Shown here piece by piece: positions 1 to 64,000 of a DNA stretch of 64,000 nucleotides. The DNA is from an uncultured Thiotrichales bacterium (lineage in GTDB: Bacteria > Pseudomonadota > Gammaproteobacteria > Francisellales > CACEW01): positions 3,143 through 67,142 of the forward strand of contig CAIQBE010000020.1 of NCBI GenBank assembly GCA_903870015.1, in the 5' to 3' direction. The number at the start of each line of letters is the position of its first letter. Positions within the stretch are counted from its first letter, which is position 1. The translations under genes were made by a program, and so were the position numbers. A model generated the notes under the pieces. That model did no database searches and had not been told where the DNA came from. It worked only from the letters and a program-made list of their open reading frames with translations.

Positions 1-1
1 C

Positions 2-880
2 CTCGTTGGCACACACACAAGCCCTCTTGTCGCTGAAACCTTAAGCGATGCTGTGCAAACGCTCGAAGTTTGGGGCTTAAAATGTCTTATTGAAAAAGAA
101 TCAGCCAAGGCGATGCATAATCTTTCCTACAACATTGCCAGCATGGATGAAGTGGCAGAAAAATCCGATTTAATTTTGGCGGTGGGTGGTGATGGAAATT
201 TACTACAGGCAGCGCGTATTGCCTCCCTGTATGGCGTGCCCGTTGTCGGCATTAATCGCGGGCAACTGGGTTATTTGACTGACTTATCCCCTGAAGATTT
301 CAAAGTGCATTTACGCAAAATCTTAGAAGGCGAATTTATTGAAGAACAACGCTTTTTATTGACTGGTAAAGTCATTGGCATTGACGGCAAAAAGAAAAAA
401 GAACTCAAAAATAATGCCCTCAATGACATCGTGCTCTTCCCTGGCGAAATCGCGCAATTGATCGAATTTGAACTGCGCATCGATGGGCAATTTGTCTATA
501 GCCAACGATCTGATGGCTTAATTATCTCAACGCCAACGGGATCAACGGCCTATGCGCTATCCGCCGGTGGGCCAATTATTGCGCCCTCACTTAATGTTTT
601 ATTATTAGTGCCAAAATTACCGCACACGTTGAGCAACCGGCCGGTCGTGATTAATGCCGACAGTATTATCGAAATCAGCTTATCACCCAATAACAAAACC
701 GCAGCACGCTTAAGCTATGATGGCCAAAACCACGTCACGCTTGAGTTAGGCGATATCATCCAAATTGAACGTCAAGAGAAATTATTAAAACTCCTCCACC
801 CTGCGCATTATGATTACTATGAAATCTGGCGTGAAAAACTCGGCTGGGGTAAGCAATTGATCAAAGTCGGGGCGCGTTAA
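2..880 (+). CDS. nadK: NAD kinase, 5' end cut by window edge
   Basis: Frame is open from nt 2, and the GTG at 53 is probably internal. GGDG motif (LAVGGDGNLL) and STPTGSTAYALSAGGPI signature. Confidence 0.9.
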   Translation, partial: LVGTHTSPLVAETLSDAVQTLEVWGLKCLIEKESAKAMHNLSYNIASMDEVAEKSDLILAVGGDGNLLQAARIASLYGVPVVGINRGQLGYLTDLSPEDFKVHLRKILEGEFIEEQRFLLTGKVIGIDGKKKKELKNNALNDIVLFPGEIAQLIEFELRIDGQFVYSQRSDGLIISTPTGSTAYALSAGGPIIAPSLNVLLLVPKLPHTLSNRPVVINADSIIEISLSPNNKTAARLSYDGQNHVTLELGDIIQIERQEKLLKLLHPAHYDYYEIWREKLGWGKQLIKVGAR

Positions 881-898
881 TAACCGCAAGGCTGAGAC

Positions 899-1237
899 TC
901 ATTTCACTTCAGTTTCTAAAAGTAGCTGAACTGCATTTTTTAACGCGGGCATAAAATCCTGAATCACGCCCCACACTTCGGCAGGATCAACACCATCGTA
1001 TTGGTGAATCAAAACATCACGAAAGCCAGCAATGCTTTTCCAAGGTACATTGGGTGTTTTTGCTTTGATAGATTCGGGCACTCTTTTGCTAGCCTCACCA
1101 ATAATTTCAAAATTACGATAAATAGCATCTTGCACCTGAATATTTTTCAAAAAGACTTGCTCACCGCCTTCAGAATAAAGCTCAATGCGATGAATACACG
1201 CAAGAATATGCTCAAGGTACAGGCGATTACTTTTCAT
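899..1237 (-). CDS. hepT: HepT-like HEPN (DUF86) toxin of a type VII TA pair
   Basis: 112 aa. R-x4-H HEPN motif (RDVLIHQY). 4-nt overlap with the upstream nucleotidyltransferase gene. Confidence 0.8.
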   Translation of the reverse strand: MKSNRLYLEHILACIHRIELYSEGGEQVFLKNIQVQDAIYRNFEIIGEASKRVPESIKAKTPNVPWKSIAGFRDVLIHQYDGVDPAEVWGVIQDFMPALKNAVQLLLETEVK

Positions 1238-1560
1238 AAAGGTTTTGCGGACTCCAAGACCTGATCGCGAATAAGTGGGTGGAGTGTTTTCTCAACGACA
1301 AGATCAACTTTTTGATGCAAGAGATCCTCTAAAGAAGATTTCAGCTGAATACGATCCAATAAGTTATGCTTCGTTGGCCAGGTAATCAAAAAATCAATAT
1401 CGCTTTTTGAGTGCGCAACCCCGCTCACGGTTGAGCCAAATACACGCGGATTCGTCACCCCATATTGCTTAAAAATATTCAGAATCTCTGCTTTATGATT
1501 CAGTAACTCTTGGTATTGCATAAGGCTCTTGAAAAGATTTCTATGTGTCCATTTTAGCAC
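1234..1560 (-). CDS. mntA: MntA-like minimal nucleotidyltransferase antitoxin
   Basis: 108 aa. GS-x-SG...SDIDFLI nucleotidyltransferase motif. Overlaps hepT. The start may instead be the internal Met (MQYQELL). Confidence 0.8.
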   Translation of the reverse strand: MLKWTHRNLFKSLMQYQELLNHKAEILNIFKQYGVTNPRVFGSTVSGVAHSKSDIDFLITWPTKHNLLDRIQLKSSLEDLLHQKVDLVVEKTLHPLIRDQVLESAKPL

Positions 1561-1653
1561 AAATAATAGAAAAAGACAGCCTCAAGCTGCTTGCGCAAAC
1601 ACCAATACTTGCGTAATATAACGGCCTATATGCAAATTCATACTGATTGATTC

Positions 1654-4188
1654 ATGAGCCCATCTTATATCGTCACTAAATTCGGCGGCAAAAGCGTTTC
1701 GGAATTGCGTTGCTGGCAGACCATTAATGCCATCACTAAGGCACATCTACAACAAGGCCTACGCCCCGTCATTATTTGCTCTGCGGTTAGTGGCATTACG
1801 GATTTATTAGAACAACTTTTAGTGGTAGCGCTAAAGCATCAACACACCCCTATTTTAACAAAAATCAGCGAACGCCATCAAAAATTAGCAGCGGATCTTG
1901 ATGTCAGCATGAATGAGGTGAATACAGATCTTGCTGAATTAAGCCTGCTGGCTAATAAAATCAGTGCGGATGCTACAGCTAGCCCACAAACACGCGCTGA
2001 AGTCCTAGCCTTTGGCGAACGCTTATCCACACGCTTAGGCGCTGCTTTTCTCAAAAAACACGGCATGAATATTGCCTGGCATGACAGTCGCCAATTATTA
2101 ATCTCGTGCCAAGATCCGCATGCCAATGAATCCAGCAGCTACTTATCGGCACGTTGTGACTGTGAGAAAGATAACGAATTATTACAAAAGTTAAATGCAG
2201 AAAAAGCAGCCATCATCATCACCCAAGGCTTTGTTGCTGCCAATATCCAAGGGGAAACCGTGATTTTAGGCCGTGGTGGCTCGGATACTTCTGGTGCGTA
2301 TTTTGCGGCAAAATTAAATGCCGTCAAATGCGAAATCTGGACCGATGTTCCTGGCATCTATACCGCCAACCCCCATCAAGTGCCCGAAGCGCAATTACTG
2401 CATTCGCTCGATTATGATGAAGCCCAAGAAATCGCCGCCATGGGCGCAAAAGTATTGCACCCGCGCGCGATTCTCCCCGTCAAATATCATCGCATCCCAC
2501 TTTACATTGCCAATACCTTTGACCCAAATCATCCTGGCACTTTGATCTCAAGCAACGGCTCACAATCAAGCGGTGAAATCAAAGCGATTCTAACTCGCAC
2601 GAGCCTCACCTTGATTTCGATCGAAACCCTCGACATGTGGCAACAAGTCGGCTTCTTGGCGGATGTCTTTGCGGCGTTTAAACGCCACGGCTTATCCATC
2701 GACTTGATTTCAACATCCGAGGCCAACGTCACCGTATCGCTTGATCTCAAAGCCAGCGCACAAGAGATGCATGTTGTCGATGCGCTCTTAACCGACTTAA
2801 ACACTTTTTGCAAAGCCAAAGCCATCGGCCCTTGTGCTTCAATTAGCTTAGTCGGACGCAATATTCGCGGTATTTTTCATAAATTAGGCGAAGCCTTTAC
2901 TGTCTTTGAAAAACACAATATCCATTTAATCTCACAAGCCGCAAATGACCTAAACCTCACTTTTGTTGTTGATGAAGATGAAGTCGAAAGCTTAGTCACA
3001 GAGCTACATCAATTATTATTCGCCGATATCAATCTCAAAAAACCCGTCAACATCAAAGAGCGCTGGTGGCATCCAAAGCAACAGGCATTGCTGAGTCTTG
3101 CCCAAAGCAAAACCCCGCTCTATGTCTATGATGCAGCGACTTTAGGCAACAACGTCAATAAATTAAAAAATCTAAAAGCGATTGATCAAGTATTTTTTGC
3201 CATGAAGGCCAATAATAACCAGGATATTTTGAAGCAATTTTATGCCGCAGGATTAGGCTTTGAATGCGTATCAATCCAAGAACTCGAGTTTATTTTTACG
3301 CTCTTTCCTGAGATTAGTCCACAAAAAATTATCTTCACGCCAAATTTTGCACCGCGCGCAGAATATAAGGCGGCGCTGAATTTTAACGTCAATGTCACGA
3401 TCGATAATCTCTACCCCATCGAACATTGGCCCGAATTATTTAAAGATAAAAAAATCATTGCCCGCATCGACCCAGGCCAAGGCTATGGCCATCATAAGCA
3501 TGTCTGCACGGCTGGCAGTATTTCTAAATTCGGCATCCCCATGAGCCAATTTGAACAACTGCTCACACTCACAAAGCAACATCATATCGAAGTCGTAGGG
3601 CTACATGCTCATACCGGCAGCGGGATTTTGACACCACAGATTTGGCAACAGACGGCACAATTTTTAATTGGGTTAAGCACTCACTTCCCAAAACTACGCC
3701 AAATCAATATCGGTGGCGGATTAGGTATTCCAGAAAAACCACATCAGCATGACTTAGATTTGGCAACGCTCGATGAACTGCTCTTAGAAGTCAAAACCCA
3801 AGCGCCACAACTCGAGTTCTGGCTTGAGCCCGGGCGCTTTTTAGTGGCACAAGCTGGCGTGCTTTTAAGCCGCGTTACCCAAATCAAAACCAAAGACGAT
3901 GTGCATTTTATTGGCGTCGACACTGGCATGAATTCACTCATTCGCCCTGCGCTATATGGCTCCTATCATTTTGTTGCCAACCTAAGCCATATTGATGCCC
4001 CCGGCACACAAACCGCCAATATCGTTGGCCCTATTTGCGAAAGTGGCGATACGCTTGCCTTCTCACGCCTGCTGCCAGAGACACAAGAAAATGATATCAT
4101 TCTGATTGATAATGCTGGCGCCTATGGACATGTGATGGGATCAGATTACAATATGCGCGCACCGGCAGAAGAAATTTATTTACATTAA
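1654..4188 (+). CDS. lysA: Bifunctional aspartokinase / diaminopimelate decarboxylase fusion
   Basis: 844 aa. N-terminal half has the aspartokinase motif (KFGGKS) and an ACT-like region. C-terminal half has LysA motifs (FFAMKANN PLP lysine, GGGLGIP, EPGRFLVA, CESGD). Confidence 0.88.
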   Translation: MSPSYIVTKFGGKSVSELRCWQTINAITKAHLQQGLRPVIICSAVSGITDLLEQLLVVALKHQHTPILTKISERHQKLAADLDVSMNEVNTDLAELSLLANKISADATASPQTRAEVLAFGERLSTRLGAAFLKKHGMNIAWHDSRQLLISCQDPHANESSSYLSARCDCEKDNELLQKLNAEKAAIIITQGFVAANIQGETVILGRGGSDTSGAYFAAKLNAVKCEIWTDVPGIYTANPHQVPEAQLLHSLDYDEAQEIAAMGAKVLHPRAILPVKYHRIPLYIANTFDPNHPGTLISSNGSQSSGEIKAILTRTSLTLISIETLDMWQQVGFLADVFAAFKRHGLSIDLISTSEANVTVSLDLKASAQEMHVVDALLTDLNTFCKAKAIGPCASISLVGRNIRGIFHKLGEAFTVFEKHNIHLISQAANDLNLTFVVDEDEVESLVTELHQLLFADINLKKPVNIKERWWHPKQQALLSLAQSKTPLYVYDAATLGNNVNKLKNLKAIDQVFFAMKANNNQDILKQFYAAGLGFECVSIQELEFIFTLFPEISPQKIIFTPNFAPRAEYKAALNFNVNVTIDNLYPIEHWPELFKDKKIIARIDPGQGYGHHKHVCTAGSISKFGIPMSQFEQLLTLTKQHHIEVVGLHAHTGSGILTPQIWQQTAQFLIGLSTHFPKLRQINIGGGLGIPEKPHQHDLDLATLDELLLEVKTQAPQLEFWLEPGRFLVAQAGVLLSRVTQIKTKDDVHFIGVDTGMNSLIRPALYGSYHFVANLSHIDAPGTQTANIVGPICESGDTLAFSRLLPETQENDIILIDNAGAYGHVMGSDYNMRAPAEEIYLH

Positions 4189-4205
4189 AACACCGAGAAG
4201 TCGCT

Positions 4206-5873
4206 ATGCTACAAGAACTACTCATCCGCAACTTTACGATTATTGATAAAATTTCCGTGAGCTTCCATGAGGGCCTCAATGTCATCACAGGTGAAACTGG
4301 CGCGGGCAAATCGATTTTACTAGATGCCTTAAACTTTGTCTTAGGCGGCCGTTTTGATGGCAAAATTATTCGTACCAATGCGCCTGAATGTGAAGTCACC
4401 GCTGTATTTACCCTAAAACAAGACCAAGAGCTCGCAGCCTTTACCGAAGAAACCGGCATCGAATTTGAGAATGGCGAATGCTATCTCAAGCGTATCTTAA
4501 GCAAAGAAGGCCGCTCGCGCGCATTTATTAACGATAGCCCTGTTACTTTACAAAAGCTCAAACAACTAGGCTTATACTTAGTGCAATTCTACGGCCAGCA
4601 CGAACATCAAACTTTATTAAAAACCGAAACCCAATTGGCCTTAGTCGATCGCTATGGTAAACACGATGCGCAACTAGATAACGTTGGCACACTCTTTAGC
4701 AGCCACCAAGATATCTGCATGCGCCTAAAAGAACTAAAAGACGCCGCGAGCAAAAGCGCAGATAACAACAAACTATTGGAATATCAACTCGCTGAATTAG
4801 ATGCATTAAATCTCGAAGCCGGTGAACTCAATCAACTTTATGAAGAACAAAAACAACTCTCTAATGCACAGGAGCTCTTAAGCAAAAGCGGCTTTGTCAT
4901 TAACATGCTACGCGACAATGAGCCTTCAGTCTTAGGCGAATTAAAAGGCGCTCACAAAGAGCTGGAGCATTTAACCCAATTTAGCAAAAGCCTAGGTAAT
5001 GCCAATACGCTACTTAATGAAGCCTATACGTTGATTGAAGAAGCGGTCATGGATATCAAAGATTTTCATGAACATCTTGAACTTGACCCTGAAAAACTAA
5101 AAGACATCGAAAACCGCATCGATGCCTTGCACCTCGGGGCACGCAAACATCATGTCCAGCCCGAGCAATTATTTGAACATTACCAGGCACTTAAAAACTC
5201 ACAAAATCAAAATCTCAATCTTGACGCTGATATCAAAAAACTAGAGCAACAACAGCTACAAGCCGAAACCGATTATCTCAAGGCCGCCAAAGAATTAAGC
5301 CAGCTTCGGGCAAAAACCACAGCAACCTTAAGCACCAAGGTCAATCAATACATCCATAAACTCGGCATGCCCCAGGGCAAATTTGCGATTAATCTAGAAA
5401 CTAAAGAAATTATGCAAGCTAATGGCATGGACCATATTGAATTTCGCGCCCAACTAAATCCCGGCCAAGCCGAAGCCTCGATGAGCGACGTCGCCTCAGG
5501 CGGCGAGCTATCCCGGATTGGCCTAGCCATCGCCCTACTGACAGGTGAAACTTCGTTAGTCCCAACCTTAATTTTTGACGAAGTCGATGTCGGCGTCAGC
5601 GGCGCTGTGGCTGAAATGATCGGCCAATTATTGCGCGATCTTGGCAAAAAAATGCAAGTAGTCTCGGTCACCCATCTAGCTCAAGTCGCGGTCTACGCTC
5701 ATCAACATCTATTAGTAGAAAAGCATCAAAGCAAGGATTCCACCAACACTTCCGCCACACCCTTGGATTTAGAAGGCCGTGCCAAGGCACTGGCACAAAT
5801 TCTAAGCGGACAAGAAGTGACAAAAGACGCTTTAAAGCATGCACAAGAATGGCTAAAGAAAGTCGCGACTTAA
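4206..5873 (+). CDS. recN: DNA repair protein RecN
   Basis: 555 aa. Walker A GETGAGKS, long coiled-coil middle, SGGELSR signature and FDEVD Walker B. Confidence 0.93.
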   Translation: MLQELLIRNFTIIDKISVSFHEGLNVITGETGAGKSILLDALNFVLGGRFDGKIIRTNAPECEVTAVFTLKQDQELAAFTEETGIEFENGECYLKRILSKEGRSRAFINDSPVTLQKLKQLGLYLVQFYGQHEHQTLLKTETQLALVDRYGKHDAQLDNVGTLFSSHQDICMRLKELKDAASKSADNNKLLEYQLAELDALNLEAGELNQLYEEQKQLSNAQELLSKSGFVINMLRDNEPSVLGELKGAHKELEHLTQFSKSLGNANTLLNEAYTLIEEAVMDIKDFHEHLELDPEKLKDIENRIDALHLGARKHHVQPEQLFEHYQALKNSQNQNLNLDADIKKLEQQQLQAETDYLKAAKELSQLRAKTTATLSTKVNQYIHKLGMPQGKFAINLETKEIMQANGMDHIEFRAQLNPGQAEASMSDVASGGELSRIGLAIALLTGETSLVPTLIFDEVDVGVSGAVAEMIGQLLRDLGKKMQVVSVTHLAQVAVYAHQHLLVEKHQSKDSTNTSATPLDLEGRAKALAQILSGQEVTKDALKHAQEWLKKVAT

Positions 5874-5954
5874 AAAGCAATCCCAAAACCCTCACGCAGA
5901 TGAACTTCACATAACTTTATGTTATTATTTGAATGTTAATAAACAGGTAGGCTT

Positions 5955-7883
5955 ATGAAAAACGATACGTTACGAACGATAGTGCTTTGGACTGCGGTGA
6001 TTACCGTGTTATTTTTTCTGTTTAACAATTTAAACGGCGATAAAACGCAAGACGCGCAAAAAATGGATTACTCCACTTTTGTCCAAGGAATTAATGGCGG
6101 CCAAATCAAAGATGTCACTATCAATGGCTTAACCTTGACGGGTGATACGGTCGATAACAATCATTTTGTCACCTACATGCCCTGGGTAGACCCCTTCTTG
6201 ACCGATCGGATGATTGATCATAATGTGGATGTCAAAGTCACCCCGATCGAAGAGCCTAATTTCTTAGTTAAATTCTTTCTTAGCTATATTTTACCAGTAC
6301 TGATCTTTGTGGGCATCTGGTATATCTTTATGCGGCAAATGAGCGGCGGCAAAGGCGGTGCCTTTTCTTTCGGTAAAAGCCGCGCCAAGCTTTTGGGTGA
6401 AGATCAAGTCAAAGTCACCCTCGCTGATGTGGCAGGAATTGATGAAGCCAAAGAAGAAGTCGGCGAGATCGTAGACTTCTTAAAAGATCCAAAGCGCTAT
6501 CAAGAAATCGGCGGCAAAATCCCTCATGGCGTACTGATGATTGGCCCACCAGGGACGGGTAAAACCTTACTTGCACGGGCGATTGCTGGCGAAGCCAAAG
6601 TACCTTATTTTTCTATTTCTGGCTCTGACTTCGTCGAAATGTTTGTCGGGGTTGGCGCCTCACGTGTCCGCGACATGTTTGAACAAGCCAAAAAGCGCGC
6701 GCCCTGCATTATCTTTATCGATGAAATCGATGCCGTTGGCCGCCATCGCGGCACTGGCATGGGCGGTGGTCATGATGAACGCGAACAAACCCTAAACCAA
6801 TTATTGGTGGAAATGGACGGCTTTGCTGAAAACCAAGGCGTGATCGTCATCGCCGCCACCAACCGCCCTGACGTGCTTGACCCCGCATTATTGCGCCCAG
6901 GTCGCTTTGACCGTCAGGTGACTGTCGGCTTGCCTGATCTTAAAGGTCGCGAACAAATCCTCAAGGTTCATATTCGCAAAATCACCACGAGCGATGATGT
7001 TAAAATCGAGTTCATCGCCCGCGGCACCCCAGGATTTTCAGGGGCTGATCTTGCTAACTTAATTAACGAAGCCGCACTCTTGGCTGCACGCCGTCGCAAG
7101 AAAAAAGTCGATATGTCTGATTTTGAAGAAGCCAAAGATAAGATCCTCATGGGCACCGAACGCCGGTCATTGGCCATGACCGTTGAAGAGAAAAAACTCA
7201 CGGCTTATCATGAATCCGGCCACGCCATTATCGGCCGCTTGGTGCCTGATCATGACCCCGTCTACAAAGTAACGATTATCCCCCGTGGCCGCGCTTTGGG
7301 CGTTACCATGTACTTACCTGAGCAAGATCGCGTGAGCTATAGCAAACAACGCTTAGAGAGCCAACTCTCCAGCCTTTACGGCGGTCGCTTGGCAGAAGAG
7401 CTGATCTTTGGCAAACATAAAGTCACAACGGGGGCCTCTAACGACATCCAAAGAGCCACCGAAATCGCGCGCAGCATGGTCACCAAATGGGGATTATCAG
7501 AGCGCCTAGGCCCACTCAAATACGGCGAAGATCACGACCAACCCTTCCTCGGCCAATCCATGGGCATGGGCGGCGGCCAAAGAGAATTCTCAGACTCAAC
7601 CGCAAAAATCATCGACGAAGAAGTGCGTAAAGTTATCGAAGACAATTACAATCGCGCCAAACAATTATTGGCCGACAATGTTGATATTTTACACTCGATG
7701 GCTGAAGCCCTAATGAAATACGAAACCCTAGACGCCAGCCAGGTCGACGCCCTAATGGCCCGTCAACCGGTATCAGACCCTCCAGGCTGGAACAGCGACG
7801 AAACCCCAAAAACGCCAACAGCAACTGAGACAGATAAAGACAAAGCCGCAAGCACAACAAAACTGCAACAGTCGTCGACCTGA
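5955..7883 (+). CDS. ftsH: ATP-dependent zinc metalloprotease FtsH
   Basis: 642 aa. Two N-terminal TM segments, Walker [17 protein letters not shown], zinc motif HESGH. Confidence 0.96.
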
Positions 7884-7903
7884 GCTGTACATAACGGCCT
7901 AAA

Positions 7904-7937
7904 AAATTCGCCGTCCTGATCCCCAAGAAACCCTTGG
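7904..7937. terminator. Hairpin between convergent ftsH and the lipoprotein gene (candidate bidirectional terminator)
   Basis: TCCTGA-t-CCCCAAG / loop aaacc / CTTGGGG-cg-TCAGGA. 7-bp inner stem plus 6-bp outer stem, read directly from the sequence. No clear U-tract. Confidence 0.5.
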
Positions 7938-7979
7938 GGCGTCAGGATCCAAGACTCAATTAACCTTCCTGCTTGAAAA

Positions 7980-9374
7980 TTAAAGCAACTGCAAACAAAG
8001 AGATTGCTGGGTCTGCAGATTTACCCATACCAAAGCGATTTTGCCACGAGCCACTTTAATTGAGCAACCCGCCACAACTACGTGAGCCTTATCTTGCACC
8101 TTAATGGCATGACTACCAGCAGGCAACTCAAGCTTTGCCAACTGAATATCATTTGGCAAAGTAGACCAAGAGCGTAAATCTGCCGGAGTAACACGAGGAT
8201 ACTCATCATAACGCACCTGATTCCGTGCATCAAAACGCTGCGGGGTATCTTCTTTAGTCTTTGATAACGCCACAACATCAGACCTAATATCTGACACCTG
8301 TGAGGCCACTTGCATATCTGCCGTACTAAGATACAACATATAGCGCTCTCGCAAAGAAGCAGCAGCCAAATCTCCAATATTTAAAAGCGGCACAAAATCA
8401 GAACGCACACCGCTAGCAGCAACACTAAAATTACCTAATGCTGGCATAGATTTCACATAAATAGGCATACTAAAAATCGCGCGCAAATTATAAGAATGGC
8501 CCGCCACCCATACTGAAGTATAAAAAGTGTAGTTTTTTTGCTGACGCAGAGGCACAAAACCTTGCTCTAACAAGACCCATACTTGTGAGTTACGCGCATG
8601 AGCATCGGGAAGCTTTGTCATCATAAACTGCCTCATAGCAACAGGAGAATGTGCCTGAGCTCGCTGTAACTCTTGCTGAGCAGTACTAAAATCACCTGTA
8701 TTAAAAAAAACAAAACTGGCAATTAAATCGATCAAACCATTTTGAATGGACCAGCTAACAGAGGCAGGTTTATAGGTATTAGCGATCAAATTTTGATACG
8801 ATGGCCCATCATGAAGAATCGAATCCTCATCAAAATCTTGATTCATTTTATTAATGTCATTCAGATAATTTGCATCCAAATAATCCTCCAAAGCATTGAC
8901 CTGACGGAAAACAACCAATGATGTCTGAACATTACCAGTAGCGAGATAGGAAAACGCATCATTCTGATAGGCTAAAATCAACTCATAAGGCGGAATTTGA
9001 TAGGGGCGCGCACTACCATCGTAAAGCCCCCCAGAAAAGAACATCGCAAAAAACCCCTGATGATCGCCACGCAGCATAGATTGGGTAGCAGAACCTACCA
9101 CTCTATCATAGAGACTGATACTACTGGGATAATCCCCTTGTAACTGAAGTAAACGAGCAGTCTCCAAACTATATAATTGCCAATCATCGCTTTTCAACGC
9201 AGGTTGCAACGCCTGCACAGCAGCCCCCTCATTACCCTGCTGAGTAACCTGACGAATAGGCTTCATTTGCTGAGGATAAGGAGCATACATACTAGGAATA
9301 TGAGAGCAGCCAACCAACAACATAACCGATGCCATCGCCACAGCCACAGCCAACTGCCTTTTCAGTGCTCGCAT
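7980..9374 (-). CDS. Hypothetical lipoprotein (464 aa)
   Basis: Signal peptide with lipobox LLVGC-S. No catalytic motif recognised. Helical/TPR-like N-terminal half by eye. Confidence 0.6.
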   Translation of the reverse strand: MRALKRQLAVAVAMASVMLLVGCSHIPSMYAPYPQQMKPIRQVTQQGNEGAAVQALQPALKSDDWQLYSLETARLLQLQGDYPSSISLYDRVVGSATQSMLRGDHQGFFAMFFSGGLYDGSARPYQIPPYELILAYQNDAFSYLATGNVQTSLVVFRQVNALEDYLDANYLNDINKMNQDFDEDSILHDGPSYQNLIANTYKPASVSWSIQNGLIDLIASFVFFNTGDFSTAQQELQRAQAHSPVAMRQFMMTKLPDAHARNSQVWVLLEQGFVPLRQQKNYTFYTSVWVAGHSYNLRAIFSMPIYVKSMPALGNFSVAASGVRSDFVPLLNIGDLAAASLRERYMLYLSTADMQVASQVSDIRSDVVALSKTKEDTPQRFDARNQVRYDEYPRVTPADLRSWSTLPNDIQLAKLELPAGSHAIKVQDKAHVVVAGCSIKVARGKIALVWVNLQTQQSLCLQLL

Positions 9375-9483
9375 TACACCCTCTAATTTTTATTAGTTGT
9401 AATGATTATAATGGACCCAATACACTTATAAAAGCAAACAATGATACATGGGCTTTAAGAATCAATTTTCTTAAATTTTAAAC

Positions 9484-9515
9484 AAAAAAAAGAGCCTCAA
9501 AGGGCCCTTTTTTAT
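9484..9515 (-). terminator. Intrinsic terminator downstream of rpsT
   Basis: Minus-strand RNA reads AGGGCC-CUUUGA-GGCUCU followed by U8. The plus strand has the reciprocal A-tract. Confidence 0.6.
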
Positions 9516-9531
9516 AACCAAAATAACGATA

Positions 9532-9795
9532 TTACTTCAATTCTTTAATCTGAGCCGCTAAACGACTTTTATGGCGATTGGCTTTATTTTTGTGAATAAT
9601 GCCTTTATGTGCATAACGATCCAACACTTTTTGCATTTCGTTAAAAGCAGTCTCAGCAGCGGTTTTGCCGCCCTCTTTGATGGCTTTTAAAGTCTTTTTA
9701 ATGTAGGTACGCATCATTGAGCGCATTGCTACGTTGTGTTGACGCTGCGCTTCGGACTGAATCGCGCGTTTTTTTGCAGATTTAATATTTGCCAC
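9532..9795 (-). CDS. rpsT: 30S ribosomal protein S20
   Basis: 87 aa starting [11 protein letters not shown], highly basic. Typical S20. Confidence 0.95.
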
Positions 9796-9814
9796 TTAAA
9801 AACTCCAGTTAAAG

Positions 9815-10387
9815 TTAATCTTTCTTTTCAGAACCCGGAATTGTGAACCTTTTTGGGCGAAAAGTCAAGCGCTTCTTGTATCGGCTCTCTTTTTTAAGCA
9901 GAGGGTAGAACATTTCCAAGGCTTTACGATAAACATGACGCTTAAATGCAATGACCTGATTTAAAGGGTACCAAAACTCAACCCAGCGCCAATCATCAAA
10001 TTCAGGACTAGAAGTCGCATTTAAATTGATCTTAGTATCAGCCCCACGCAAACGCAGCAAAAACCACTTTTGCTTTTGACCAATATAAGTAGAATCAGTC
10101 TTACGCAACAACATTTCCGGCAAACGATACTTAAACCAACTTTTGGTCGACGCCACCACTTCAACATCAGTTGGCCGCAAACCCACCTCTTCCCAAAGCT
10201 CCCGATACAAAGCTGACAGGGACGAATCACCATCATTTAAGCCCCCCTGAGGGAACTGCCACGATGTCTGGCGAATACGCCGCGCCCATAAAACCTTCTG
10301 CTGCTTAGGATGCAACAAGATAATGCCTACATTAGCGCGGTATCCTTCTTCATCAATCACCTTTAAAAACCATAAATTATTTATCAT
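9815..10387 (-). CDS. rppH: RNA pyrophosphohydrolase (Nudix)
   Basis: Nudix box GGLNDGDSSLSALYRELWEEVGL. GYRANVGII N-terminus as in RppH. The true start may lie a few codons downstream. Confidence 0.85.
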   Translation of the reverse strand: MINNLWFLKVIDEEGYRANVGIILLHPKQQKVLWARRIRQTSWQFPQGGLNDGDSSLSALYRELWEEVGLRPTDVEVVASTKSWFKYRLPEMLLRKTDSTYIGQKQKWFLLRLRGADTKINLNATSSPEFDDWRWVEFWYPLNQVIAFKRHVYRKALEMFYPLLKKESRYKKRLTFRPKRFTIPGSEKKD

Positions 10388-10489
10388 AGAATAGCTTATT
10401 TTTACTCACATTGCACGAAATCATCGTCATGAATCATTTTTTAAAAAAAGTATGCTAGAATGACGAGACAGAAAATACGAAAATAAATC

Positions 10490-10699
10490 ATGTCAACCAA
10501 AGAAAAAAACTTTAGCTTCGAAGAAGCCCTGGCGCGCATAGAACTGATCAATACTCACCTTGAGGGCGGGGCACTGACTCTAGATGACTCAATCAAACTT
10601 TACGAAGAAGGCGTCAAATTAGTCCGCCTATGTCAAAAAACCCTAAGCACGGCCGAACAAAAAATCACTTTATTAAGCCAAAATCATGAGTCCACTTAA
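10490..10699 (+). CDS. xseB: Exodeoxyribonuclease VII small subunit
   Basis: 69 aa. FEEAL...LE.G.L.LDDS..LYEEG pattern. Overlaps ispA, as in the xseB-ispA operon. Confidence 0.88.
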   Translation: MSTKEKNFSFEEALARIELINTHLEGGALTLDDSIKLYEEGVKLVRLCQKTLSTAEQKITLLSQNHEST

Positions 10700-11582
10700 A
10701 CGCTTTCAAGCCATTTGTAATACCCGCGTAGAGCGAGTCTTTCAGACTTTTTTATTTATTGATGCCAAAGAGCATGAATTTACTGAGTGGCACAAAGCGC
10801 TGCTCTACAGCCTACTGGATGGAGGCAAACGCATACGTGCCATGCTTTGCATTGCCACAGGCATTCTGTATAACATCCCCGAGGCCGAACTTGACCTTTA
10901 CGCCGCAGCCATCGAAATGACCCATGCTTTTTCGCTGATTCATGATGACTTACCCGCCATGGATAACGACACCTTAAGAAGAGGCAAACCAACGTCACAC
11001 ATAGCTTTTGGAGAAGCTAATGCTATCCTTGCCGGCGACGCCCTCAACACTGCTGCTTACGAATTACTCGCAGGCGTGATCACACCACACTTTAGCAGCC
11101 TAAAACGCCTAAAAGCCATTAAAGCACTAAGTGATTCCGCAGGGTTTCGCGGCATGTGCGCCGGACAATATCTTGATGTTAATCCTGATAAAAACACGCT
11201 AACGCTGGCGGGGCTAGAACATTTACATGCGCTTAAAACTGGCAAACTCATTGAGGCATGTATCAAATTACCACTTATTTATGCAGAAGCCAGCGCAGAT
11301 GATGAAACTCGACTATTAAAATTCGCACAATACTTTGGACTGATTTTTCAAATTCAAGATGATATTCTTGATGTTGAAGGCGAAACAACTCGCTTAGGCA
11401 AAACCGCCCTAAAAGACCAAAACCTCAATAAACTCACGTACCCAAGCATCATGGGCGTAGAAGGCGCAAAAAAACACCGCGATGAGCTCTATCATAAAGC
11501 CAAAGCTTTGCTCACCTCTTTTGCGACACAGGCCGACTTTTTAATATTGTTACTTGATTTTGCTACCCACAGGGATCATTAA
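10686..11582 (+). CDS. ispA: Farnesyl diphosphate synthase
   Basis: First Asp-rich motif [20 protein letters not shown] and second motif FQIQDDILD. Confidence 0.92.
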
Positions 11583-12472
11583 TGCAACAAGAAATCGCCC
11601 AATTTCTTGACTATCTCTTTGCGCAAAAACATTACTCTGAACATACCCGCAGCGCCTATTCCAGGGATCTTGATGACTGCCTTAAGTTTTTAGAAAGTCG
11701 CAAAATCACCGCCTGGCAAAATGTCGATGCCAAAATATTACAAATATGGCTCGCCCACGGCCGCGAACGCAATCTTGCTGCCAAGAGTTTACAGCGCATG
11801 CTCTCATCCGTACGCTCTTTTTATCAATTTTTAATGAAAGAACATAAAGCCAAAGTAAACCCAGCCATTAACCTACGCGCACCTAAATCCGAACGACGCT
11901 TACCCGATGCGCTACAAGTAGAAGAAACAGGATTTTTACTCAACTACCAAGATGATGACCCACTCGCCGTAAGGGACTTAGCAATGCTAGAACTGACATA
12001 TGCCTCAGGCCTGCGACTCTCTGAAATTACTAATTTACAACTTCCTGAAATCGACTGGAACGAGCAAACCTTAAGAATTACCGGAAAAGGCAACAAAACG
12101 CGCCTCATTCCTTTTGGCAAAACCGCACGCACCCGCCTGGAAGCATGGCTTACCATCCGCCCGAATTTTTTACGCGGTGAGCATAGCATTGTATTTGTCG
12201 GTAAAACTGGAAAACCCTTAACCCCGAGAGCCGTTGAACAACGTTTTGCCCGCTGGGGCGAATTATGCGGCATGAAACTGCACCCACACCAATTTCGCCA
12301 CAGTTTCGCCACACATTTACTACAATCCAGTGGCGACCTAAGGGCTGTACAGGAATTATTAGGCCATAGCGATATCAGCACGACACAAGTTTACACCCAC
12401 CTAGATTTTCAAAATCTACTCAAAACCTACGAAGCCGCTCATCCACGCGCTAAGAAAACGCTTATACCATAA
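11582..12472 (+). CDS. xerC: Tyrosine recombinase XerC
   Basis: RHSFATHLL and [18 protein letters not shown]...AHPRAKK (XerC-like C-terminus). TAATG overlap with the ispA stop. Confidence 0.85.
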
Positions 12473-12542
12473 TTTAAAAACCTATGCGCAGCTCGCATCT
12501 TGAAGCACCAATCCGTTATAATAACTTGCATTTTCAAAAAAG

Positions 12543-12558
12543 ATCAGTGTATACTGAT
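12543..12558. promoter_or_regulatory. Palindrome ATCAGT-GTAT-ACTGAT upstream of ssb (candidate operator)
   Basis: 6-bp perfect inverted repeat with a 4-bp spacer, 19-31 nt upstream of the possible ssb starts. No binding factor can be assigned. Confidence 0.3.
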
Positions 12559-12576
12559 GGTATTTTAAACAACTAG

Positions 12577-13095
12577 ATGGGTAATATTATGTCAAAAGGA
12601 ACGCTTAACAAAGTCATTTTAATCGGCCGCCTAGGCGCGGACCCTGAAGTACGCTACATGCCAAGTGGTGGCGCAGTCACAAACTTACGCCTGGCGACGA
12701 ATGATGGCTACAAAGACAAAACTAGCGGACAATTTATCGAAAACACCGAATGGCACCGCGTGGTGTTATTTAATAAACTTGCTGAAGTTGCAGGACAATA
12801 TGCACAAAAAGGCAAATTAATTTACATCGAAGGCCGTATTCGCACAAACAAATGGCAAGACCAGTCAGGCCAAGATCGCTTCACAACAGAAATTGTCGCA
12901 AATGAAATGCAATTTTTAGGCGGCAATGGCGCCGGCGGACGCGATGACGGCATGGATGATGGCGCATCATTTCCTAAACCCGCAGCAGCGGCTGCACCAA
13001 AAAGCGCAGCAAAATCAGCACAACAACCCCCAATGCCAACATCCGCACCACCTGATATGGACGGAAAATTTGAGGACGATGACATACCATTCTAG
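12577..13095 (+). CDS. ssb: Single-stranded DNA-binding protein
   Basis: OB-fold N-terminus ([14 protein letters not shown]), Gly/Ala/Pro-rich linker, acidic tail DDDIPF. The start may be the Met at 12589. Confidence 0.95.
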
Positions 13096-13114
13096 GGATA
13101 ACTAAATGAGACCC

Positions 13115-13139
13115 ATGCAAGCGCCAAAAACGCTTGCAT
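13115..13139. terminator. Hairpin between convergent ssb and the oxygenase gene
   Basis: ATGCAAGCG-ccaaaaa-CGCTTGCAT, a perfect 9-bp stem. Confidence 0.5.
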
Positions 13140-13144
13140 CGGCG

Positions 13145-14008
13145 TTACATCTTATCTTTTTTAGTACCGAGCTCACGCAAGCGCTCCATCAAATAGCTTT
13201 GCGCAGTGTAGCGATCAGAAAGCACGACTTCAGGATGAGGATGCAAAAATAATGGCATCGACAAACGCTCTTTGGTTTTATCAGTACCCGCGGGATTTAA
13301 CACCCGATGCGTAGTCGATTTATAAAAGAAGTCTGTAGCCTCTTGCAACATATCACCGATATTTACAATCAAAGTCCCAGGCTCTGGAAACACATCAATC
13401 CAAGCACCATCAGCACCTTTCACCTGCAAACCCGGCTCAGTCGCAGCTGGCAATAGCGTAATCAAATTAATATCTTCATGCTCAGCCGCACGAATAGCAT
13501 GAAGCTCTTCATCCCCAGTTAAGCCAGGATAATGAATAATACGAAATTGCGATTGCTCCATACATAACATAGAAGATAAGGACTGACCTAATTTTTGACG
13601 TGCAGCCTCTGGCATATGGGCCTCAAGCCAGGTTAATAAGGTTTTTCCCAAAGCAAAAAGCTCATTGAACAATTCGCGCGTGAGCGGACCAATCTCATGA
13701 GGGTAGCGCCCATGAGGAAAATACAACATATAAAACTCTTTAATATCGCGCACAGTAGCGCCCTTCGCTTTTTCCGCAATTTCAAGCGGCATATAACCAT
13801 TCTGATCAATCGAATCTGCACTCAAACTCGCTTGATAATTAAATTTAGCATCAGAATAAAAAAACTTTAACCACTCGGCATACACTGCCTGGATTTTCTC
13901 CCAAGAAATCGGATGATTTTTTAAAACGCCAAATCCCGTCTCTTGTAAAGACAAAGCAAACTGCTCTGGCGCATTTGTATCATGATAATCCACGGTTAAA
14001 ATTTTCAT
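13145..14008 (-). CDS. 2-oxoglutarate/Fe(II)-dependent oxygenase (isopenicillin N synthase family)
   Basis: 287 aa. H-x-D facial triad in AAEHEDINLITLL and distal His in STTHRV. AAGGGAG Shine-Dalgarno upstream. Confidence 0.8.
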   Translation of the reverse strand: MKILTVDYHDTNAPEQFALSLQETGFGVLKNHPISWEKIQAVYAEWLKFFYSDAKFNYQASLSADSIDQNGYMPLEIAEKAKGATVRDIKEFYMLYFPHGRYPHEIGPLTRELFNELFALGKTLLTWLEAHMPEAARQKLGQSLSSMLCMEQSQFRIIHYPGLTGDEELHAIRAAEHEDINLITLLPAATEPGLQVKGADGAWIDVFPEPGTLIVNIGDMLQEATDFFYKSTTHRVLNPAGTDKTKERLSMPLFLHPHPEVVLSDRYTAQSYLMERLRELGTKKDKM

Positions 14009-14056
14009 TTAGTCACTCCCTTATTTAAGACTGCTGGATAACCCTGGTATACCCCA

Positions 14057-14108
14057 CCGGCATCATCCTTCGAATTTTTGGAAAAAAAATTGCGGAGGAT
14101 GATGCCGG
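14057..14108. promoter_or_regulatory. Long hairpin / 13-bp perfect inverted repeat in a divergent promoter region
   Basis: CCGGCATCATCCT(tcg)...(cgg)AGGATGATGCCGG. Extends to about 16 bp with one G-T pair. The 20-nt A/T loop is itself partly self-complementary. Confidence 0.45.
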
Positions 14109-14199
14109 AGTTATGCAGCAATATTTTATTGTAAATGAGCACAGTATACATAAGCCTTAAATTATTGCAAAATAAGCCAAACCTAACATTGCCACTTTT

Positions 14200-14865
14200 A
14201 TGGATCACATACACCAAATTATTGATATTGTCCTGCACCTTAATCTCTACGTCGGACAAATGGTAGAACAATACCACTTTTTTACCTGCGCCATTCTGAT
14301 GTTAATTATTTTTGCTGAAACCGGCCTAGTAGTCGCACCTTTTTTACCAGGCGATTCATTATTATTTGCCAGTGGCCTAGTATTTGCAACAACAAACTAT
14401 AATATTTTTGTCATTATCTGCTTATTTATTATTGCTGCTTTTTTAGGAGATAACAGTAATTATTGGATCGGACGCTTGATTGGCAGACGCATCTGTAAAC
14501 GCTACCCTAAAATCTTTAAGCCCCAATATTTAATAGCCACCGAAAACTTCTATGAAAAATATGGCGTCATGGCGATTGTTTTTGCCCGTTTTTTACCATT
14601 GCTACGCACCTTCATCCCCTTCTTTGCCGGCTTTAGTCACATGCTCTATCGCAGATTTTTATTAGCCAGCTTTGCAAGCGCATCGCTCTGGGTAGGATTA
14701 TTTACACTGGCAGGCTATTATTTTGGGGGCATGCCTTGGGTACAAAAAAACTTCTCCCTCGTTATCTCGATCATCATTGTCGTCTCAATGCTCCCCGCCA
14801 CATATGAGTTTGTCATGTATCACGCCTACAAAAAAAAACGGCCTAAAAAAGAAGAGAAGCTGTGA
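14200..14865 (+). CDS. DedA family inner membrane protein
   Basis: 221 aa, multiple TM segments, DedA motif FAETGLVVAPFLPGDSLLF. Confidence 0.85.
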   Translation: MDHIHQIIDIVLHLNLYVGQMVEQYHFFTCAILMLIIFAETGLVVAPFLPGDSLLFASGLVFATTNYNIFVIICLFIIAAFLGDNSNYWIGRLIGRRICKRYPKIFKPQYLIATENFYEKYGVMAIVFARFLPLLRTFIPFFAGFSHMLYRRFLLASFASASLWVGLFTLAGYYFGGMPWVQKNFSLVISIIIVVSMLPATYEFVMYHAYKKKRPKKEEKL

Positions 14866-14868
14866 CCT

Positions 14869-16398
14869 ATGTTCAAACTTTTTAAAAACCACTTTCAACC
14901 GCATTTTAGTGAAATGCAGCAAACCAAGCTGAATGATTTATTTACACAAGAAAAAAATCGCTATACCGCTTATCAACAAAGCGCAGCCGGTCTGACCTTA
15001 GATTTTTGCAGACAGCCAATCACCAAGGCTACGCTTGAACTCCTCGAAAGCTTTGCCAATCAAGTTGATTTAAAAAAGAAGATTCACGCTATGTTTACTG
15101 GTGAAAAAATCAATCAAAGCGAAGATCGCAGCGTATTACACACCGCCTTACGTGGCAGCAACGACCCAGCTTTAAATGCCAAAATAGCCATTGAACATGA
15201 AAAAATGAACGCTATTGTCACCCAACTACATCAAAAAACTTGGCTAGGTGCTAGCGGCAAAATAATCACGGACATTGTTAATTTAGGCATCGGCGGCTCT
15301 GATCTAGGCCCACGCATGGTGGTCTCGGCCTTGAAACCTTACCATTACCCCGACCTAAAAGTACACTTCGTTGCTAATGTCGACGGGACGGATATTGACG
15401 AAACTTTAAAAAATCTTAATCCTGAAACGACGCTTTTTATCATTGCCTCTAAATCATTTAGCACCCAAGAAACATTGCTCAACGCACAGACCGCAAAAGC
15501 CTGGCTCAGCAAAGCATTACCCAAAACATCATTACACCAACACTTTATTGGCATTACTTCACAACCTGAAAAAGCCATCAATTGGGGCATTCACCAAAAT
15601 CATCTTTTAGAAATGTGGGATTTTGTCGGTGGTCGCTATTCTTTATGGTCAAGCATCGGCCTACCCATTGCATTACAAATAGGAATGACGCATTTTAATG
15701 CATTACTCAAAGGCGCCCATGAACTCGACCAACATTTTTTAGAGGCAACACCCAAACAAAATTTACCCATACTGCTCGCCTTTTTAAGTGTAATGAATCA
15801 AAATTTTTATGGCGCTCAAAGCCATGCAATTCTTGCCTATAACCAATATCTCGAACTCTTCCCCACCTATATGCAACAAGTGGATATGGAAAGTAACGGC
15901 AAATCAGTAACAATAGATAATAAAGCCGTAGATTATCAAACTGGGGTAGTATTGTGGGGCGGCGTTGGCACGAATGGTCAACACTCTTTTCATCAATTAT
16001 TACATCAGGGCACTTTACGCATCCCTGTTGATTTTATTTTGGCACTCACCGCCCACCATCCTCATAAAGAACAGCAAGAGGCGTTAATTGCAAACTGCCT
16101 AGCACAAGCCGAAGCTTTAAGTCATGGCAACAGCAAACAAAACCCAACCATGGCCAAGTTAGTCCCCGGCAATCACCCCTCTAATCTCATCTTTATGGAG
16201 GCATTAACGCCAAAAACATTAGGCTCACTGATCGCACTGTATGAGCATAAAATTTTTGTACAAAGCTTATTCTGGGAGATCAATGCGTTTGACCAATGGG
16301 GTGTCGAATTAGGCAAGCAACTTGCAGGCCCCTTACTCAGCAAAATACAAAAAATTAGTGGTATTTCAGTGAAAGCACTGACCGAGATTTTGCCATAA
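14869..16398 (+). CDS. pgi: Glucose-6-phosphate isomerase
   Basis: 509 aa. IGIGGSDLGP, SKSFSTQET and GGRYSLWS signatures. Confidence 0.95.
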   Translation: MFKLFKNHFQPHFSEMQQTKLNDLFTQEKNRYTAYQQSAAGLTLDFCRQPITKATLELLESFANQVDLKKKIHAMFTGEKINQSEDRSVLHTALRGSNDPALNAKIAIEHEKMNAIVTQLHQKTWLGASGKIITDIVNLGIGGSDLGPRMVVSALKPYHYPDLKVHFVANVDGTDIDETLKNLNPETTLFIIASKSFSTQETLLNAQTAKAWLSKALPKTSLHQHFIGITSQPEKAINWGIHQNHLLEMWDFVGGRYSLWSSIGLPIALQIGMTHFNALLKGAHELDQHFLEATPKQNLPILLAFLSVMNQNFYGAQSHAILAYNQYLELFPTYMQQVDMESNGKSVTIDNKAVDYQTGVVLWGGVGTNGQHSFHQLLHQGTLRIPVDFILALTAHHPHKEQQEALIANCLAQAEALSHGNSKQNPTMAKLVPGNHPSNLIFMEALTPKTLGSLIALYEHKIFVQSLFWEINAFDQWGVELGKQLAGPLLSKIQKISGISVKALTEILP

Positions 16399-16525
16399 TC
16401 TATACATTTGTGAGAATAGCGTGAAAATTCAAGTAAATAATCGTTGCAATGCCATTATTTTTTTAATACAATGACGATTAAAATACTATAAGTGAACTTT
16501 AAACTGTAACATTAGGAGCAAAAAA

Positions 16526-17158
16526 ATGGTCTATGGATACCTAACAATCGATGAAAAAGAAGAAGGTAACAACGAGGACAAACTCAAATTAGAAGCCGCA
16601 GCAAAAAAACTGGATATCAAATTTAAAACTTTAGTAGAAGACCCCCAGCCTAACCGTATTGACTGGAAATTGCGCGAACTGAACGAGCTCATCAAAACCA
16701 TGAAAAAAGGCGAAACACTCGCAACCTACGAAGCACTCAATCTTTCACGCTCAGTGACTCAGCTCCTTGAAATTATTGAAGCTTTGGCAAAAAAAGGCAT
16801 TAACCTCCATTTGCTAAAACAAAATAAAATCATTCACCCAGAAGAACTCGTAGATACCAAAGCCTTTCTTGAAACAATCAAAAAAGCCGAATCCGAATAT
16901 GAAGACAAGCGCAACTCTGAACCTGTTGAAAAACGCAATCTTTCTGGTGTGCCACTGGGACGCCCCAAAGGCCGTCGTAACAAATCGCGTAAATTGGACA
17001 AACATTTACCCGAAATCAAAAAGTACTTAGCACTCAAAATCAGCAAGGCCTCTATCGCTAAGCTCATCGGCTGTCATGCGCAAACACTTTACAACTATCT
17101 TGAAGATAAAAACTTACTCGATGGTACTGAAGACAACGAGGAAGGCACTGAGGATTGA
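16526..17158 (+). CDS. Serine-recombinase (resolvase/invertase)-like protein lacking the catalytic Ser, with a C-terminal HTH
   Basis: 210 aa. N-terminus YGYLTIDEKEE aligns to GY(A/I)RVSTxxQ with Arg->Thr and Ser->Asp. KGETL...LNLSRSV...LLEII..L..KGI matches the resolvase core. C-terminus GRPKG...ISKASIAKLIGCHAQTLYNYL is a resolvase-type HTH. Confidence 0.65.
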   Translation: MVYGYLTIDEKEEGNNEDKLKLEAAAKKLDIKFKTLVEDPQPNRIDWKLRELNELIKTMKKGETLATYEALNLSRSVTQLLEIIEALAKKGINLHLLKQNKIIHPEELVDTKAFLETIKKAESEYEDKRNSEPVEKRNLSGVPLGRPKGRRNKSRKLDKHLPEIKKYLALKISKASIAKLIGCHAQTLYNYLEDKNLLDGTEDNEEGTED

Positions 17159-17718
17159 TAGCTCAACACCCTGCCACTATTTTTGTAGATCGTGACGGTG
17201 TAATTAATCAGGATAGTGATGCCTTTATCAAATCTCTGAGAGAATGGCATCCTATTCCTGGCAGCATCGAGGCATTGGCCGCCCTAAGCCAGCACTTTAA
17301 TGTCATTGTCATCACGAACCAATCCGGTATCGCTCGGGGGCTATTAACAACCACTGATCTTAATGCCATGCATACAGAACTGAAAAAGCAAGTGTGCGCG
17401 AAAGGCGGCACTATCACTGATATTTTATATTGCCCCCACGGCCCTGATGACTTATGCAACTGCCGTAAACCGAAGCCCGGCCTACTCCTACAAGCACAAA
17501 AAAAACATATGCTGAAGCTTAAAAATAGCTGGTGCATCGGCGATTCATATCGTGACTTAGAAGCTGGCCTCGCTGTGGGCACGCAAGTAGCTCTCGTTCG
17601 AACCGGCAAAGGCCTGCGAACGCTTACCCAACACCCTGACCTAGAAAAGACCTACCCTATTTTTGATGATTTAAACACTTTTAGCACCTGGATACTCAAA
17701 AAGGACATATCATGCTAA
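17155..17718 (+). CDS. gmhB: D-glycero-beta-D-manno-heptose 1,7-bisphosphate 7-phosphatase
   Basis: HAD motif FVDRDGVIN and zinc-finger insert CPHGPDDLCNCRKPKPG. TTG start in a TTGA overlap with the upstream stop. Confidence 0.85.
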   Translation: MIAQHPATIFVDRDGVINQDSDAFIKSLREWHPIPGSIEALAALSQHFNVIVITNQSGIARGLLTTTDLNAMHTELKKQVCAKGGTITDILYCPHGPDDLCNCRKPKPGLLLQAQKKHMLKLKNSWCIGDSYRDLEAGLAVGTQVALVRTGKGLRTLTQHPDLEKTYPIFDDLNTFSTWILKKDISC

Positions 17719-18725
17719 TCCTCTCTGGTGATGTCGGTGGCACCAAAACACGCTTACAACTAACTGAATTTAAAGATCAACACCATTTTAAAGTCATCGC
17801 GCGTGAGCAATATTTAAATCAAGAATATCCAAGCTTCACCGCGATTGTGACCCATTTTTTAACACAAAATAACACCACACCAACGAGCATCAAAGCCACC
17901 TGCTTTGCGGTCGCAGGCCCTATTATTCACGGAACCGTAAAATTTACCAATTTACCCTGGTACGTCGATGAACAAAAATTACGTGAAGATTTAGGCTTTA
18001 GCTCAGTCAAACTCATCAATGACTTCGAAGCCATAGGCTACGGCATTGATACTCTAAAAAAAGAAGAGATTCACACCTTACAAAACGGCGAATTCGTCAA
18101 AGAAAAAACTCGGGCTATTATTGGAGCAGGGACTGGTTTAGGCGTTGGTATCAGCGTCTTTGACGGCAAGCACTTTTATGTAATTCCCACCGAAGGCGGC
18201 CATGTTGATTTTGCACCAACGGATGATATCCAAATCGCCTTATTGCAGCATTTACGTAAAAAATTACATCGCGTATCGATCGAACGCTTAGTATCCGGTC
18301 AAGGCTTAGTGAATATCTACCACTTTGTTCGCGAGCACCCTCTCGCCAATGAACAGGAAAATCCAACCTTAAAAGCCGCACTACTGAACAGCGACGACGC
18401 CCCAGCCATTATCAGCGAATATGCCACACAACATCATGACGCCATGGCCGCACGTGCTTTAGATTTATTTATTCGTATTTATGGCGCCTCTGCCGGCAAC
18501 TTAGCCCTAACCACACTACCCTATTCTGGCATTTACATTGTCGGTGGCATTGCGCCAAAATTATTACCACAACTAACCGATGGTCGGTTTTTAAGAGCTT
18601 ACAATGACAAAGGCCGGATGTCGAATTTGCTATCAACCCTACCCATTTATATTGTGCTAGATACGCAAATCGGCCTACAAGGCGCAGCAAATTTTGCCTT
18701 AATGCATCATACACCTACTCACTAA
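17712..18725 (+). CDS. glk: Glucokinase
   Basis: 337 aa. ATP motif GDVGGTKTRL and a ROK-less Glk-type core. 7-nt overlap with gmhB. Confidence 0.9.
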   Translation: MLILSGDVGGTKTRLQLTEFKDQHHFKVIAREQYLNQEYPSFTAIVTHFLTQNNTTPTSIKATCFAVAGPIIHGTVKFTNLPWYVDEQKLREDLGFSSVKLINDFEAIGYGIDTLKKEEIHTLQNGEFVKEKTRAIIGAGTGLGVGISVFDGKHFYVIPTEGGHVDFAPTDDIQIALLQHLRKKLHRVSIERLVSGQGLVNIYHFVREHPLANEQENPTLKAALLNSDDAPAIISEYATQHHDAMAARALDLFIRIYGASAGNLALTTLPYSGIYIVGGIAPKLLPQLTDGRFLRAYNDKGRMSNLLSTLPIYIVLDTQIGLQGAANFALMHHTPTH

Positions 18726-18773
18726 AATTGTAACACTAAAAATTTTTGCTAAATGTATTTGAGAAGAGAAGCA

Positions 18774-19026
18774 ATGTTATTAGCATCAGGGGATCATAGC
18801 GCACAAACCAACTAGAAACTTGATCTTAGATTTAAAGAAAAAACACCCAACCCTCATGCTGATTGATCCAAGCGAAGTACTGTGCGCAGGCAATTATTGT
18901 CATTATGTTATTGACGGAATACCTGTGTACTATAACAATACAGACCCCGTTGGAATACAGAATAATGGGCACCTCACTGCAGCTGCATCCGAAAAAAATA
19001 GGTATTTTATACTTGAAAAACCATAA
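18774..19026 (+). pseudogene. Degraded remnant of an OafA-like acyltransferase SGNH domain
   Basis: A short frame MLLASGDHSAQ (GDSHA-like block I) runs into a stop. It is followed by a 68-aa frame resembling the C-terminal end of such domains (LIDPSEVLC...C...G.PVYYN...NGHLTAAAS). No N-terminal membrane domain is present. Confidence 0.45.
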
Positions 19027-19061
19027 GAACCCATTTTCACCGTAACTTAAGCAGCATCGTA

Positions 19062-21005
19062 TTAATTCAAAACCCTGGCCACTTTTTTTACATAGGTTAA
19101 ACGACGAACATGGCGAATAATTTTAGCCAAATGCGGACGATCCAAGACTTCAACGATCATATCCGCGTGAATAGCGTCAGTCAAAGATTCATGCATAATG
19201 AATTCACGAATATTCCCCCCTAGCTCAGCAATTTCGCGTGTAACACCGGCAATCACACCGACATTATTATGCGCATCTACCCGAACTTTCACTGGAAAAA
19301 ATCCCGAAACATTTTGCGACCAGGTAACATCAGCCCACTTACCATGTTTTTTCTTTTTAACTAAATCAGCTAAATGCTCGCACTCAGTGACATGCACCTG
19401 CACTTTGTGCGCCGGCGTAATCAAGGCTTTAATGCTATCCCCAGGAATCGGATAACAACAACGGGAAAGCTCCAAATTCATACCCTTGCCTGAATGAATC
19501 ACAAAATGCGGCTTTTTTTGCTTTTCAGGAAGATGATGCGCTGTTGAATCAACATCTGCTGCCTCTCGATCACTCAACTCTTTCAGGCTATGACGAATCG
19601 CGGATTTAGCCCGCCCCGTCACCACCATTGTTAACCAAGAGGGATCGGGATGAACATTTGCATCCGTACTCACTTCAACGGTTTGACCATTTAACAAAGG
19701 ATAGCTGAAAGGAACATTACGTTTATTGACATGCACTTCTTGGCAATGACTACCAACCTGAGTATGCACGGCATAGGCAAAATCTAAGGCACTAGAACCA
19801 CGGGGCAAACATAAAATCTCACCTTTAGGCGTAAACACATACACCTCATCTGGGAATAAATCAATTTTCATATCGCGAATAAAATCTAAAGAATTGCCCG
19901 AATTTGCCTGAATATCTGCCACTTTTTTCAGCCACTTTTGTGCCTGCACATTAACCTGAGCCTCATCTCCAGGGGCTTTATAAAGCCAATGCGAGGCAAA
20001 GCCATTTTCAGCAATCCGATCCATGAGCTCAGTGCGAATCTGCATTTCAATCGGCACGCCAAAAGGTCCAAACAAAATCGTATGCAAGGACTGATAACCA
20101 TTGGCCTTGGGAATAGCGATATAATCTTTAAACTTGCCCGGAATAGGCTTAAAAATACTGTGAACTGCTCCCAAAACATGATAGCAATCAAACACATCGC
20201 GGGCGATAATACGAAAGCCATAAATATCCATAATTTCGGCAAAAGGTACGCCACGATCTTTCATTTTAGAATAAACACTGTAAAGGCTTTTAGTACGACC
20301 ATAGATATGATTTGATGCTACACCAAAACGCTCTAAACCTTGATGCAAAGCCTTTTCTAATTTTTCAAACAATTTTTGTCGATGGCCCTTAGCGGTACGC
20401 ACCGATTCTTTTAACACCTGATAGCGCCAAGGATAAATCGCCTTAAAACTTAAATCCTCAAGCATGATCTTCATTTGATTTAAGCCCAAACGATGGGCAA
20501 TCGGCGCATAAATTTCTAAAGTCTCTTTGGCAATACGCTGACGCTTTGAGGGCGCAAGGCTTTGCAGCGTACTCATATTGTGCAACCGATCAGCCATTTT
20601 AATCAAAATAACGCGAATGTCTTCGGTCATCGCTAACATCATTTTACGGAAATTTTCCGCCTGCGCTTCTTGCTTAGATTCAAAATTCATTTTGGTGAGC
20701 TTACTCACCCCTTCAACTAACTCAGTAATTTTTGAACCAAAGGCTGCGGTCAACTCCATCGATGTCACAGGAGTATCCTCAAGCACATCGTGCAACAGCA
20801 CAGCAATAATGGTCTCAATATCAAGATGCATATCCGCCAAAATGCAAGCGGCTGCAACCGTGTGGGTAATATAGCATTCACCAGAAGAGCGAAATTGATC
20901 CTCATGCGCATCCGCCGCAAAAAGATAAGCACGAGCAATCTCTTTAATTTCAGCAGGCGTTAAATAAAGCGCAAGACGTTGTTGCAACGGCGCAAAAATA
21001 AACAC
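19062..21005 (-). CDS. spoT: Bifunctional (p)ppGpp synthetase/hydrolase
   Basis: 647 aa. HD hydrolase motif (HDVLEDT), RelA/SpoT synthetase core, TGS domain and C-terminal ACT-like domain. Lies downstream of rpoZ as in other gammaproteobacteria. Confidence 0.93.
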   Translation of the reverse strand: MFIFAPLQQRLALYLTPAEIKEIARAYLFAADAHEDQFRSSGECYITHTVAAACILADMHLDIETIIAVLLHDVLEDTPVTSMELTAAFGSKITELVEGVSKLTKMNFESKQEAQAENFRKMMLAMTEDIRVILIKMADRLHNMSTLQSLAPSKRQRIAKETLEIYAPIAHRLGLNQMKIMLEDLSFKAIYPWRYQVLKESVRTAKGHRQKLFEKLEKALHQGLERFGVASNHIYGRTKSLYSVYSKMKDRGVPFAEIMDIYGFRIIARDVFDCYHVLGAVHSIFKPIPGKFKDYIAIPKANGYQSLHTILFGPFGVPIEMQIRTELMDRIAENGFASHWLYKAPGDEAQVNVQAQKWLKKVADIQANSGNSLDFIRDMKIDLFPDEVYVFTPKGEILCLPRGSSALDFAYAVHTQVGSHCQEVHVNKRNVPFSYPLLNGQTVEVSTDANVHPDPSWLTMVVTGRAKSAIRHSLKELSDREAADVDSTAHHLPEKQKKPHFVIHSGKGMNLELSRCCYPIPGDSIKALITPAHKVQVHVTECEHLADLVKKKKHGKWADVTWSQNVSGFFPVKVRVDAHNNVGVIAGVTREIAELGGNIREFIMHESLTDAIHADMIVEVLDRPHLAKIIRHVRRLTYVKKVARVLN

Positions 21006-21084
21006 GATGATCCCCGTTATTTTAAAGCAAAAGAATAATGCCTATTATCAGGTATTTATAAAAATTTTAAAAGAAAAGGATTAA

Positions 21085-21294
21085 CTACTCGTTATCAGTA
21101 TTTAATATGCTACCAGTCACACTACCATTAGCAATTTCACGCAAGGCCACAACTGTTGCCTTATCATTATCCCAAGGCACGGTAGGCTCTTCACCAGTCG
21201 TCAACAATTGGCGCGCACGCTTACTCGCAGCAAGCACTAGCTCAAAACGATTGGGCATTTTTTTCAAACAATCTTCAACAGTAATACGCGCCAT
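21085..21294 (-). CDS. rpoZ: DNA-directed RNA polymerase subunit omega
   Basis: Internal Met gives [30 protein letters not shown], the canonical omega N-terminus. The 143-aa track ORF is an artefactual 5' extension. Confidence 0.92.
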
Positions 21295-21346
21295 GACAAC
21301 CTCTATAAATTTAAGATATGGGTAAGTATAGCATGGATTATGGGGT

Positions 21347-21904
21347 TTAGGCAAGATTACTAGCGCGTTGTCGAAAAGCAAGTTCATGATTAAGCAACCA
21401 CTGCTTACGTGCAACCCCACCACCATAGCCTCCCAAGGCACCGCCTGTATTGATGACTCGATGACAAGGAATGACAATAGAAAGCGGGTTGGCGCCATTG
21501 GCATTAGCAACGGCACGGCAACTCAAAGGCCTACCGATGTTTACAGCTAACTCACGATAAGACCAAGCGCCCCCGAAAGGAATGCTCTGCAACGCGCGCC
21601 AGACTTGTTGCTGAAACGGGGACCCCAGTAGACATAAAGGCGTTTTGAATTGGGTCAGCTGACCGGAAAAATAGGCCTCCAGCTCAGCACGAATCGATTG
21701 AATGGGCGCTGTTTCTCCAGGCAGAACAACCGCTTTAGTTCTTTGGCGCAAACGCTCAATCTCACGCTCAAAACCTCGGCGATCAAGAAAGTCAAGTAGA
21801 TACAATTCAGCCTCACTAGCAATAGCGATCATCGGCCCTAAAGGCGTATCAAGCAAGGATGCCTTGAGTGAGCAAATGATTGCCTTCTTTACATTGGGAA
21901 TCAT
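21347..21904 (-). CDS. ogt: Methylated-DNA--protein-cysteine methyltransferase
   Basis: Active-site IPCHRV and the RAVA.ANG.NP motif. The start codon is uncertain. Confidence 0.88.
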
Positions 21905-21944
21905 GACGCTATGCTCTCACGCTTAAAATAAAAAACAATAAATC

Positions 21945-22553
21945 CTAATTTTGACTCTGCACCCAAGCCTGAAAACGCGCTGGCGTACTCGGCAGGTTTT
22001 GCTTTAAGAGATTAGCAAAATAAGCACCCATCACAGTTTTGCCGATGGAATGCGGACTCAACGCAAAATAAAACAACGAATACTGTAACTTGATTTTCCA
22101 ATCTGGATAGTTAGGCGTCAGCGCTAAAGCCATGGCAGAAGCAAGACCAGTCCGATCAACACCATAACCGCAATGAATCAAGAGCGGCCTTGGCGCAACT
22201 CGGATTAAGTTATCGAGTTGTTTTAACTGCGAAGGCGTTGGATCCGTATAGGCACTTAAACCCAAATCAAAGTGAGCCACATGGTTTTGAGCCGCAACAG
22301 TAAGCTCCTCTGAATGCCCGCCAAAATTAGGTGCTAGATCAATAATAGCTTTAATATGATGCTCATCAATAACCGCTTGCAACTGCGAAGGCGACAGCTG
22401 GGCCGAGCGATACACCTGACCAGGAATAACGGTATGAATATTCCCCGATAGCCGCAAGTAACCATAATAAGCGCCACAGCTAAGCGCCATGATCAAGAGG
22501 ACAGCAAGAAGAATACCAATATTTTTTTTTAAGTTTTTCATAGGATCAAACAC
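21945..22553 (-). CDS. Membrane-anchored or secreted Cys-based protein phosphatase (tyrosine/dual-specificity-like)
   Basis: N-terminal hydrophobic segment and C-x5-R P-loop HCGYGVDRTG. A poly-A9 tract sits in codons 8-11 (plus-strand T9 at 22522-22530). Confidence 0.7.
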   Translation of the reverse strand: MFDPMKNLKKNIGILLAVLLIMALSCGAYYGYLRLSGNIHTVIPGQVYRSAQLSPSQLQAVIDEHHIKAIIDLAPNFGGHSEELTVAAQNHVAHFDLGLSAYTDPTPSQLKQLDNLIRVAPRPLLIHCGYGVDRTGLASAMALALTPNYPDWKIKLQYSLFYFALSPHSIGKTVMGAYFANLLKQNLPSTPARFQAWVQSQN

Positions 22554-22587
22554 CTACTCAGTGAATCCAACCTGCCAAAGTAAAGCT

Positions 22588-22616
22588 GGCTTGCCGAATT
22601 AAAACCGGCTTGCCGA
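22588..22616. repeat. Two direct copies of GGCTTGCCGA between tRNA-Ser and the phosphatase gene
   Basis: Identical 10-mers at 22588-22597 and 22607-22616. They do not match the tRNA 3' end. Confidence 0.4.
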
Positions 22617-22639
22617 GCCGAAGCCCAAAGGGCGAAGGC

Positions 22640-22732
22640 TGGCGGAGAAGGAGGGATTCGAACCCTCGATACAGCTTTTGACCGTATACTCCCTTAGCAG
22701 GGGAGCGCCTTCGACCACTCGGCCACCTCTCC
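22640..22732 (-). tRNA. tRNA-Ser (anticodon GCU), type II with long variable arm, CCA encoded
   Basis: Folded by hand. 7-bp acceptor stem GGAGAGG/CTTCTCC, anticodon loop CU-GCU-AA, 6-bp variable arm, T-arm GAGGG-TTCGAAT-CCCTC, 3' GCCA. Confidence 0.95.
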
Positions 22733-22835
22733 GGATATAACACGATCCATACACTTTCCCAGGACCGGATGGGAATTCTTGCTTAAAAAAGGCAATTCGT
22801 CAAGAAAAATCTTGTCTTAAGGATAATTTTAAGCT

Positions 22836-23087
22836 TTATGCGTCAGCAGCCTCTTTTCTCACAACCACAGAAACATCTAACGTTTCTTTTTTAAGAACAC
22901 TACCATCATCCCCAAATTGCTTGAGTGTATCGCAGATACGATGATAAATTTCTTCACGATGCACGGAAACATTTTGCGGAGCCTTAATACCCAAACGCAC
23001 CTGATTGCCTTTGATGCTTAATAATGTCACTACAACATCATCACCAATCACCAACGACTCACCTACTTTTCTTGTTAATATTAACAC
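22836..23087 (-). CDS. csrA: Carbon storage regulator CsrA (long form, 83 aa)
   Basis: A GTG start 4 nt after GGAGG gives the canonical [17 protein letters not shown]...GIKAP..V.VHREEIY. About 20 extra C-terminal residues relative to the roughly 61-aa classical CsrA. Confidence 0.9.
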
Positions 23088-23363
23088 GACGCCTCCCAGC
23101 ATTAAGCGGTAATGAACCGGCCTTCACATCCCTAATGTACTTCCACAAAAATATGTCTAAACCCAAACATCTTCATAAAGTTACCTCGGATCACTTACGC
23201 AGTCTCTCACGCTACGGAAGCTAATCAAAGCCGAAAACTTTTGCACGACCATAATAATACAAAAAAATCCCAAATGCAAATTCCATGCATAAAACCCATG
23301 TTAAATTCAAAAAATAAATTTTAAAATAAATTTAAAATGCTTTAAATTAAAAAGATGAGCAAA

Positions 23364-23714
23364 CTACTCGGGGTGTACCGACCACAGCTTTTCTAGCTCA
23401 TAATATTTACGAACTTGCGGCAACATCAAATGCACCAAAATAGTGCCCAAATCAACCAAAATCCATTCGCCATTTTGATCCCCTTCAACACCTAAAATGA
23501 CCACCCCAAGTTTTTTAAGCTCAGAAACCACAAGATTCATCATCGCACGCAAATGCGGATTAGAGGTGCCCGTGACCACAATCATATCATCAGCAACCGT
23601 TGTTAAATCACGCACATGGAGCACCACCATGTCTTCGGCTTTTTTATCTTCTAAGAGCTGAACTACTGTTTTTAGCAACTCTGCATGTGTTATAACTTTC
23701 GATTCTTTGTCCAT
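23364..23714 (-). CDS. rsfS: Ribosomal silencing factor RsfS
   Basis: RsfS C-terminal pattern VHLMLPQVRKYYELEKLW. Internal Met chosen because GGAGG lies upstream and the longer ORF abuts purB. Confidence 0.85.
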   Translation of the reverse strand: MDKESKVITHAELLKTVVQLLEDKKAEDMVVLHVRDLTTVADDMIVVTGTSNPHLRAMMNLVVSELKKLGVVILGVEGDQNGEWILVDLGTILVHLMLPQVRKYYELEKLWSVHPE

Positions 23715-23777
23715 GACGTGTATAATACCTCCTAAAATAAGTCCGCTTATTGTATGTTTTTTACCAGAAACTAGCAA

Positions 23778-25145
23778 ATGGAATCTCTTATGACCGCGAA
23801 TTTACTTGCAATTTCTCCTCTTGATGGCCGCTATGCCAAAAAAATTCAAGCCTTGCAGCCCATATTTAGCGAGTTTGGCCTCATCAAATATCGAGTCATC
23901 GTTGAAATTTCTTGGCTAAAACACCTGTATCATGAAAAAATAATCGCCACAGCCACTCCTATTAATTTTGGACCACTCGACCAACTCGCACAAGATTTCA
24001 GCCTAAGCGATGCCGAAAAAGTCAAAATCATTGAGCAAAGCACCAATCACGATGTCAAAGCGGTAGAATATTTTTTACAACAATTCTGCGAAGCCCATCC
24101 AGATTTAAACACTCTCAAAAGCTTTTGGCACTTTGCCTGCACGTCCGAAGACATTAACAACCTAGCCTATGCCTTAATGGTCAAAGCCGGCATCAGCGAC
24201 ACCCTTCTGCCTTTACATACCAAAATCACCACACTCTTACGGCAAAAAAGCCATGACTACGCAGCCATCGCAATGCTCGCACGCACCCATGGACAATCGG
24301 CAACGCCAACGAGCATGGGTAAAGAGTTTGCAGTATTTTTAGCACGACTGGAAACCCAAATTCAAAAACTTAAAAACATTAAAATCTTAGGCAAGTGCAA
24401 CGGCGCAGTGGGCAATTTTAACGCCCACCTCATCGCCTATCCTGAAATAGCATGGGATAAGGTTGTTGAAAAATTTGTGCATAGCCTGGGCTTAACTTAC
24501 AATGCCTATGTCACTCAAATCGAGCCCCACGACTATTTAGCCGAGCTATTTCATAGCATCAGCCGCATCGACACCCTCCTCATAGATCTGTGCCGAGATA
24601 TGTGGACTTACATCTCTTTGGGCTACTTTACCCAAAAACTCAAAGCCAATGAAGTGGGCTCTTCCACCATGCCCCACAAAGTCAACCCCATTGATTTTGA
24701 AAATGCCGAGGGCAATTTAGGCGTAGCCAATGCCTTATTCGAGCATATGGCCGCCAAACTTCCAATTTCACGCCTACAGCGGGATTTAAGCGACTCCACC
24801 GTCTTAAGAAATATCGGCTCAGGCTTTGCTTATGCTGTTATTGCGTATGAAGCCTTACTCACGGGCTTGAATAAACTAGAGCTCGCCCCCATAACTATAG
24901 CTGCGGACTTAAATCAACATTGGGAAGTTTTAGCCGAAGCTGTACAAACAGTGATGCGCCGCTACGAAGTCGCAGATGCGTACGAAAAACTAAAAGCACT
25001 CACACGCGGCCAAGGCTTAGATCAAAAAGCTTATCAGGCTTTTGTAAAAGAGCTTAATATTCCAGAGAATGCCAAAGAACGCTTATTAAAATTAACACCA
25101 GATACCTACACAGGGCTCGCCAAAGAACTTGCCGAAAAGGCCTAA
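23778..25145 (+). CDS. purB: Adenylosuccinate lyase
   Basis: 455 aa. SPLDGRY N-terminus and fumarate-lyase signature [11 protein letters not shown]. Confidence 0.95.
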
Positions 25146-25182
25146 AGCGAGTAAAATCCAAGGGTTTAAAACGAGGAACACT

Positions 25183-27072
25183 ATGAACGCATTTAATCAA
25201 GATCATTTCGACGAGCTCACCCTCGCACAAATTCGCGAACTCGTTGCCCTAGGCAAAGAACAAGGCTATCTAACGCTAGCGGATCTTAACGAGCAATTGC
25301 CCGCCGAGCTCACCGACCCCGAGCAAATTGATGGCATTGTTAGCGCGCTCAATGATATGTCAATCCCCGTATTTTCCTCACTCGAAGATGTCGATCCATT
25401 TTTACTTGAAAATGCCCCGCAAACCAATTCCGAAGAAGAACTACCCGAAGGCACCCCCACCGCCCTAGTGATTGATGATGACGAGCTCGGGCGCACCAAC
25501 GATCCCGTGCGTATGTACATGCGGGAAATGGGCACCGTCGACCTACTCACCCGCCAAGGCGAAATTCAAATCGCTAAACGGATTGAAGAAGGCACCCTAC
25601 AAGTCTTAGATGCTATTTCTGACTACCCCACAGTCATTGATCAATTTTTAAATTCATATTACAAATCACAACAAGAAGAGCGCCCACTCTCAACAATTAT
25701 TTCAGGCTTCACAGATGAAGAAGATACCACCGCGGCAATCCCCCTGGTCGAGCTCTCAGACGATACCAACGAAGATGATATCCCCCTGTCAGCCGCTGCC
25801 AAAGCTGACGATGACGAAGAAGGTGGATCAGGCGATATCGTTGAAATGGACCTAGGCCCTGACCCAGAAAAAGCCGCAGCACGCTTTGGCGAACTCAAAA
25901 AACTTGCTGATGCTTACAAAGCCACGCTCAAAAAAGAAGGCATTGATAGCAAAAAAACCGTAAAAGCCAAAGCCGCACTCAAAGAAAACTTTTTACTCTT
26001 CAAGCTCGCCACCCAAGAATTTAACCGCTTAACCGGCCGCTTACGTTTAAATTTAGAATTAATTCGCGAACAAGAAAGATTTTTAACCCGCATCTGCGTT
26101 GAAAAATGCCGCATGCCCCGCAAAGATTTCCTTACTTGCTTCCAAGGAAACGAAACCAATCTCGAATGGGTCAACGAAATCAAAAAATCCGCTTACCGAG
26201 AAAAACTCTTTGAATTCAAGCCTGAAATTTACGAAGCACAACGTAAAATAAAATCAGCCCAAGACACGTACGGCATGCCTGTTGCGGAAATCAAAGAAGC
26301 CAATCGCCGCATGTCGATTGGGGAGGCCAAAACCCGCCGCGCTAAAAAAGAAATGATCGAGGCCAACTTACGCTTAGTAATTTCTATCGCCAAAAAATAC
26401 ACCAATCGCGGCATGCAATTTTTAGATTTGATCCAAGAAGGCAACATCGGCCTCATGAAAGCAGTAGACAAGTTTGAATACCGTCGCGGCTATAAATTTT
26501 CAACCTACGCCACCTGGTGGATCCGCCAAGCCATCACCCGCTCTATCGCCGATCAAGCGCGCACCATTCGTATTCCCGTGCATATGATTGAAACCATCAA
26601 CAAACTCAATCGCATCGCCCGTCAAATGCAACAAGAAATGGGCCGCGAACCAACGCCAGAAGAATTAAGCGTCAAGATGGACTTGCCCGAAGACAAGGTC
26701 CGCAAAGTCATGAAAATCGCCAAAGAGCCAATCTCAATGGAAACGCCAATCGGTGATGACGAAGATTCGCATTTAGGGGATTTTATTGAAGATACCTCAG
26801 TAGCATTACCAGTAGATTCAGCCACCAATGAAAACCTACGCGAAGTCACCCGCAAGATTCTAGATGGCCTAACTGAGCGCGAATCCAAAGTTCTACGTAT
26901 GCGTTTTGGTATTGATATGAATACTGACCATACGTTAGAAGAAGTCGGCAAGCAATTTGATGTAACCCGTGAGCGGATTCGGCAGATTGAAGCCAAAGCG
27001 CTGCGTAAGCTGCGTCATCCATCACGTGCTGAGACATTAAAGAGCTTTATTGATGATTTGAATGAGAAGTAA
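25183..27072 (+). CDS. rpoD: RNA polymerase sigma factor RpoD
   Basis: Start at MNAFNQ with GAGGA upstream. Acidic region 1, regions 2-4 ([39 protein letters not shown], region 4 HTH). Confidence 0.95.
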
Positions 27073-27081
27073 GTTAGGATT

Positions 27082-27116
27082 GCATTACTAATAAATCCCG
27101 ATAATATTAGTAATGC
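27082..27116. terminator. AT-rich 12-bp hairpin between convergent rpoD and the last LPS gene
   Basis: GCATTACTAATA-11 nt loop-TATTAGTAATGC. A third direct copy of GCATTACTAA follows. Confidence 0.5.
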
Positions 27117-27131
27117 ATTACTAACGTAGAC

Positions 27132-28970
27132 CTACTTCCCCTGATACTCCGGAACAATCTCAACAAGCAAAGCAAGCATTTGGGCTTGAGATAAACTGTA
27201 AAATTCTGAAGCAACTACGTCTATTTTCCCTCTACAACTCATAATATCGGCATCCGCGCTAGAACGCATAATTTTTTCATGCATGGTCGGCGCCAAAGCT
27301 TCATGGGCATAAAACAGCTCTTCAAATAACTTTTCACCAGGACGTAATCCAGTATAAACAATCTGAACATCAACGCCCACTTCTTTACCCGCAAATTGAA
27401 TCAATCTTTCAGCAATATATTGAATTTTAATGGGCTCCCCCATATCCAAAACAAAAATTTCACCGCCCTCACCAAAACTACCTGCTTGCAAAATCAAGCG
27501 ACAGGCCTCAGGAATGGTCATAAAATATCGGGTAATATCCGGATGAGTCACGGTAACAGGCCCACCCATTTCAATCTGTTTACGAAATAACGGCACCACG
27601 CTACCTGCAGAATTAATCACATTACCAAAGCGCACCACCATAAACCGGGTTTTGCCATGTTCTTGGTTCAGGGCATTGCAATAAAACTCAGCAGCGCGTT
27701 TGGTTGAACCCATAATATTGGTAGGGTTAACGGCCTTATCGGTAGAAATCAAAATAAAACGCTCAACACCATACTGAACGGCTAAATCAGCCACAATTTT
27801 AGTACCCAAGATATTATTCTTAATTGCGACATCAATCTGATCCTCGAGCAAAGGCACATGCTTATAGGCTGCTGCATGGAAAACCACTTTAGGTTGATAA
27901 CGCTGAAAAATCTGCTCCATAAAAGCAACATCAACTACAGAACCCAAGCAAACACTATACTGAACCCGATTACTTAAACTCGCTAACTCCTGATCAATTA
28001 GATATAAATTAAACTCTGAGTGATCAACCACAATCAGTTTTTTAGGCGCAAAACGAGCAATTTGCCGACACAGCTCACTACCAATCGAACCACCGCCACC
28101 CGTAACCAAAACCACCTCTCCATTTAAAAAATCTGTAATTTTAGTAGTATCAATATGCACTTCTTCACGACCGATTAAATCCTCAACGGACACCTTGCGA
28201 ATATTACCCAAATGCACTTGTGAAGAGGTCAATTCTTGCAAACTGGGCAAGGTCGAATAGGGTAGCCCCGCTTTTTCACACAAATCAACAATAGAGCGCA
28301 TGGATTTGGAAGACAAGGAAGGAATGGCAATAAAAATATGCTCGATCCTTTCACGCTCGGCAATCGCCGGAAGATCAGCAATTTTACCCAAAACCCTAAT
28401 GCCATGAAGCTCTCGCCCTTTTTTGGTCGCATGATCATCCAAAAATCCAATAGGCTGATACTTTTGGGTCGCATGACGCAAAAGATCCCGCACCAAGCCC
28501 TCACCCGCATCTCCAGCACCGATAATTAAAACACGCTTAGCATCATCACTCATCCCTTTACGCATCTTTAAAATTCGGTAGCTTAAACGCGTAGTGCCCA
28601 TAAAAATGGTTAGGAAAATAAAATAGAGAATGGGCACGGATCGTGGCAATACTTCACGATCTTTAAACAAAAACCACAAAAACACCAAAAACACTGTGCC
28701 GGCTGCAACTGTTTTGATGATGCGCAATAAATCGGCTAAAGAAGCAAACCGCCAAACGCCCCGATATAAGCCAAATAAAATGCAAAACAGAAATTGGATG
28801 GGGAGTAAGATCCACAGGAAATGATAAAATGAGGCAAAGCCTGAAGGAGGACTGGACTCAAAACTGAAGCGGAAGGCGTAGGAGGCCAGAAAGGCGAGGA
28901 CAATTGCCATGATATCGGCGATCATAGCGATGAGGCGGTTGCGATAGACAAAAATAATGTTGCTAAACAT
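27132..28970 (-). CDS. Membrane-bound nucleotide-sugar 4,6-dehydratase (WbpM/PglF/CapD family)
   Basis: 612 aa. Four N-terminal TM segments and two Rossmann regions (IIGAGDAG, VTGGGGSIGSEL). Confidence 0.88.
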   Translation of the reverse strand: MFSNIIFVYRNRLIAMIADIMAIVLAFLASYAFRFSFESSPPSGFASFYHFLWILLPIQFLFCILFGLYRGVWRFASLADLLRIIKTVAAGTVFLVFLWFLFKDREVLPRSVPILYFIFLTIFMGTTRLSYRILKMRKGMSDDAKRVLIIGAGDAGEGLVRDLLRHATQKYQPIGFLDDHATKKGRELHGIRVLGKIADLPAIAERERIEHIFIAIPSLSSKSMRSIVDLCEKAGLPYSTLPSLQELTSSQVHLGNIRKVSVEDLIGREEVHIDTTKITDFLNGEVVLVTGGGGSIGSELCRQIARFAPKKLIVVDHSEFNLYLIDQELASLSNRVQYSVCLGSVVDVAFMEQIFQRYQPKVVFHAAAYKHVPLLEDQIDVAIKNNILGTKIVADLAVQYGVERFILISTDKAVNPTNIMGSTKRAAEFYCNALNQEHGKTRFMVVRFGNVINSAGSVVPLFRKQIEMGGPVTVTHPDITRYFMTIPEACRLILQAGSFGEGGEIFVLDMGEPIKIQYIAERLIQFAGKEVGVDVQIVYTGLRPGEKLFEELFYAHEALAPTMHEKIMRSSADADIMSCRGKIDVVASEFYSLSQAQMLALLVEIVPEYQGK

Positions 28971-28991
28971 GTTCCCTCTTAATGTGAAGAC

Positions 28992-29028
28992 CCCTGAAAT
29001 TTGAAAGTCACGCGTTCAATTTTCAGGG
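28992..29028 (-). promoter_or_regulatory. Intercistronic hairpin overlapping the aminotransferase stop codon
   Basis: CCCTGAAA-t-TTGAA-9 nt-TTCAA-t-TTTCAGGG (8+5 bp). The SD AAGAGGGA of the next gene lies just downstream on the minus strand. Confidence 0.4.
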
Positions 29029-30312
29029 ATATTTTTTTAAAATATCCCGAATAATCTGCGCAGCTTGTCGCATTTCAGCTTCATCATAGATATGATCAAT
29101 CAGTAAAGCAACAGAAGTCTCACCCAAAGCTTTAGCATTGCTATACCGCTCTTTCGGCACTAAACCTGCTTTAACAAAAGCCTCTTCCAAATAAATCTCG
29201 GAACAACTCCCGACTTGAGACCAAAGCCCCTGCTGATTAATTCCAGTAATGACAGAATCTCGATGAGCCTTATCAACAAAGATATAAAACCGGTAATAAG
29301 CATGAGTGATGTGCGCAGGCGGGACAACCAAACGAACCCCGTCTATCCCGGTGAACGCTTCATTGAGAATATTGGCATTCCGCTCACGCAACTTCTGCCA
29401 CTCTGGCAGTTTTCTTAATTGAATCCGCCCAATTGCCGCCTGGGCTTCGGTCATGCGATAATTACTGCCAAAAGCGTCATGGAGCCAACGAAATCCTGGA
29501 GCATGTTGCTTTTTATAAACCGTATCATAGCCTTTGCCATGGTCTTTATAGGCCCAGGCTTTTTTAAACCATTCTTCATTATCAGTGGCCACTAAGCCAC
29601 CCTCGCCCATCGTAGAGATAATTTTATCCTGGCAAAAAGAAAACGCAGCCATATGGCCAAAGCTGCCGACAGGTGCTCCCGCTGAAGATGCTCCAGAAGC
29701 AGCCAGGGATGCAGAAGGCCCAGAAACAGTTCGCGCTGCCACCCCAGAATTCCCTGCGTCAACCCCATCAGAACCGTCAACCGATTTTTCAGCGGGAGCT
29801 CCTGAGCTGCCGATAGGCTTACCATTGATTTTCGCACCATGGGCTTGGGCACAGTCTTCGATCACATAAAGATTATGTTCTTCCGCAAAGGCCATAATAG
29901 CAGGCATATCACAGGGCCAACCGCCTAAATGCACACAGATAATCGCTTTGGTTTTCGCAGTCACATGGGGGGTAATCGTTGCAACCGTCAAATTCTGGGA
30001 TACAGGATCAATATCACACACCACGGGCTTTGCGCCCACTTCAACCACACAACTTGCTGAGGCCATAAAAGTCCGACACGGAACAATCACTTCATCTCCA
30101 GGGCCAATGCCTAATGCGTGCAAGCAAAGCTCTAAGGCACTGGTGCCATTGGCAACCGCGATGGTGTGGCTGACGCCGAGATATTCGGCATACTCTTTTT
30201 CAAAAAGCTTGCCTTGCTCGCCAGTCCAATAGTTTACTTTATTGGATTTTAAGACATTTGTTACTGCGTCGATTTCGTCTTGTTCGTAGATGGGCCATTT
30301 TTTTCCAAACAT
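29023..30312 (-). CDS. DegT/PglE/WbpE-family PLP sugar aminotransferase carrying a 48-aa in-frame insertion
   Basis: 429 aa. Canonical N- and C-terminal halves with the PLP lysine in FSFCQDKIIS. A Gly/Ser/Ala-rich insert lies between ..NGKPIGS and FGHMAAFSF. Confidence 0.85.
   Translation of the reverse strand: MFGKKWPIYEQDEIDAVTNVLKSNKVNYWTGEQGKLFEKEYAEYLGVSHTIAVANGTSALELCLHALGIGPGDEVIVPCRTFMASASCVVEVGAKPVVCDIDPVSQNLTVATITPHVTAKTKAIICVHLGGWPCDMPAIMAFAEEHNLYVIEDCAQAHGAKINGKPIGSSGAPAEKSVDGSDGVDAGNSGVAARTVSGPSASLAASGASSAGAPVGSFGHMAAFSFCQDKIISTMGEGGLVATDNEEWFKKAWAYKDHGKGYDTVYKKQHAPGFRWLHDAFGSNYRMTEAQAAIGRIQLRKLPEWQKLRERNANILNEAFTGIDGVRLVVPPAHITHAYYRFYIFVDKAHRDSVITGINQQGLWSQVGSCSEIYLEEAFVKAGLVPKERYSNAKALGETSVALLIDHIYDEAEMRQAAQIIRDILKKYP
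29661..29813. mobile_element. MITE-like 135-bp insertion (29670-29804) flanked by the 9-bp direct repeat AGCTGCCGA
   Basis: Direct repeats at 29661-29669 and 29805-29813. Terminal inverted repeats CAGGTGCTCCCGCTGA (29670-29685) and TCAGCGGGAGCTCCTG (29789-29804) match at 15/16. Total added length is 144 nt, or 48 codons. Confidence 0.6.
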
Positions 30313-30950
30313 TATCCTATCCTTTTAGCAGGAGCGCCAATAACCGTTGCTCCATCTGCAACATCCTCAATAACAACAGCTCCTGCACCAATAATACAGT
30401 GCTTACCAATTTTAACTCCGGGCAACACGATAGCGCCAGCGCCAATCAAAGTCAATTCGCCTACATTTACACCACCACATAATGTTGCATTTGGTGCAAT
30501 ATGAACATGATCTTCGATGATAATATCATGCTCAATAATGGCGCCCGTATTGATAATTACATTATTGCCAATATGAGTGTCCGGGTTAATCACAACACCC
30601 GCCATAATCATTAACCCATCACCTAATTTTACTGAATCCGCAATCACAGCATTAGCATGAATTTCCGAAGCAAAAGATAAATCGGTCTGTGCAAACTCAT
30701 TATAAATTTTTTGACGAATGTGGTTGTCGCCAATCGTCACAATAACGCCTTGGCATTGTTCTGCATGCTTTTTCCAAAAGGAAATAAGCTCAGAGCGCCC
30801 ACCCTCAATACGATAACCCAACCAAGACAATGCAAATTTGGCAGAATCATCATCAAAAAGCTTAATACTCTTAGAGCCATTGCTAAATAGAGATTCCATC
30901 ACCACTTTAGCATGACCTCCAGCGCCAAATAGCAGGGTTTCTTTTATCAT
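30312..30950 (-). CDS. NeuD/PglD-family sugar N-acetyltransferase (left-handed beta-helix)
   Basis: 212 aa. N-terminal LFGAGGHAKVV Rossmann-like part and C-terminal hexapeptide repeats. Confidence 0.85.
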   Translation of the reverse strand: MIKETLLFGAGGHAKVVMESLFSNGSKSIKLFDDDSAKFALSWLGYRIEGGRSELISFWKKHAEQCQGVIVTIGDNHIRQKIYNEFAQTDLSFASEIHANAVIADSVKLGDGLMIMAGVVINPDTHIGNNVIINTGAIIEHDIIIEDHVHIAPNATLCGGVNVGELTLIGAGAIVLPGVKIGKHCIIGAGAVVIEDVADGATVIGAPAKRIG

Positions 30951-31556
30951 TTAATTTTTTCCAGTAAATTTTTCCATAGTCGCCTGATTTTGTTGGCTAA
31001 CCCCTTCACGTTTAAAAACTTTTTTGAGGGTCAGTAACATAATCTGCATATCCAAGAAAAAGGATAAATGATCGACATACCAGCAATCAAGCTTAAACTT
31101 TTCCTGCCAGGAAATCGCATTGCGGCCATTGACCTGAGCCCAGCCAGTAATACCGGGCATCACCCAATGCCTACGCTTCTGCTCAACATTATACAATGGT
31201 AAATACTCTAACAAAAGCGGGCGAGGCCCTACAAAACTCATATCACCTTTTAAAATATTAAACAACTGAGGCAGCTCATCAAGACTCGAAGCCCTTAAAA
31301 ACTTGCCAAAACGGGTTAAGCGTAAAGCATCAGAAAGCAAATTGCCTGCATCATCTTTTTTATTTGTCATCGTGCGAAACTTGTAAACAGTAAAGATGTG
31401 CTCTTGATAACCAACACGGGGCTGTTTAAAAATAGCGGGAGATCCTAAAAAGATTCGCACCAACAACCAAATGATTAAAATTAGCCAGGAAAACAAAACG
31501 CACAACAAGAACGCTAAACTAACATCAAAGCCCTTTTTAAAAAATTTAGACCACAT
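30951..31556 (-). CDS. Small (PglC-type) undecaprenyl-phosphate sugar-phosphate transferase
   Basis: 201 aa. Single N-terminal TM helix and [21 protein letters not shown] motif. Confidence 0.88.
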
Positions 31557-32550
31557 TGTGCTGATACCATGCGATTACCTCAACCAATCCCTGCCGAATT
31601 TTATATTGAGGATCATACCCTAATAAATTTTTTGCCATATCAATACTCGCGAGCGAATGACGAACATCCCCAGCACGAAAATCACGATAGCTAGCTTGAT
31701 GGCCAGGATTATTAAGTAAATCCCGCAAAATAGAATAGAGCTCATTCAAAGTGGTTTGATCACCAACAGCAACATTATAGGCCGTATTAAAAGCCTCTTC
31801 TGCTTCAGCAAAAGCACTTAAAATATTGGCCTGAACCACATTTTGGATATAACAAAAATCCCGCGAAGTTTCCCCATCTCCATTAATATACACAGGCTCA
31901 TTGTGAATAATCGCCTTGGACCACACCGGAATCACTGCCGCATACTGGCCATGGGGGTTTTGCCGCGCACCAAAGACATTAAAATAACGCAAGCCTATGG
32001 TTTTTATAGGATAGCATCCACCAAAAGCTTTTGCATAAAGCTCATCGGTCATTTTGGTGACCGCATAAGGCGATAAGGGATTGCCTTGGTGCGTCTCAAC
32101 TTTTGGCAAAAGCGGTGAATCACCATAGACCGAACTGGAAGATGCATACACAAAACGCTTAACCCCGACATCTTTAGCAGTAATCAACATATTTAAAAAA
32201 CCCGTGACATTCACTTGATGAGAGGTTAAAGGATCTTTGATCGAGCGCGGCACACTGCCCAAAGCCGCCTGATGCAAAACAAAATCCACGCACTCACACG
32301 CTTTTTGGCAAGTTGCCAAATCACGAATATCCCCTTCAATAAAGGTAAAATCAGCTTTTGAAAAATTTGCTAAAACTTCATCTAAATTTTTCTGGTAGCC
32401 GGTCGCAAAATTATCCAGGCCAATAATTTTTTGTTGATGTTGCAACAAAAATTCGAGCAAATGACTACCAATAAAGCCAGCAACGCCAGAGACCAGCCAA
32501 GTATATTGATGCCCTAGCAAATGTTCTTTCACACGATCAAATTGACTCAA
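31546..32550 (-). CDS. UDP-GlcNAc(A) C4-epimerase (WbpP/TviC-like SDR)
   Basis: [10 protein letters not shown] Rossmann motif and catalytic YAVTK. Sits directly downstream of the WbpO-like dehydrogenase. Confidence 0.82.
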
Positions 32551-33837
32551 CTACAACCTCCACAGCGTAAAACCCGCCTGATTAAAATCTTCTTGATGTA
32601 AAATACTCTTCACATCCATTAAAACCTTAGCCTCTGCTTGCAGCATTTGCTTAAAATCATCCACAGTTAAACTTAAATACTCTCGATGAGCCACCGCTAA
32701 AATAAGTGCATCTAGATGATTAAATGCCTGTAAATCCAATAATGACAACCCATATTCATGCAAAGCCTCTGCTCTATCTGCATGGGGATCATGAACTAAC
32801 GGGGCAATGCCATATTCTTGTAACTCTGCAACAATATCTACGACTTTGGTATTACGCACATCAGAACAATTTTCTTTAAATGTTAAGCCCAAAATCCCAA
32901 CCTTAGCCTGTTGCAGACACACACCTTTTTTAGATAAAAGCTTTACAGTTTCTTGGGCAATATAAGCCCCCATACCATCATTAACACGACGCCCCGCTAA
33001 AATGACCTGAGAGTGATAGCCAACCTCTTCCGCCTTATGGGTAAGATAATAAGGATCAACCCCAATACAATGGCCACCGACAAGCCCAGGCCTAAAGGGC
33101 AGAAAATTCCACTTGGTTCCAGCCGCATCAAGTACTTCTTTGGTATCAATGCCTAACTTATGAAAAATCATCGCAAGTTCGTTCACAAAGGCAATATTTA
33201 AATCACGCTGGGTATTTTCAATCACTTTCGCAGCCTCAGCGACTTTAATGCTTGAGGCTTTATAGACACCTGCCTCAACCACACTGCCATAAACAGAAGC
33301 TACAATGCCTAAAATCTCGGGCGTTTGCCCTGAAACAATTTTACGAATTTTGGTAAAGGTATGTTCTTTATCGCCTGGATTAATACGCTCGGGCGAATAA
33401 CCAACGAAAAAATCAATGCCACACTTAAGGCCAGAATATTGCTCGAGCACCGGGACGCAATCCTCTTCCGTAGTGCCCGGATAAACCGTCGATTCATAAA
33501 CAACAATATCGCCTTTTTTAAGATGCGGTCCTAGCGTTCTTGATGCGGAGAGTAACGGGTTTAAATCTGGCTGATTAGCTTCATCGATTGGGGTAGGCAC
33601 TGCCACAATAAAAAAGTCTGCTTGTTTAAGATCTGCACCATCATTCGTAAACAGAAAAGAACCTTGCTTTAGTTCTACGGGAGAGACTTCACCAGTATGA
33701 TCTTCAGCATTTTTTAAGGCGGTAATTCTTGCATGATTGATATCAAAAGCAATCACTTTTTGCTTTTTTGAAAATGCAACAGCCACCGGTAAGCCAACAT
33801 AGCCTAGGCCTATTACACTAACTCTACGATCATGCAC
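32551..33837 (-). CDS. UDP-N-acetyl-hexosamine 6-dehydrogenase (WbpO/TviB-like)
   Basis: 428 aa. VIGLGYVGLP and catalytic Cys in GGHCIGVDP. Confidence 0.85.
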   Translation of the reverse strand: MHDRRVSVIGLGYVGLPVAVAFSKKQKVIAFDINHARITALKNAEDHTGEVSPVELKQGSFLFTNDGADLKQADFFIVAVPTPIDEANQPDLNPLLSASRTLGPHLKKGDIVVYESTVYPGTTEEDCVPVLEQYSGLKCGIDFFVGYSPERINPGDKEHTFTKIRKIVSGQTPEILGIVASVYGSVVEAGVYKASSIKVAEAAKVIENTQRDLNIAFVNELAMIFHKLGIDTKEVLDAAGTKWNFLPFRPGLVGGHCIGVDPYYLTHKAEEVGYHSQVILAGRRVNDGMGAYIAQETVKLLSKKGVCLQQAKVGILGLTFKENCSDVRNTKVVDIVAELQEYGIAPLVHDPHADRAEALHEYGLSLLDLQAFNHLDALILAVAHREYLSLTVDDFKQMLQAEAKVLMDVKSILHQEDFNQAGFTLWRL

Positions 33838-33851
33838 AACTCTCTCCCTGA

Positions 33852-34958
33852 TTAAGACAAATAATTTTTAAGTGTAACAGTACGATTTACGCCAAAGAAT
33901 TCACGTATTCTACGATACAAAGGCAACTCAAACAATTTGTGTATCAAGATAGATAAAATAATCAAAACTATAAAGTGTATAAGTTGCAGCAATGTACGTG
34001 AGTGTAAAAATTCATGGAACAACACCCATAGAATCTGGTTTAATGGCTCTTGCAACAAATAAAAAGCAAAACTTGCCTCTCCTAGCAAAATAATCCACCG
34101 CTTTGATAACGCTTTTGACAAAGCCCCTTTTTGCCCTGAAAACCCAGCTAAAATCAATAAAACCGCAGGAAGAAAAATTAAACCCACTTGCAACAAACTG
34201 AGAAACAGATTATGAAAAACATAGGTTAAACCTAACAACAAAAGTCCAAATACTTCTAAACAAGAAAAAAACATTGCAAATTTTTTTGTATAAATTTTTT
34301 CATAAACAAAAAATAGAGCTATACCACACATAAAATCAAAAATTCTGACTGGCGGAAAAACATAAAAAATACCAGCAAAAGAAATATGAGTAATACCCAA
34401 AAGAGAAATATTATGTACACTTGTATCAGCGCCAGAAAACCTCAAAGCCATCCCTATTAGAAAAATCAAAAACAACATTAACGATATAAAATAAACCTTG
34501 ATGCTTTTTAAAGCCAATCCTAACAAACCAGGAAAGAGTAGATAGAAAAAAAACTCAGCAGAAATACTCCAAGAAGGACTATTCAATAAATCTGCCGAGT
34601 GTGGTATAAAGTCTTGCAACAAAAGCAAATTCGCAACAAGATAAATGCTACTTTTTAAAGGTTCAAGATAAAAAAATTGTAATGCAAAAGGAACCATTAA
34701 TAAAAGGCATAAAATATGTAACGGCCAAACTCTAGCAAACCTACCAATGTAAAATTTACTTTTCGTAATCTGCTGTTGCTTAAATGCATCTCTATAAGCA
34801 AATGTCAACACAAACCCTGATAAAGTAAAGAAAAACGTAATCGCTATACAACCAAGAGGAAAACCCCAATTCTCATTAACTACAACATAATGATCTAGAA
34901 AAACCAAAAAAGCGGCAAAAAATCTCAACGCTGTTAATGACTCAAGTGTTTCTTTCAT
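33852..34958 (-). CDS. Acyltransferase-3 family membrane O-acyltransferase
   Basis: 368 aa, about 10 TM segments, N-terminal LRFFAAFLVFLDH motif. No SGNH domain. Confidence 0.8.
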   Translation of the reverse strand: MKETLESLTALRFFAAFLVFLDHYVVVNENWGFPLGCIAITFFFTLSGFVLTFAYRDAFKQQQITKSKFYIGRFARVWPLHILCLLLMVPFALQFFYLEPLKSSIYLVANLLLLQDFIPHSADLLNSPSWSISAEFFFYLLFPGLLGLALKSIKVYFISLMLFLIFLIGMALRFSGADTSVHNISLLGITHISFAGIFYVFPPVRIFDFMCGIALFFVYEKIYTKKFAMFFSCLEVFGLLLLGLTYVFHNLFLSLLQVGLIFLPAVLLILAGFSGQKGALSKALSKRWIILLGEASFAFYLLQEPLNQILWVLFHEFLHSRTLLQLIHFIVLIILSILIHKLFELPLYRRIREFFGVNRTVTLKNYLS

Positions 34959-34972
34959 AATTACCTTTTAAA

Positions 34973-36136
34973 TTAACCTAAAATGATATTAATAATAGCT
35001 GTATTCACCTGATGAACATCAAACTTCTGTTCTGCTAGTTTACGACTCTCAGCACCCATTGTCACACAACAATCAGGATTTTGAATGAAATACTCCATTT
35101 TTTCAACTAAAACATCAATGTTTTTGACAGGAACCAAAAAGCCATTAACCCCATCAATGACAGTTTCACGACAACCAGGGGCATCGGTAGTAATAACAGG
35201 TCGCCCCATCGCCATGGCCTCCAAAACCGAACGGGGCGTACCTTCTCGATAAGAGGGCAAGACCATCACACTACTTTTTACAAGATACGGAGAAACATCT
35301 GAAACCTGACCTACCAACTCAAAACAAGGCTCTGCTTTTAATGTTTCTAATAACTCTGCCGATACACTCCTCGGATGCCCAGAAAACAGCTCGCCAACAA
35401 TACAAAAGCTGACTTCTGGATAAGATAAATATATTTTTTTTGCCGCCTCAACAAACTCAGCAACGCCCTTTTCAATCACTAAACGCCCAATAAAAATAAA
35501 TTGAATTCTTTCTGGCAAAGGACAAGCCACAAAACTTGATAAATCAATACCAGAGCCATTGACTTTCAGAGTGCTTTCCAAAGAAACTAAGTTGAGCGAC
35601 GTAAATAATGCCTGATCATCAGGATTTTGAAAGATCACTTTTTGACACTTTTTTAAGGCATAACGATAAAGCTTTTTGACAAGACAATAAATCACTTTAT
35701 CTTTAAAACTATTGACCGCAAAAGTGGTCCCTAACCCAGTAATCATTACGTAAATAGCTGGAACCTTGGCACAATGTGCAGCGATTGAACCATAAATAAC
35801 GGGTTTTATCGTATAAGAAAACAGGGCATCGGGTTGCTCTTGCTTAAAAAGCGCTTTCAAATCAAGGATCACTTTAAAATCTTGAATAGGATTCATACCA
35901 TGCAAAGACATGTCGACCTCTATAATTTTTACGCTGGGAAAACGCATTGTAAACGCTGTCGTAAATTCTTGACTGAATGTTGTCGTTGGCGCTAAAACAG
36001 AGACGTGGCAGCCCTGATCCAAAAATGCTTGGATGAGATGGGCTCTAAAAAGAAGCAATGAAGGTGCATAGCTCGCAAAAATAATTATTTTTTTCAATTG
36101 TAATTCACCCATGATTGAAACATCAAAAAATTCCAC
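34973..36136 (-). CDS. Glycosyltransferase, GT4 (group 1)
   Basis: E-x7-E motif in EGTPRSVLEAMAMGRPVITTD. The start may be an internal Met, since this ORF overlaps the asnB-like gene. Confidence 0.85.
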   Translation of the reverse strand: MEFFDVSIMGELQLKKIIIFASYAPSLLLFRAHLIQAFLDQGCHVSVLAPTTTFSQEFTTAFTMRFPSVKIIEVDMSLHGMNPIQDFKVILDLKALFKQEQPDALFSYTIKPVIYGSIAAHCAKVPAIYVMITGLGTTFAVNSFKDKVIYCLVKKLYRYALKKCQKVIFQNPDDQALFTSLNLVSLESTLKVNGSGIDLSSFVACPLPERIQFIFIGRLVIEKGVAEFVEAAKKIYLSYPEVSFCIVGELFSGHPRSVSAELLETLKAEPCFELVGQVSDVSPYLVKSSVMVLPSYREGTPRSVLEAMAMGRPVITTDAPGCRETVIDGVNGFLVPVKNIDVLVEKMEYFIQNPDCCVTMGAESRKLAEQKFDVHQVNTAIINIILG

Positions 36137-37947
36137 AGCAGATGCCCATGATTGGCCCTGGCATTCAAATGATCATTAAAAGCTTGTTGCAATTGTTTTG
36201 TATTAAAAAAGGTTTGCTGGGTACTCTCTGTAATTAAATCAGCGGCCCATTCTTTTAAGGGACCGCGAAGCCAAGCATGAATCGGAATACCAAACCCCGC
36301 TTTAGGTCGATCCAATAAATTTTTAGGCACATAACGATAAAGTAATTCTTTTAGCAAAATTTTACCCTGATTTTTCTGTACTCTAAACGCAAGAGGCTGT
36401 GTCCAAAGGAATTCAAAAAGGGTGTGATCTAAAAAAGGCACACGCACCTCTAAAGACATCGCCATACTAGCGCGGTCAACCTTGGCGAGAATGTCATTCG
36501 GCAAATAACTGATCGTATCCCATAACATCATCTCCTCAACAGGACTCAATGAAGAATATTGCTCGAAATGCATAAATGCAGGATTAACATGATTGAGATA
36601 TTGGTCTGCATGATAATTTTGTGAAATCAGAGTATCGTATAAAGAATTAGCTTTCCCTGAGTGCTGGAGCATCCAAACCAGTTTTTTGATTTGTAATGCA
36701 CGCTTATTTCCCATAATAGTAGTGGGTGCTTCTGCTAAAAGGAAGCTCAAGCCTTTTCTGAGCCAAAGGGGCAATGCATACAGTTTTTCTAAATGATGAT
36801 ACCGAAAATAACGTTGATACCCTCCAAATAACTCATCGCCTCCATCCCCTGATAAAGAAACTGTTACGTGTTTTCTAGCAAACTGACTCACAAGATACGT
36901 TGGAATTTGTGATGAATCCGCAAAAGGTTCATCGTAAATATAAGGGAGTTTTTGAATCACACTCAGCGCATCTTGATCTGTCACATAAAGTTCATGATGG
37001 TCCGTACCAATATGTGCCGCAATAGCTTTAGCAAAAGGCGCCTCATCATAGTCTTGGTGTTCAAATCCAATACTAAATGTCTTTACGGGATGCGACAACG
37101 TTTTTTGCATTAAGGCAACTATAGTTGAAGAATCAACGCCGCCGGATAAAAAGGCTCCAAGGGGAGCATCGCTAATGCAGCGACTATTGACGATCTTCAA
37201 TAATCGACTCTCAAGCTCATCGACTGCATCTTCAAATGTTAAGGGTAAACCCTCTGCCTTGGCCTTTAAAACAGTATCAATTGCAGACCAATACGACTGA
37301 GGCTTTATTTTTAAAGAGGAATCAACACAAAGGTAATGCCCCGCCTCGAGTTTAAAAATATTCTCATAAATCGAAAGAGGCGCTTGAATATAGGCATAGC
37401 GAAGCAATAATTGAACCGCATGAAGGTTAATATTTTTTTTAAAATCAGGGTAAAGACACAGAGCTTTTAACTCCGAGGCAAAAATTAAAGCTCCGTTTAC
37501 AACCCCATAATATAAAGGTTTTTCTCCAAAACGATCACGGGCCAAATAGAGCTTTTCCTCTTGCCGATCCCATAGAACAATCGCAAACATTCCATTTAAT
37601 TTTTGTAATGCGGCATTAAAGCCCCAGGCCTCTATACTTGCCAATACAATCTCAGTATCTGAATGGCTTTTAAAATGACAGCCCTTTAGCTCAAGCGCTA
37701 TTCGTAATTCTCGAAAATTATAGATTTCCCCATTAAATGCAATAATATATCGACTGGAAGCACTTTCCATGGGTTGATGTCCCAATGGGGATAAATCAAT
37801 AATTGCTAGGCGGCGATGCCCCAAAGCAACCAAATTATCTCGCCAAACACCTCGATCATCTGGGCCCCCTGCAATTAAGCTATCGGTCATCGCATCAAGC
37901 GCGCCAAAATATTTATTTTTAAAGGCAATTCCCGCTATACGGCACAT
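36094..37947 (-). CDS. Glutamine-hydrolysing asparagine synthase-like amidotransferase (WbpS-like)
   Basis: 617 aa. N-terminal nucleophile MC-RIAG and PP-loop FLSGGVDSS. Confidence 0.85.
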   Translation of the reverse strand: MCRIAGIAFKNKYFGALDAMTDSLIAGGPDDRGVWRDNLVALGHRRLAIIDLSPLGHQPMESASSRYIIAFNGEIYNFRELRIALELKGCHFKSHSDTEIVLASIEAWGFNAALQKLNGMFAIVLWDRQEEKLYLARDRFGEKPLYYGVVNGALIFASELKALCLYPDFKKNINLHAVQLLLRYAYIQAPLSIYENIFKLEAGHYLCVDSSLKIKPQSYWSAIDTVLKAKAEGLPLTFEDAVDELESRLLKIVNSRCISDAPLGAFLSGGVDSSTIVALMQKTLSHPVKTFSIGFEHQDYDEAPFAKAIAAHIGTDHHELYVTDQDALSVIQKLPYIYDEPFADSSQIPTYLVSQFARKHVTVSLSGDGGDELFGGYQRYFRYHHLEKLYALPLWLRKGLSFLLAEAPTTIMGNKRALQIKKLVWMLQHSGKANSLYDTLISQNYHADQYLNHVNPAFMHFEQYSSLSPVEEMMLWDTISYLPNDILAKVDRASMAMSLEVRVPFLDHTLFEFLWTQPLAFRVQKNQGKILLKELLYRYVPKNLLDRPKAGFGIPIHAWLRGPLKEWAADLITESTQQTFFNTKQLQQAFNDHLNARANHGHLLWNFLMFQSWVNYN

Positions 37948-37952
37948 ATTTT

Positions 37953-39068
37953 CTAACCCGCCCCTTTTTTAGTAAAAAAAATTGCCCCCAAAATAATCGT
38001 CATCCATACAATACCCGAAGATAAATAATAATCTGAAAATATCGCTAAACTCAGCACTGTTAAATTTAAAGCAAATAAAAGACGTAAGTAATTATTATGG
38101 GGTTCACGATAAAATAGTTGCTCAAGGTAACCCGAGTAACCCCCGAGAAGAATCATCAACATCAAAGAACCTACTATGCCATAATCAAGAATATAAACGC
38201 CAAAAATAGTATAAACATTTGTGGGAAGTGGGGTATGGAAATAAGGAGCAACGCCCATTTTAGCTAAAACTCCTAATTTAACCAGCACTTGTTGCATCGA
38301 ATTAAAAGTTAAAAACGGAGCATCCTTATAAGCATCAAGATTATTAAGCAAAATATCGACTACATGAGACCCACCCATCAAATAATCATAAAAAATACTA
38401 CTGGCAGAAAGTGGCTTTCCAGCAAGCGCTCCTAATAATCCAAAACCAAAAATGAGCAAAGCTCCAAACCCCAAAAAATATCCAACAAGCTTTAGATTGA
38501 CTTTTCTGTTGATAAAGTAAAAATAAAATCCCATCATCGCACTAAAAAATAAGGGGGCTCTTGCAATGGAAAGGTAAATAAATAATAGATACATGAAGGC
38601 ACATATAACCTTTTTCCCTTTACTAACGGCCCGACCTGAAATAATCAGCATGGGAATTGCCGTAAAAAAGAAAAAATTAAAAAAGGACAGGAATGGGACT
38701 GCGGGAGAACCACCATACATTGAAATAAACGCACGATAATATCCGACACGACTTGGCAATAAAAACCCAGGGCCAGAAACTATAAAAAGGTTTAACATAT
38801 TCAAAGATAAACCGATAATCATAAAATAAAAGTAAAAACGAATAGCACGTTTTTGTGACAAGGGGGCATGTGTGAAAAGGACAAAATTAGGCATACGAAT
38901 CATCCGAGTAATTGCATAAGAAAGAGTAAAAATCGTGAAGGCGCAAGTAAGATAAAGATAGTAATCTAGACTATAAGGATAAAAAATACCTACAAAGTTA
39001 GATCCTATCGTTACAACAAGAAAAGCAAAAATAAAAATAAATGGCGCTGAAAACAATATACGATGCAT
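37953..39068 (-). CDS. wzy: O-antigen polymerase (Wzy-like) polytopic membrane protein
   Basis: 371 aa, about 10-11 TM segments, no other homology visible. The call rests on context beside wzx and glycosyltransferases. Confidence 0.55.
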   Translation of the reverse strand: MHRILFSAPFIFIFAFLVVTIGSNFVGIFYPYSLDYYLYLTCAFTIFTLSYAITRMIRMPNFVLFTHAPLSQKRAIRFYFYFMIIGLSLNMLNLFIVSGPGFLLPSRVGYYRAFISMYGGSPAVPFLSFFNFFFFTAIPMLIISGRAVSKGKKVICAFMYLLFIYLSIARAPLFFSAMMGFYFYFINRKVNLKLVGYFLGFGALLIFGFGLLGALAGKPLSASSIFYDYLMGGSHVVDILLNNLDAYKDAPFLTFNSMQQVLVKLGVLAKMGVAPYFHTPLPTNVYTIFGVYILDYGIVGSLMLMILLGGYSGYLEQLFYREPHNNYLRLLFALNLTVLSLAIFSDYYLSSGIVWMTIILGAIFFTKKGAG

Positions 39069-39108
39069 ACGTTATCCCCCGATTAATAAAAAATTTTACT
39101 CTAGAATT

Positions 39109-40098
39109 TCACCTATAAAAAACAACAGATAACAAAAAATAATACGGCACTGTCAGCCAATAAAGAATTTTTGGCGTCTTTCGTAGAGACCAAATAACCC
39201 TACCTTTGACTGAAAGTCGAGCATAATTTTTTGCGCCCTCCATGTACATTTTGAATAAATCAAGTTCTTTTTTTCGTAAGAACAGCACAGCACATTGAAA
39301 ATAAACCCGTGACCTCCCCTGCTCACATGCCTCTTTTGAAGCACCATGACCCTCTGCGTAATCAATACTATACATTAAATCTTTAAATACCCCTATAATA
39401 TGATCACGTCGACTACCATTTCGAAATGAGTTCCCTTGCGTATGCTTACGATAAGTCCCCAATACCTCGCCAAGATAGCCTACTTTTCCATATTGGGCAT
39501 TTTGGATATGCCATAAAAAATCACCTACATTCGAAGCACTACAATCCATTCCTTCAGGGGGAATAGCATTTTTACGAAAAACTTTTGATGAGTGAACAAA
39601 AGAACAACCATTTTTAACTAGATAATCTAAATCATACATTTGCGAGGGGTTTGTTTTAAAAGGCCTACTCTCCCCTGCAGAATTAATAACATTCATGGAA
39701 TGCCCAGAGATAGCACACTCTGGATGTGTATCTAAAAAATTAATTTGCTTTTGTAACTTTCCTGGTAACATTAAATCATCGCCATCAAGGTGGGCAATGT
39801 ACTCGCCCTTACAAGCATCATAAATATTTATATAATTCTCATTCCCACCAACCTTACCATCATAAAAGAGTGGAATAATTTTCTCGGGGAATTGAGCAAC
39901 AAAACCTTTAATGATAGCTCTTGTAAAGTCAGTTGAATAATCATCGCCAACAATAATTTCAAATGAAAAGTTAGTCTCTTGTGATAGAACACTTTTTAAA
40001 GTAGCCGCAATAAATTTTTCATGATTATAAGTCCCTATCGCCACACTCACTTTTGGAGTGTTTGTACTGCTATTTTTATTTACCATAGATTCCATCAT
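39109..40098 (-). CDS. Glycosyltransferase family 2
   Basis: VSVAIGTYNHEKFI, GDDYSTD and HLDGDD motifs. Confidence 0.85.
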   Translation of the reverse strand: MMESMVNKNSSTNTPKVSVAIGTYNHEKFIAATLKSVLSQETNFSFEIIVGDDYSTDFTRAIIKGFVAQFPEKIIPLFYDGKVGGNENYINIYDACKGEYIAHLDGDDLMLPGKLQKQINFLDTHPECAISGHSMNVINSAGESRPFKTNPSQMYDLDYLVKNGCSFVHSSKVFRKNAIPPEGMDCSASNVGDFLWHIQNAQYGKVGYLGEVLGTYRKHTQGNSFRNGSRRDHIIGVFKDLMYSIDYAEGHGASKEACEQGRSRVYFQCAVLFLRKKELDLFKMYMEGAKNYARLSVKGRVIWSLRKTPKILYWLTVPYYFLLSVVFYR

Positions 40099-40182
40099 AA
40101 TATCTCAGCCCCTACTATTAAAATCAATAATAGTCAGATTGTTAATGTGCTTGAAGTAGTTGGCATTAAGCAAAAGTTTATC

Positions 40183-40929
40183 CTATGCCCCCTTTTCACA
40201 CATCAGGAAGATACTCGAACATAGATCGGGATATTGCTGACCAAGTTTGTAGCACCCCTCTAGATATTCTCTGGAAACAATATCTGTGCGCAGTAGCTTA
40301 TCCCATTGAAAATTTGCCAGCGCTTTAAAGAAAATTCCAGAACGATAAACGACATTGAGGCCTGCAGCCACAGCATCACATTCTAGAGTATCTAATGAAT
40401 AGGTGCAGTGATGACCATGCTCTGCTTCCGCCTGCGTGACCGCGGCGTTATGAGTGATTAAGCCCATTTTAACTGCTATTTGCCGTGAAGGTGCATTCGC
40501 ATTCGGGCAAACTAGGAATAACCGCCCATCTTCAGCCAGCCATTCGTCGTTAATGCGCTTAAGCACTAAAACTGGATCTGCTATATGCTCTAAGACATGT
40601 GTTAATACAATATTGTCATAGCGTTTGGGAAGGGTTGCTGCTTCAAATGTTGAGTTAATTAATGTGATGTTCTTCTTGCCTAATTTTTCTTTGGCTTCAG
40701 CTAAGGCGATATCTGAAGCTTCAACACAGGTAATATCATTGAAGTAAGGTAGCAGTCTTTTGGTGAAGTCGCCCTTAAAGCTTCCTAATTCAAGCAGACT
40801 GCCATTTCTAAAAAATGGCTCAAATGATTTAATCATGTAAGGATGAATGACATCGTAATCAAAGCCATAAAAATAGTTACGCCCCTCGTTATCAATAATT
40901 TCTTTATTAAAGTCTCTTGTTGTAGTCAT
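40183..40929 (-). CDS. Class I SAM-dependent methyltransferase
   Basis: 248 aa. Motif I variant LLELGSFKGDF and post-I acidic residue (VEASD). Confidence 0.75.
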   Translation of the reverse strand: MTTTRDFNKEIIDNEGRNYFYGFDYDVIHPYMIKSFEPFFRNGSLLELGSFKGDFTKRLLPYFNDITCVEASDIALAEAKEKLGKKNITLINSTFEAATLPKRYDNIVLTHVLEHIADPVLVLKRINDEWLAEDGRLFLVCPNANAPSRQIAVKMGLITHNAAVTQAEAEHGHHCTYSLDTLECDAVAAGLNVVYRSGIFFKALANFQWDKLLRTDIVSREYLEGCYKLGQQYPDLCSSIFLMCEKGA

Positions 40930-40955
40930 TTTCTTCTCCTTCTATCTATTATTTA

Positions 40956-41912
40956 TTACAAACTGACTAATTTTGCCAATCCAAACCCCTGTTTGCCAAA
41001 CTCATTGCCATTATAGAGCATATAAATATTTTCATCACACTCAAAGACATTAGGGTAGCACATCATGTCAGAATCCCATGAATTTTCTGTTCTATAAATT
41101 CCCACATTTGTATCGTCTCGAGTCCAGTTGATCATGTCATCTGAAAATGCATATCCAAGACGATAGGCATTGTTTTTATTCTGGCGAAAATCATAAGCAT
41201 TTCGATAACAAAAATACATATGGTAACGTCCACCAGCATGAAATACTGTAGGCAGTGCCTGGCACTCACTGGCCAATCTAACAGCTACAATCATTTTGCC
41301 ATCTCGCACCCAGTTTATACCATCTTGTGATGAAGCATGTGCAATTTTATAGAAGCGCTCAGGATCTATATTGGAACTCGATTGATGCCATTTGGTCCCA
41401 AAGATATACCACATGTGAAAAGTACCATTAATTACTTTGACAAAAGGATCACCAACAAGAAAAGGCTCCCTATATGTCATTGTCATAACAGGACCACCAT
41501 CTCCATACTTATTGAAATGGATGCCATTGTCTTCGCTTATCGCTAGGCCAATGCTCATATCAACTGATACGGATGTTCGTCGACTCCAGCCAGATGTGTA
41601 AGCCCATATCCTACCTTCATGCCTTAGCACATTAATGGGAAATATTCCATGTTCATCAAATTCACCAAGTCGACCCAACTCAATCACGGGATCAACTGAA
41701 ATCCTTAGTATCCTATCAAAGCTTTTATTAAAGTCAACATATTGAGGACAGCTTACATATTTGTTGTTGGCTGTTTTTTTTTGAGCACAAAAATAAATTC
41801 TAACAAAATCATCAAAAACCAGAGCTTGAGGAGATTTTGCAAACACAGTACACCCTTGTGCTAAAATATGTTCCGATGGATCAAATATTTTTCCAAGCTT
41901 TTTCCATTGCAT
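40956..41912 (-). CDS. Beta-propeller (GH32/43/68/130-like fold) protein of unknown function, paralog 1
   Basis: 318 aa. Repeated W/Y-rich blade motifs, N-terminal KIFDP and GINWVRD / INWTRDD repeats. Roughly 40% identical by eye to the next gene. Confidence 0.6.
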   Translation of the reverse strand: MQWKKLGKIFDPSEHILAQGCTVFAKSPQALVFDDFVRIYFCAQKKTANNKYVSCPQYVDFNKSFDRILRISVDPVIELGRLGEFDEHGIFPINVLRHEGRIWAYTSGWSRRTSVSVDMSIGLAISEDNGIHFNKYGDGGPVMTMTYREPFLVGDPFVKVINGTFHMWYIFGTKWHQSSSNIDPERFYKIAHASSQDGINWVRDGKMIVAVRLASECQALPTVFHAGGRYHMYFCYRNAYDFRQNKNNAYRLGYAFSDDMINWTRDDTNVGIYRTENSWDSDMMCYPNVFECDENIYMLYNGNEFGKQGFGLAKLVSL

Positions 41913-42886
41913 TATCGTAACTCTCCGTTCAGCTCAGCCAACCCGAATCCTGTTCTACCGTTACCATTTCCAGCATATAGCATATAAATTTTACCATCCA
42001 ACTCAAATACATTAGGATATGCAACCATCTCCGAATCCCACCCACTGTCAGAAATATCAAGATTGACTTGTGAATCATCACGATGCCAATGTAATAAATC
42101 CGTTGAGCTGGCATAACCAATTCTGTAACTTGCATTTTTGTTGTCACGAAAACCTAAGCCTTTACGATAGCAAAAAAACATATGATACTTGCCATTGGCA
42201 TACAAGATATCTGGACTGGCTTGCGCTTCATCATCACCTAATTTACTTGCAACAATATCACGATTTTGTTTGATCCAATTTATGCCATCCAATGAAGTCG
42301 CAATCCTTAATTTATAAATAATTTCTGGACGACCGTCATCACCCAAAATCCAACGTCGACCTGTGGTATAAGCCAAATACCATTGATCTCCATATTTTCT
42401 AATTTTAGGAGAGGTTACAACGAAGGGCTCATCTGGTGAATATGATAGAACTGGACCAGCGCCTATTTTTTCAAAATGCCTGCCTCCATCTGTGCTGCGA
42501 GCTAATCCCAAAGAAATATTGAAGGGCACCGACTCACATCGAGTCCATCCGCCATAAACAGCAATTAAATCGGAGTTATCTTTAATAACGGATACCGGAT
42601 AAGTGCCAAATTCATCAAAAGCTCCTAAGTCGCCTAGCTCTAAAACTGGCTCTTTAGAAATATTGATAATTTCAAATAAATTTTTCCGATTTAAGTCGAC
42701 AAAAGCACAGCGACTGACAAATTGCATATTGGCATCAGGCGCAGGTCGACAACAGAAATAAACCCGCACATAATCGTCAAAAATAATCACATTGGGAGCT
42801 TGCGCAAAACCAAGCATCCATTCTGGTCTATTTGGAATATTTGTAGGATCAAATATCAAGCCTTTTTTTTGCCAACTACTTTTCAT
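41912..42886 (-). CDS. Beta-propeller (GH32/43/68/130-like fold) protein of unknown function, paralog 2
   Basis: 324 aa. LIFDP, GINWIKQ, LLHWHRDD and YPNVFE..KIYMLYAGNG..GFGLA shared with paralog 1. 1-nt stop/start overlaps on both sides. Confidence 0.6.
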   Translation of the reverse strand: MKSSWQKKGLIFDPTNIPNRPEWMLGFAQAPNVIIFDDYVRVYFCCRPAPDANMQFVSRCAFVDLNRKNLFEIINISKEPVLELGDLGAFDEFGTYPVSVIKDNSDLIAVYGGWTRCESVPFNISLGLARSTDGGRHFEKIGAGPVLSYSPDEPFVVTSPKIRKYGDQWYLAYTTGRRWILGDDGRPEIIYKLRIATSLDGINWIKQNRDIVASKLGDDEAQASPDILYANGKYHMFFCYRKGLGFRDNKNASYRIGYASSTDLLHWHRDDSQVNLDISDSGWDSEMVAYPNVFELDGKIYMLYAGNGNGRTGFGLAELNGELR

Positions 42887-43500
42887 TATTTATCTCCATT
42901 TAATTGTGTCATTTGAGACTTAATCAGCCTTACTGCAGCGACAAGTAATTTGTTTTCTTCTTGAAAAATTCGCCCCCCCAGTTGCCAGGGCGTTTCGACA
43001 GGATCAACTTTAATGGTTTTTTGCAAAATTATTTGTCCCTCATCAATTCCTGCATTTACATAATGCACTGTACATCCTGCTTCTTCTTCATTGGCATGCA
43101 TTACTGCTTCTTGTACCTTGACGCCATACATACCTCGTCCACCATATTTTGGCAACAAAGAAGGATGTGTGTTGATGATTTTTAAATGCCACTTATCGCA
43201 GAAATTCTTGGGAATAATCGGCATAAATCCTGCCAATACGATGAGATCTGTACTTTGTGGAACGGCATGCTCAAAGGCCACAGAAAAAGCCTCTTTTACA
43301 CCCGAGGCATCTAGAGCTTCACAAGGAATACCATGAGCACAGGCACGATCAACAGCTCCACAAGGCCTATCAACGATTAGTTTACTTATCTCGATACCCA
43401 ATTCTTCTTGAGCATCAATCAGTGCCTGAAAGTTTCCTCCACCACCAGAAGCACAGACAACTATTCGAAAAGGTTGATTGATTATTACGTATCGCCTCAT
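42886..43500 (-). CDS. Sugar N-formyltransferase (PurN/Fmt N-terminal-domain type)
   Basis: 204 aa. INTHPSLLPKYGG motif with catalytic Asn/His, and Asp in GIDEGQII. Confidence 0.82.
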   Translation of the reverse strand: MRRYVIINQPFRIVVCASGGGGNFQALIDAQEELGIEISKLIVDRPCGAVDRACAHGIPCEALDASGVKEAFSVAFEHAVPQSTDLIVLAGFMPIIPKNFCDKWHLKIINTHPSLLPKYGGRGMYGVKVQEAVMHANEEEAGCTVHYVNAGIDEGQIILQKTIKVDPVETPWQLGGRIFQEENKLLVAAVRLIKSQMTQLNGDK

Positions 43501-43510
43501 AGGTATACCA

Positions 43511-44212
43511 CTAAATTAAATCATAATTACATAAAACAAATTTTTTGACGTCAGTGAATGCGTTAAACATCATCACATCAATGATAGAAAGATAAGGTAT
43601 AAAAGAGCCAGTGTCAAATTGTTTATATCGTACATCATTCATTTTTAGAAAAGATAAATTAATACCTGCAGCATGGAAAGCAGCTTTATCGTATAACTCA
43701 ACGCCCCCGATAGGATTAATATAATCAATAGCCTCACAGACCTGACAAATTTCCAGGACCCGCTCTTGTGCTTTTAGAGATCCAAGCTTCATATCCTCTG
43801 ACTTTAAAAATTGTGTTTTCATTTTTAAATATGCCGACAAAATATGAATACTATTTTCTATGTATTTAAAAAGATTAAGTTCCTCAAACAGAATAATTTC
43901 AGTTAAAAGCTCTATCGTATCATGAAAAAAAGGGGCTTTTCGATAGGTATTTTCTATTTGCCGTAATAACTTCTTTTTATCATTTGGATCGCAAAGCATA
44001 CGCGTATTAATTGCATCATAAGCAGAGGCTTTTTTTAAAGGCAACGTAATCCAAACCGCTCCTAAATTTTGATCTAATATTCGATTTCTATTGATATACC
44101 CGCCTTTAATGTATTGAATATCATTGTGGAATACAAAAATATCAACCGCATTCATTAATTGAAAATAACCCAAATAGGGGAATAAATAAGGCTGCATAAT
44201 CGCAAGTTTCAT
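43511..44212 (-). CDS. WbqC-family protein (function unknown)
   Basis: The start MKLAIMQPYLFPYLGYFQL is typical of WbqC-like proteins. ATGA overlap with the upstream aminotransferase stop. Confidence 0.75.
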   Translation of the reverse strand: MKLAIMQPYLFPYLGYFQLMNAVDIFVFHNDIQYIKGGYINRNRILDQNLGAVWITLPLKKASAYDAINTRMLCDPNDKKKLLRQIENTYRKAPFFHDTIELLTEIILFEELNLFKYIENSIHILSAYLKMKTQFLKSEDMKLGSLKAQERVLEICQVCEAIDYINPIGGVELYDKAAFHAAGINLSFLKMNDVRYKQFDTGSFIPYLSIIDVMMFNAFTDVKKFVLCNYDLI

Positions 44213-45291
44213 AACCCCAAACCTCGACGAATGGTACCAGATATTTTTTCTAAATCCAGTTCTGTTAACCCTGGATAAATTGGCAAACACAAAACTCTTT
44301 TTGAAAGATCTTCACTCACTGGCATTTTCACATAATCCACATAGGATAATGTATTGAGCGATGGATAAAAATAGCGCCGAGGAATGATACCTTGTACTTT
44401 TAAATCGGCAACAGCCTGTAGAAGTTGCATCTCAGTTTCAAAAATAACTGGAAAATATGCGTAATTGGCTATGGCATTCTTATGAATTGAGAGCTGAACC
44501 AAAAATGACGGTAAATGCTCCCGATAATATCGATCTATTTTTTGACGCTCGGCTAAAATACAACCCATATCTTCCAAAACACACAAACCCATCGCCGCAT
44601 GGAATTCGCTCATTTTAGCATTAATTCCAAGCCCCTCAATCTTCCCACTCCCCAGCCGATCAAAACCAAAATTTATCATGTCACTGGCTCGTTTAAAAAC
44701 AGCATCATCTTTAATAATTAATGCACCACCCTCAACCGTATGAAAGAGCTTAGTAGCGTGAAAGCTAAGTACGGAAATATCACCATAATTTAATACACTT
44801 TGCCCACAATATTTCACGCCGAAAGCATGAGCAGCATCGTAAATTATTTTTAATTTATATTGTTGTGCAATATTGGCAATTTTTTCAACCCCACAAACAT
44901 TCCCATAAACATGTACAGGCAAAATAGCAGAGGTTTTTGAGGTAATTGCTGATTCTATTTGGTTTTCATCAATACAGAATGTGCATGGCTGAATGTCTGT
45001 AAATTTAGGAGTTAAGCCTTCCCAGACTAAAGAGCTTGTGGTCGCAACGAAGCTAAAGGGACTGGTTATAACCTCATTCTGTAATCCTAAAGCCTTATAT
45101 GCTATTTGCAAGCCAATCGTGGCATTGGCAACTAAAAGCAGATTCTTTACTCCTAAATAAGCCTCCAATTTTTGGGTAAGCAATTGGACGCATTGACCAT
45201 TATTAGTCAACCAAGCAGAACTATAGATCTTTTCCAAATATTCGCAATATTTTTCTTTTGAAGGAAGATAACTTTTAACAACATTAATCAT
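44209..45291 (-). CDS. DegT/DnrJ/EryC1-family sugar aminotransferase
   Basis: 360 aa. PLP lysine in LSFHATKLF and DAAHAFG motif. Confidence 0.88.
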   Translation of the reverse strand: MINVVKSYLPSKEKYCEYLEKIYSSAWLTNNGQCVQLLTQKLEAYLGVKNLLLVANATIGLQIAYKALGLQNEVITSPFSFVATTSSLVWEGLTPKFTDIQPCTFCIDENQIESAITSKTSAILPVHVYGNVCGVEKIANIAQQYKLKIIYDAAHAFGVKYCGQSVLNYGDISVLSFHATKLFHTVEGGALIIKDDAVFKRASDMINFGFDRLGSGKIEGLGINAKMSEFHAAMGLCVLEDMGCILAERQKIDRYYREHLPSFLVQLSIHKNAIANYAYFPVIFETEMQLLQAVADLKVQGIIPRRYFYPSLNTLSYVDYVKMPVSEDLSKRVLCLPIYPGLTELDLEKISGTIRRGLGL

Positions 45292-45298
45292 AATAAAC

Positions 45299-46321
45299 TT
45301 ATTTATTTATTGTTATATTACTGGTTAAAATAATATTTTTGCACAAAATATACCCCTTACGAATATAAGCCCTTTGCTTCATCGAAAAAAATATCGACAA
45401 TATCAAGCGATGAAAGTGTTTTGCACTCACATAGGCAAGATAGAGACCACTAGCATAGTCTTTTTTTAACTGCAGCAATATATCCCGTACTTCTTTTAGC
45501 TCTTTTACTGATCGTATATGGCAAAAAATGAGTAAAACAAAATAATCACAAAATGCCTTATCTAATCTATCATGCGAAAACCGACAAATACTTCTATAAG
45601 CGATTAAAAAATCCTCCAATCTATACTTTAATGACTTCCAGCAAGTATTTGAGGTGTTAACGTTACTAAGCCGATAATGACTCAGTACTTGATGATCAAT
45701 AAAAACCCTTCCAAATAAAGCACAACAAATAACTGATTGTACATCAACATTGTAGCAATGTTCCCATTTGCCTATTTGCTTTACAATATTCATTCGATAG
45801 ACAATTCCCGACCAACAAATAAAAAGTTTGTTTTCACACCATTTTTTAAAATAATCCTCACCACTCACAATAAGATCTTGATTTTGTTTGTTATGCTGAA
45901 TTTTTTCAGCCGTCGCATAAGAACCGTTTCCTATAAAGTGATCTGTTTTTGACGCATACAGAACAATGTCATTGTCGAGCGCCATGCATTCTACTGACCT
46001 CGCGCACAATATAGGTTCAATCAAATCATCGTCTGATAAAATAAGAAGATACTCTCCCTTTGCATGCTCAGGAATTTGTTGAAAATTGGCAATGGGCCCT
46101 ATGTTTTCACTGTTTCTGACAATACGAAGTCTGTTATCATTAACAGCACAAGCCTTAATATATTCAAATGTCCCATCATCAGAGTGATTATCCAAAAGCA
46201 CTATTTCCAAATTAGGATAAGTTTGGGCTTGCGCTGATGCCAAAGCTTCTTTTAATAAAGAAAGTCGATTATAGGTTGGAATCACAATAGAAAACAAAGG
46301 AACTGAATCGCTATGCTCCAT
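45299..46321 (-). CDS. Glycosyltransferase family 2
   Basis: FSIVIPTYNR...LDNHSDDGT and SDDD motif. Confidence 0.82.
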   Translation of the reverse strand: MEHSDSVPLFSIVIPTYNRLSLLKEALASAQAQTYPNLEIVLLDNHSDDGTFEYIKACAVNDNRLRIVRNSENIGPIANFQQIPEHAKGEYLLILSDDDLIEPILCARSVECMALDNDIVLYASKTDHFIGNGSYATAEKIQHNKQNQDLIVSGEDYFKKWCENKLFICWSGIVYRMNIVKQIGKWEHCYNVDVQSVICCALFGRVFIDHQVLSHYRLSNVNTSNTCWKSLKYRLEDFLIAYRSICRFSHDRLDKAFCDYFVLLIFCHIRSVKELKEVRDILLQLKKDYASGLYLAYVSAKHFHRLILSIFFSMKQRAYIRKGYILCKNIILTSNITINK

Positions 46322-47815
46322 TTATTTAAACCCACGGGTGATTAAAAGCCTCATTATCTCACGCTCACCGGGAGTTAGCAAGATATACCAGAATAAGACA
46401 AAACTAAAAGCGCCAAAAACACCCCCTAATAAAATAATGGGCGGGATATGAGTTATATATAGAAATTTTTTGCTCATTTCTAGGAAAGAAAATAAAATGA
46501 TGCAGCATAAAATGATTGGAGCCGCATATTCAAAAACGAATTGTCTTAGCGTAATTTTTAAAAATTTTAAAGAAATCAAAACGACATACCAATTCGAAGT
46601 GAGCAATTGCCCCAAAAACACAGCCCATCCTGCGCCAACAACTCCATAACGTGGAAGAAGAAAAATTAAAAATAAAATATTTAAGGCTCCCCCTGCCCAA
46701 ACGGGAATTAAAGCAAACTTTATATAACCACAACTCATAACAACAGAAGCCAAGGTATCTTGCTGAATCTGTAATACAATCATGATAGATAAAAGTAGTA
46801 ACAAAAGATGGTTTAAATGATATTGCGGGCCCAACCAAATTGCAAAAATAAGATCTCCAAAGAAATTTAGGTAAAACAAAATGCAAACCAAAGCCAAAAC
46901 ATTAAATTTTAAAAAAATTAAAGTTGGTTGCTGTAATGCTTTGATACCTTGCTTCGCAAAAATGGAAGATATGAAGGGGAAAAGGCTCGATTGCCCTAGC
47001 ATGGCTAAAGTCATCAGTATCGTTATCGCTTGAAATGGCGGCATAAAAGATACAGCAGCTGTTGCAGTAAGATAATGCGCTACAATAGGCGCGTTAATTT
47101 GGAAGATAAAATAACCACCCAAATAAATCATAAATAATCGCCCCCCTTGGCCCAAGAGGTATTGTCTATGTTTCCTTATTTTAGTGTACGCATTGGTTTT
47201 AACTTGAGCTTTCCAAAAAGCAAGTAAAAAAAGGCTCGCACTTTGTACCAAGAAGGTGAGCGTAAAAATAAGTAAGGTTTTTACAAAACAGAGGGCTACA
47301 ATTAAAAATAAGAAACTCATTATTGTTGAAACGGATCGAAGATTTCGTTCCTGTTTTACATTTTTGCTACCATAAATAGAAGCAAGATATGGGTTCGCCA
47401 ATAATCGCAGTAAGGCAGACACTAGAAATATTAAAATGCTAATTTTTAGCTCGGGATGATCCAAAGGGGAGGTAATACCCATGAAATACCAAAAAACTAA
47501 CGGTGCACTAATCACAAAACACCCTACAGAGAGCCTACGATTTAAACTTTTTGCGGCAGAGAATAACATTTTTTTTCGTATTTCTTTACCCCCCCCCTCT
47601 GCCAGACTCGTCTCTCGGGATAACGTTTGACTAATTCCAAAATCACACAACCCAAGCATCCCATTAAATCCTATAAACAATAAAAACACCCCTGCAAATG
47701 ATGCATTAAGCTCGCGGACCACTAATCCTGAAATCAAAAATCCAAAAAGCATCGCCGTCAATAAATTGATATAATTGGCAAATATGCCCGATAAAGCTTT
47801 TTTTATGTCTGACAT
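46322..47815 (-). CDS. wzx: O-unit flippase (Wzx, MOP superfamily)
   Basis: 497 aa, about 12-14 TM segments. Position and topology are typical of Wzx. Confidence 0.75.
   Translation of the reverse strand: MSDIKKALSGIFANYINLLTAMLFGFLISGLVVRELNASFAGVFLLFIGFNGMLGLCDFGISQTLSRETSLAEGGGKEIRKKMLFSAAKSLNRRLSVGCFVISAPLVFWYFMGITSPLDHPELKISILIFLVSALLRLLANPYLASIYGSKNVKQERNLRSVSTIMSFLFLIVALCFVKTLLIFTLTFLVQSASLFLLAFWKAQVKTNAYTKIRKHRQYLLGQGGRLFMIYLGGYFIFQINAPIVAHYLTATAAVSFMPPFQAITILMTLAMLGQSSLFPFISSIFAKQGIKALQQPTLIFLKFNVLALVCILFYLNFFGDLIFAIWLGPQYHLNHLLLLLLSIMIVLQIQQDTLASVVMSCGYIKFALIPVWAGGALNILFLIFLLPRYGVVGAGWAVFLGQLLTSNWYVVLISLKFLKITLRQFVFEYAAPIILCCIILFSFLEMSKKFLYITHIPPIILLGGVFGAFSFVLFWYILLTPGEREIMRLLITRGFK
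47589..47597 (-). repeat. Poly-G9 (coding strand) homopolymer inside wzx
   Basis: Plus-strand C9 counted at 47589-47597, encoding GAG GGG GGG GGT. An A8 tract (plus-strand T8 at 47569-47576) follows 12 nt downstream. Confidence 0.9.
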
Positions 47816-48315
47816 AACAATGTTCTCAAAAGAGCCTCTTTAAAATTAACACGATTATATAATCCTAGAGACGTTTTTGCTAATTCAATACTGGGAACAT
47901 AACGGCTAATTTCTATGGGATCTGTGAGGGAGGATAGTGTAAGCGACAAATGAGGCTCAGCTATCTCAGCAACAAATTGAGCAACCTCCTGCAAAGTATA
48001 ATCTTCAGCAGAGCCAACATTATAGGGATTAACGGACTGCCCTGAGACTAAAATAGTCCACAACCAAATGACTAAATCAGAAGGATATTGATAACATAAG
48101 TGTTCAGACATACATTTTCCAAGACTATAGGCACCACGCACACCGTATAGATTGGGAGCTATCGACATGGATTCACTTAAATGCTTGACATCTAAAGGCT
48201 GCTCACCATAAACAGCTCCAGAACTTGTTAGCAATATTTTGGGTTGCATTTTTAATTGGCGACAAAAATCTAACAAGTGTCTCGTACCATTGATAATAGT
48301 ATCTAGCATTTCCAA
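47803..48315 (-). pseudogene. Truncated extended-SDR epimerase/reductase (no Rossmann N-terminus, internal deletion)
   Basis: Begins at the NGTRHLL region, about residue 85-90 of such enzymes. Keeps the YSLGK catalytic dyad but lacks GxxGxxG. About 50 residues are missing before NPYNVGS. Confidence 0.7.
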
Positions 48316-48740
48316 AGACGCATTTTCAATTCAGGAAAACTCACATCAGAAAAACCATCACCATAGGTAAAACAAAAATCATCTTGATCTAAATAAGATT
48401 TAACACGCTTTAACCACACTCCCGTCATCGTTTCATCGCCCGTACCTACAAAGGTAATTTTCCAGGGCTCAGCATATTTTTGATGCACTTCCATTTTGTT
48501 ATGCTGCATATCAAAAGCGACATCAGACATATGCAAAAAATAATTTGCAAAATACTCTTTAATGACATAGCCTTTATAGGCCAAGCAAATAAGAAAATCA
48601 TTAATGCCGTAGTGGGAATAAATTTTCATGATATGCCATAAAATAAGCCTGCCACCAATTTCTACCATGGGTTTGGGACGAAGGGAGGTCTCTTCAATGA
48701 TTCTTGTACCCAACCCTCCTGCTAAAATAACTGCTTTCAT
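48303..48740 (-). pseudogene. Truncated glucose-1-phosphate cytidylyltransferase (N-terminal 137 of about 256 residues)
   Basis: 21 differences over the first ~137 residues against the intact rfbF at 54959-55729 (hand count). It then diverges and runs into the SDR fragment. Confidence 0.8.
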
Positions 48741-48771
48741 AGTAATTCCAAGTTTAATAATATCAGCTTCT

Positions 48772-49881
48772 TCAAAAAACGGGCTTTAGAACCCCCACCA
48801 CCAACTCCTGATCCCCAAGCGTCAAAAACCCACTCATAGGCAAACTAAGAATCTCCTTGGAAACCAGCGCCGAAACCGGAAAATCAGCATCCACATACCC
48901 AAGCCCTTTAAAACAAGGCTGCCCATGAATAGGCATCGGATAATGTACCGCCGTCGGAATCCCTGCAGCAGCCAATTTCTTCACCACAGCATCACGATCT
49001 TTAACCCGAATAGAATACTGCGCATAAACATGACTATGCCCGGGCAAAGTCACTGGCGTCACCACATCAAGATTTTTCAATAACTCACCATAACGCGCAC
49101 CCAATTCATCTCGACGTTTCAATTCATCATCAAAATACTTCAACTTCACATTCAATACCGCCGCCTGAATGGTATCAAGCCGGCTATTTAAACCCACATA
49201 ACTATGCTGATACCTCGCCGTTTGCCCATGCACACGCAAAGCTTTGATCTTTGCTGCCAATTCATCATCATTGGTAAACAGCGCCCCGCCATCACCATAA
49301 CAGCCCAAAGGCTTTGAGGGAAAAAAACTAGTGCACGCCATATCCGATAAATTACAGGATTTTTTGCCTTTATACACCGCGCCAAAACTCTGGGCAGCAT
49401 CCTCGATCACATAAATTTTATGGCCGAATTTTTGTGAATACTCCAAAGCAATCGCGTTAATGGCATCCATATCGGCAACCTGGCCATACAACGATACTGG
49501 CATAATCGCACGGGTTTTTGGAGTAATGGCTGCCGCAATTAACGCTGGATTGATGTTATAACTTTGCTCATCAATGTCTACTAAAACGGGCTTCGCACCA
49601 AAAATAGCTGAGGCCTCTGCCGTAGCAATAAAAGTGAATGAGGGCGTAATCACCTCATCCCCAGGCTTAATATCAATCGCCATCAACGCCAGCATTAAGG
49701 CATCAGTACCATTGGCACAACTAATTGCATGCTTAGCGCCTGTATATTCAGCCAAAGAAGCCTCAAGCACATCAACATCTTTGCCCAAGATAAAGGCGGT
49801 GCTGGCAAGTACTTTGCTGATGGCCGCATCGATTTCGCCTTGATAGGCCCGATATTGGGCCTCTAAATTTATAAAGTGCAT
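48772..49881 (-). CDS. DegT/WbpE/ArnB-family sugar aminotransferase
   Basis: 369 aa. DAAQSFGA motif and PLP lysine in TSFFPSKPLG. Confidence 0.88.
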   Translation of the reverse strand: MHFINLEAQYRAYQGEIDAAISKVLASTAFILGKDVDVLEASLAEYTGAKHAISCANGTDALMLALMAIDIKPGDEVITPSFTFIATAEASAIFGAKPVLVDIDEQSYNINPALIAAAITPKTRAIMPVSLYGQVADMDAINAIALEYSQKFGHKIYVIEDAAQSFGAVYKGKKSCNLSDMACTSFFPSKPLGCYGDGGALFTNDDELAAKIKALRVHGQTARYQHSYVGLNSRLDTIQAAVLNVKLKYFDDELKRRDELGARYGELLKNLDVVTPVTLPGHSHVYAQYSIRVKDRDAVVKKLAAAGIPTAVHYPMPIHGQPCFKGLGYVDADFPVSALVSKEILSLPMSGFLTLGDQELVVGVLKPVF

Positions 49882-49971
49882 GGTCTCAACCTATGAAAAT
49901 ATAAGGCATTAGAACATAAAACAAGACATTAATTCAAGTAGATCTCTTAAAATGCAAAAAACACACACAAC

Positions 49972-50931
49972 TCACCCCCCATTTCCCTTGGGCAAATCCT
50001 TATCAAAGTTCAAGCGCTCTTCCTCAACAACCAAAGGCCGCTTCATCACCTGCGTATGAATCGCCATAATATACTCACCCAACAGACCGATAAAGAACAA
50101 TTGCACTGAAAAAAAGAAGAAAACACCAATAAGCACAGGCGCAATACCCAGGGCAAATTGCTTCCAAAAAATGAGCTTAAGAATCAAATAAATCACAGCA
50201 ATCAGCATAGACACGCCTGATAAGAAAAACCCACAAATGGTAGCAAGTCTTAAGGGCACTTTTGAATGGCTGGTAATGCCGAGCATCGCGATATCATAGA
50301 GCGTATAAAAGTTATTTTTGGTAATACCCCGCAAGCGCCTCGGCTGGTTAAAAGGAACTTCAGCGACTTTAAAACCGAGCTCGGAAACCAAGCCACGCAG
50401 ATAAGGATAGGGATCTTCAAGCGTTCTTAACATAGCAATGACTCGTTGGTCATAGAGGCCAAAACCCGTAAAATTATGGATCAGCTTGGCCTCAGAAATA
50501 CGCGCCACTAAAGAATAATAAAGCTTACGAATTTTAAACATGATCCGAGATTCTTGACTGACAGGCTTAATGGCCGCCACAACTTTAAAGCCCTCTTCCC
50601 ATTTTTTAATGAACTCGATAATCATTTCAGGAGGATCTTGTAAATCCGTTGCCATCAAAATAACCGCATCACCCTCTGCCTGCATCATGGCATAATATGG
50701 CGAGCGAATATGTCCAAAATTACGGGCATTGAGAATCACCTTCACCTGCGGGTTCTCATGAGCCAAAGCTTTTAGCAAAACTGCTGTCTGATCCTGGGAG
50801 CAATTATCAATAAAAACAAACTCAAAAGCATACGCTTTAAGCGTTTGAGTGATAGCCTGTAAACGCTCATAAAGGGGCTTGATATTGTCTTCTTCGTTGT
50901 AGCAAGGTAAAACAATACTAATTTTTTTCAT
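49972..50931 (-). CDS. Polyprenyl-phosphate glycosyltransferase (GT2, ArnC/GtrB/DPM1-like)
   Basis: ISIVLPCYNEEDNI and FIDNCSQDQT motifs, plus two C-terminal TM helices typical of this subfamily. Confidence 0.8.
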   Translation of the reverse strand: MKKISIVLPCYNEEDNIKPLYERLQAITQTLKAYAFEFVFIDNCSQDQTAVLLKALAHENPQVKVILNARNFGHIRSPYYAMMQAEGDAVILMATDLQDPPEMIIEFIKKWEEGFKVVAAIKPVSQESRIMFKIRKLYYSLVARISEAKLIHNFTGFGLYDQRVIAMLRTLEDPYPYLRGLVSELGFKVAEVPFNQPRRLRGITKNNFYTLYDIAMLGITSHSKVPLRLATICGFFLSGVSMLIAVIYLILKLIFWKQFALGIAPVLIGVFFFFSVQLFFIGLLGEYIMAIHTQVMKRPLVVEEERLNFDKDLPKGNGG

Positions 50932-50945
50932 ACTTTTTCCTTTAA

Positions 50946-52682
50946 TTACGTACCTTCCATCTCAAGCGGTTTAACAAATGGCTCCATATCCGTAATAGGT
51001 CGACCAAAGGCAATCTTAGGATAAACATGAAGACTAGGCTCAATCATCACTTGCAATAATGCCGGTTGCTTTGGATCAGCCCAAAGCCAATGCATAGCAT
51101 CATGAATTTCATTATCCTGACTAATCGTCTTGGCAGTAATCCCATAAGCTTGAGCTACCGCTTCAAAATTAGGCGCACTATAACCCCAATAAGTTGACTG
51201 GTATCGACTATCAAAATAACTATCTTGAAACTGGCGAATCATCCCCAAACTCTGATTATTTAATACGATAATTTTGATGGGTAGTTGATTGCGCACAATG
51301 GTCTGCAACTCTTGAATATTCATCTGTAAACAACCATCCCCGACAATAACCACCACTGGCTGCTTTTGACAAGCAAAAGAAAAGCCCATGGCTGCGGGCA
51401 AAGCATAACCCATGGCCCCCATACCTGCTGAAGTAACGAACAATTGACTCTTTAATATTTCCAAGGATTGTGCCGACCACATTTGATGACTACCAACATC
51501 AACGGAATAACCTACTGCTACCTGCGAAGACTGGGAAAGCGCGTGTATAAATACATTAGGGTTAATCCCCTGAACATCTTTAAGCTCGTTAAGGTCTGGC
51601 CACTGGGCTTTTAGCTTTAAAATATACGCAATCCAATCATCACAGGAAAATTTGCTTAACAAATTAGCTTTTGTTTTTGCGAAAAAAAGATCAAAAAACA
51701 CCTGCAAATCAGTGACCATGGGAATGCAGCCAGGAATTCGATTATTAATTTCACCGATATCACAATCCACATGAATAATCGTTTTGTTCGCCGCAAATGC
51801 TTGGGTATCAGCCCCAGTTTGTCGAATATCAAGACGACTGCCTAATACCAGCAGCAAATCACTTTCAGCAAAGGCGATATTTGCCCAACGATTACCATAA
51901 CTACCAATAAAACCAACACGTAAAGGATGATCATACGGCATGAGATCTAAGCCTAAAAGAGAAGTAACCACAGGCATTTGACACAACGCTACAAATTCCA
52001 AAAAAGAGGCCCTAGCCCTTGCTGCATTGACCCCTCCTCCTGCCAAAATCAAGGGCCGCTTTGCTGTTGCAATAGCGTTAACAAGCACATCAATATTTTC
52101 TAATTTTGTAGTATCAAGCCCCCGCTCCCTAAATAATTCAACAGGGGGCGGACACTCTATTTGCACACGTTGTATATTCATGGGAATATCAATTAATACA
52201 GGGCCAGGACGACCACTCACACTTATTTTATAGGCCTGTTCTAATAAGCTCGGCAGATCTTCAGCACGTTCAACCTGCACCGCCCACTTGGTAATAGGCA
52301 AGGCCATGCTGACAATATCTGTTTCTTGAAAGCCAAGTTGACGAATGGCTTTCATACCTTTTTGCTCGTGAGTATTCACCTGCCCTGTGATAAAAATAGC
52401 AGGACAAGAATCAAAATAACAACCAGCAATCCCTGTCAATAAATTGGTAGCGCCTGGGCCACTTGTTGCCAATGCAACGCCTGGCTTACCCGTAATTCGG
52501 CCAAAGGCATCTGCAGCAAAAGCCCCTGCTTGCTCATGATGCACGCTAATGATATTCACTTGTCCCCTTTTATGGAGGGAATCGAGAATATGCGTAATCA
52601 TACCGCCAGCAACTTCAAATACATGACTAATTTTTTGGGCACCAATAAATTCAGCAATATAGTCACTCGCCTTGTATTTCAT
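50946..52682 (-). CDS. Thiamine-diphosphate-dependent enzyme (acetolactate synthase large subunit / YerE-like)
   Basis: 578 aa. ThDP motif GDGCLQMNIQELQT...VLNN and N-terminal Pyr domain (catalytic-Glu region HHEQAGAFAADAF). Confidence 0.85.
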   Translation of the reverse strand: MKYKASDYIAEFIGAQKISHVFEVAGGMITHILDSLHKRGQVNIISVHHEQAGAFAADAFGRITGKPGVALATSGPGATNLLTGIAGCYFDSCPAIFITGQVNTHEQKGMKAIRQLGFQETDIVSMALPITKWAVQVERAEDLPSLLEQAYKISVSGRPGPVLIDIPMNIQRVQIECPPPVELFRERGLDTTKLENIDVLVNAIATAKRPLILAGGGVNAARARASFLEFVALCQMPVVTSLLGLDLMPYDHPLRVGFIGSYGNRWANIAFAESDLLLVLGSRLDIRQTGADTQAFAANKTIIHVDCDIGEINNRIPGCIPMVTDLQVFFDLFFAKTKANLLSKFSCDDWIAYILKLKAQWPDLNELKDVQGINPNVFIHALSQSSQVAVGYSVDVGSHQMWSAQSLEILKSQLFVTSAGMGAMGYALPAAMGFSFACQKQPVVVIVGDGCLQMNIQELQTIVRNQLPIKIIVLNNQSLGMIRQFQDSYFDSRYQSTYWGYSAPNFEAVAQAYGITAKTISQDNEIHDAMHWLWADPKQPALLQVMIEPSLHVYPKIAFGRPITDMEPFVKPLEMEGT

Positions 52683-52703
52683 GTCAGCCCCGAGCCTTGA
52701 TAA

Positions 52704-53903
52704 TTAAAATTGCTTTAAAAAAAGCGCCGTAGACTCATGCATATGCCCAACCATTTCATCGTTAAGCCCATGATGACACGCCTGCAAAATACCTCCGCGC
52801 ATGACATCATCAGTATGGACATAACCAGCATCACTTTGTCGGCGCGCAATCGTCTGAAAGCCCGGTTGACGCAAAATATTTCCAGTAAAAATAGTCCGAG
52901 TCTGAATATTGCGCTTTTCTAAAAATATTTGCATATCCGTTCGACTAAAGGGTGCATCAGAACGGACTGTTAAAGGAAAAGCCAACCAGCCAGTACGTGA
53001 GTTAGGCAACTGCTTAGGTAAAATAAAAAATTGCTCGTACTGCTTGTAAAAGTCTAAATGCTGCTGAAACCATTTTTCACGTAGATCAATATTCAAATCA
53101 AGCTTTTTCAACTGCACCGTACCAAAAGCTGCACCCATTTCACTAGGCTCAATGTTATAACCCAAGCGCTCAAAAATAAATTTGGCATCATAACGAATGC
53201 CTTCAACAAAAACATTAAAGCGATTTTCGATAGCTTCAGATTCAACAAATAATGATGAACTACGACCCCAACTGCGCAAAAGCTTGGCTTCTGTCATCTC
53301 TTTTTCTTGATTAAAGCAGACCATCCCACCATTACCACCACAATTAATCACATGCGAGCCATAAAAACTGGTGGTACTCATATCGGTAAAGCGCCCAGAA
53401 GATTTTCCATCAATTAAGGCCCCTAGAGTATCTGCCGAATCCTCTATAACGAGCAAGTTATATTTATCAGCCAAAGCCCGAAGTTTTTTCCAGTCCGGTA
53501 AATTACCTAAAAGATTGGGAATCATCATCGCCCTGGTTTGAGGCGTGATCATGGCTTCAACTTGATTGGCATCAATATTGTATGTGCCTGGCTCTACATC
53601 CACAAAAGCAGGGATCAAATCACTTTTAACGATCGGCGCTACGGTCGTTGAGAACGTTAACACCGGCGTAATCACTTCAGATTTTGGCGGAAGATTGGCA
53701 ATTTCAATGGCGAGATAATTGGCAGATGAACCCGAGTTCACCATCACACCATATTTTTTATCAAACTTCGCAGCAACGCCGGTTTCCATCTCAGTAACAT
53801 GTTTACCCATTTGCGTGCTGGTCCGTAACACATGAGTCACTGCCGCAATTTCCTCTTCACCATGGACAGTGCATCCATAGGGCACACGAATAAAATCAGT
53901 CAT
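52704..53903 (-). CDS. rfbH: Nucleotide-sugar 4-keto-6-deoxyhexose 3-dehydratase (RfbH/DdhC/ColD family)
   Basis: NSGSSANYLA motif, and His replaces the PLP lysine (TSFYGSHVI). ATGA overlap with the rfbG stop if the start is 53903. An alternative ATG lies at 53909. Confidence 0.82.
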   Translation of the reverse strand: MTDFIRVPYGCTVHGEEEIAAVTHVLRTSTQMGKHVTEMETGVAAKFDKKYGVMVNSGSSANYLAIEIANLPPKSEVITPVLTFSTTVAPIVKSDLIPAFVDVEPGTYNIDANQVEAMITPQTRAMMIPNLLGNLPDWKKLRALADKYNLLVIEDSADTLGALIDGKSSGRFTDMSTTSFYGSHVINCGGNGGMVCFNQEKEMTEAKLLRSWGRSSSLFVESEAIENRFNVFVEGIRYDAKFIFERLGYNIEPSEMGAAFGTVQLKKLDLNIDLREKWFQQHLDFYKQYEQFFILPKQLPNSRTGWLAFPLTVRSDAPFSRTDMQIFLEKRNIQTRTIFTGNILRQPGFQTIARRQSDAGYVHTDDVMRGGILQACHHGLNDEMVGHMHESTALFLKQF

Positions 53904-54955
53904 GAACATCTCCTTGAAAAAGTTTGAATTTGATTAACGGTAAACTGTAGCATATCCTGATTACCACGCAAAGCTTGATACCAGTCAACAATCATAGTTA
54001 AAGCTTCATTGATATTAAGCACAGGATGCCAATCTAAATGCGTTTCGGCTTTTTGGATATCAAGCTTTAAATAATGAGCTTCGTGCGGATGCTGGCCTGG
54101 ATCCTGCTGCCAAGCCCCTTGACCAAATCCTGAAATTAAAGCCTCAACAATTTGCGCCACTGTTTTGGCATCTTGGCTATAGGGCCCAAAATTCCAGGCT
54201 TCCGAAAATTCTTGGGGCTGATTCCATAATTTTTCAGCCAACACAAGATAACCATGCAATGATTCTAATACATGTTGCCAAGGACGTATGGCATTGGGAT
54301 AGCGGAGGTTGACGGTTTCATTTTTTTGAATCGCCCGAATAAAATCAGGAATTAAACGATCCACAGAAAAATCACCACCACCAATGACATTCCCTGCTCT
54401 TGCAGTTGCCACGCCTATTTTTTGCGTATCAAAAAAAGAATTACGGTAAGACGCCATCACCAACTCCGCACAGGCTTTACTGGCACTATAAGGATCATAG
54501 CCCCCCATAGGCTCATTTTCACGATAAGGCCACACCCATTCTTTATTTTCATAACATTTATCGGTGGTAATCACAACGATGCTTTTCAACGAGGGAATGT
54601 GACGCGCAGCTTCTAGCACATGCACCGTCCCCATGACATTACTCATGTAATTTTCAATGGGATTGTTATAAGATTCGCGCACCAAGGGCTGAGCTGCTAG
54701 ATGAAATAAAACCTCAGGCTCACTTGCCCGCATGGCTTTTAAAATGCTGTCGTACTGATTGATATTACCGATCTCACTATCGATCAAACGCTCAAGGCCC
54801 GCTAGCTTAAAAAGCGCGGGCTCTGTATTAGGCGCCAAAGCAAAGCCTTTGACTTTTGCACCCAAAGTGCTGAGCCATAAACTCATCCATGAGCCCTTAA
54901 AGCCCGTATGCCCGGTTAAAAAAACTTTTTTATCTTTCCAAAAAGTATGATTCAT
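53900..54955 (-). CDS. rfbG: CDP-glucose 4,6-dehydratase
   Basis: 351 aa. TGHTGFKGSW Rossmann motif and YSASKACAE catalytic dyad. Confidence 0.9.
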   Translation of the reverse strand: MNHTFWKDKKVFLTGHTGFKGSWMSLWLSTLGAKVKGFALAPNTEPALFKLAGLERLIDSEIGNINQYDSILKAMRASEPEVLFHLAAQPLVRESYNNPIENYMSNVMGTVHVLEAARHIPSLKSIVVITTDKCYENKEWVWPYRENEPMGGYDPYSASKACAELVMASYRNSFFDTQKIGVATARAGNVIGGGDFSVDRLIPDFIRAIQKNETVNLRYPNAIRPWQHVLESLHGYLVLAEKLWNQPQEFSEAWNFGPYSQDAKTVAQIVEALISGFGQGAWQQDPGQHPHEAHYLKLDIQKAETHLDWHPVLNINEALTMIVDWYQALRGNQDMLQFTVNQIQTFSRRCS

Positions 54956-54958
54956 CGA

Positions 54959-55729
54959 CTATTTCCAAACTTTCCAAGGCGCCTTGCCCGATTGCCATAG
55001 CTCTTCTAAAAGATGTTTTTCGCGCAAAGTATCCATGGGCTGCCAAAAGCCCTTATGAAAATAAGCACTCATTTGGCACTCAGTAGCAAGTCGGTGCATA
55101 GGCTCCTGCTCCCAAAGTGTGTGACCCCCATCAATATAATCAATCACTTTGGGAGACAATACAAAAAAGCCACCATTAATCCAAGCACCATCACCCCGTG
55201 GTTTTTCTTTAAAAGAAAGCACTTGATTCTCTGAAAACTCAATGGCACCAAAGCGACCCGGAGGCTGTGTTGCCGTAACAGTTGCCAAACGCCCCTCTTT
55301 TTTGTGAAGCGCTATCAGCTCATGAATATTGACATCAGAAAGGCCATCACCATAGGTAAAACAAAAATCCTCTTGATCTAAATAAGGCATAACCAGCTTT
55401 AGGCGACCCCCAGTCATAGTTTCATCGCCTGTATCTAACAAAGTCACTTTCCAGGGTTCAGCGTGTTTTTGATGCACTTCCATTTTATTATGCTGCATAT
55501 CAAAGGTCACATCAGACATATGCAAAAAATAATTAGCAAAATACTCTTTAATAACATAGCCTTTATAACCTAAACAGATAACGAAATCATTGATCCCATA
55601 ATGAGAGTAAATCTTCATGATATGCCACAAAATCGGCTTACCCCCAATTTCAACCATAGGCTTGGGGCGAAGTGATGTTTCCTCGCTAATACGCGTCCCT
55701 AAACCCCCTGCTAAAATAACTGCCTTCAT
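54959..55729 (-). CDS. rfbF: Glucose-1-phosphate cytidylyltransferase
   Basis: 256 aa. [38 protein letters not shown]. Confidence 0.92.
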
Positions 55730-56706
55730 ATTATCCCCAAATCTAATAAGACCAATCGCTTCAAATGTGCTTTAAAATCCATAGTGGCACTCCAGTGCAA
55801 TGCTTTAACAAGCTTCGTTGAATCAATCGCATACCGCCAATCATGCCCAGGGCGATCCGTCACAAAACGAATCAAAGAATGATAAGACTGCTCGCGCGGC
55901 TTTAACTCATCAAACAAATCACAAATCAATTTCACAATATCAATATTGGCCCATTCATTGTGACCACCGACATTATACACATCGCCGATCTTACCCTGAC
56001 GCAAAATCAAATCAATCGCAGCACAATGATCCTCAACATACAGCCAATCACGAATATTACTGCCATTGCCATACACAGGAATTGGATGCCATTCTAAACA
56101 AGAACGAATTACCGTCGGAATAAATTTTTCAGCATGCTGCAAAGGACCAAAATTATTAGAACAATTTGAAGTCGTCACCGCCAAACCATAAGTATGATGA
56201 TACGCCCGGACCAAATGATCTGACCCTGCTTTCGACGCCGAATAAGGCGAATTAGGCGCATACTGTGTTGCCTCAGTAAAAGGCAGATCATTCGGCCCCA
56301 GAGTGCCATAAACCTCATCGGTAGAAATATGATGAAAACGGCATTTTGCTTTGCGTGCCGCCTCTAACAAGCTATGCGTACCCAAAACATTAGTTCTCAC
56401 AAAAATCGCCGGATCTTTAATAGAATTATCCACATGCGATTCTGCAGCAAAATGTACTATCGTATCAATCTCATGCTCTTGCAAAAGCCTTTCAACCAAG
56501 GCTTGATCACAGATATCCCCCTGCACAAAAATATGACGGTCTGGATGCGGAAGACCCGCAAGATTATCCAGCGAACCCGCATAGGTTAAAAGATCTAAAT
56601 TGACAATCAAACTCTCAGGATAGTGCTTTTGCCAATAATGGATAAAGTTAGCGCCAATGAAGCCCGCCCCGCCAGTCACCAGCAGTTTTTTTAACTTAAA
56701 CTGCAT
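55726..56706 (-). CDS. rfbB: dTDP-glucose 4,6-dehydratase
   Basis: Start at [21 protein letters not shown], catalytic YSASKAGSD. The track ORF carries a 22-codon 5' extension. Confidence 0.92.
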
Positions 56707-57526
56707 ACATATCCTGTAATTCCTCTTGCCATGAGCACTGACAAATCCCAAAAATTTTGTTGATTCTATCACAACTCAACACCGAATTCGATGGCCGCTT
56801 CGCCTTCACCGGATACTCCGCCGTGGTAATCGGCACAAGAGTGCACTTTTCTGGATCAACAAAGCTTTTAGCAAAATCATACCAGGTCGTTTGCGGTGCA
56901 TCAGTATAATGATAAATACCCCAATGCGATGTTAACTGTGGATGCGCTAACAAAGCCAAAATCACTTTGGCAATATGGGATGCTCCAGTAGGTGAGCCGT
57001 GTTGATCCGCGACAATTTTCAGCTGATCACGCTCTTGTGACAGTCGCGTAATTGTTTTGACAAAGTTATTGCCAAAGCGCCCAAAGACCCAGCTGACCCT
57101 TAAAATAATATGTTTATCCCAAGTCGCTTGCAGCAATGCCTCTCCGGCAAGTTTAGAGCCGCCATACACACCCTGAGGATTAGGAGTGTCCGTTTCAAGA
57201 TAAGCAGCTTTTTTAGTGCCATCAAAAACATAATCCGTGGAGATGTGAATCATCGGGACATTATATTCTGCACAAGTTTTTGCAAGATTGGCAACACCCA
57301 TGGCATTCACAGCAAAAGCCTTTTCAGGCTCATCTTCCGCTTTATCCACCGCCGTATAGGCTGCACAATTGACCAGATAATCAACCCCCGAAAGATCTGC
57401 TAAATCAGACTGAGTAATATCTAACGCTTTTGATGAGTATGCTAGTACTTCATGACCCGCTGCTTTTGCTAGCAAAGTAAGCTCTTGCCCCAATTGCCCA
57501 TTAGCCCCTGTAATGAAAAGCTTCAT
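56696..57526 (-). CDS. rfbD: dTDP-4-dehydrorhamnose reductase
   Basis: 276 aa. MKLFITGANGQLG and YGGSK motifs. Confidence 0.9.
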   Translation of the reverse strand: MKLFITGANGQLGQELTLLAKAAGHEVLAYSSKALDITQSDLADLSGVDYLVNCAAYTAVDKAEDEPEKAFAVNAMGVANLAKTCAEYNVPMIHISTDYVFDGTKKAAYLETDTPNPQGVYGGSKLAGEALLQATWDKHIILRVSWVFGRFGNNFVKTITRLSQERDQLKIVADQHGSPTGASHIAKVILALLAHPQLTSHWGIYHYTDAPQTTWYDFAKSFVDPEKCTLVPITTAEYPVKAKRPSNSVLSCDRINKIFGICQCSWQEELQDMYAV

Positions 57527-58068
57527 GGCAAAGTAGCCTCTTTAAGCAAAGCAAATTTTTGATCTTTCGCTGAAAGTAATGGTGTAGCACCTATTGGGAT
57601 TGGCCAATCAATATTGAGGGCCGGATCATTCCAAATAATCCCTAACTCAAATTCAGGATGATAGTAATCGCTACATTTATAATGAAAATCCGCAGATTCA
57701 CTCATCACATAAAAACCATGAGCAAACCCTTTGGGGACAAACAATTGCCAATGATTTTCATCACTCAAAACCACACCATAACTTTTACCAAAAGTTGGCG
57801 AGTTTTGGCGAATATCCACAGCGACATCAAAAACCTGGCCACGAGAAACCGTCACCAATTTATCTTGAGGATGTTGCGTTTGAAAATGTAACCCACGTAA
57901 AACACCCTGCTGTGATCGGGACATATTATCCTGGACAAAATCACAAGTAACTCCCATCTTTCGATAGCGCTCGGCCTGATAACTCTCAAAAAAATAACCG
58001 CGGGCATCGCCAAAAACTTTAGGTTTAATGAGTAATAGCCCAGCCAAACCTGTTTCAACCACTTCCAT
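57523..58068 (-). CDS. rfbC: dTDP-4-dehydrorhamnose 3,5-epimerase
   Basis: 181 aa. GDARGYFFESY and RGLHFQ cupin motifs. Confidence 0.92.
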   Translation of the reverse strand: MEVVETGLAGLLLIKPKVFGDARGYFFESYQAERYRKMGVTCDFVQDNMSRSQQGVLRGLHFQTQHPQDKLVTVSRGQVFDVAVDIRQNSPTFGKSYGVVLSDENHWQLFVPKGFAHGFYVMSESADFHYKCSDYYHPEFELGIIWNDPALNIDWPIPIGATPLLSAKDQKFALLKEATLP

Positions 58069-58069
58069 T

Positions 58070-58936
58070 TTATTTTCCTAATAAACTTAATAAATATTTG
58101 CCATAACCACTTTTACATAAAGGTTTTGCTAATATTTCTAATTGCGCAGCATCGATAAAACTTTTGCTAAATGCCACTTCTTCAGGTGAACCAATATAAT
58201 GCCCCTGACGCTCTTGAATCACACGAATAAATTCCGAGGCCTCGAGCAAAGACTCATGCGTACCCGTATCAAGCCAGGCAAATCCACGCCCTAGCGTTTC
58301 GACCTGCAACTCACCACGATCCAAATAAATCTGATTCAAACATGAAATTTCAAGCTCACCACGTGCCGAAGGTTTAAGGGTCTTGGCATATTCCGAGGCC
58401 TTGCCATCATAAAAATACAAGCCCGTAACCGCATAATTAGATTTTGGCTGCTTAGGTTTTTCTTCAATATTTAAAGCCTTACCAGTAGCATCAAACTCCA
58501 CAACCCCATAACGCTCAGGGTCTTTGACATTATAAGCAAAGACCATACCACCCTTGGTTAACTCAGAAGCTTTTTTAAGGGTATCCGAAAAATGTTGGCC
58601 AAAAAAAAGATTATCGCCTAAAATCATCGCCACCGGTTTTTGATCAATAAATTTTTCACCAACAATAAAAGCATCAGCCAAACCACGGGGCTCATCTTGA
58701 ACTGCATAGGAAAGACGCATCCCCAATTGCGAACCATCACCCAATAAATTTTGAAAATGCGGCGTATCCCGAGGCGTTGAAATAATCAAAATCTCACGAA
58801 TGCCAGCCAGCATCAGTACTGACAAAGGATAATAAATCATTGGCTTATCATAAACTGGCAATAGTTGCTTACTAATCGCCAGCGTTGCCGGATGCAAACG
58901 CGTCCCTGAACCCCCTGCCAAAATAATGCCTTTCAT
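58070..58936 (-). CDS. rfbA: Glucose-1-phosphate thymidylyltransferase
   Basis: 288 aa. [18 protein letters not shown]...[17 protein letters not shown]. Confidence 0.95.
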
Positions 58937-59337
58937 AAAATTTTTCCTAATTTTTAAAGCGCCTCACAAAACTACAACCCCTCAAACCGCTGATCAATAT
59001 ACTCCGTAATACGTCTAATCAACTCAATGAACCGGCGTCATCGCTATAACATCTTTAAGTATACGCGCGCCGCTAGCAAATAGCGATGAATCGCTTGCTT
59101 GAGCACCTCGGCTTACTGGGGTTGAAGACGCATAAATTGACAATATTTATTTAGGAATATAAAACATTAGACCATAAAAAACGGCTTGAATTCAAGTGCG
59201 CAGGTTGCACAACGCAGATTCTGCAGTGATATTTACATATATATTAACATGAAAACCGTAAGACCCGCACATCCCCACCTAGATAAAACTCAAAACTCAT
59301 GCTAAGCTGACACAAAACCTGCTACCCTAAAACCCAC

Positions 59338-60090
59338 ATGCCACGATCTGTATTTTTTAAAAAAATAACAGCGCTTAAGGACGAGCTCAATACCTCGCAA
59401 AGCCATCTGCCGCCAGATAGAAAAAAAGTTGAAAAGCAATTTATCTTAAGCTTGATGCTCGTGAGTATATTTTGCGTGATTTCCTATTTTTTCCTTGATC
59501 AACCCGTCGCGCTATTTATGGCAGGAAAAACCCACAGCAATATTAGCCTGAGCAGCTTTAGCATTACCGACAACCTCACCAATATTGCCTACTTCATTAC
59601 CTTGATCATTATGGCAATTTATGTCTTATTTCGCTTTCTTAACATCCAAAATCGTTTTATCGAGATCAGCGGGGTATTGTGCTTAGGCGTGGTCACCGCC
59701 TTTTTTATCAAAAACCAATTACAACTATTATTTGGACGCATTAGCCCACGGTATGGCTCTTACGAAGAACTCAATTTTGTGCGCAAAAAAGCCCTCTACG
59801 GCTTTCACTTTATGCAAATGGGCAGCTTTCCCTCCGGGCATATGGTGATCTTTACCTGCTTATTTTTGCTGTTTAGCTTTTACTATCCGAAAGTACGCAA
59901 ACTTTGTTATGTACTCTTGAGCATTTTAGCGTTTTTACTCGTTTACGATAACTATCACTTTTTAAGTGATGTTGTAGCAGGAACCTACCTTGGGGCAATC
60001 ATCGCCCTCGCACTAAAGTTTTTATTAAAAATACAGCCTATGAGCTCAAGGCGGCAAGCCGTGCCTCGACGCGATCCAAAGATTCATTAA
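59338..60090 (+). CDS. PAP2-family lipid phosphatase (LpxE/PgpB-like)
   Basis: 250 aa, polytopic. PAP2 motifs SFPSGH and NYHFLSDVVAG. Confidence 0.78.
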   Translation: MPRSVFFKKITALKDELNTSQSHLPPDRKKVEKQFILSLMLVSIFCVISYFFLDQPVALFMAGKTHSNISLSSFSITDNLTNIAYFITLIIMAIYVLFRFLNIQNRFIEISGVLCLGVVTAFFIKNQLQLLFGRISPRYGSYEELNFVRKKALYGFHFMQMGSFPSGHMVIFTCLFLLFSFYYPKVRKLCYVLLSILAFLLVYDNYHFLSDVVAGTYLGAIIALALKFLLKIQPMSSRRQAVPRRDPKIH

Positions 60091-60643
60091 GCATCAACAA
60101 ATCATCCTGAAGCAACCTAAAATGCTTAGCACTGGGAAGCAAATGAAGCTCCTCCACCGCGTAATCAACCACGCTGTGCTTGATAACACTCACATTATGC
60201 TTATTCCAAGAAAAAAATCGCTTAGAACCCTGCAATAAAATCTGCTTCATCCACAACGGCATAGGCACATTTTGTAAAAAATCACGATCTTTAAAAAGCA
60301 CAACCATAGCTTCTAATAGAAACAAATCACCCTGAAATTGAATCAAACCAATACTTAATAATCTAGAACGCTTATTTTTATATAAAGAAAAAGCCAACAA
60401 ATCCATGCTACGACCCTCTAAATACAATGCGCAGCCTTCTTCTAAAATAACATTTTTACCATAAGTCATAGTCATGGTCGTACGCGTAAAATTTAAAACT
60501 ACTTGCAGCTTAATATCAACCAAAGTAAATATAATTTTTTTACCTGCCAAAACCTGCAAATCTTCATAATATCGAGGATCTTGTGACAACACACAATCAA
60601 TTACCCGATTACTAAAACCGGAAAGCAAGCTTGCGATGACCAT
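60038..60643 (-). CDS. ubiJ: Ubiquinone biosynthesis accessory factor UbiJ (SCP2 domain)
   Basis: Immediately downstream of ubiE with a TAATG overlap. Size and position are those of UbiJ. Sequence similarity was judged only by eye. Confidence 0.65.
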   Translation of the reverse strand: MVIASLLSGFSNRVIDCVLSQDPRYYEDLQVLAGKKIIFTLVDIKLQVVLNFTRTTMTMTYGKNVILEEGCALYLEGRSMDLLAFSLYKNKRSRLLSIGLIQFQGDLFLLEAMVVLFKDRDFLQNVPMPLWMKQILLQGSKRFFSWNKHNVSVIKHSVVDYAVEELHLLPSAKHFRLLQDDLLMLNESLDRVEARLAALSS

Positions 60644-61392
60644 TAAAATTTCCACCCCAAATGCAAGGCCACAATCCCGCCAGTTAAATTTTCATAGCTA
60701 ACATCAGCAAAACCTGCCTCTTGCATCATGTCTTTTAAGACCTCTTGCTCAGGATGCTTACGAATAGACTCAGCCAAATAACGATAACTTTCAGCATCCT
60801 GCGCAACTAACTGCCCCAAACGCGGCAAGACTTTAAACGAATACCAATCATACGGTTTTTGCAAAAAACCCACAGGCCTGGAAAACTCTAAAATCAAAGC
60901 CCTACCCTCTTTTTTCAAAACACGATAGATTTCACGCAAAGCAGCATTTTGATCCCGCACATTGCGCAAACCAAAACCAATAATTACCGCATCAAAATGC
61001 CCATCAGGAAAAGGCAAAACCTCAGCATTAGCAGTGACACATTCCACTTGAAATAAACCCGCATCATCAAGGCGACGCAGCCCTTCTTGCAACATACTCT
61101 CGTTAATATCTGCCAACACTAGCTTGCCAGTATTACCAATTTTTTTGGCAATGCGCTTGGTAAGATCGCCCGTACCCCCCGCAAGATCCAAAACCGCCAT
61201 GCCCTGACGCAACAACAGCTTTTGCAAAGCACGCTCTTTCCAATAACGGTGCAAACCCATGGACATCAAGTCATTCATCAAATCGTATTTATGGGCCACC
61301 GAGTGAAAAACCTCATTCACCTTGGCCTGTTTTTGATCCCAATCAACATCCTGATAACCAAAATGCGTTTTGCTCGGGTTGTTCTTATCCAT
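60643..61392 (-). CDS. ubiE: Demethylmenaquinone/ubiquinone C-methyltransferase UbiE
   Basis: Start at [33 protein letters not shown] and LDLAGGTGD motifs. The upstream 88 codons of the track ORF are an artefact. Confidence 0.92.
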
Positions 61393-61519
61393 ATCAATAC
61401 TGTCCTGTAAGTTATACGCCATCATAACAAAAAAAATCTCAAACCCCAACAATACAACCCTAGTAATCTCAAGAATACTCATGCTAAAATAATACTCAAA
61501 ATAATGGCTCACGGAAGCT

Positions 61520-62083
61520 ATGCGCACACTCAATATTCCCAATACACTGACCTGGTTTAGAATTATTTTAATTCCAGTTTTTCTGGTGTGCTTTTGTCTA
61601 CCCTTTGAATATGCGCGCTTACTAGCTTCTTTTTTCTTTTTACTAGCCGCAATCACCGATTGGCTGGATGGTTATTTAGCGCGCACACTCAAACAAACTT
61701 CGGCCTTTGGCGCCTTTCTTGATCCAGTAGCTGACAAACTGATGGTCGCTGTGGCACTCATACTGCTGGTAGTCCAATATCCAACATTATGGATGGCTGT
61801 CCCAGGGATGGTCATTGTATGCCGCGAAATTGTTATCTCGGCCTTACGCGAATGGATGGCGGAATTAGGGCAGCGCGCCGTCATCAAAGTCTCTATCATC
61901 GGAAAAATGAAAACTGCCGTGCAGATGCTCGCCATTTTAATTTTACTCTCACAACCCACTAATTATAACAACTACATCGTCATTACTGGCTTTATATTTA
62001 TGTATATTTCAGTGATCTTGACATTATGGTCCATGTTCGTCTATCTTGGACTCGCATGGAAAACTTTACGACATTTACCTTAG
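61520..62083 (+). CDS. pgsA: CDP-diacylglycerol--glycerol-3-phosphate 3-phosphatidyltransferase
   Basis: CDP-alcohol phosphatidyltransferase motif DWLDGYLAR...G.FLDPVADK. Confidence 0.93.
62018..62047 (+). promoter_or_regulatory. Candidate sigma-70 promoter for the trb operon, inside the 3' end of pgsA
   Basis: TTGACA (62018-62023), 18 nt, TATCTT (62042-62047). About 50 nt upstream of the trbC ATG. A pattern match only. Confidence 0.3.
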
Positions 62084-62099
62084 AAGAGGACAGCACACT

Positions 62100-62399
62100 A
62101 TGAACAAAAAACTACAACGCATTAACACTTTTTTTATTTTACTCATTTCCGCACCTTATGTGTTTGCCTCAGGCCCCGCGATGCCCTGGGAAGGACCACT
62201 CAACACCATTATGCAATCTATTTCTGGCCCGGTTGCCAAAGTAATAGGCGTTATCGCCATTGTACTAGCTGGCTTAGGCATTGCTTTTGGTGAATCAGGC
62301 AGTGGTGTACGTCGTTTATTCCAAGTTGTGCTAGGCCTAGCAATTGCCTTTACTGCAGCGAGTATTGTCTCTACCCTATTCGCTCAAACAGGGCCATAA
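62100..62399 (+). CDS. trbC: Type IV secretion pilin TrbC (VirB2 family)
   Basis: Start MNKKLQ with AGAGGA upstream. Signal peptide, then MPWEGPLNTIMQSISGPVAKVIGVIAIV..G.GIAFGE, typical of TrbC. Confidence 0.85.
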   Translation: MNKKLQRINTFFILLISAPYVFASGPAMPWEGPLNTIMQSISGPVAKVIGVIAIVLAGLGIAFGESGSGVRRLFQVVLGLAIAFTAASIVSTLFAQTGP

Positions 62400-62402
62400 A
62401 CC

Positions 62403-62654
62403 ATGACACCAGGCTACCAAATCACGGTTCACAATTCCCTAACAACACCGATTTTACTTGGGGGAGCTCCGCGCATTTTTACTATTTTAAATGCAACCTT
62501 TGGTGCCGCGATTACGATGGGATTGCAATCTTGGTACGCCCTACCGATTTTTTTAATCACTCAAGGGATCATGGCTTACTTAACCAAAAAAGACCCCTAT
62601 TTCTTACAAATCACTTTACGCCATATTAAGCAAAAGGATTATTACGGTGTTTAA
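62403..62654 (+). CDS. trbD: Type IV secretion protein TrbD (VirB3 family)
   Basis: 83 aa. SLTTPILLGGAPR...KKDPYFLQI pattern of TrbD/VirB3. Confidence 0.85.
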   Translation: MTPGYQITVHNSLTTPILLGGAPRIFTILNATFGAAITMGLQSWYALPIFLITQGIMAYLTKKDPYFLQITLRHIKQKDYYGV

Positions 62655-64000
62655 CCTAAACGAATACCGCAAAGTCAATGATCGTTTAAGCGATCTGTTG
62701 CCTTGGGCAATTTTGGCAGCCCCTGGAACCATCCTTAATAAAGACGGCTCGTTTCAAAGAACCATACGCTTTCGTGGTCCCGATCTAGAATCATCAACAC
62801 CGCCACAACTTGTTGCCGCAACGGCGCGTCTAAATAATGCTTTAAAGCGCTTAGGATCAGGCTGGGCCATGTTTATCGAAGCACGCCGTAAAAAAGCCCT
62901 AAGCTACCCACCCGAATGCCAATTCCCTGATCCACTCAGCTGGCTAATCGACGCCGAACGCCGTGATGCTTTTGAACGCGAAGGCGAACACTATGAAAGC
63001 GTATATTACCTGACGTTTTTATATCTAGCCCCCCGTGAAAGCGTAACAAAAATCAGCAAAATTTTTTATACTCAACCCGATACGCTAGATGTACGGCACG
63101 ACTACAAAAAAATGTTGGACTTTTTCAACACCACCGTATCGCGCTTATTTGATATTTTACGTGACTTTATGTTTGAGACTGAGCTTTTAGACGATGAGGA
63201 AACCCTCACCTATCTACATAGCTGTATTTCAAACAAGTATCACCCTGTCAAAGTGCCTGAAGTTCCCACATATCTCGACAGCATTCTAGCTGATTGCGCC
63301 CTAGTTGGTGGTTTAGCCCCAATGCTCGGTGACCAACACTTACGCACTTTATCCATCATGGGCTTTCCCGCAACCTCAGTGCCTGCGATTTTAGATCAAC
63401 TCAATCATTTACCCATGGAATATCGCTGGGTCACTCGCTTTTTACCCTTGGATAAACTAGAAGGCGAAAAAGTTCTACGCGAATACCGCCGCAAATGGTT
63501 TGCCAAGCGCAAAGGCATGCTCTCACTCGTAAACGAAGTCTTCTCTAAAACCGAGAGCGCTCTCCAAGACTCCGCTTCCCTACGAAAATCACAAGATGCC
63601 GATGAGGCAATTCAAGAGCTAGCCGAAGATTTTGTTTCTTTCGGATACTACACGGCAACCATCACCGTATGGGATCAAGATCCCAACATCGCTCAAAACA
63701 AGCTCCGTGAAGTCGAGCGCATCATCAATGGCCTAGGCTTTGTAACTGTTATGGAGACAGTCAACGCCGTCGAAGCCTGGCTATCATCGCTTCCAGGACA
63801 AGTGTATGCTAATGTGCGCATGCCGCTCATACACAGCCTCAATCTCGCACATTTAATTCCCTTCTCCGCGGCATGGGCTGGCCCAGAATGGAATGAACAT
63901 TTCGACGCCCCCGTGCTAATGTATGCTAAAACCATGGGCAACACACCCTTCCGTGTCAGCAATTTTATCGGGGATGTCGGCCACCAAATGGTCATCGGCC
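62647..64000 (+). CDS. trbE: Type IV secretion ATPase TrbE (VirB4 family), 3' end beyond the window
   Basis: Not in the ORF track because it is open-ended. Hand translation from the GTG at 62647 has no stop to nt 63999. VFNLNEYRK..LLPWAILAAPGTILNKDGSFQRTIRFRGPDLES...GDVGHQMVIG, ending just before the expected Walker A. Confidence 0.88.
   Translation, partial: MFNLNEYRKVNDRLSDLLPWAILAAPGTILNKDGSFQRTIRFRGPDLESSTPPQLVAATARLNNALKRLGSGWAMFIEARRKKALSYPPECQFPDPLSWLIDAERRDAFEREGEHYESVYYLTFLYLAPRESVTKISKIFYTQPDTLDVRHDYKKMLDFFNTTVSRLFDILRDFMFETELLDDEETLTYLHSCISNKYHPVKVPEVPTYLDSILADCALVGGLAPMLGDQHLRTLSIMGFPATSVPAILDQLNHLPMEYRWVTRFLPLDKLEGEKVLREYRRKWFAKRKGMLSLVNEVFSKTESALQDSASLRKSQDADEAIQELAEDFVSFGYYTATITVWDQDPNIAQNKLREVERIINGLGFVTVMETVNAVEAWLSSLPGQVYANVRMPLIHSLNLAHLIPFSAAWAGPEWNEHFDAPVLMYAKTMGNTPFRVSNFIGDVGHQMVIG

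Follow-up and report, generated by a model that had tools for sequence, protein, structure and literature searches.

A gene for a sugar aminotransferase in the 64,000-nt window analysed here (the whole stretch of DNA, from an uncultured, free-living lake gammaproteobacterium) carries 48 codons that its relatives lack, raising the question of how this segment came to lie in frame within a conserved part of the gene, and whether the enzyme tolerates it. In-frame insertion of a MITE, a small non-autonomous DNA transposon, is among the few routes by which a protein can acquire an entire extra surface loop at one stroke, and to our knowledge few such insertions are well documented outside Rickettsia. 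The case described below is a fresh example of this known phenomenon and no new mechanism or system, yet an unusually clean one, with a perfect target-site duplication (TSD), near-perfect terminal inverted repeats (TIRs) and a syntenic empty site.

The host aminotransferase and its additional loop

The host gene (29023-30312, minus strand) encodes a DegT/DnrJ/EryC1/StrS-family sugar aminotransferase of 429 aa, or 381 aa without the insert, which matches Pfam PF01041 at 322.7 bits; all NCBIfam equivalog models remain below cut-off for this protein. Its closest characterised relative is Pcryo_0638 of Psychrobacter cryohalolentis (7L7X; E 9.3e-118). On the same strand, the gene is followed downstream by a gene for a PglF-like membrane-associated 4,6-dehydratase (27132-28970, 612 aa; Polysacc_synt_2) and preceded by one for a PglD-like hexapeptide N-acetyltransferase (30312-30950, 212 aa; PF17836 PglD_N, PF00132), the stop of which overlaps the host start, and by one for a PglC-like phosphoglycosyl transferase (30951-31556, 201 aa; Bac_transf, PF02397), an order that is identical around the syntenic orthologue L052. 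Together with the PF01041 and 7L7X matches, these neighbours back the first-pass annotation's description of the host as a PglE-like aminotransferase. Similarity to 7L7X and gene context suggest that the host, its loop aside, is the same type of PLP-dependent UDP-4-keto-6-deoxy-GlcNAc C4 aminotransferase as Pcryo_0638 and Campylobacter jejuni PglE, and belongs to a bacillosamine-like pathway. The Asp/Gln/Gln/Lys active site is conserved: host residues D153, Q156, Q228 and K230 align to D156, Q159, Q183 and K185 of 7L7X (residue numbering from PMC8040287), with K230, the Schiff-base lysine (codon 29623-29625, minus strand), corresponding to Lys185 and occupying an invariant column among orthologues. 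At the junction of the Ser172 and Ile173 equivalents, both solved enzymes, unlike the host, are free of any insertion.

The insert peptide, SGAPAEKSVDGSDGVDAGNSGVAARTVSGPSASLAASGASSAGAPVGS, is 48 residues long and rich in Ser, Ala and Gly (31 of 48), and its excision restores ...AKINGKPIGSFGHMAAFSFCQDK. It ends 13 residues ahead of the PLP lysine, as had been proposed from the sequence at the outset, and that lysine is K230. Between the DxAQ aspartate and the (F/T/L)SF strand, the host has a spacing of 71 residues, which excision of the insert reduces to 23; each of the window's two DegT paralogues likewise has 23, so the earlier claim of a paralogue-like spacing after excision holds. On both sides of the loop a P-(I/V)-G-S motif is rebuilt, the N-terminal half ending in ...GKPIGS and the C-terminal half starting with PVGSFGH... 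(orthologue consensus).

Architecture of the element and its empty site

On the plus strand, an exact 9-bp direct repeat, AGCTGCCGA, lies at 29661-29669 and 29805-29813 (TCGGCAGCT on the coding strand, where the left copy provides codons for (I)GS). Immediately inside these copies are a left arm, CAGGTGCTCCCGCTGAA (29670-29686), and a right arm, TTCAGCGGGAGCTCCTG (29788-29804; reverse complement CAGGAGCTCCCGCTGAA), which form 17-nt TIRs complementary at 16 of 17 positions (94%) and enclose an interior of 101 nt (29687-29787) that, read in the host frame, has a 3-nt (S-S-W) period. The element thus measures 135 bp, or 144 nt (48 codons) together with its TSD, and four of its six frames are stop-free, the read-through frames being the sole open ones. 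Since the added length is a multiple of three and the frame read through is free of stops, the host gene stays open. The first-pass annotation had given the same direct repeat at the same positions and the same 48 added codons; its count of at least three stop-free frames rises to four, and its inverted-repeat ends, matching at 15 of 16 positions, prove to be one base longer.

Within the window, the terminus has two matches at no more than three mismatches (0.23 expected), both of them the element's own ends. Among the 19 inverted-repeat pairs reported within 400 nt in the window, the flanks were checked for the element's pair only, which is directly flanked by the exact 9-bp repeat; the chance of such a repeat is ~4^-9 per inverted-repeat pair. 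By the size convention used here for MITEs (about 50-600 bp, no transposase gene), the element, at 135 bp and with no transposase gene, lies within the range; it also has the terminal inverted repeats, and its exact 9-bp TSD is accompanied by the insert's absence from L052 and 15 further orthologues. A search of the element for promoter- or terminator-like sites found none. Its folding is unremarkable against shuffled sequences (DNA z -1.66, RNA z -0.91), with pairing confined to the 17-nt termini, and a reading of the element as an extended hairpin or structured RNA was set aside on these scores, the only Rfam match in the window being a tRNA.

The first-pass annotation had proposed aligning orthologues and looking for empty sites, and both comparisons bear out the insertion. 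None of the 16 full-length orthologues (57-81% identity) has the loop or the terminus sequence, and in the syntenic orthologue L052 the target occurs as a single homologous copy, CCT GTA GGT AGT TTT. The insertion breaks up a stretch that shows no variation across the family (G216 and S217 in the orthologue alignment). Identical inserts occur in five independently assembled contigs from several samples, which excludes an assembly artefact. An empty-site allele was looked for within the same species and not found; the population is clonal, with 100% identity over 12.5 kb. The junction that such an allele would show is ...ATCGGCAGC followed directly by TTTGGC....

The segment had also been called compositionally foreign. 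Its high G+C is real (0.59 for the element vs 0.42 for the window), whereas its foreignness is not borne out: in the host frame, GC1/GC2/GC3 are 0.71/0.75/0.33 for the insert and 0.54/0.40/0.43 for the remainder of the gene, so that the excess is confined to codon positions 1 and 2 (Ala, Gly and Ser codons) and position 3 is AT-rich like the host, providing no evidence of a foreign base composition. In the interior alone, the values by phase are 0.68/0.71/0.33, a pattern reached by 111 of 20,000 shuffles.

A shared terminus and the origin of the element

The terminus CAGGWGCTCCCGCTGAA recurs, together with perfect 9-bp TSDs, in two other small metagenomic elements from organisms unrelated to the present one: L016 (155 bp, AGTAAATTT) and L029 (126 bp, ATAGAGTGA). 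The interiors of these two are unrelated and their partner termini degenerate, such that only the termini are common to the three elements. A terminus of 17-20 nt is identical between the present left arm and the elements at L029, L015 and L033, and the reverse complement of the right arm shares a 20-nt identity with the conserved end of the L016 element; the family's ends read CAGG(T/A)GCTCCCGCTGAA. The joint chance of the agreement in terminus and TSD is estimated at ~1e-6 per locus. Because the terminus recurs with perfect 9-bp TSDs, and the L029-type element occupies at least three distinct sites (L029/L035, L015 and L033), we consider this a real transposon terminus family, defined by CAGGWGCTCCCGCTGAA and a 9-bp TSD. 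No description of it was found in the literature searched, where the string matched only papers on reporters, primers and vectors and none on a transposon; GCTCCCGCTGAA is part of the firefly luciferase gene, a circumstance that may account for those matches.

Further copies had been suggested as a check on the insertion, and that expectation is borne out for the terminus, which recurs in L016 and L029, but not for the 135-bp element itself. No second copy of the interior was detected in the window, in ~72 kb of the same genome or in ~185,000 species-representative genomes including the species' own MAG, and the insert peptide in four frames, searched against 5.8 billion proteins, returned the same locus only. 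A scan of reference genomes with both inner TIR cores gave eight matches, of which one is the locus itself and the other seven are palindromes without relation to it or chance pairings; in viral contigs, all 14 matches lay inside long ORFs and were accompanied by neither a partner terminus nor a TSD; and BLAST of both 30-nt termini against plasmids produced nothing beyond chance similarity to ordinary genes (E >= 0.4). No autonomous insertion sequence (IS) with these termini was seen among 39 terminus-bearing loci or in plasmids, and ~8 kb beyond the left end of the window contains neither a transposase gene nor the terminus; for the protein at the right end, no database record was found. Contig breaks at window position 22357, which might have betrayed a repeat or IS, fall within an ordinary gene.

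Could the segment have arisen by other means than transposition, such as local slippage, duplication, template switching or a lineage-specific low-complexity expansion? The single known copy of the element and its low-complexity interior with coding-like periodicity would fit such an origin. However, the orthologous genes lack the terminus sequence, no local source of the interior was found, and in unrelated organisms this 17-20-nt terminus also delimits other small elements that carry perfect 9-bp duplications, which excludes local slippage or duplication; a non-transposon origin of any kind is, in our estimate, very improbable. Taken as a whole, the loop-less orthologues and the terminus family with its 9-bp TSDs support the original proposal of an in-frame, MITE-like insertion, and a non-autonomous DNA transposon is probably what the 135-bp segment is.

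Least probable of all is that the element derives by deletion from an IS of the IS256 family. IS256-family elements generate 8-9-bp duplications, in keeping with the TSD observed here, and at L015 a gene for a 404-aa transposase of this family (NF033543, 425.9 bits; PF00872, 412.5 bits) begins 166 bp downstream of the terminus. This parentage was nevertheless refuted once the IS boundaries were mapped with five related copies. Homology among the copies (L053-L058, transposases 82-86% identical) spans only positions 200-1994 of L015; the IS256 element there has inverted repeats of its own, GGGACTGTAAAT...TGTGTAAATGC; the CAGG terminus occurs in none of the relatives, whose best matches have 7-10 mismatches of 17; and positions 102-202 of L015 match the L029-type small element at 97% identity and represent a further copy of it, which the IS256 element, an unrelated nested IS, abuts or interrupts. 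A relation to the ISAs1 family, which is credited with 8-10-bp duplications, is only a lead. At the sequence level its ends likewise start with CAGG, as in the E. coli H-repeat element with yhhI (CAGGGAAAGA.../CAGGGCAAGA...; NF033564, 412 bits), but past these four bases they bear no similarity to the present terminus, and no ISAs1 transposase was seen beside any CAGGWGCTCCCGCTGAA terminus.

Bacterial MITEs found in ORFs (ERIC, BOX, Coxiella QMITE1 and QMITE2, Anabaena MITEs) are likewise small non-coding elements with TIRs at their ends and TSDs on either side, and such elements are able to create translational fusions (PMC5896051; PMC10969869). They differ from the present element in being multi-copy within one genome, whereas here the terminus alone recurs, and they bear no sequence relationship to it. 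QMITE2 (150-190 bp, REP-related, mostly intergenic) has direct repeats of 7-11 nt, close to the present 9 bp, while QMITE1 measures 300-400 bp with direct repeats of 2-4 bp (PMC5896051). Identity with either was rejected, as size and direct-repeat length differ, the sequences are unrelated and the organism is not Coxiella.

Consequences for the enzyme

A DDE-type transposase supplied in trans would have cut the aminotransferase gene with a 9-bp stagger, and repair of the cut would have duplicated TCGGCAGCT. The protein would thereby have gained a 48-residue loop between a surface hairpin and the beta-strand leading to the PLP lysine, the TSD and the last bases of the element together rebuilding the P-(I/V)-G-S motif that flanks the loop. 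The near-perfect termini and TSD point to a recent insertion, which is present in every sampled copy of the clonal lake population.

In the AF2 model of the host protein (pTM 0.80), pLDDT falls below 50 in residues 168-216 only, where no secondary structure is predicted. The model matches 7L7X (Foldseek E 5.5e-41; target-normalised TM 0.85) as well as some 50 further sugar aminotransferases, thus predicting a disordered insert loop on a core fold that is kept. Given a disordered loop, an intact core and intact catalytic residues, we infer that the enzyme is most likely working, and we lean, with modest confidence, towards retained function.

A true MITE insertion may instead have inactivated the enzyme, creating a null allele so recent that stops have not yet accumulated, an outcome to which we assign a substantial though smaller likelihood. 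The insert lies 13 residues from K230 within a segment invariant across orthologues, and its near-perfect TIRs and TSD would suit so recent an event. An open reading frame is no counterargument in itself, since in a clonal population it does not indicate that the allele with the insert is under purifying selection. Loss of activity might be compensated by a DegT paralogue, two of which lie in the window, or the surface glycan might be lost or varied; at 30-35% identity, the paralogues are unlikely to be isofunctional with the host. Against inactivation stand the preserved frame, a Ser/Ala/Gly-rich loop predicted to be disordered beside a confidently modelled core, the P(I/V)GS motif rebuilt by the TSD on both sides, and the presence of all catalytic residues. 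The host pathway would make the priming sugar of a surface glycan, such that function lost or modulated would alter the cell surface. For the host's closest relative, a structure at 1.3 Å and a coupled PglF/aminotransferase HPLC assay are established (PMC8040287), so that whether a fold-type I PLP enzyme tolerates a 48-residue insert 13 residues from its catalytic lysine is directly testable.

The outcome, an in-frame insert that leaves the ORF open, resembles that of the Rickettsia RPEs, to which the segment had been likened. RPEs are short selfish repeats found in frame within genes, whose residues are thought to be compatible with the fold (review PMC10969869); they measure about 100-150 bp, lie in housekeeping or metabolic genes and add roughly 35-50 residues. 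The likeness does not extend further: RPEs are extended palindromes, whereas the present element is not and has classical TIRs with a 9-bp TSD instead; it carries no related or conserved family peptide; within the part of its genome seen, it occurs once; and its host is a free-living lake gammaproteobacterium, not Rickettsia. That the element belongs to a class of 'coding-compatible' MITEs, a free-living counterpart of RPEs, or that its interior is a fragment of a linker gene captured between transposon ends, seems to us unlikely. Observations that point towards coding compatibility are a length that with the TSD is a multiple of three, four open frames of six, an element end and TSD that rebuild the host motif, and the S-S-W periodicity, which yields benign Ala/Gly/Ser/Pro-rich peptides from either strand.

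Anatomy of the insertion and its host enzyme

The 429-aa aminotransferase is encoded by a minus-strand gene (30312 to 29023). Within it, an exact 9-bp direct repeat, AGCTGCCGA, at 29661-29669 and 29805-29813 on the plus strand, brackets a 135-bp segment bounded by the inverted ends CAGGTGCTCCCGCTGAA and TTCAGCGGGAGCTCCTG, which pair over 17 nt with one mismatch (pair I4); the coordinates and sequences on which the first-pass annotation based its reading of a MITE-like element are exact. The element plus one repeat amounts to 144 nt, i.e., the 48 added codons claimed, and the excised sequence reads ...AKINGKPIGSFGHMAAFSFCQDK. The spacing between the Asp of the DxAQ motif and the (F/T/L)SF strand measures 71 residues, and subtraction of 48 leaves 23, the same spacing as in both DegT paralogues of the window. 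These paralogues lie on the minus strand at 44536-45198 and 48844-49842 in the same glycan cluster and are 30% and 35% identical to the host protein. Stops are missing from four of the six frames through the element, where at least three such frames had been counted. The segment has the structure of a MITE; the data searched show neither a second copy in its genome nor a known autonomous partner. Within the 64-kb window the terminus has no other site at ≤3 mismatches, and word-7 blastn with the whole element finds no further copies there.

At least 12 contigs carry the identical 429-aa protein, the six listed places representing at least five samples and differing assembly pipelines, and four contigs plus one MAG contig match the window at 100% identity over up to 12.5 kb. 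Because the same sequence recurs across independently assembled contigs, the insert is not an assembly artefact. In a search of 5.8 billion proteins, full-length orthologues are typically 381-391 aa, and the 48-residue segment is found in none of 16 orthologues (57-81% identity), as expected of an insertion; the sole aligned sequence that has it, P0009, is a fragment of this very locus at 99% identity. The anticipated empty site is present in the syntenic locus of the best orthologue (L052; order Ugd, epimerase, Bac_transf, PglD-like, DegT, PglF-like), which reads CCT GTA GGT AGT TTT, a single target copy. In a difference unrelated to the MITE, 6-7 residues of most orthologues are missing from the host protein at ~345-350 (…VDKA------HRD…); a similar deletion is seen in P0008, a homologue of 381 aa.

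The nearest solved structure to the host protein is 7L7X (E 9.3e-118), with an alignment gap exactly at the insert. This enzyme, Pcryo_0638, has been shown biochemically to catalyze C4 amination of UDP-4-keto-6-deoxy-GlcNAc, the same substrate as that of PglE, en route to 2,4-diacetamido-2,4,6-trideoxy-D-glucose (PMC8040287). Its Asp156, Gln159, Gln183 and Lys185 correspond to D153, Q156, Q228 and K230 of the host protein, all in invariant columns. In Pcryo_0638 numbering the insert separates Ser172 from Ile173, in a stretch absent from the ligand contacts listed for that enzyme (PMC8040287). No NCBIfam equivalog reaches its cut-off for the host protein; given the similarity to 7L7X and the PglF-, PglD- and PglC-like neighbours, the label "PglE-like, priming-sugar pathway" appears fair. 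Modelled with AlphaFold2 from the orthologue alignment, the protein (pTM 0.80) matches 7L7X and ~50 other sugar aminotransferases, with pLDDT <50 only at residues 168-216, which lack secondary structure. As to where the loop would sit, which the first-pass annotation had left to modelling, a partial answer emerges: it is placed between a short hairpin (161-166) and a strand (221-225) and is predicted to be disordered. Ser, Ala and Gly make up 31 of its 48 residues. GKPIGS is retained at the end of the upstream half, and downstream the element's last base and the duplicated TC GGC AGC give ...CCT GTC GGC AGC TTT, i.e., PVGSF, the orthologue consensus (29661-29672, 29802-29816); the conserved motif thus stands on both sides of the loop, as P-I-G-S and P-V-G-S-F. 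The element contains no promoter- or terminator-like site and no folding beyond its terminal stem, and a strong polar effect on the dehydratase gene downstream is therefore not expected.

A family of related termini

A scan of ~185,000 species representatives with both inner TIR cores and a flexible spacer returned eight loci. Seven were rejected as copies: they have only the searched 11-mers in common and are chance pairs or palindromes with no relation to the element. The eighth hit, L012, is the window's own locus, on a 1.8-kb contig of the MAG "uncultured Methylococcaceae bacterium, Loc090907-8m_bin-840". No second intact copy was detected in these representatives with both cores, own-species bin included. 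A metagenome scan with a single terminus, CAGGWGCTCCCGCTGAARA, returned 25 loci, about our chance estimate and mostly inside long ORFs; two, L016 and L029, fall outside that pattern. The L016 element (155 bp) has one end identical to the window terminus over 20 nt, a degenerate partner, CAGCGGCTCCCGCTAAC, and AGTAAATTT on either flank, while the L029 element (126 bp) has the partner end CAGTAATTCCCGCTGTA and ATAGAGTGA on either flank. By our estimate, a partner terminus (≤5 mismatches) directly adjoined by a perfect 9-mer repeat arises by chance at ~1e-6 per locus. The L029-type element recurs over 101 bp in L015 (97%) and L033 (96%) with differing flanks, and is therefore multi-copy. Collectively, these loci define a terminus family with 9-bp duplications, apparently undescribed, that spans three or more unrelated organisms (contig G+C 0.37, 0.44 and 0.42), and the interiors of the window, L016 and L029 elements are unrelated to one another. 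Local slippage or duplication, the alternative origin raised for the window's repeats, is excluded by this family.

Further terminus matches outside long ORFs, at L017 141-161 (at most 160 bp from a contig end) and L019 1731-1749, could mark where longer elements of this family end; neither site showed a transposase or a partner terminus. Contigs L023, L028, L034 and L037 share one site with flank CTGTCCTAG and the same 20-nt terminus, CAGGAGCTCCCGCTGAAAAT, with no partner end or duplication within 4 kb. They are very AT-rich (G+C 0.30-0.34), with (AT)n microsatellites and few ORFs, and are possibly eukaryotic or organellar DNA.

IS256 elements generate 8-9-bp duplications, and in L015 a 404-aa IS256-family transposase gene lies 166 bp beyond the terminus (NF033543 425.9 bits, PF00872 412.5 bits). 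It was rejected as the parent because boundaries mapped with the contigs of three relatives (transposases 82-86% identical) disagree: homology among the IS256 copies spans L015 200 to 1994, with its own inverted repeats GGGACTGTAAAT...TGTGTAAATGC, and the CAGG terminus is in none of the relatives compared. This IS256 landed in, or adjoining, an L029-type copy (L015 102-202). On its right side no target-site duplication or remnant of the small element can be seen, which means that the junction was rearranged. Its transposase stop and IRR are separated by ~500 bp of additional sequence that contains a perfect 22-bp hairpin at ~1560-1645. Queried with the L015 IS256 transposase, the window yields no relative; ~72 kb of the source genome holds no other terminus at ≤4 mismatches, and plasmid searches for a parent gave chance matches only. 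ISAs1 elements have CAGGG ends and 8-10-bp duplications; the E. coli yhhI element followed as an ISAs1 lead (NF033564 412 bits; ends CAGGGAAAGA and CAGGGCAAGA) has CAGG alone in common with the window terminus.

Origin of the interior and fate of the enzyme

G+C is 59% in the element and 42% in the window, yet the description "compositionally foreign" does not survive phase-by-phase comparison, with host-frame GC1/GC2/GC3 of 0.71/0.75/0.33 in the insert (29670-29813) versus 0.54/0.40/0.43 in the rest of the gene; the insert's G+C is thus concentrated at the first two codon positions, and its third is AT-rich. This S-S-W periodicity holds on both strands and thus yields Ala/Gly/Ser/Pro-rich peptides in two frames, one per strand; by sequence, the interior looks like linker-peptide coding DNA on either strand. 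The near-perfect termini and duplication make the insertion too recent for such periodicity to have arisen in place, and it is a property of the element before insertion. In the 101-nt interior alone, the phase difference is matched by only 111 of 20,000 shuffles, and the interiors of L016 and L029 show no 3-nt periodicity. The pattern may be due to chance, stem from a captured coding fragment, or reflect adaptation to life inside genes.

An in-frame MITE insertion is probable, given the repeat anatomy, the empty site in orthologues, the recurring terminus family and the kept frame. A DDE transposase acting in trans through 9-bp staggered cuts would have mobilized the element, probably recently, into a gene whose enzyme may well remain functional. 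Given such an insertion, we lean slightly towards the loop being tolerated, with catalytic residues intact and the loop predicted to be disordered. A young null allele is a less probable but serious alternative; all sampled copies are clonal, and the insert's constancy therefore carries no information on selection. In-frame intragenic MITEs are established, Rickettsia palindromic elements (RPEs) being the extreme case alongside ERIC, BOX, QMITE1 and Anabaena MITEs (PMC10969869; PMC5896051); what is new is this case and the apparently undescribed terminus family. The proposed RPE parallel applies to the outcome but not to the element, since RPEs are extended palindromes with a family peptide and the window element has neither feature.

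Other observations in the window

A HepT-like/nucleotidyltransferase (MNT) pair resembling a type VII toxin-antitoxin module occupies ~899-1521 on the minus strand (L060 9246-9868), just upstream of an aspartokinase/decarboxylase fusion gene (1654-4188). Two independent assemblies (L001, L002) end exactly at 22357, within a phosphatase-like gene and 280 bp from tRNA-Ser(GCT) (22640-22732), with no repeat visible at that position. The FtsH gene (~5955-7883) is called as a single product of 642 aa in the assembly of one sample and as products of 274 and 356 aa in that of another (L061 9856-11784 versus L060 14302-16230); in a population that is clonal elsewhere, this difference is due to a frameshift variant or to misassembly.

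Follow-up and report, generated by a model that had tools for sequence, protein, structure and literature searches.

Gene layout and assignments

The window (the whole stretch of DNA that was analyzed; 64,000 nucleotides) carried a cassette of six minus-strand genes, which is listed here in the direction of transcription together with its neighbors and the rml genes:

45299..46321, minus strand: GT2 glycosyltransferase directly upstream of the cassette (81% identical to its counterpart in a syntenic locus, L086)
44209..45291, minus strand: DegT, a DesI/VioA-like PLP aminotransferase of 360 aa (Pfam PF01041, 7.6e-85)
43511..44212, minus strand: WbqC-family protein, 233 aa from ATG (PF08889, 8.6e-64)
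42886..43500, minus strand: formyltransferase (FT), PurN-type, N10-formyl-THF, single domain, 204 aa (Formyl_trans_N, 1e-36)
41912..42886, minus strand: propA, five-bladed β-propeller of 324 aa (Pfam, AF2 model, and Foldseek)
40956..41912, minus strand: propB, paralogue of propA, 318 aa (alignment to propA and conservation)
40183..40929, minus strand: class I SAM methyltransferase (MT) of 248 aa (Methyltransf_23, 3.7e-16; orthologue in the PDB)
39109..40098, minus strand: GT2 glycosyltransferase directly downstream of MT, candidate transferase for the finished sugar
55726..58936, minus strand: rmlB, rmlD, rmlC, and rmlA (all four above NCBIfam curated cut-offs)

When the sequence was re-read, all six ORFs were present where the first-pass annotation had placed them, with an ATGA stop-start overlap at 44209-44212, one-base TAATG overlaps at 42886 and 41912, and gaps of 10 nt (WbqC/FT) and 26 nt (propB/MT). 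The program-made ORF list begins WbqC earlier, at a GTG; its 233 aa are counted from ATG. The gene identities and tight coupling proposed there were upheld, with Pfam in agreement for DegT, WbqC, FT, and MT, and the quoted motifs (HPSLLP, the N-terminal FDP, INW..D, and YPNVFE...IYMLY.GN..G..GFGLA) were all found. Its overall interpretation was partly supported, as described below.

The best match of DegT was DesI in both NCBIfam (TIGR04427; 254 bits against a cut-off of 650) and the PDB (2po3; 6e-58). The scores of rmlA and rmlB bore out the earlier expectation that dTDP-4-keto-6-deoxyglucose is available: RmlA and RmlB of the window would supply this compound, and DegT would aminate it at C4 to give dTDP-4-amino-4,6-dideoxyhexose. 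MT was the best conserved of the six cassette proteins and an orthologue of ECA1738 from Pectobacterium atrosepticum (PDB 2P7H/2P7I; 7.3e-121, residues 1-247), a structural genomics entry with no assigned function (PMC7107822) that derives from an unstudied copy of the same cassette.

Distribution and modular structure of the cassette

Relatives of the cassette numbered 430 among species-representative genomes, and ~80 loci from at least 10 phyla were fetched for comparison. Nearly all of these carried the same gene set, with WbqC, acyltransferase, and propeller genes recurring together, and propA preceded propB in 80 of 80. Since the same set and order recurred in ~80 loci of unrelated phyla, the arrangement was far beyond chance. 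The settings were O-antigen or capsule loci and flagellin glycosylation islands; RmlA- or RmlB-like genes adjoined the cassette in 10-18 loci, GT2 directly followed MT in 23 of 63, and a Leloir GT2 or TPR-GT41 accompanied the cassette in most.

The cassette consists of two sub-modules: DegT-WbqC and acyltransferase-propA-propB-MT. DegT and WbqC occur elsewhere without propellers (locus comparison; PMC5532660), and a propA-propB-GNAT(-MT-GT2) block was found without adjacent DegT or WbqC in three loci (L039, L069, and L048). A bare propA-propB-GNAT trio exists, and the propA-propB-GNAT block of Marinifilaceae, likewise without adjacent DegT and WbqC, was under purifying selection. In the window, the two sub-modules are combined as a mosaic. 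Its flanks and DegT-WbqC were 67-81% identical to those of L086, whereas the block from WbqC to the downstream GT2 was replaced (propA, 58%; propB, 53%; MT, 43%; FT absent from L086); propA, propB, and MT of the window were closest to those of beta-proteobacterial FT-type loci (77-82%). We tentatively regard this widely shared cassette as a horizontally mobile or swapped unit for the amino-sugar tailoring of surface glycans.

WbqC and the variable acyl slot

WbqC matched PF08889 with 215.8 bits (cut-off, 21.3) over positions 4-215 of 218, and its AF2 model had a pLDDT of 90.9. In a Foldseek search against the PDB, the sole significant match of this model was BshC (E 4.9e-4, probability 1.0), a weak match by its TM of 0.45, followed by TyrRS. 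The position of the class-I "HIGH" motif reads Y-x-G-Y in WbqC, and the use of ATP is therefore not assured. Distant homologues of WbqC were flanked on one side by a FemAB-like aminoacyl-transferase and on the other by a BshB-like deacetylase. Furthermore, in two loci (L037 and L084) the WbqC slot was taken by an ATP-grasp protein of the L-amino-acid-ligase/PurD type, with the GNAT slot still filled; among PDB entries, this protein is most closely related to one with the annotation GAR synthetase (8e-27), and an LAL_C2 domain is also present in it. WbqC was present in 86 of 91 loci, the LAL-type ligase in 2, and both together in none. The two loci with the ATP-grasp protein are related and belong to Bacteroidota, and the two proteins need not be isofunctional.

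The first-pass annotation had given WbqC no established role, and this stood insofar as profile and structure searches placed it in no characterized family; on the other hand, the BshC/class-I aaRS-like fold, the context of the distant homologues, and the replacement of WbqC by an amino-acid ligase of the ATP-grasp type point to a ligase. WbqC is thus probably an amino-acid:amino-sugar (carboxylate-amine) ligase, a Rossmann HUP protein that would attach an amino acid to the amine of the dideoxyhexose. Glycine would be the most likely amino acid, by analogy with the Qui4N(N-acetylglycyl) found in Shigella dysenteriae 7 and Escherichia coli O121. The WbqC family takes its name from the cluster of S. 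dysenteriae 7 (PMC5532660), E. coli O121 carries N-acetylglycine (PMC7685785), and Qui4N is known to bear a formyl, an acetyl, or an N-acetylglycyl group (PMC3210612); the O121-type product is a 4-amino-4,6-dideoxyhexose with a capped amino acid (PMC7685785, PMC5532660, PMC3210612), as proposed here. That pathway (VioA, WbqC, and an acetyltransferase) also combines a DegT-type 4-aminotransferase with WbqC, the role of which is putative there. We know of no propeller pair, PurN-type FT, or ECA1738-type MT in the S. dysenteriae 7/O121 cluster. The proposed logic of the cassette is also similar to that of bacillithiol and mycothiol synthesis (BshB-BshC and MshB-MshC-MshD), in which the amine of an amino sugar is unmasked, an amino acid is added, and N-acylation follows. 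WbqC differs from BshC in its size of just 233 aa, Y-x-G-Y for HIGH, and a TM of 0.45, and the "300-aa GNAT" adjoining the distant WbqC homologues is FemAB-like, not MshD-like.

The acyl slot contained a PurN-type FT, a GNAT, or an ATP-grasp set, and these were mutually exclusive; a PurN-type FT gene was found within the glycan cassette in 19-21 loci. FT of the window scored 146.3 bits against the PurN equivalog (TIGR00639), just below the cut-off of 150.1, and matched GAR transformylases (E 1e-25) and sugar N-formyltransferases (E ~1e-7; 2e-7 to 2.5e-6). In a full-length alignment with human GART, the Asn/His/Asp catalytic residues and the SGxGxN loop were kept. Two assignments were rejected: a sugar N-formyltransferase of the WlaRD/VioF/ArnA/FdtF type, because FT is a single domain without the extra C-terminal domain of these enzymes and is far closer to GAR transformylases, and PurN of the purine pathway, because the score was under the cut-off and the gene lies in a glycan cassette.

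The formamido-dideoxyhexose predicted in the first-pass annotation is just one option, since FT is of the PurN/GAR-transformylase type, and a better fit is that the formyl group goes onto a glycinamide-like aminoacyl amine. If the simple formamido sugar were the product, FT would formylate the 4-amine directly (dTDP-4-formamido-4,6-dideoxyhexose), MT would O-methylate the ring, and WbqC and the propellers would perform unrelated accessory steps. Such a product has precedents, Qui4NFo and Qui4NAc being known natural sugars (PMC3210612). GNATs persist without a nearby WbqC in L039, L069, and L048, which direct acylation of the sugar amine fits equally well or better than capping, and a variant with an ATP-grasp protein and a NodS-like MT could join an N-methyl amino acid straight to the sugar amine. 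The weak resemblance of some cassette GNATs to PseH/WecD, enzymes that directly acetylate the 4-amines of sugars, counts against aminoacyl capping. However, direct formylation leaves both WbqC and its amino-acid-ligase-type replacement unexplained, and it is at odds with the much closer relationship of FT to GAR transformylases and its lack of the extra domain; we consider it somewhat unlikely.

If WbqC aminoacylates the sugar, as we prefer, its step would be the counterpart, on a sugar amine, of the PurD reaction in purine synthesis, and FT would cap the glycinamide-like amine with a formyl group, comparable to Qui4N-GlyAc of E. coli O121; other lineages would cap with a GNAT (acetyl) or use the ATP-grasp set. 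The proposed logic is identical to that of PurD followed by PurN/PurT: glycine is joined to a sugar-borne amine, and the glycinamide is then formylated. The likeness extends to the PurN-type FT, the PurD/LAL-type ligase in the WbqC slot, and the alternation of ATP-grasp with FT, for which PurT and PurN are the textbook parallel. The scaffold is phosphoribosylamine in purine synthesis, whereas here it would be dTDP-4-amino-4,6-dideoxyhexose.

The paired β-propellers and the proposed pathway

PropA and PropB were 44% identical over their full length (E 5e-94). Pfam gave weak GH32N/GH130/GH43 matches only: the whole-protein scores against PF04041 (GH130) were 34.8 and 28.3 bits (cut-off, 26), with no single stretch passing, and that against the GH130 equivalog of NCBIfam (NF052550) was 54 bits against 450. 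The best sequence-level relatives were β-1,2-mannoside phosphorylases, with 17-23% identity. The AF2 model of PropA (pLDDT 89.7, pTM 0.90) was all-β with 19 strands, and Foldseek matched it to five-bladed propellers of GH137, GH32, GH117, GH43, and GH130 (best TM 0.72), including the GH130 structures 9fj8, 9gph, and 7fip (probability 1.0, TM 0.48-0.72). The profile matches and the PropA model confirmed the five-bladed GH32/43/130-type fold previously proposed for both paralogues, and the searches assigned them to no characterized family of known function. Both propellers belong to the GH32/43/117/130 superfamily and are predicted to be cytoplasmic. The paralogy also held, but a local duplication did not: propA and propB form distinct orthologous groups of ancient origin, and propA always comes first.

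According to alignments and family conservation, both propellers lack the GH32/GH43/GH68 catalytic triad of Asp (blade 1), Asp (blade 3, RDP), and Glu (blade 4, EC). In PropA, DPN corresponded by motif to A30-P31-N32, RDP aligned to T158-S159-P160 (7bwc, domain E 5e-6), and ECP aligned to A223-C224-P225 (1uyp). Family-wide, these positions were A30, G/S159, and A223 in PropA and S27, D155, and A219 in PropB, which keeps only the blade-3 Asp. The fold is common to the hydrolases of GH32, GH43, GH117, and GH137 (BT_0996, TM 0.72; BmSUC1; Thermotoga maritima invertase), which gave the best Foldseek matches, and the blade motifs are recognizably homologous (DPN vs APN, RDP vs TSP/GDP, and ECPD vs ACPD). 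At the positions of the nucleophile/base, the transition-state Asp, and the acid/base Glu, however, PropA has Ala, Gly/Ser, and Ala, and PropB has Ser, Asp, and Ala. GH130 phosphorylases and mannosyltransferase-phosphorylases (Teth514_1788/1789 and Uhgb_MS; 7fip, 9fj8, and 9gph) have the same five-bladed fold, are cytoplasmic, and lack the blade-1 base, but function in mannan catabolism, whereas PropA and PropB are always found as an A-B pair beside an N-acyltransferase in biosynthetic cassettes. In HMM alignments, blades 3-5 of PropA fell on blades 1-2 of GH130, out of register, which left the proton-donor Asp of the EDPR motif and the Arg/His/Tyr phosphate site unmapped. Across phyla, both paralogues share some 25 invariant residues that are polar or charged. 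Among them, D91/E92, E153, E220, and D284 are acidic residues of the blade 2-5 entrances, and H235, R116, R247, and R269 also belong to the set.

PropA and PropB co-evolved (r = 0.79), and the nearest PropA neighbor shared the acyl type in 42 of 42 GNAT and 18 of 18 FT cases. PropB-GNAT fusion proteins formed three 50%-identity clusters in other organisms. From this linkage and co-evolution, PropA and PropB probably form a heteromer.

The role in non-Leloir glycosyl transfer suggested in the first-pass annotation is less likely than a tailoring step beside N-acylation, because of the lost triad, the ties to N-acyltransferases, and the GT2 directly after many cassettes. As GH130-like dual-activity transferases/phosphorylases, the propellers would take one or two sugars from a donor, either a sugar-1-phosphate or an NDP-sugar, and transfer them to the growing glycan or the tailored sugar. 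The top sequence matches, the cytoplasmic location, the many invariant Arg/His residues with the hydrolase triad lost, and documented bacterial GH130 enzymes with both phosphorylase and GDP-Man transferase activities (PMC12814180) suit such a role. However, the GH130 equivalog score is far under its cut-off, the pair is tied to an N-acyltransferase (GNAT fusion and bare trio) rather than to acceptor-specific genes, most loci already have their own glycosyltransferase, and the pair is shared by O-antigen, ABC-transporter glycan, and flagellin systems, whose acceptors differ; this role is unlikely.

Hydrolysis or editing, analogous to PseG/LegG, would cleave the sugar-1-O-phosphate bond of the N-acylated dTDP-sugar, either to free the sugar for re-activation or to dispose of wrongly made intermediates. 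The order of aminotransferase, N-acyltransferase, and "glycosylase" parallels PseC-PseH-PseG, the PropB-GNAT fusion suits consecutive steps, GH130 chemistry acts on glycosyl-phosphate bonds, and the HUP fold of WbqC could in principle be that of a nucleotidyltransferase. Nevertheless, the cassette is accompanied by neither a NeuB-type synthase nor a CMP-transferase, the propellers lack the classical catalytic acid and base, and a single hydrolysis needs no two conserved paralogues, making this function improbable. A non-catalytic heteromeric module for binding or scaffolding, presenting the intermediate to the acyltransferase and MT, would agree with the lost triad, the fusion to GNAT, and the strong co-evolution, but the shared invariant residues, including the blade-entrance acids, are typical of an active site, and we give this view little credence as well.

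We favor, still tentatively and at somewhat less than even confidence, a pathway of dTDP-sugar tailoring in which amination by DegT and aminoacylation by WbqC are followed by the FT cap, a propeller step, and methylation. The analysis showed the fold, gene content, modularity, conservation, fusion, mosaicism, and displacement, whereas all substrates and products, the choice of amino acid, the sequence of steps past amination, and what the propellers catalyze are inferred. The propellers would act directly with the acyltransferase and process the N-acylated intermediate without hydrolysis, in the pocket that handles glycosyl and phosphate groups in the GH130-like fold. The ECA1738-type MT would add a methyl group, the adjacent GT2 enzymes would install the finished sugar, and Wzx/Wzy would export and polymerize the product. 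The same gene set, known from annotation, is found in the flagellin island of Dickeya zeae WH1, where the fliA-fliC insertion contains MT, a hypothetical protein, a glycosylase, WbqC, a second hypothetical protein, and DegT (PMC9650423).

Gene layout, genomic setting and spread

The first-pass annotation described a module of six minus-strand ORFs, and this layout was fully borne out by the sequence:

44209-45291, minus strand, DegT
43511-44212, minus strand, WbqC
42886-43500, minus strand, formyltransferase (FT)
41912-42886, minus strand, first beta-propeller protein (propA)
40956-41912, minus strand, second beta-propeller protein (propB)
40183-40929, minus strand, class I methyltransferase (MT)

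The identities of DegT, WbqC, the formyltransferase and the methyltransferase were supported by Pfam and NCBIfam, and both ~320-aa propellers gave weak matches alone in these collections, to GH32N, GH130 and GH43. Since the WbqC product is 233 aa in public gene calls, its start codon is taken to be the ATG at 44212-44210, giving an ATGA overlap with the stop codon of DegT; TAATG one-base overlaps join FT to propA (42886) and propA to propB (41912), and gaps of 10 and 26 nt separate WbqC from FT and propB from MT, respectively. A scan for promoters and terminators inside the block was uninformative, the sites being no commoner than in shuffles. PropA and propB share 44% identity from end to end. 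The proposed five-bladed fold was confirmed for propA by a confident AlphaFold2 model (pLDDT 89.7, pTM 0.90), for which Foldseek retrieved GH137, GH32, GH117, GH43 and GH130 propellers, the best match being BT_0996 (TM 0.72, ~17% identity).

Relatives of propA formed more than 6,000 clusters at 90% identity, with 65-80% identity across Rhodoferax, Bacteroidota, Opitutae, Paenibacillus and others. Among 1.84 billion 50%-identity representatives, 4,579, 1,824 and 508 relatives were counted at E <= 1e-3, 1e-10 and 1e-30, respectively, nearly all of them single-domain proteins of 300-330 aa. Three giant, apparently secreted proteins matching propA, P0241 (5844 aa), P0321 (1935 aa) and P0343 (2300 aa), with 10-33 overlapping propeller-blade matches at 25-30% identity, were set aside as irrelevant to the cassette because they are blade-repeat arrays with no other cassette domain. 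A scan of one genome per species gave 430 relatives; the 80 loci fetched came from Proteobacteria, Bacteroidota, Verrucomicrobiota, Firmicutes, Elusimicrobia, Planctomycetota, Acidobacteriota, Chloroflexi, Omnitrophota, Campylobacterota and CPR. Carriers include plant pathogens (Dickeya, Pectobacterium), rhizobia and Legionellales-like bacteria (Rickettsiella), as well as Bacteroidota and Firmicutes. According to tblastn and all-against-all clustering of the loci, DegT, WbqC, propA, propB and MT recur almost everywhere, with median pairwise identities falling from MT (0.72) through propA (0.63), propB (0.58) and WbqC (0.51) to DegT (0.43). PropA and propB fall into separate orthologous groups, and propA preceded propB in all 80 loci with both genes. 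The best match in a species representative was 77%, and the closest relative was a metagenome contig (L086). No blastn match to propA-propB-MT was found among 5,426 complete E. coli genomes, so that known E. coli O-antigen structures are unusable as a guide. The cassette is also carried on Rhizobium leguminosarum megaplasmids; in strain UPM791 (pRlvE, locus L085, 10337-11930) an IS3 transposase lies between DegT and WbqC, WbqC is cut to 132 aa, and the cassette is probably inactive to judge from this sequence. WbqC is intact on other R. leguminosarum plasmids.

Neighbors of the cassette were GT2 and GT4 transferases, Wzx or Wzm/Wzt transporters, extra methyltransferases and RmlA- or RmlB-like genes, and TPR-GT41 proteins, flagellin and FliD lay beside it in 13-15 loci, indicating that it feeds O-antigen or capsule pathways and flagellin glycosylation, where bacteria vary their surface antigens. 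In Dickeya zeae WH1, the cassette lies between fliA and fliC, as known from annotation only (PMC9650423). In Thalassomonas viridans (L090, 7053-16852), genes for an HMW1C-like protein N-glycosyltransferase and a large adhesin-like protein come immediately before it, and its opposite flank has rmlA/rmlB-like and FlgO genes; this arrangement suggests use of the sugar for protein glycosylation. The MT is an orthologue (E 7e-121) of Pectobacterium atrosepticum ECA1738 (PDB 2P7H/2P7I), a structural-genomics protein (PMC7107822). Literature searches on WbqC, ECA1738 (2P7H), flagellin islands and the presence of GH130 in O-antigen loci gave annotation-level mentions only, and three of the five core proteins (WbqC, propA and propB) have no known activity. 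The feature is genuine and of an ordinary type, being a cassette for nucleotide-sugar tailoring, yet unusually widespread, modular and largely uncharacterized, and it is among the more widespread uncharacterized glycan-tailoring modules seen here.

Exchange of the acyl slot and its block

The cassette consists of two sub-modules, DegT-WbqC and acyltransferase-propA-propB-MT, the second of which contains the acyl slot. This slot had mutually exclusive contents: a PurN-type FT in ~20 loci, a small GNAT in ~50, and in six a set of ATP-grasp protein, metallophosphoesterase, SDR and NodS-like methyltransferase. L086 is syntenic with the window on one side (Wzx 80%, GT2 81%, DegT 67% and WbqC 79% identity) and on the other (GT2 76%, Wzy 77% and AsnB 80%). 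The middle block is swapped: propA, propB and MT are 58%, 53% and 43% identical, the ATP-grasp set replaces FT, and the window copies of these three proteins are closest to beta-proteobacterial loci of the FT type (77-82%). This is a concrete case of surface antigens diversifying through exchanged "finishing" blocks.

The nearest neighbor of propA shared its acyl type in 42 of 42 GNAT and 18 of 18 FT cases (DegT: 35/42 and 14/18), and the tightest co-evolution was between propA and propB (r = 0.79). The acyltransferase-propA-propB(-MT-GT2) block stands alone beside housekeeping genes in three loci (L039, L069 and L048), and DegT and WbqC occur without propellers in Aliiroseovarius and in P. 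stutzeri EPS273 (PMC5532660). Together, these observations indicate that the second block is a unit.

A reduced propA-propB-GNAT module lies among housekeeping genes in Marinifilaceae (L039, 9995-12387; L069, 9992-12386), with WbqC added in Labilibaculum (L078, 473-3580); its insertion points, next to a superoxide dismutase gene, differ slightly. This block was conserved like the flanking core genes, with synonymous changes far exceeding non-synonymous ones, and is under purifying selection.

Putative reactions of WbqC, the formyltransferase and the propellers

No relative of WbqC was found by sequence among solved structures. Its model (pLDDT 90.9) gave one significant Foldseek match, BshC (E 4.9e-4, TM 0.45), followed by class-I tyrosyl-tRNA synthetases. 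BshC is the cysteine-adding enzyme of bacillithiol synthesis, and the invariant N-terminal MQPY-FPY-x-GY of WbqC follows strand 1, the site of HIGH in the BshC/class-I synthetase fold. Distant homologues on Bacillus and Mycobacterium plasmids belong to an amino-sugar cluster, in which a FemAB-like aminoacyl-transferase lies on one side of them and a BshB-like deacetylase on the other. In B. cereus (L091, 2464-10321) and M. branderi (L093, 1465-10944), this conserved cluster comprises genes for a sugar dehydrogenase, a PseC-like aminotransferase, an epimerase, a second aminotransferase, the FemAB-like protein, WbqC, the deacetylase and an MFS transporter, and resembles a pathway that makes an aminoacylated amino sugar for secretion. 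An analogy with MshD was dropped because the 300-aa "GNAT" beside these homologues is FemAB-like, not MshD-like; the comparison was retained solely for aminoacylation of an unmasked sugar amine.

In two loci (L037 and L084), an ATP-grasp ligase of the L-amino-acid-ligase (LAL)/PurD type occupies the WbqC position and the GNAT slot is still filled. This ligase matches ATP-grasp_3/4, PylC-like_N and LAL_C2, and among PDB entries it is closest to 4dim (8e-27), which is annotated as GAR synthetase, and to 3vot (7e-15), an L-amino-acid ligase. WbqC was present in 86 and the ligase in 2 of 91 loci, never together. The family name derives from the S. dysenteriae 7 cluster, as cited in PMC5532660; the O-antigen of that serotype, common to E. 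coli O121, carries amide-linked N-acetylglycine (PMC7685785), and known Qui4N substituents include formyl, acetyl, N-acetylglycyl and hydroxybutyryl-alanyl (PMC3210612). A search for the O121/S. dysenteriae 7 cluster via an AsnB-like gene retrieved only an O65 locus, without WbqC. From the BshC-like fold, the setting of the distant homologues, the ATP-grasp replacement and the N-acetylglycine literature, we propose, at roughly even chances, that WbqC joins the 4-amine of the sugar to an amino acid, which is probably glycine.

The cassette FT is a single-domain protein of 204 aa that scored 146.3 bits against the PurN equivalog (cut-off 150.1). The interpretation in the first-pass annotation is partly supported: its gene identities and propeller fold stood, but a simple formamido sugar becomes just one option for this enzyme. 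FT was nearer to GAR transformylases than to sugar N-formyltransferases by 18 orders of magnitude. It aligned from end to end with human GART, and the catalytic Asn/His/Asp and SGxGxN loop were kept, as in all 19 cassette FTs examined. A glycyl-amino sugar amounts to a glycinamide carried by a phosphorylated sugar and thereby mimics GAR, so that a PurN-like cap added after a PurD-like ligase makes a coherent reading. PurT is the ATP-grasp counterpart of PurN in purine synthesis, and the ATP-grasp alternative in the acyl slot parallels it. Direct formylation of the sugar amine by FT is the rival explanation, favored by loci that keep a GNAT but lack WbqC.

Neither propeller has a signal peptide by sequence. 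HMM alignments were in register only in part, pairing GH32 RDP with T158-S159-P160 and ECP with A223-C224-P225, and blade 1 has A-P-N against D-P-N of GH32. At the three GH32 catalytic positions, propA has Ala, Gly/Ser and Ala family-wide, and propB has Ser, Asp(155) and Ala; these replacements indicate that they are not canonical hydrolases of the clan. Nucleotide-sugar cleavage is a rival proposal for the pair, as is phosphorylase-like glycosyl transfer; mapping the catalytic and phosphate residues of GH130 onto the propellers was given up because the alignments were blade-shifted. A Leloir GT2 directly follows MT in 23 of 63 loci.

K7, R41, D91, E92, R116, E153, E220, Q222, H235, C239, R247, R269, D271, D284, Y290 and N307 are invariant in both propellers, and each has additional private invariant residues, which argues that both are active, in distinct roles; a scaffold role is the third rival. 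From the secondary structure of the model, we infer that the acidic residues lie at the inner-strand entrances of blades 2-5, around the usual funnel. B-type propellers were fused to the cassette GNAT in three independent 50%-identity clusters (in one, the propeller was 47% identical to the window propB and the GNAT domain matched the stand-alone cassette GNAT at E 5e-25), indicating that propB and the acyltransferase either form a complex or work at successive steps. The best reading, though at clearly less than even chances, is that the pair carries out a non-hydrolytic tailoring step on an N-acylated dTDP-sugar.

The order of steps would be amination, PurD-like aminoacylation, PurN-like capping, the propeller step and methylation. 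A Pse/Leg-type nonulosonic route was rejected because neither NeuB nor a CMP-transferase occurred among the accessory clusters. We tentatively suggest, with somewhat more doubt than belief, that propA and propB are a new non-hydrolytic enzyme family of the GH32/43/130 propeller superfamily, an obligate pair docked to the N-acyltransferase; that their substrate is an N-acyl(aminoacyl) 4-amino-4,6-dideoxyhexose, made by PurD/PurN-like steps that mimic early purine synthesis, on which they catalyze a tailoring reaction previously undescribed for nucleotide sugars; and that the product is an unrecognized methylated sugar substituent of O-antigens and flagellin glycans in at least 10 phyla. A biochemical scheme for the cassette is now testable; if it is true, the WbqC family (Pfam PF08889) would gain an assigned function, and a new reaction type would come to light in a fold hitherto known only for glycoside hydrolysis and phosphorolysis.

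Other sugar genes in the window

The genes rmlA, rmlB, rmlC and rmlD lie 10 kb upstream of the cassette, all four exceeding curated cut-offs. With its GTG start, the mechanically called rmlB ORF (55726-56772, minus strand) shares 77 nt with rmlD; it is matched by the dTDP-glucose dehydratase model from residue 29 onward only, so that the true start is probably further downstream. In a second sugar pathway (50946-55729, minus strand), RfbF (471 bits) and CDP-glucose 4,6-dehydratase (496 bits) exceed their cut-offs and an RfbH-like 3-dehydrase (296 bits) falls below its own; together with an acetolactate-synthase-like TPP enzyme, they form the expected set for a yersiniose-type branched-chain 3,6-dideoxyhexose. 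Two broken ORFs (47803-48740, minus strand) separate the Wzx-like gene from the next DegT gene and are apparently relics of a past rearrangement of the locus:

48303-48740, minus strand, shortened copy (85% identical over 138 aa) of the intact glucose-1-phosphate cytidylyltransferase at 54959-55729
47803-48315, minus strand, C-terminal piece of an SDR epimerase/dehydratase that bears no relation to the intact CDP-glucose dehydratase

Follow-up and report, generated by a model that had tools for sequence, protein, structure and literature searches.

Results

Organization of the locus

The window, by which we mean the whole 64,000-nt stretch of DNA that was analysed, contains a run of five genes on the minus strand, in which the co-oriented rfbF-rfbG-3-dehydratase-ThDP series of a preliminary description was recovered. 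These genes and their neighbours are listed below by their positions within the window.

55726..58936, minus strand: context, rmlA, rmlC, rmlD and rmlB (dTDP-L-rhamnose); Pfam NTP_transferase, dTDP_sugar_isom, RmlD_sub_bind and GDP_Man_Dehyd
54959..55729, minus strand: rfbF, glucose-1-phosphate cytidylyltransferase (makes CDP-glucose); equivalog TIGR02623, 471.3 bits against a cut-off of 300.25, full length
53900..54955, minus strand: rfbG, CDP-glucose 4,6-dehydratase; equivalog TIGR02622, 496.1 bits against a cut-off of 278.45
52704..53909, minus strand: putative Fe-S-free RfbH/E1-like PMP-dependent CDP-4-keto-6-deoxyglucose 3-dehydratase (P0001, 401 aa); DegT fold, with E1 (3BCX) as top PDB match
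50946..52682, minus strand: YerE-like ThDP-dependent carboligase (P0002, 578 aa) with three TPP domains, expected to introduce an acyl branch at C4 of a CDP-3,6-dideoxy-4-ketohexose
49972..50931, minus strand: GtrB/ArnC/PgfS-type GT2 (GT2 domain, PF00535), a predicted polyprenyl-phosphate glycosyltransferase for the CDP-sugar
48772..49881, minus strand: context outside the CDP pathway, WbpE-like UDP-sugar 3-aminotransferase; 407 bits to the Pseudomonas WbpE structures 3NYU/3NU7
48303..48740, minus strand: scar, 5' half of a second rfbF copy (residues 1–138); TIGR02623 positions 1–137 of 255
47803..48315, minus strand: scar, 3' part of an extended-SDR gene lacking the Rossmann N-terminus; Pfam Epimerase positions 87–157 only

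The genes for RfbF, RfbG, the dehydratase, the ThDP enzyme and the GT2 are all full length, with junctions that range from a 10-nt overlap to a 21-nt gap, and rmlACDB lies directly upstream of rfbF in the same orientation; given these tight junctions, the run is probably co-transcribed with rmlACDB. In most related loci, rfbF likewise stands ahead of the dehydratase-family gene. The WbpE-like aminotransferase was considered as a tailoring enzyme for an acetyl branch and rejected on account of its match to WbpE and because its position beside the cassette is not conserved.

A 3-dehydratase without the [2Fe-2S] site

The dehydratase matches PF01041 with 241 bits, and among PDB structures it is closest to E1 (3BCX, 210 bits versus 142 bits for ColD); its score against the RfbH model NF011936 is 295.6 bits, under the cut-off of 423. 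The protein had been described as having four cysteines, no C-x-C pair and a histidine at the position of the PLP lysine, all of which was borne out. The motif SFYGSHVI is present, His186 aligns with His220 of E1 (HMMER alignment to Yersinia 3BCX), and the cysteines are exactly C13, C190, C198 and C378. The cluster ligands of E1 (C193, C251, C253 and C261) match the pattern C-x57-C-x-C-x7-C exactly, whereas the corresponding residues of the dehydratase are Ala, Ser, Leu and a fourth that is likewise not Cys, and no hidden Fe-S cysteines came to light.

As far as sequences can tell, a dehydratase without Fe-S ligands is not peculiar to the source genome and characterizes a large conserved clade. 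All 63 relatives, which are 46–86% identical to it, have residues other than Cys at each of the four E1 ligand positions, and all share with it the SFYGSH motif and the pattern WGR-SSSL..ESE; the dehydratase itself deviates at one of 130 family-conserved columns. The Fe-S-free enzymes group together in a single clade (SH-aLRT 99) whose sister is the E1 type, and they follow rfbF-rfbG in most loci with sufficient upstream flank. Dehydratases that adjoin YerE-like genes in other phyla mostly retain EDCCD/EDNCD and DCWC..TC. What counts against a cluster-free reading is that C190 and C378, alone among the four cysteines, are conserved (in 93% and 96% of the relatives, respectively). The family appears not to have been characterized experimentally so far.

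Search for E3 and YerF-like reductases

The absence of a ddhD/ascD-type E3 gene, first remarked for the window, holds there and throughout the 1.79-Mb genome (estimated 100% complete), in which Pfam searches for Fer2 and NAD_binding_1 returned only NuoG (Fer2) and a 271-aa Fpr-like protein of the FNR type without Fer2. Two Fer2-FNR proteins of related genomes served as positive controls, and the E3 motif expression was validated on both; the control searches retrieved nothing further from the source genome and nothing at any related locus retrieved, and Fer2/FNR families did not recur among 92 otherwise unassigned neighbour ORFs. Two relatives that possess the Fe-S-free dehydratase (G005 and G006) also encode unlinked Fer2-FNR proteins, which counts against E3-independence. 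Canonical E1 genes adjoining YerE-like genes in other phyla also have no adjacent E3, so that a missing E3 in the cluster alone is weak evidence.

A YerF-like homologue was found on another contig (C50). This intact SDR is 43–47% identical to the ThDP-adjacent SDRs of relatives, its top outside homologues (identities of 59%, 52%, 51% and 49%) lie on contigs whose lengths coincide with those of dehydratase or ThDP hits, and it is accompanied by GtrA, two GT87-like GT-C proteins and a 13-TM protein. It is a candidate for the YerF-type side-chain ketoreductase, with homology and synteny in other organisms, rather than linkage in the source genome, tying both the reductase and the GT-C proteins to the pathway. 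An rfbF'-SDR' deletion scar lies 1.2 kb downstream of the cassette within the window: its rfbF part resembles the intact rfbF (85% protein and 82% DNA identity) up to the point where it breaks off, and its SDR part, approximately 30% identical to ThDP-adjacent SDRs of related loci, is possibly the remnant of a YerF-like reductase. As a functional equivalent of YerF this fragment was rejected, since it has no Rossmann N-terminus.

The ThDP enzyme and acetolactate synthases

The ThDP enzyme, whose length and GDG...NN motif were confirmed, matches the three domains PF02776, PF00205 and PF02775; the catalytic Glu (E50) and, in the cofactor motif, G448-D449-G450 and N476 are invariant in a 27-sequence alignment, and it deviates at none of 92 conserved columns. 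Its best PDB match is 5AHK (451 bits versus approximately 312 for true acetolactate synthases), which we take to be PpYerE. In a tree labelled by gene context, with no experimentally characterised YerE included, it stands apart from genuine acetolactate synthases and groups with the CDP-sugar-neighbour enzymes; its clade (38 sequences, SH-aLRT 100) includes all 24 enzymes with such neighbours. No ThDP locus of Legionella, Yersinia, Pectobacterium or Pseudomonas was among the matches listed, which were dominated by true acetolactate synthases.

We consider it very improbable that the gene encodes an acetolactate synthase, or some other carboligase with no connection to sugars, and only happens to lie in an LPS locus. 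TIGR00118 is its top NCBIfam match, and relatives are often publicly annotated as 'acetolactate synthase', but the score of 494.6 bits remains under the cut-off of 538.35, and a branch with SH-aLRT 100 divides the protein from E. coli IlvI, IlvB and 20 ilvH-linked enzymes. It is encoded by the sole acetolactate-synthase-like gene of a genome that lacks both the regulatory subunit ilvH (no TIGR00119 match) and ilvC (only 22 bits against a cut-off of 226), and the association with CDP-sugar genes recurs in 26 other loci, with synteny kept across phyla. The rfbF, rfbG and 3-dehydratase genes directly upstream would supply CDP-3,6-dideoxy-4-ketohexose. On sequence grounds, the protein is not an acetolactate synthase and is predicted to be a YerE-like carboligase with ketone-acceptor activity.

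Conserved cassette and the Legionella link

The GT2 aligns partially with PgfS (187 bits) and ArnC (134 bits), both under the cut-offs, which makes it a relative rather than an equivalog, and it has two C-terminal hydrophobic segments (residues 225–264 and 266–291). Its homologues, 46–63% identical, are neighbours of dehydratase or ThDP genes at over 20 loci spread across several phyla, and the conserved cassette of the relatives reads rfbF-rfbG-dehydratase-GtrA-GT2-SDR-ThDP, with GtrA found inside the cassette in four loci (L097, L106, L112 and L118). The presence of GtrA and GT2 within the cassette suggests that the CDP-branched sugar is delivered via undecaprenyl phosphate.

A parallel with yersiniose A, drawn in the preliminary description, gains support from Legionella maceachernii, of which protein KTD24151.1 is 62% identical to the ThDP enzyme and in whose LPS yersiniose A has been reported, as PMC7867332 states with reference to Sonesson and Jantzen 1992. 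The gene neighbourhoods compared were those of metagenome loci. A contig with a ThDP gene 91% identical to KTD24151.1 carries rfbF, an Fe-S-free dehydratase, GT2, SDR and GtrA in addition to the ThDP gene.

Discussion

We propose, with a probability of roughly two in three, that the products of rfbF, rfbG and the dehydratase, ThDP and GT2 genes synthesize a yersiniose-type C4-branched 3,6-dideoxyhexose through ColD-like 3-deoxygenation and load it onto a lipid. The equivalog models lend good support to the predicted formation of CDP-glucose by RfbF and of CDP-4-keto-6-deoxyglucose by RfbG. The 401-aa PMP enzyme would most likely then remove the 3-hydroxyl group by dehydration of a PMP-sugar adduct and hydrolysis of the enamine, yielding CDP-3,6-dideoxy-4-ketohexose, ammonia and PLP, and transamination, with L-glutamate the probable amino donor, would regenerate PMP. 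The YerE-like enzyme would decarboxylate a 2-keto acid and add the acyl anion to C4. Pyruvate is the most likely donor because no aldolase genes accompany the cluster; ErwE, a YerE relative, rejects pyruvate (PMC9306805), so that the donor keto acid and the length of the branch (C2 or longer) are not readable from sequence. The SDR on C50 may reduce the side-chain ketone, after which the GtrB/ArnC-like GT2 is expected to move the sugar to undecaprenyl phosphate, and GtrA and the GT87-like GT-C proteins of C50 would flip the lipid-linked sugar and attach it to an envelope glycan.

A ColD-like, E3-independent mechanism for the dehydratase is our best, albeit unproven, inference, and it draws on the retained catalytic histidine, the missing [2Fe-2S] site and a genome without E3. 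An enzyme that is still reductive and takes its electrons from a donor other than E3, such as an Old-Yellow-Enzyme-type flavin reductase or an Fpr-like reductase with a mediator, would be E3-independent without being ColD-like, and we consider this unlikely. It could account for the Oxidored_FMN gene directly upstream of rfbF in five marine loci (a subclade of 47–49% identity), and the source genome does encode an unlinked Oxidored_FMN homologue (32% identity, on contig C6) and the Fpr-like protein (on C28); SpnQ moreover illustrates that non-dedicated reductases can serve 3-dehydratases (PMC8987622). Yet electrons pass into both E1 and SpnQ through a [2Fe-2S] cluster of the enzyme's own, which the dehydratase lacks, the Legionella-type cassettes, those closest to that of the window, have no flavin-reductase gene, and ColD, the only known cluster-free 3-dehydratase, needs no reductase. 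Less probable again is an incomplete or decaying module in the source genome, with the SDR reduced to a scar and the pathway ending at a 4-C-acetyl sugar or in an unused product. Decay would fit the deletion scar, a gene order unlike that of the conserved cassette with GtrA and SDR unlinked, and a cassette that neither the sister species nor any of the 66 other genomes scored in the order possesses, an order-level search having found the ThDP gene in no other genome; this distribution points to lateral acquisition. Against decay stand five full-length genes that deviate at 0–1 of approximately 100 conserved columns, rfbF and rfbG scores above the equivalog cut-offs, operon-like junctions, and the intact SDR and GtrA homologues on C50.

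The ColD-like reading would add to a short list, as a 2022 review of nucleotide-sugar dehydratases names only E1, ColD and SpnQ as characterised 3-dehydratases (PMC8987622). Like ColD, the enzyme is a DegT-fold PMP protein with His for Lys that lacks both an Fe-S cluster and a partner reductase, but ColD acts on a GDP-mannose-derived substrate (GDP-4-keto-6-deoxy-D-mannose, in the colitose pathway), whereas the dehydratase described here follows CDP-glucose genes; the GDP-mannose context expected of the ColD type is replaced by a CDP-glucose context, both here and in the majority of related loci that include upstream flank. The enzyme is also nearer to E1 than to ColD, in a clade of its own. 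E1 (AscC/DdhC/RfbH), the CDP-6-deoxy-L-threo-D-glycero-4-hexulose 3-dehydrase, is its nearest solved relative and shares the predicted substrate, the position of the catalytic histidine and the upstream rfbF and rfbG, and differs in the four cluster cysteines, all replaced here, in the RfbH-model score and in having an E3. We would give even chances to the wider proposal that a large monophyletic clade of CDP-4-keto-6-deoxyglucose 3-dehydratases has given up [2Fe-2S] and E3 alike and deoxygenates C3 by ColD-like transamination chemistry, that nature makes CDP-3,6-dideoxyhexoses in two ways, of which the radical E1/E3 route is but one, and that in many bacteria the clade also feeds ThDP-branched sugars into periplasmic glycosylation from undecaprenyl phosphate (Gtr-like).

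In Yersinia pseudotuberculosis O:6, yersiniose A is made by DdhA, DdhB, DdhC/E1 with DdhD/E3, YerE and YerF, and CDP-yersiniose is assumed to be used directly by a cytoplasmic glycosyltransferase. The pathway predicted here has in common with it the CDP-glucose start, 4,6-dehydration, PMP/His-dependent 3-deoxygenation, ThDP-dependent branching at C4 and an SDR candidate for reduction of the side chain; it departs from it in a dehydratase without [2Fe-2S] ligands, a genome without E3, a candidate reductase unlinked to the other pathway genes, and a GtrB/ArnC-type GT2 in the conserved cassette, which implies transfer to a lipid carrier. The Gtr/Arn systems of periplasmic glycosylation (GtrA flippase, GtrB/ArnC GT2 and GT-C) are matched in a GT2 with two C-terminal membrane segments, in the GtrA and GT87-like GT-C encoded in the genome, and in the GtrA and GT2 of the relatives' cassette. 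However, the donor here would be a CDP-linked branched dideoxyhexose instead of UDP-glucose or UDP-Ara4FN, and the putative GT-C partner is unlinked.

The C3 deoxygenation of CDP-hexoses by E1/E3 is textbook PMP and iron-sulfur radical enzymology, and the locus presents a predicted pathway to a rare branched 3,6-dideoxy sugar in which the deoxygenation step appears to have lost both the iron-sulfur cluster and the reductase partner. If this holds true, such an enzyme would be a simple catalyst for the production of CDP-3,6-dideoxyhexoses, for which an effort to reconstitute recombinant E1/E3 was recently unsuccessful (PMC7851689). The cassette is also a candidate for the genes behind the yersiniose A that was reported from Legionella LPS in 1992 and suggests that branched sugars of this kind are attached in the periplasm from a lipid carrier. 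A cluster-free and reductase-free enzyme acting on a CDP substrate would mean that nature has solved C3 deoxygenation twice.

Organization of the glycan locus

Every gene in the second half of the window (about 27-59 kb) lies on the minus strand, forming one long glycan locus with the following order of transcription:

58936-55726, minus strand: rmlA, rmlC, rmlD and rmlB, first in transcription order
55729-54959, minus strand: rfbF, glucose-1-phosphate cytidylyltransferase (NCBIfam equivalog, 471 bits against a cut-off of 300)
54955-53900, minus strand: rfbG, CDP-glucose 4,6-dehydratase (NCBIfam equivalog, 496 bits against a cut-off of 278)
53909-52704, minus strand: 401-aa DegT-fold protein, the 3-dehydratase P0001
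52682-50946, minus strand: 578-aa ThDP enzyme P0002
50931-49972, minus strand: GT2, after the P0002 gene
49881-48772, minus strand: DegT aminotransferase, after the GT2
48740-47803, minus strand: two gene fragments, after the aminotransferase
Beyond the two fragments, minus strand: Wzx-like flippase, then more transferases and sugar-tailoring genes

Between rmlB and the GT2 gene, neighbouring genes overlap by up to 10 nt or are separated by at most 21 nt. The preliminary description had read this run as a branched-sugar pathway of the yersiniose A type whose dehydratase might work without a reductase; its gene coordinates, SFYGSHVI motif and cysteine count were all correct on checking, so that the observation is confirmed, and its interpretation is supported. 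The aminotransferase (48772-49881), which lies beside an ArnC-like GT2, was rejected as a cassette member, being WbpE-like (407 bits to 3NYU) and not a conserved cassette neighbour. Together with a UDP-sugar dehydrogenase (32551-33837), it probably belongs to a UDP-2,3-diamino uronic acid pathway rather than serving as the partner of the GT2.

A 3-dehydratase lacking the iron-sulfur ligands

The closest solved relative of P0001 is the Yersinia E1 3BCX (210 bits, compared with 142 bits for ColD), E1 being the AscC/DdhC/RfbH-type 3-dehydratase with a [2Fe-2S] cluster. In the alignment, His186 of P0001 lies opposite His220 of E1. The E1 cysteines C193, C251, C253 and C261 fit the published C-x57-C-x-C-x7-C spacing, and P0001 carries IEDSADTLG and WGRSSSLFVESEAIENRF at these ligand positions, with no Cys. 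Using P0001 as the query, 76 loci were fetched that contained 63 near-full-length relatives (46-86% identity). All of these relatives have SFYGSH and lack Cys at each of the three ligand positions in the loop, and most have Ala at the C193 position. By contrast, dehydratases beside YerE-like genes in Bacteroidota, Verrucomicrobiota, Actinomycetota and Peregrinibacteria have kept EDCCD (or EDNCD) and DCWC..TC. Only C190 (93%) and C378 (96%) are conserved as cysteines in the Fe-S-free clade, which is not enough for one subunit to form a four-Cys site. Of 130 conserved columns, P0001 itself departs from the family at one, position 288, where Y replaces F. In a small tree, in which E1 sequences were few and the outgroup branches long, the Fe-S-free proteins formed a single clade (SH-aLRT 99, stem 0.84) that was the sister group of the E1 type. 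Public family names for these proteins are either the generic "DegT/DnrJ/EryC1/StrS aminotransferase" or a JGI label for E1.

An E1-type dehydratase from Patescibacteria (L017:5830-7167) has kept EDCCD while the three loop cysteines are gone (EYWFKTGEDSRRDK), which suggests that the cluster was lost independently here. The same locus has a class I/II aminotransferase gene between the dehydratase and ThDP genes.

The E3 partner of E1 is a Fer2-FNR reductase (AscD/DdhD), the gene for which had been noted as missing from the window. In the assembly (1.79 Mb, 50 contigs, estimated 100% complete), a Pfam Fer2 search matched NuoG alone and NAD_binding_1 matched only a 271-aa Fpr-like protein without a ferredoxin domain. 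Two related genomes, G005 (L177:763-1746) and G006 (L178:745-1791), encode proteins of 327 and 348 aa in which a plant-type ferredoxin at the N-terminus is joined to a Fre-like reductase, i.e., the E3 architecture, unlinked to the Fe-S-free dehydratase in both. With these fusions as queries, nothing further was found in the genome of the window or among the ORFs of ~150 fetched loci, and the absence of an E3-type gene holds beyond the window. When 92 ORFs of 280-400 aa with no other assignment, located near Fe-S-free dehydratases, were scanned against Pfam, no Fer2 or FNR family recurred either. Since an adjacent E3 was not found for canonical E1 genes beside YerE-like genes either, the missing ligands weigh more than the missing neighbour. 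We estimate a probability of about 0.8 that P0001 is cluster-free and E3-independent.

Possible mechanisms of C3 deoxygenation

Two ways of completing the reaction are known among 3-dehydratases: in E1 and SpnQ, the PMP-glucoseen adduct is reduced via the enzyme's own [2Fe-2S] cluster, and ColD, which has neither cluster nor reductase partner, breaks the adduct down by hydrolysis and uses glutamate to restore PMP (PMC8987622). Given that P0001 lacks both a cluster and an E3, the simplest account of this CDP enzyme is the ColD route, in which it would hydrolyse the adduct on a CDP substrate and restore PMP from glutamate. Judged from sequence, we lean slightly towards ColD-like chemistry specifically. 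A different reductase of the Old-Yellow-Enzyme family could possibly act in place of E3, as a flavin oxidoreductase gene of this family lies directly upstream of rfbF in five marine loci (L129:3785-4840, L135:2650-3702, L140:325-1380, L144:1660-2712 and L154:1764-2819) whose dehydratases are 47-49% identical to P0001. The marine gene possibly encodes such an alternative reductase or a tailoring enzyme; the homologue in the genome of the window has 32% identity and is unlinked. ColD-like hydrolysis remains our preferred reading for P0001. An Fe-S-free CDP 3-dehydratase clade is not described as characterised in a 2022 review (PMC8987622) or in the literature searched.

The ThDP enzyme groups with probable sugar-branching enzymes

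The alternative function for P0002, acetolactate synthesis, was examined by family score, gene content and phylogeny. P0002 scored 494.6 bits on TIGR00118, under the curated cut-off of 538.35, and is the sole protein of the acetolactate-synthase kind in the genome, where neither a small subunit nor a real ilvC was found. Among solved structures, its top match is 5AHK (451 bits), which we take to be PpYerE of Hampel et al. 2018; the scores for acetolactate synthases from plants, yeast and E. coli were 285-312 bits. A tree of 72 sequences (quick method, LG+G4) was labelled by the gene neighbours of each fetched homologue (CDP-sugar genes, ilvH or neither), labels that denote context rather than assay. 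P0002 and all 24 enzymes with CDP-sugar neighbours formed one clade (SH-aLRT 100, stem 0.48), and E. coli IlvI and IlvB formed a separate clade with 19 of the 20 ilvH-linked enzymes; the remaining ilvH-linked sequence branched unresolved near the root and did not join the sugar clade. The clustering with bona fide acetolactate synthases that would have counted against a branching role was not seen. At the 92 columns with at least 95% conservation in its relatives, P0002 shows no deviation, and it is very probably a sugar-branching enzyme rather than an acetolactate synthase.

YerE adds a pyruvate-derived C2 unit to CDP-3,6-dideoxy-4-keto-D-glucose, after which YerF reduces the side chain (PMC9306805; PMC12247030). 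Homologues more than 60% identical to P0002 are numerous in Legionella and Bacteroidota, including KTD24151.1 of Legionella maceachernii (62%). Yersiniose A has been reported in the LPS of L. maceachernii and L. micdadei (Sonesson and Jantzen 1992, as cited in PMC7867332). A 513-kb metagenome contig (L097) with a ThDP gene 91% identical to KTD24151.1 also carries rfbF, a P0001-type dehydratase (73% identical to P0001), GT2, SDR and GtrA. A yersiniose-type C2 branch is marginally the better guess for the product of P0002.

At E of 1e-100 or better, the ThDP gene was absent from all 66 other genomes that were scored in the order, and the closest relatives of both P0001 and P0002 come from Legionella and freshwater or marine metagenomes; lateral acquisition of the module is therefore most likely, as far as gene distribution and similarity indicate.

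A candidate side-chain reductase and the destination of the sugar

The fragments in the window (47803-48740) comprise a second rfbF copy cut short after residue 138 (48303-48740; 85% protein and 82% DNA identity to the intact copy), abutting the 3' part of an SDR gene without its Rossmann fold. This SDR was rejected as a YerF-like reductase, as only a deletion scar is left. A search for such a reductase in the rest of the genome had been proposed in the preliminary description; with relatives' ThDP-adjacent SDRs as queries, it yielded one intact candidate (43-47% identity) on contig C50 (29966-30994). It lies in an island unlinked to the cassette (C50:28361-35001, L168) that also encodes a GtrA-like protein, two GT87-like GT-C enzymes, a 247-aa GT2 and a 13-TM protein that matched no Pfam family. 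The C50 GtrA is 40-45% identical to GtrA genes within relatives' cassettes. The closest homologues of the C50 SDR outside the genus (59%, 52%, 51% and 49% identity) are on contigs equal in size (12036, 9174, 111853 and 4541) to contigs with dehydratase/ThDP matches, which indirectly supports a linkage of such SDRs to dehydratase or ThDP genes in other organisms. In the sister species, neither the Fe-S-free dehydratase clade nor a C50-type SDR was found.

Two hydrophobic segments follow the GT2 domain at the C-terminus of the window GT2, which is 46-63% identical to the GT2 of more than 20 cassettes, some of which also have a YfhO gene. From this architecture, the C50 SDR/GtrA/GT-C island and the relatives' cassettes, we therefore propose a lipid-carrier route, in which the CDP-sugar would be moved to undecaprenyl phosphate, flipped, and then attached by a GT-C enzyme. 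Such delivery seems reasonably likely, and the periplasmic steps of the branched-sugar system may be encoded by the C50 island. In one Sphingobacteriaceae genome, a YerE-like cassette whose E1 is of the canonical Fe-S type is flanked by an 813-aa YfhO-family membrane protein (L012:11736-14177), as would fit glycosylation from a lipid carrier.

Cassette variants among relatives

In most loci with enough upstream flank, the Fe-S-free dehydratase comes after rfbF-rfbG. Downstream, L097 and L118 have GtrA, GT2 and SDR together with a YerE-like gene that shares 60-63% identity with P0002; other loci repeat the GtrA, GT2 and SDR set with more distant ThDP enzymes (31-38%). In L105, L126, L138, L140, L147 and L151, a split transketolase-like pair (Transket_pyr subunit confirmed in L126) replaces the YerE-like gene between the dehydratase and SDR/GT2, and would represent another ThDP solution for branching. 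Three loci, L092 (with the closest dehydratase relative, 86%), L112 and L131, have BphI/BphJ-like genes downstream, a gene logic as in the erwiniose (C4-branched) cluster; in L092 (1547-3443), these encode a BphJ/BphI-like acetaldehyde dehydrogenase and 4-hydroxy-2-oxovalerate aldolase and are followed by a distant ThDP enzyme. An ascarylose-like arrangement, with an RmlC-like epimerase plus reductase downstream, occurs in L094, L098, L099, L116 and genome G006.

More than 200 YerE-like clusters have been predicted in silico (PMC12247030), and the YerE-like part of the window is a further member of this already known cluster type. The Fe-S-free, E3-independent CDP 3-dehydratase clade is a variant within the known 3-dehydratase kind and, by its gene neighbourhoods, is predicted to serve several CDP-3,6-dideoxyhexose pathways.
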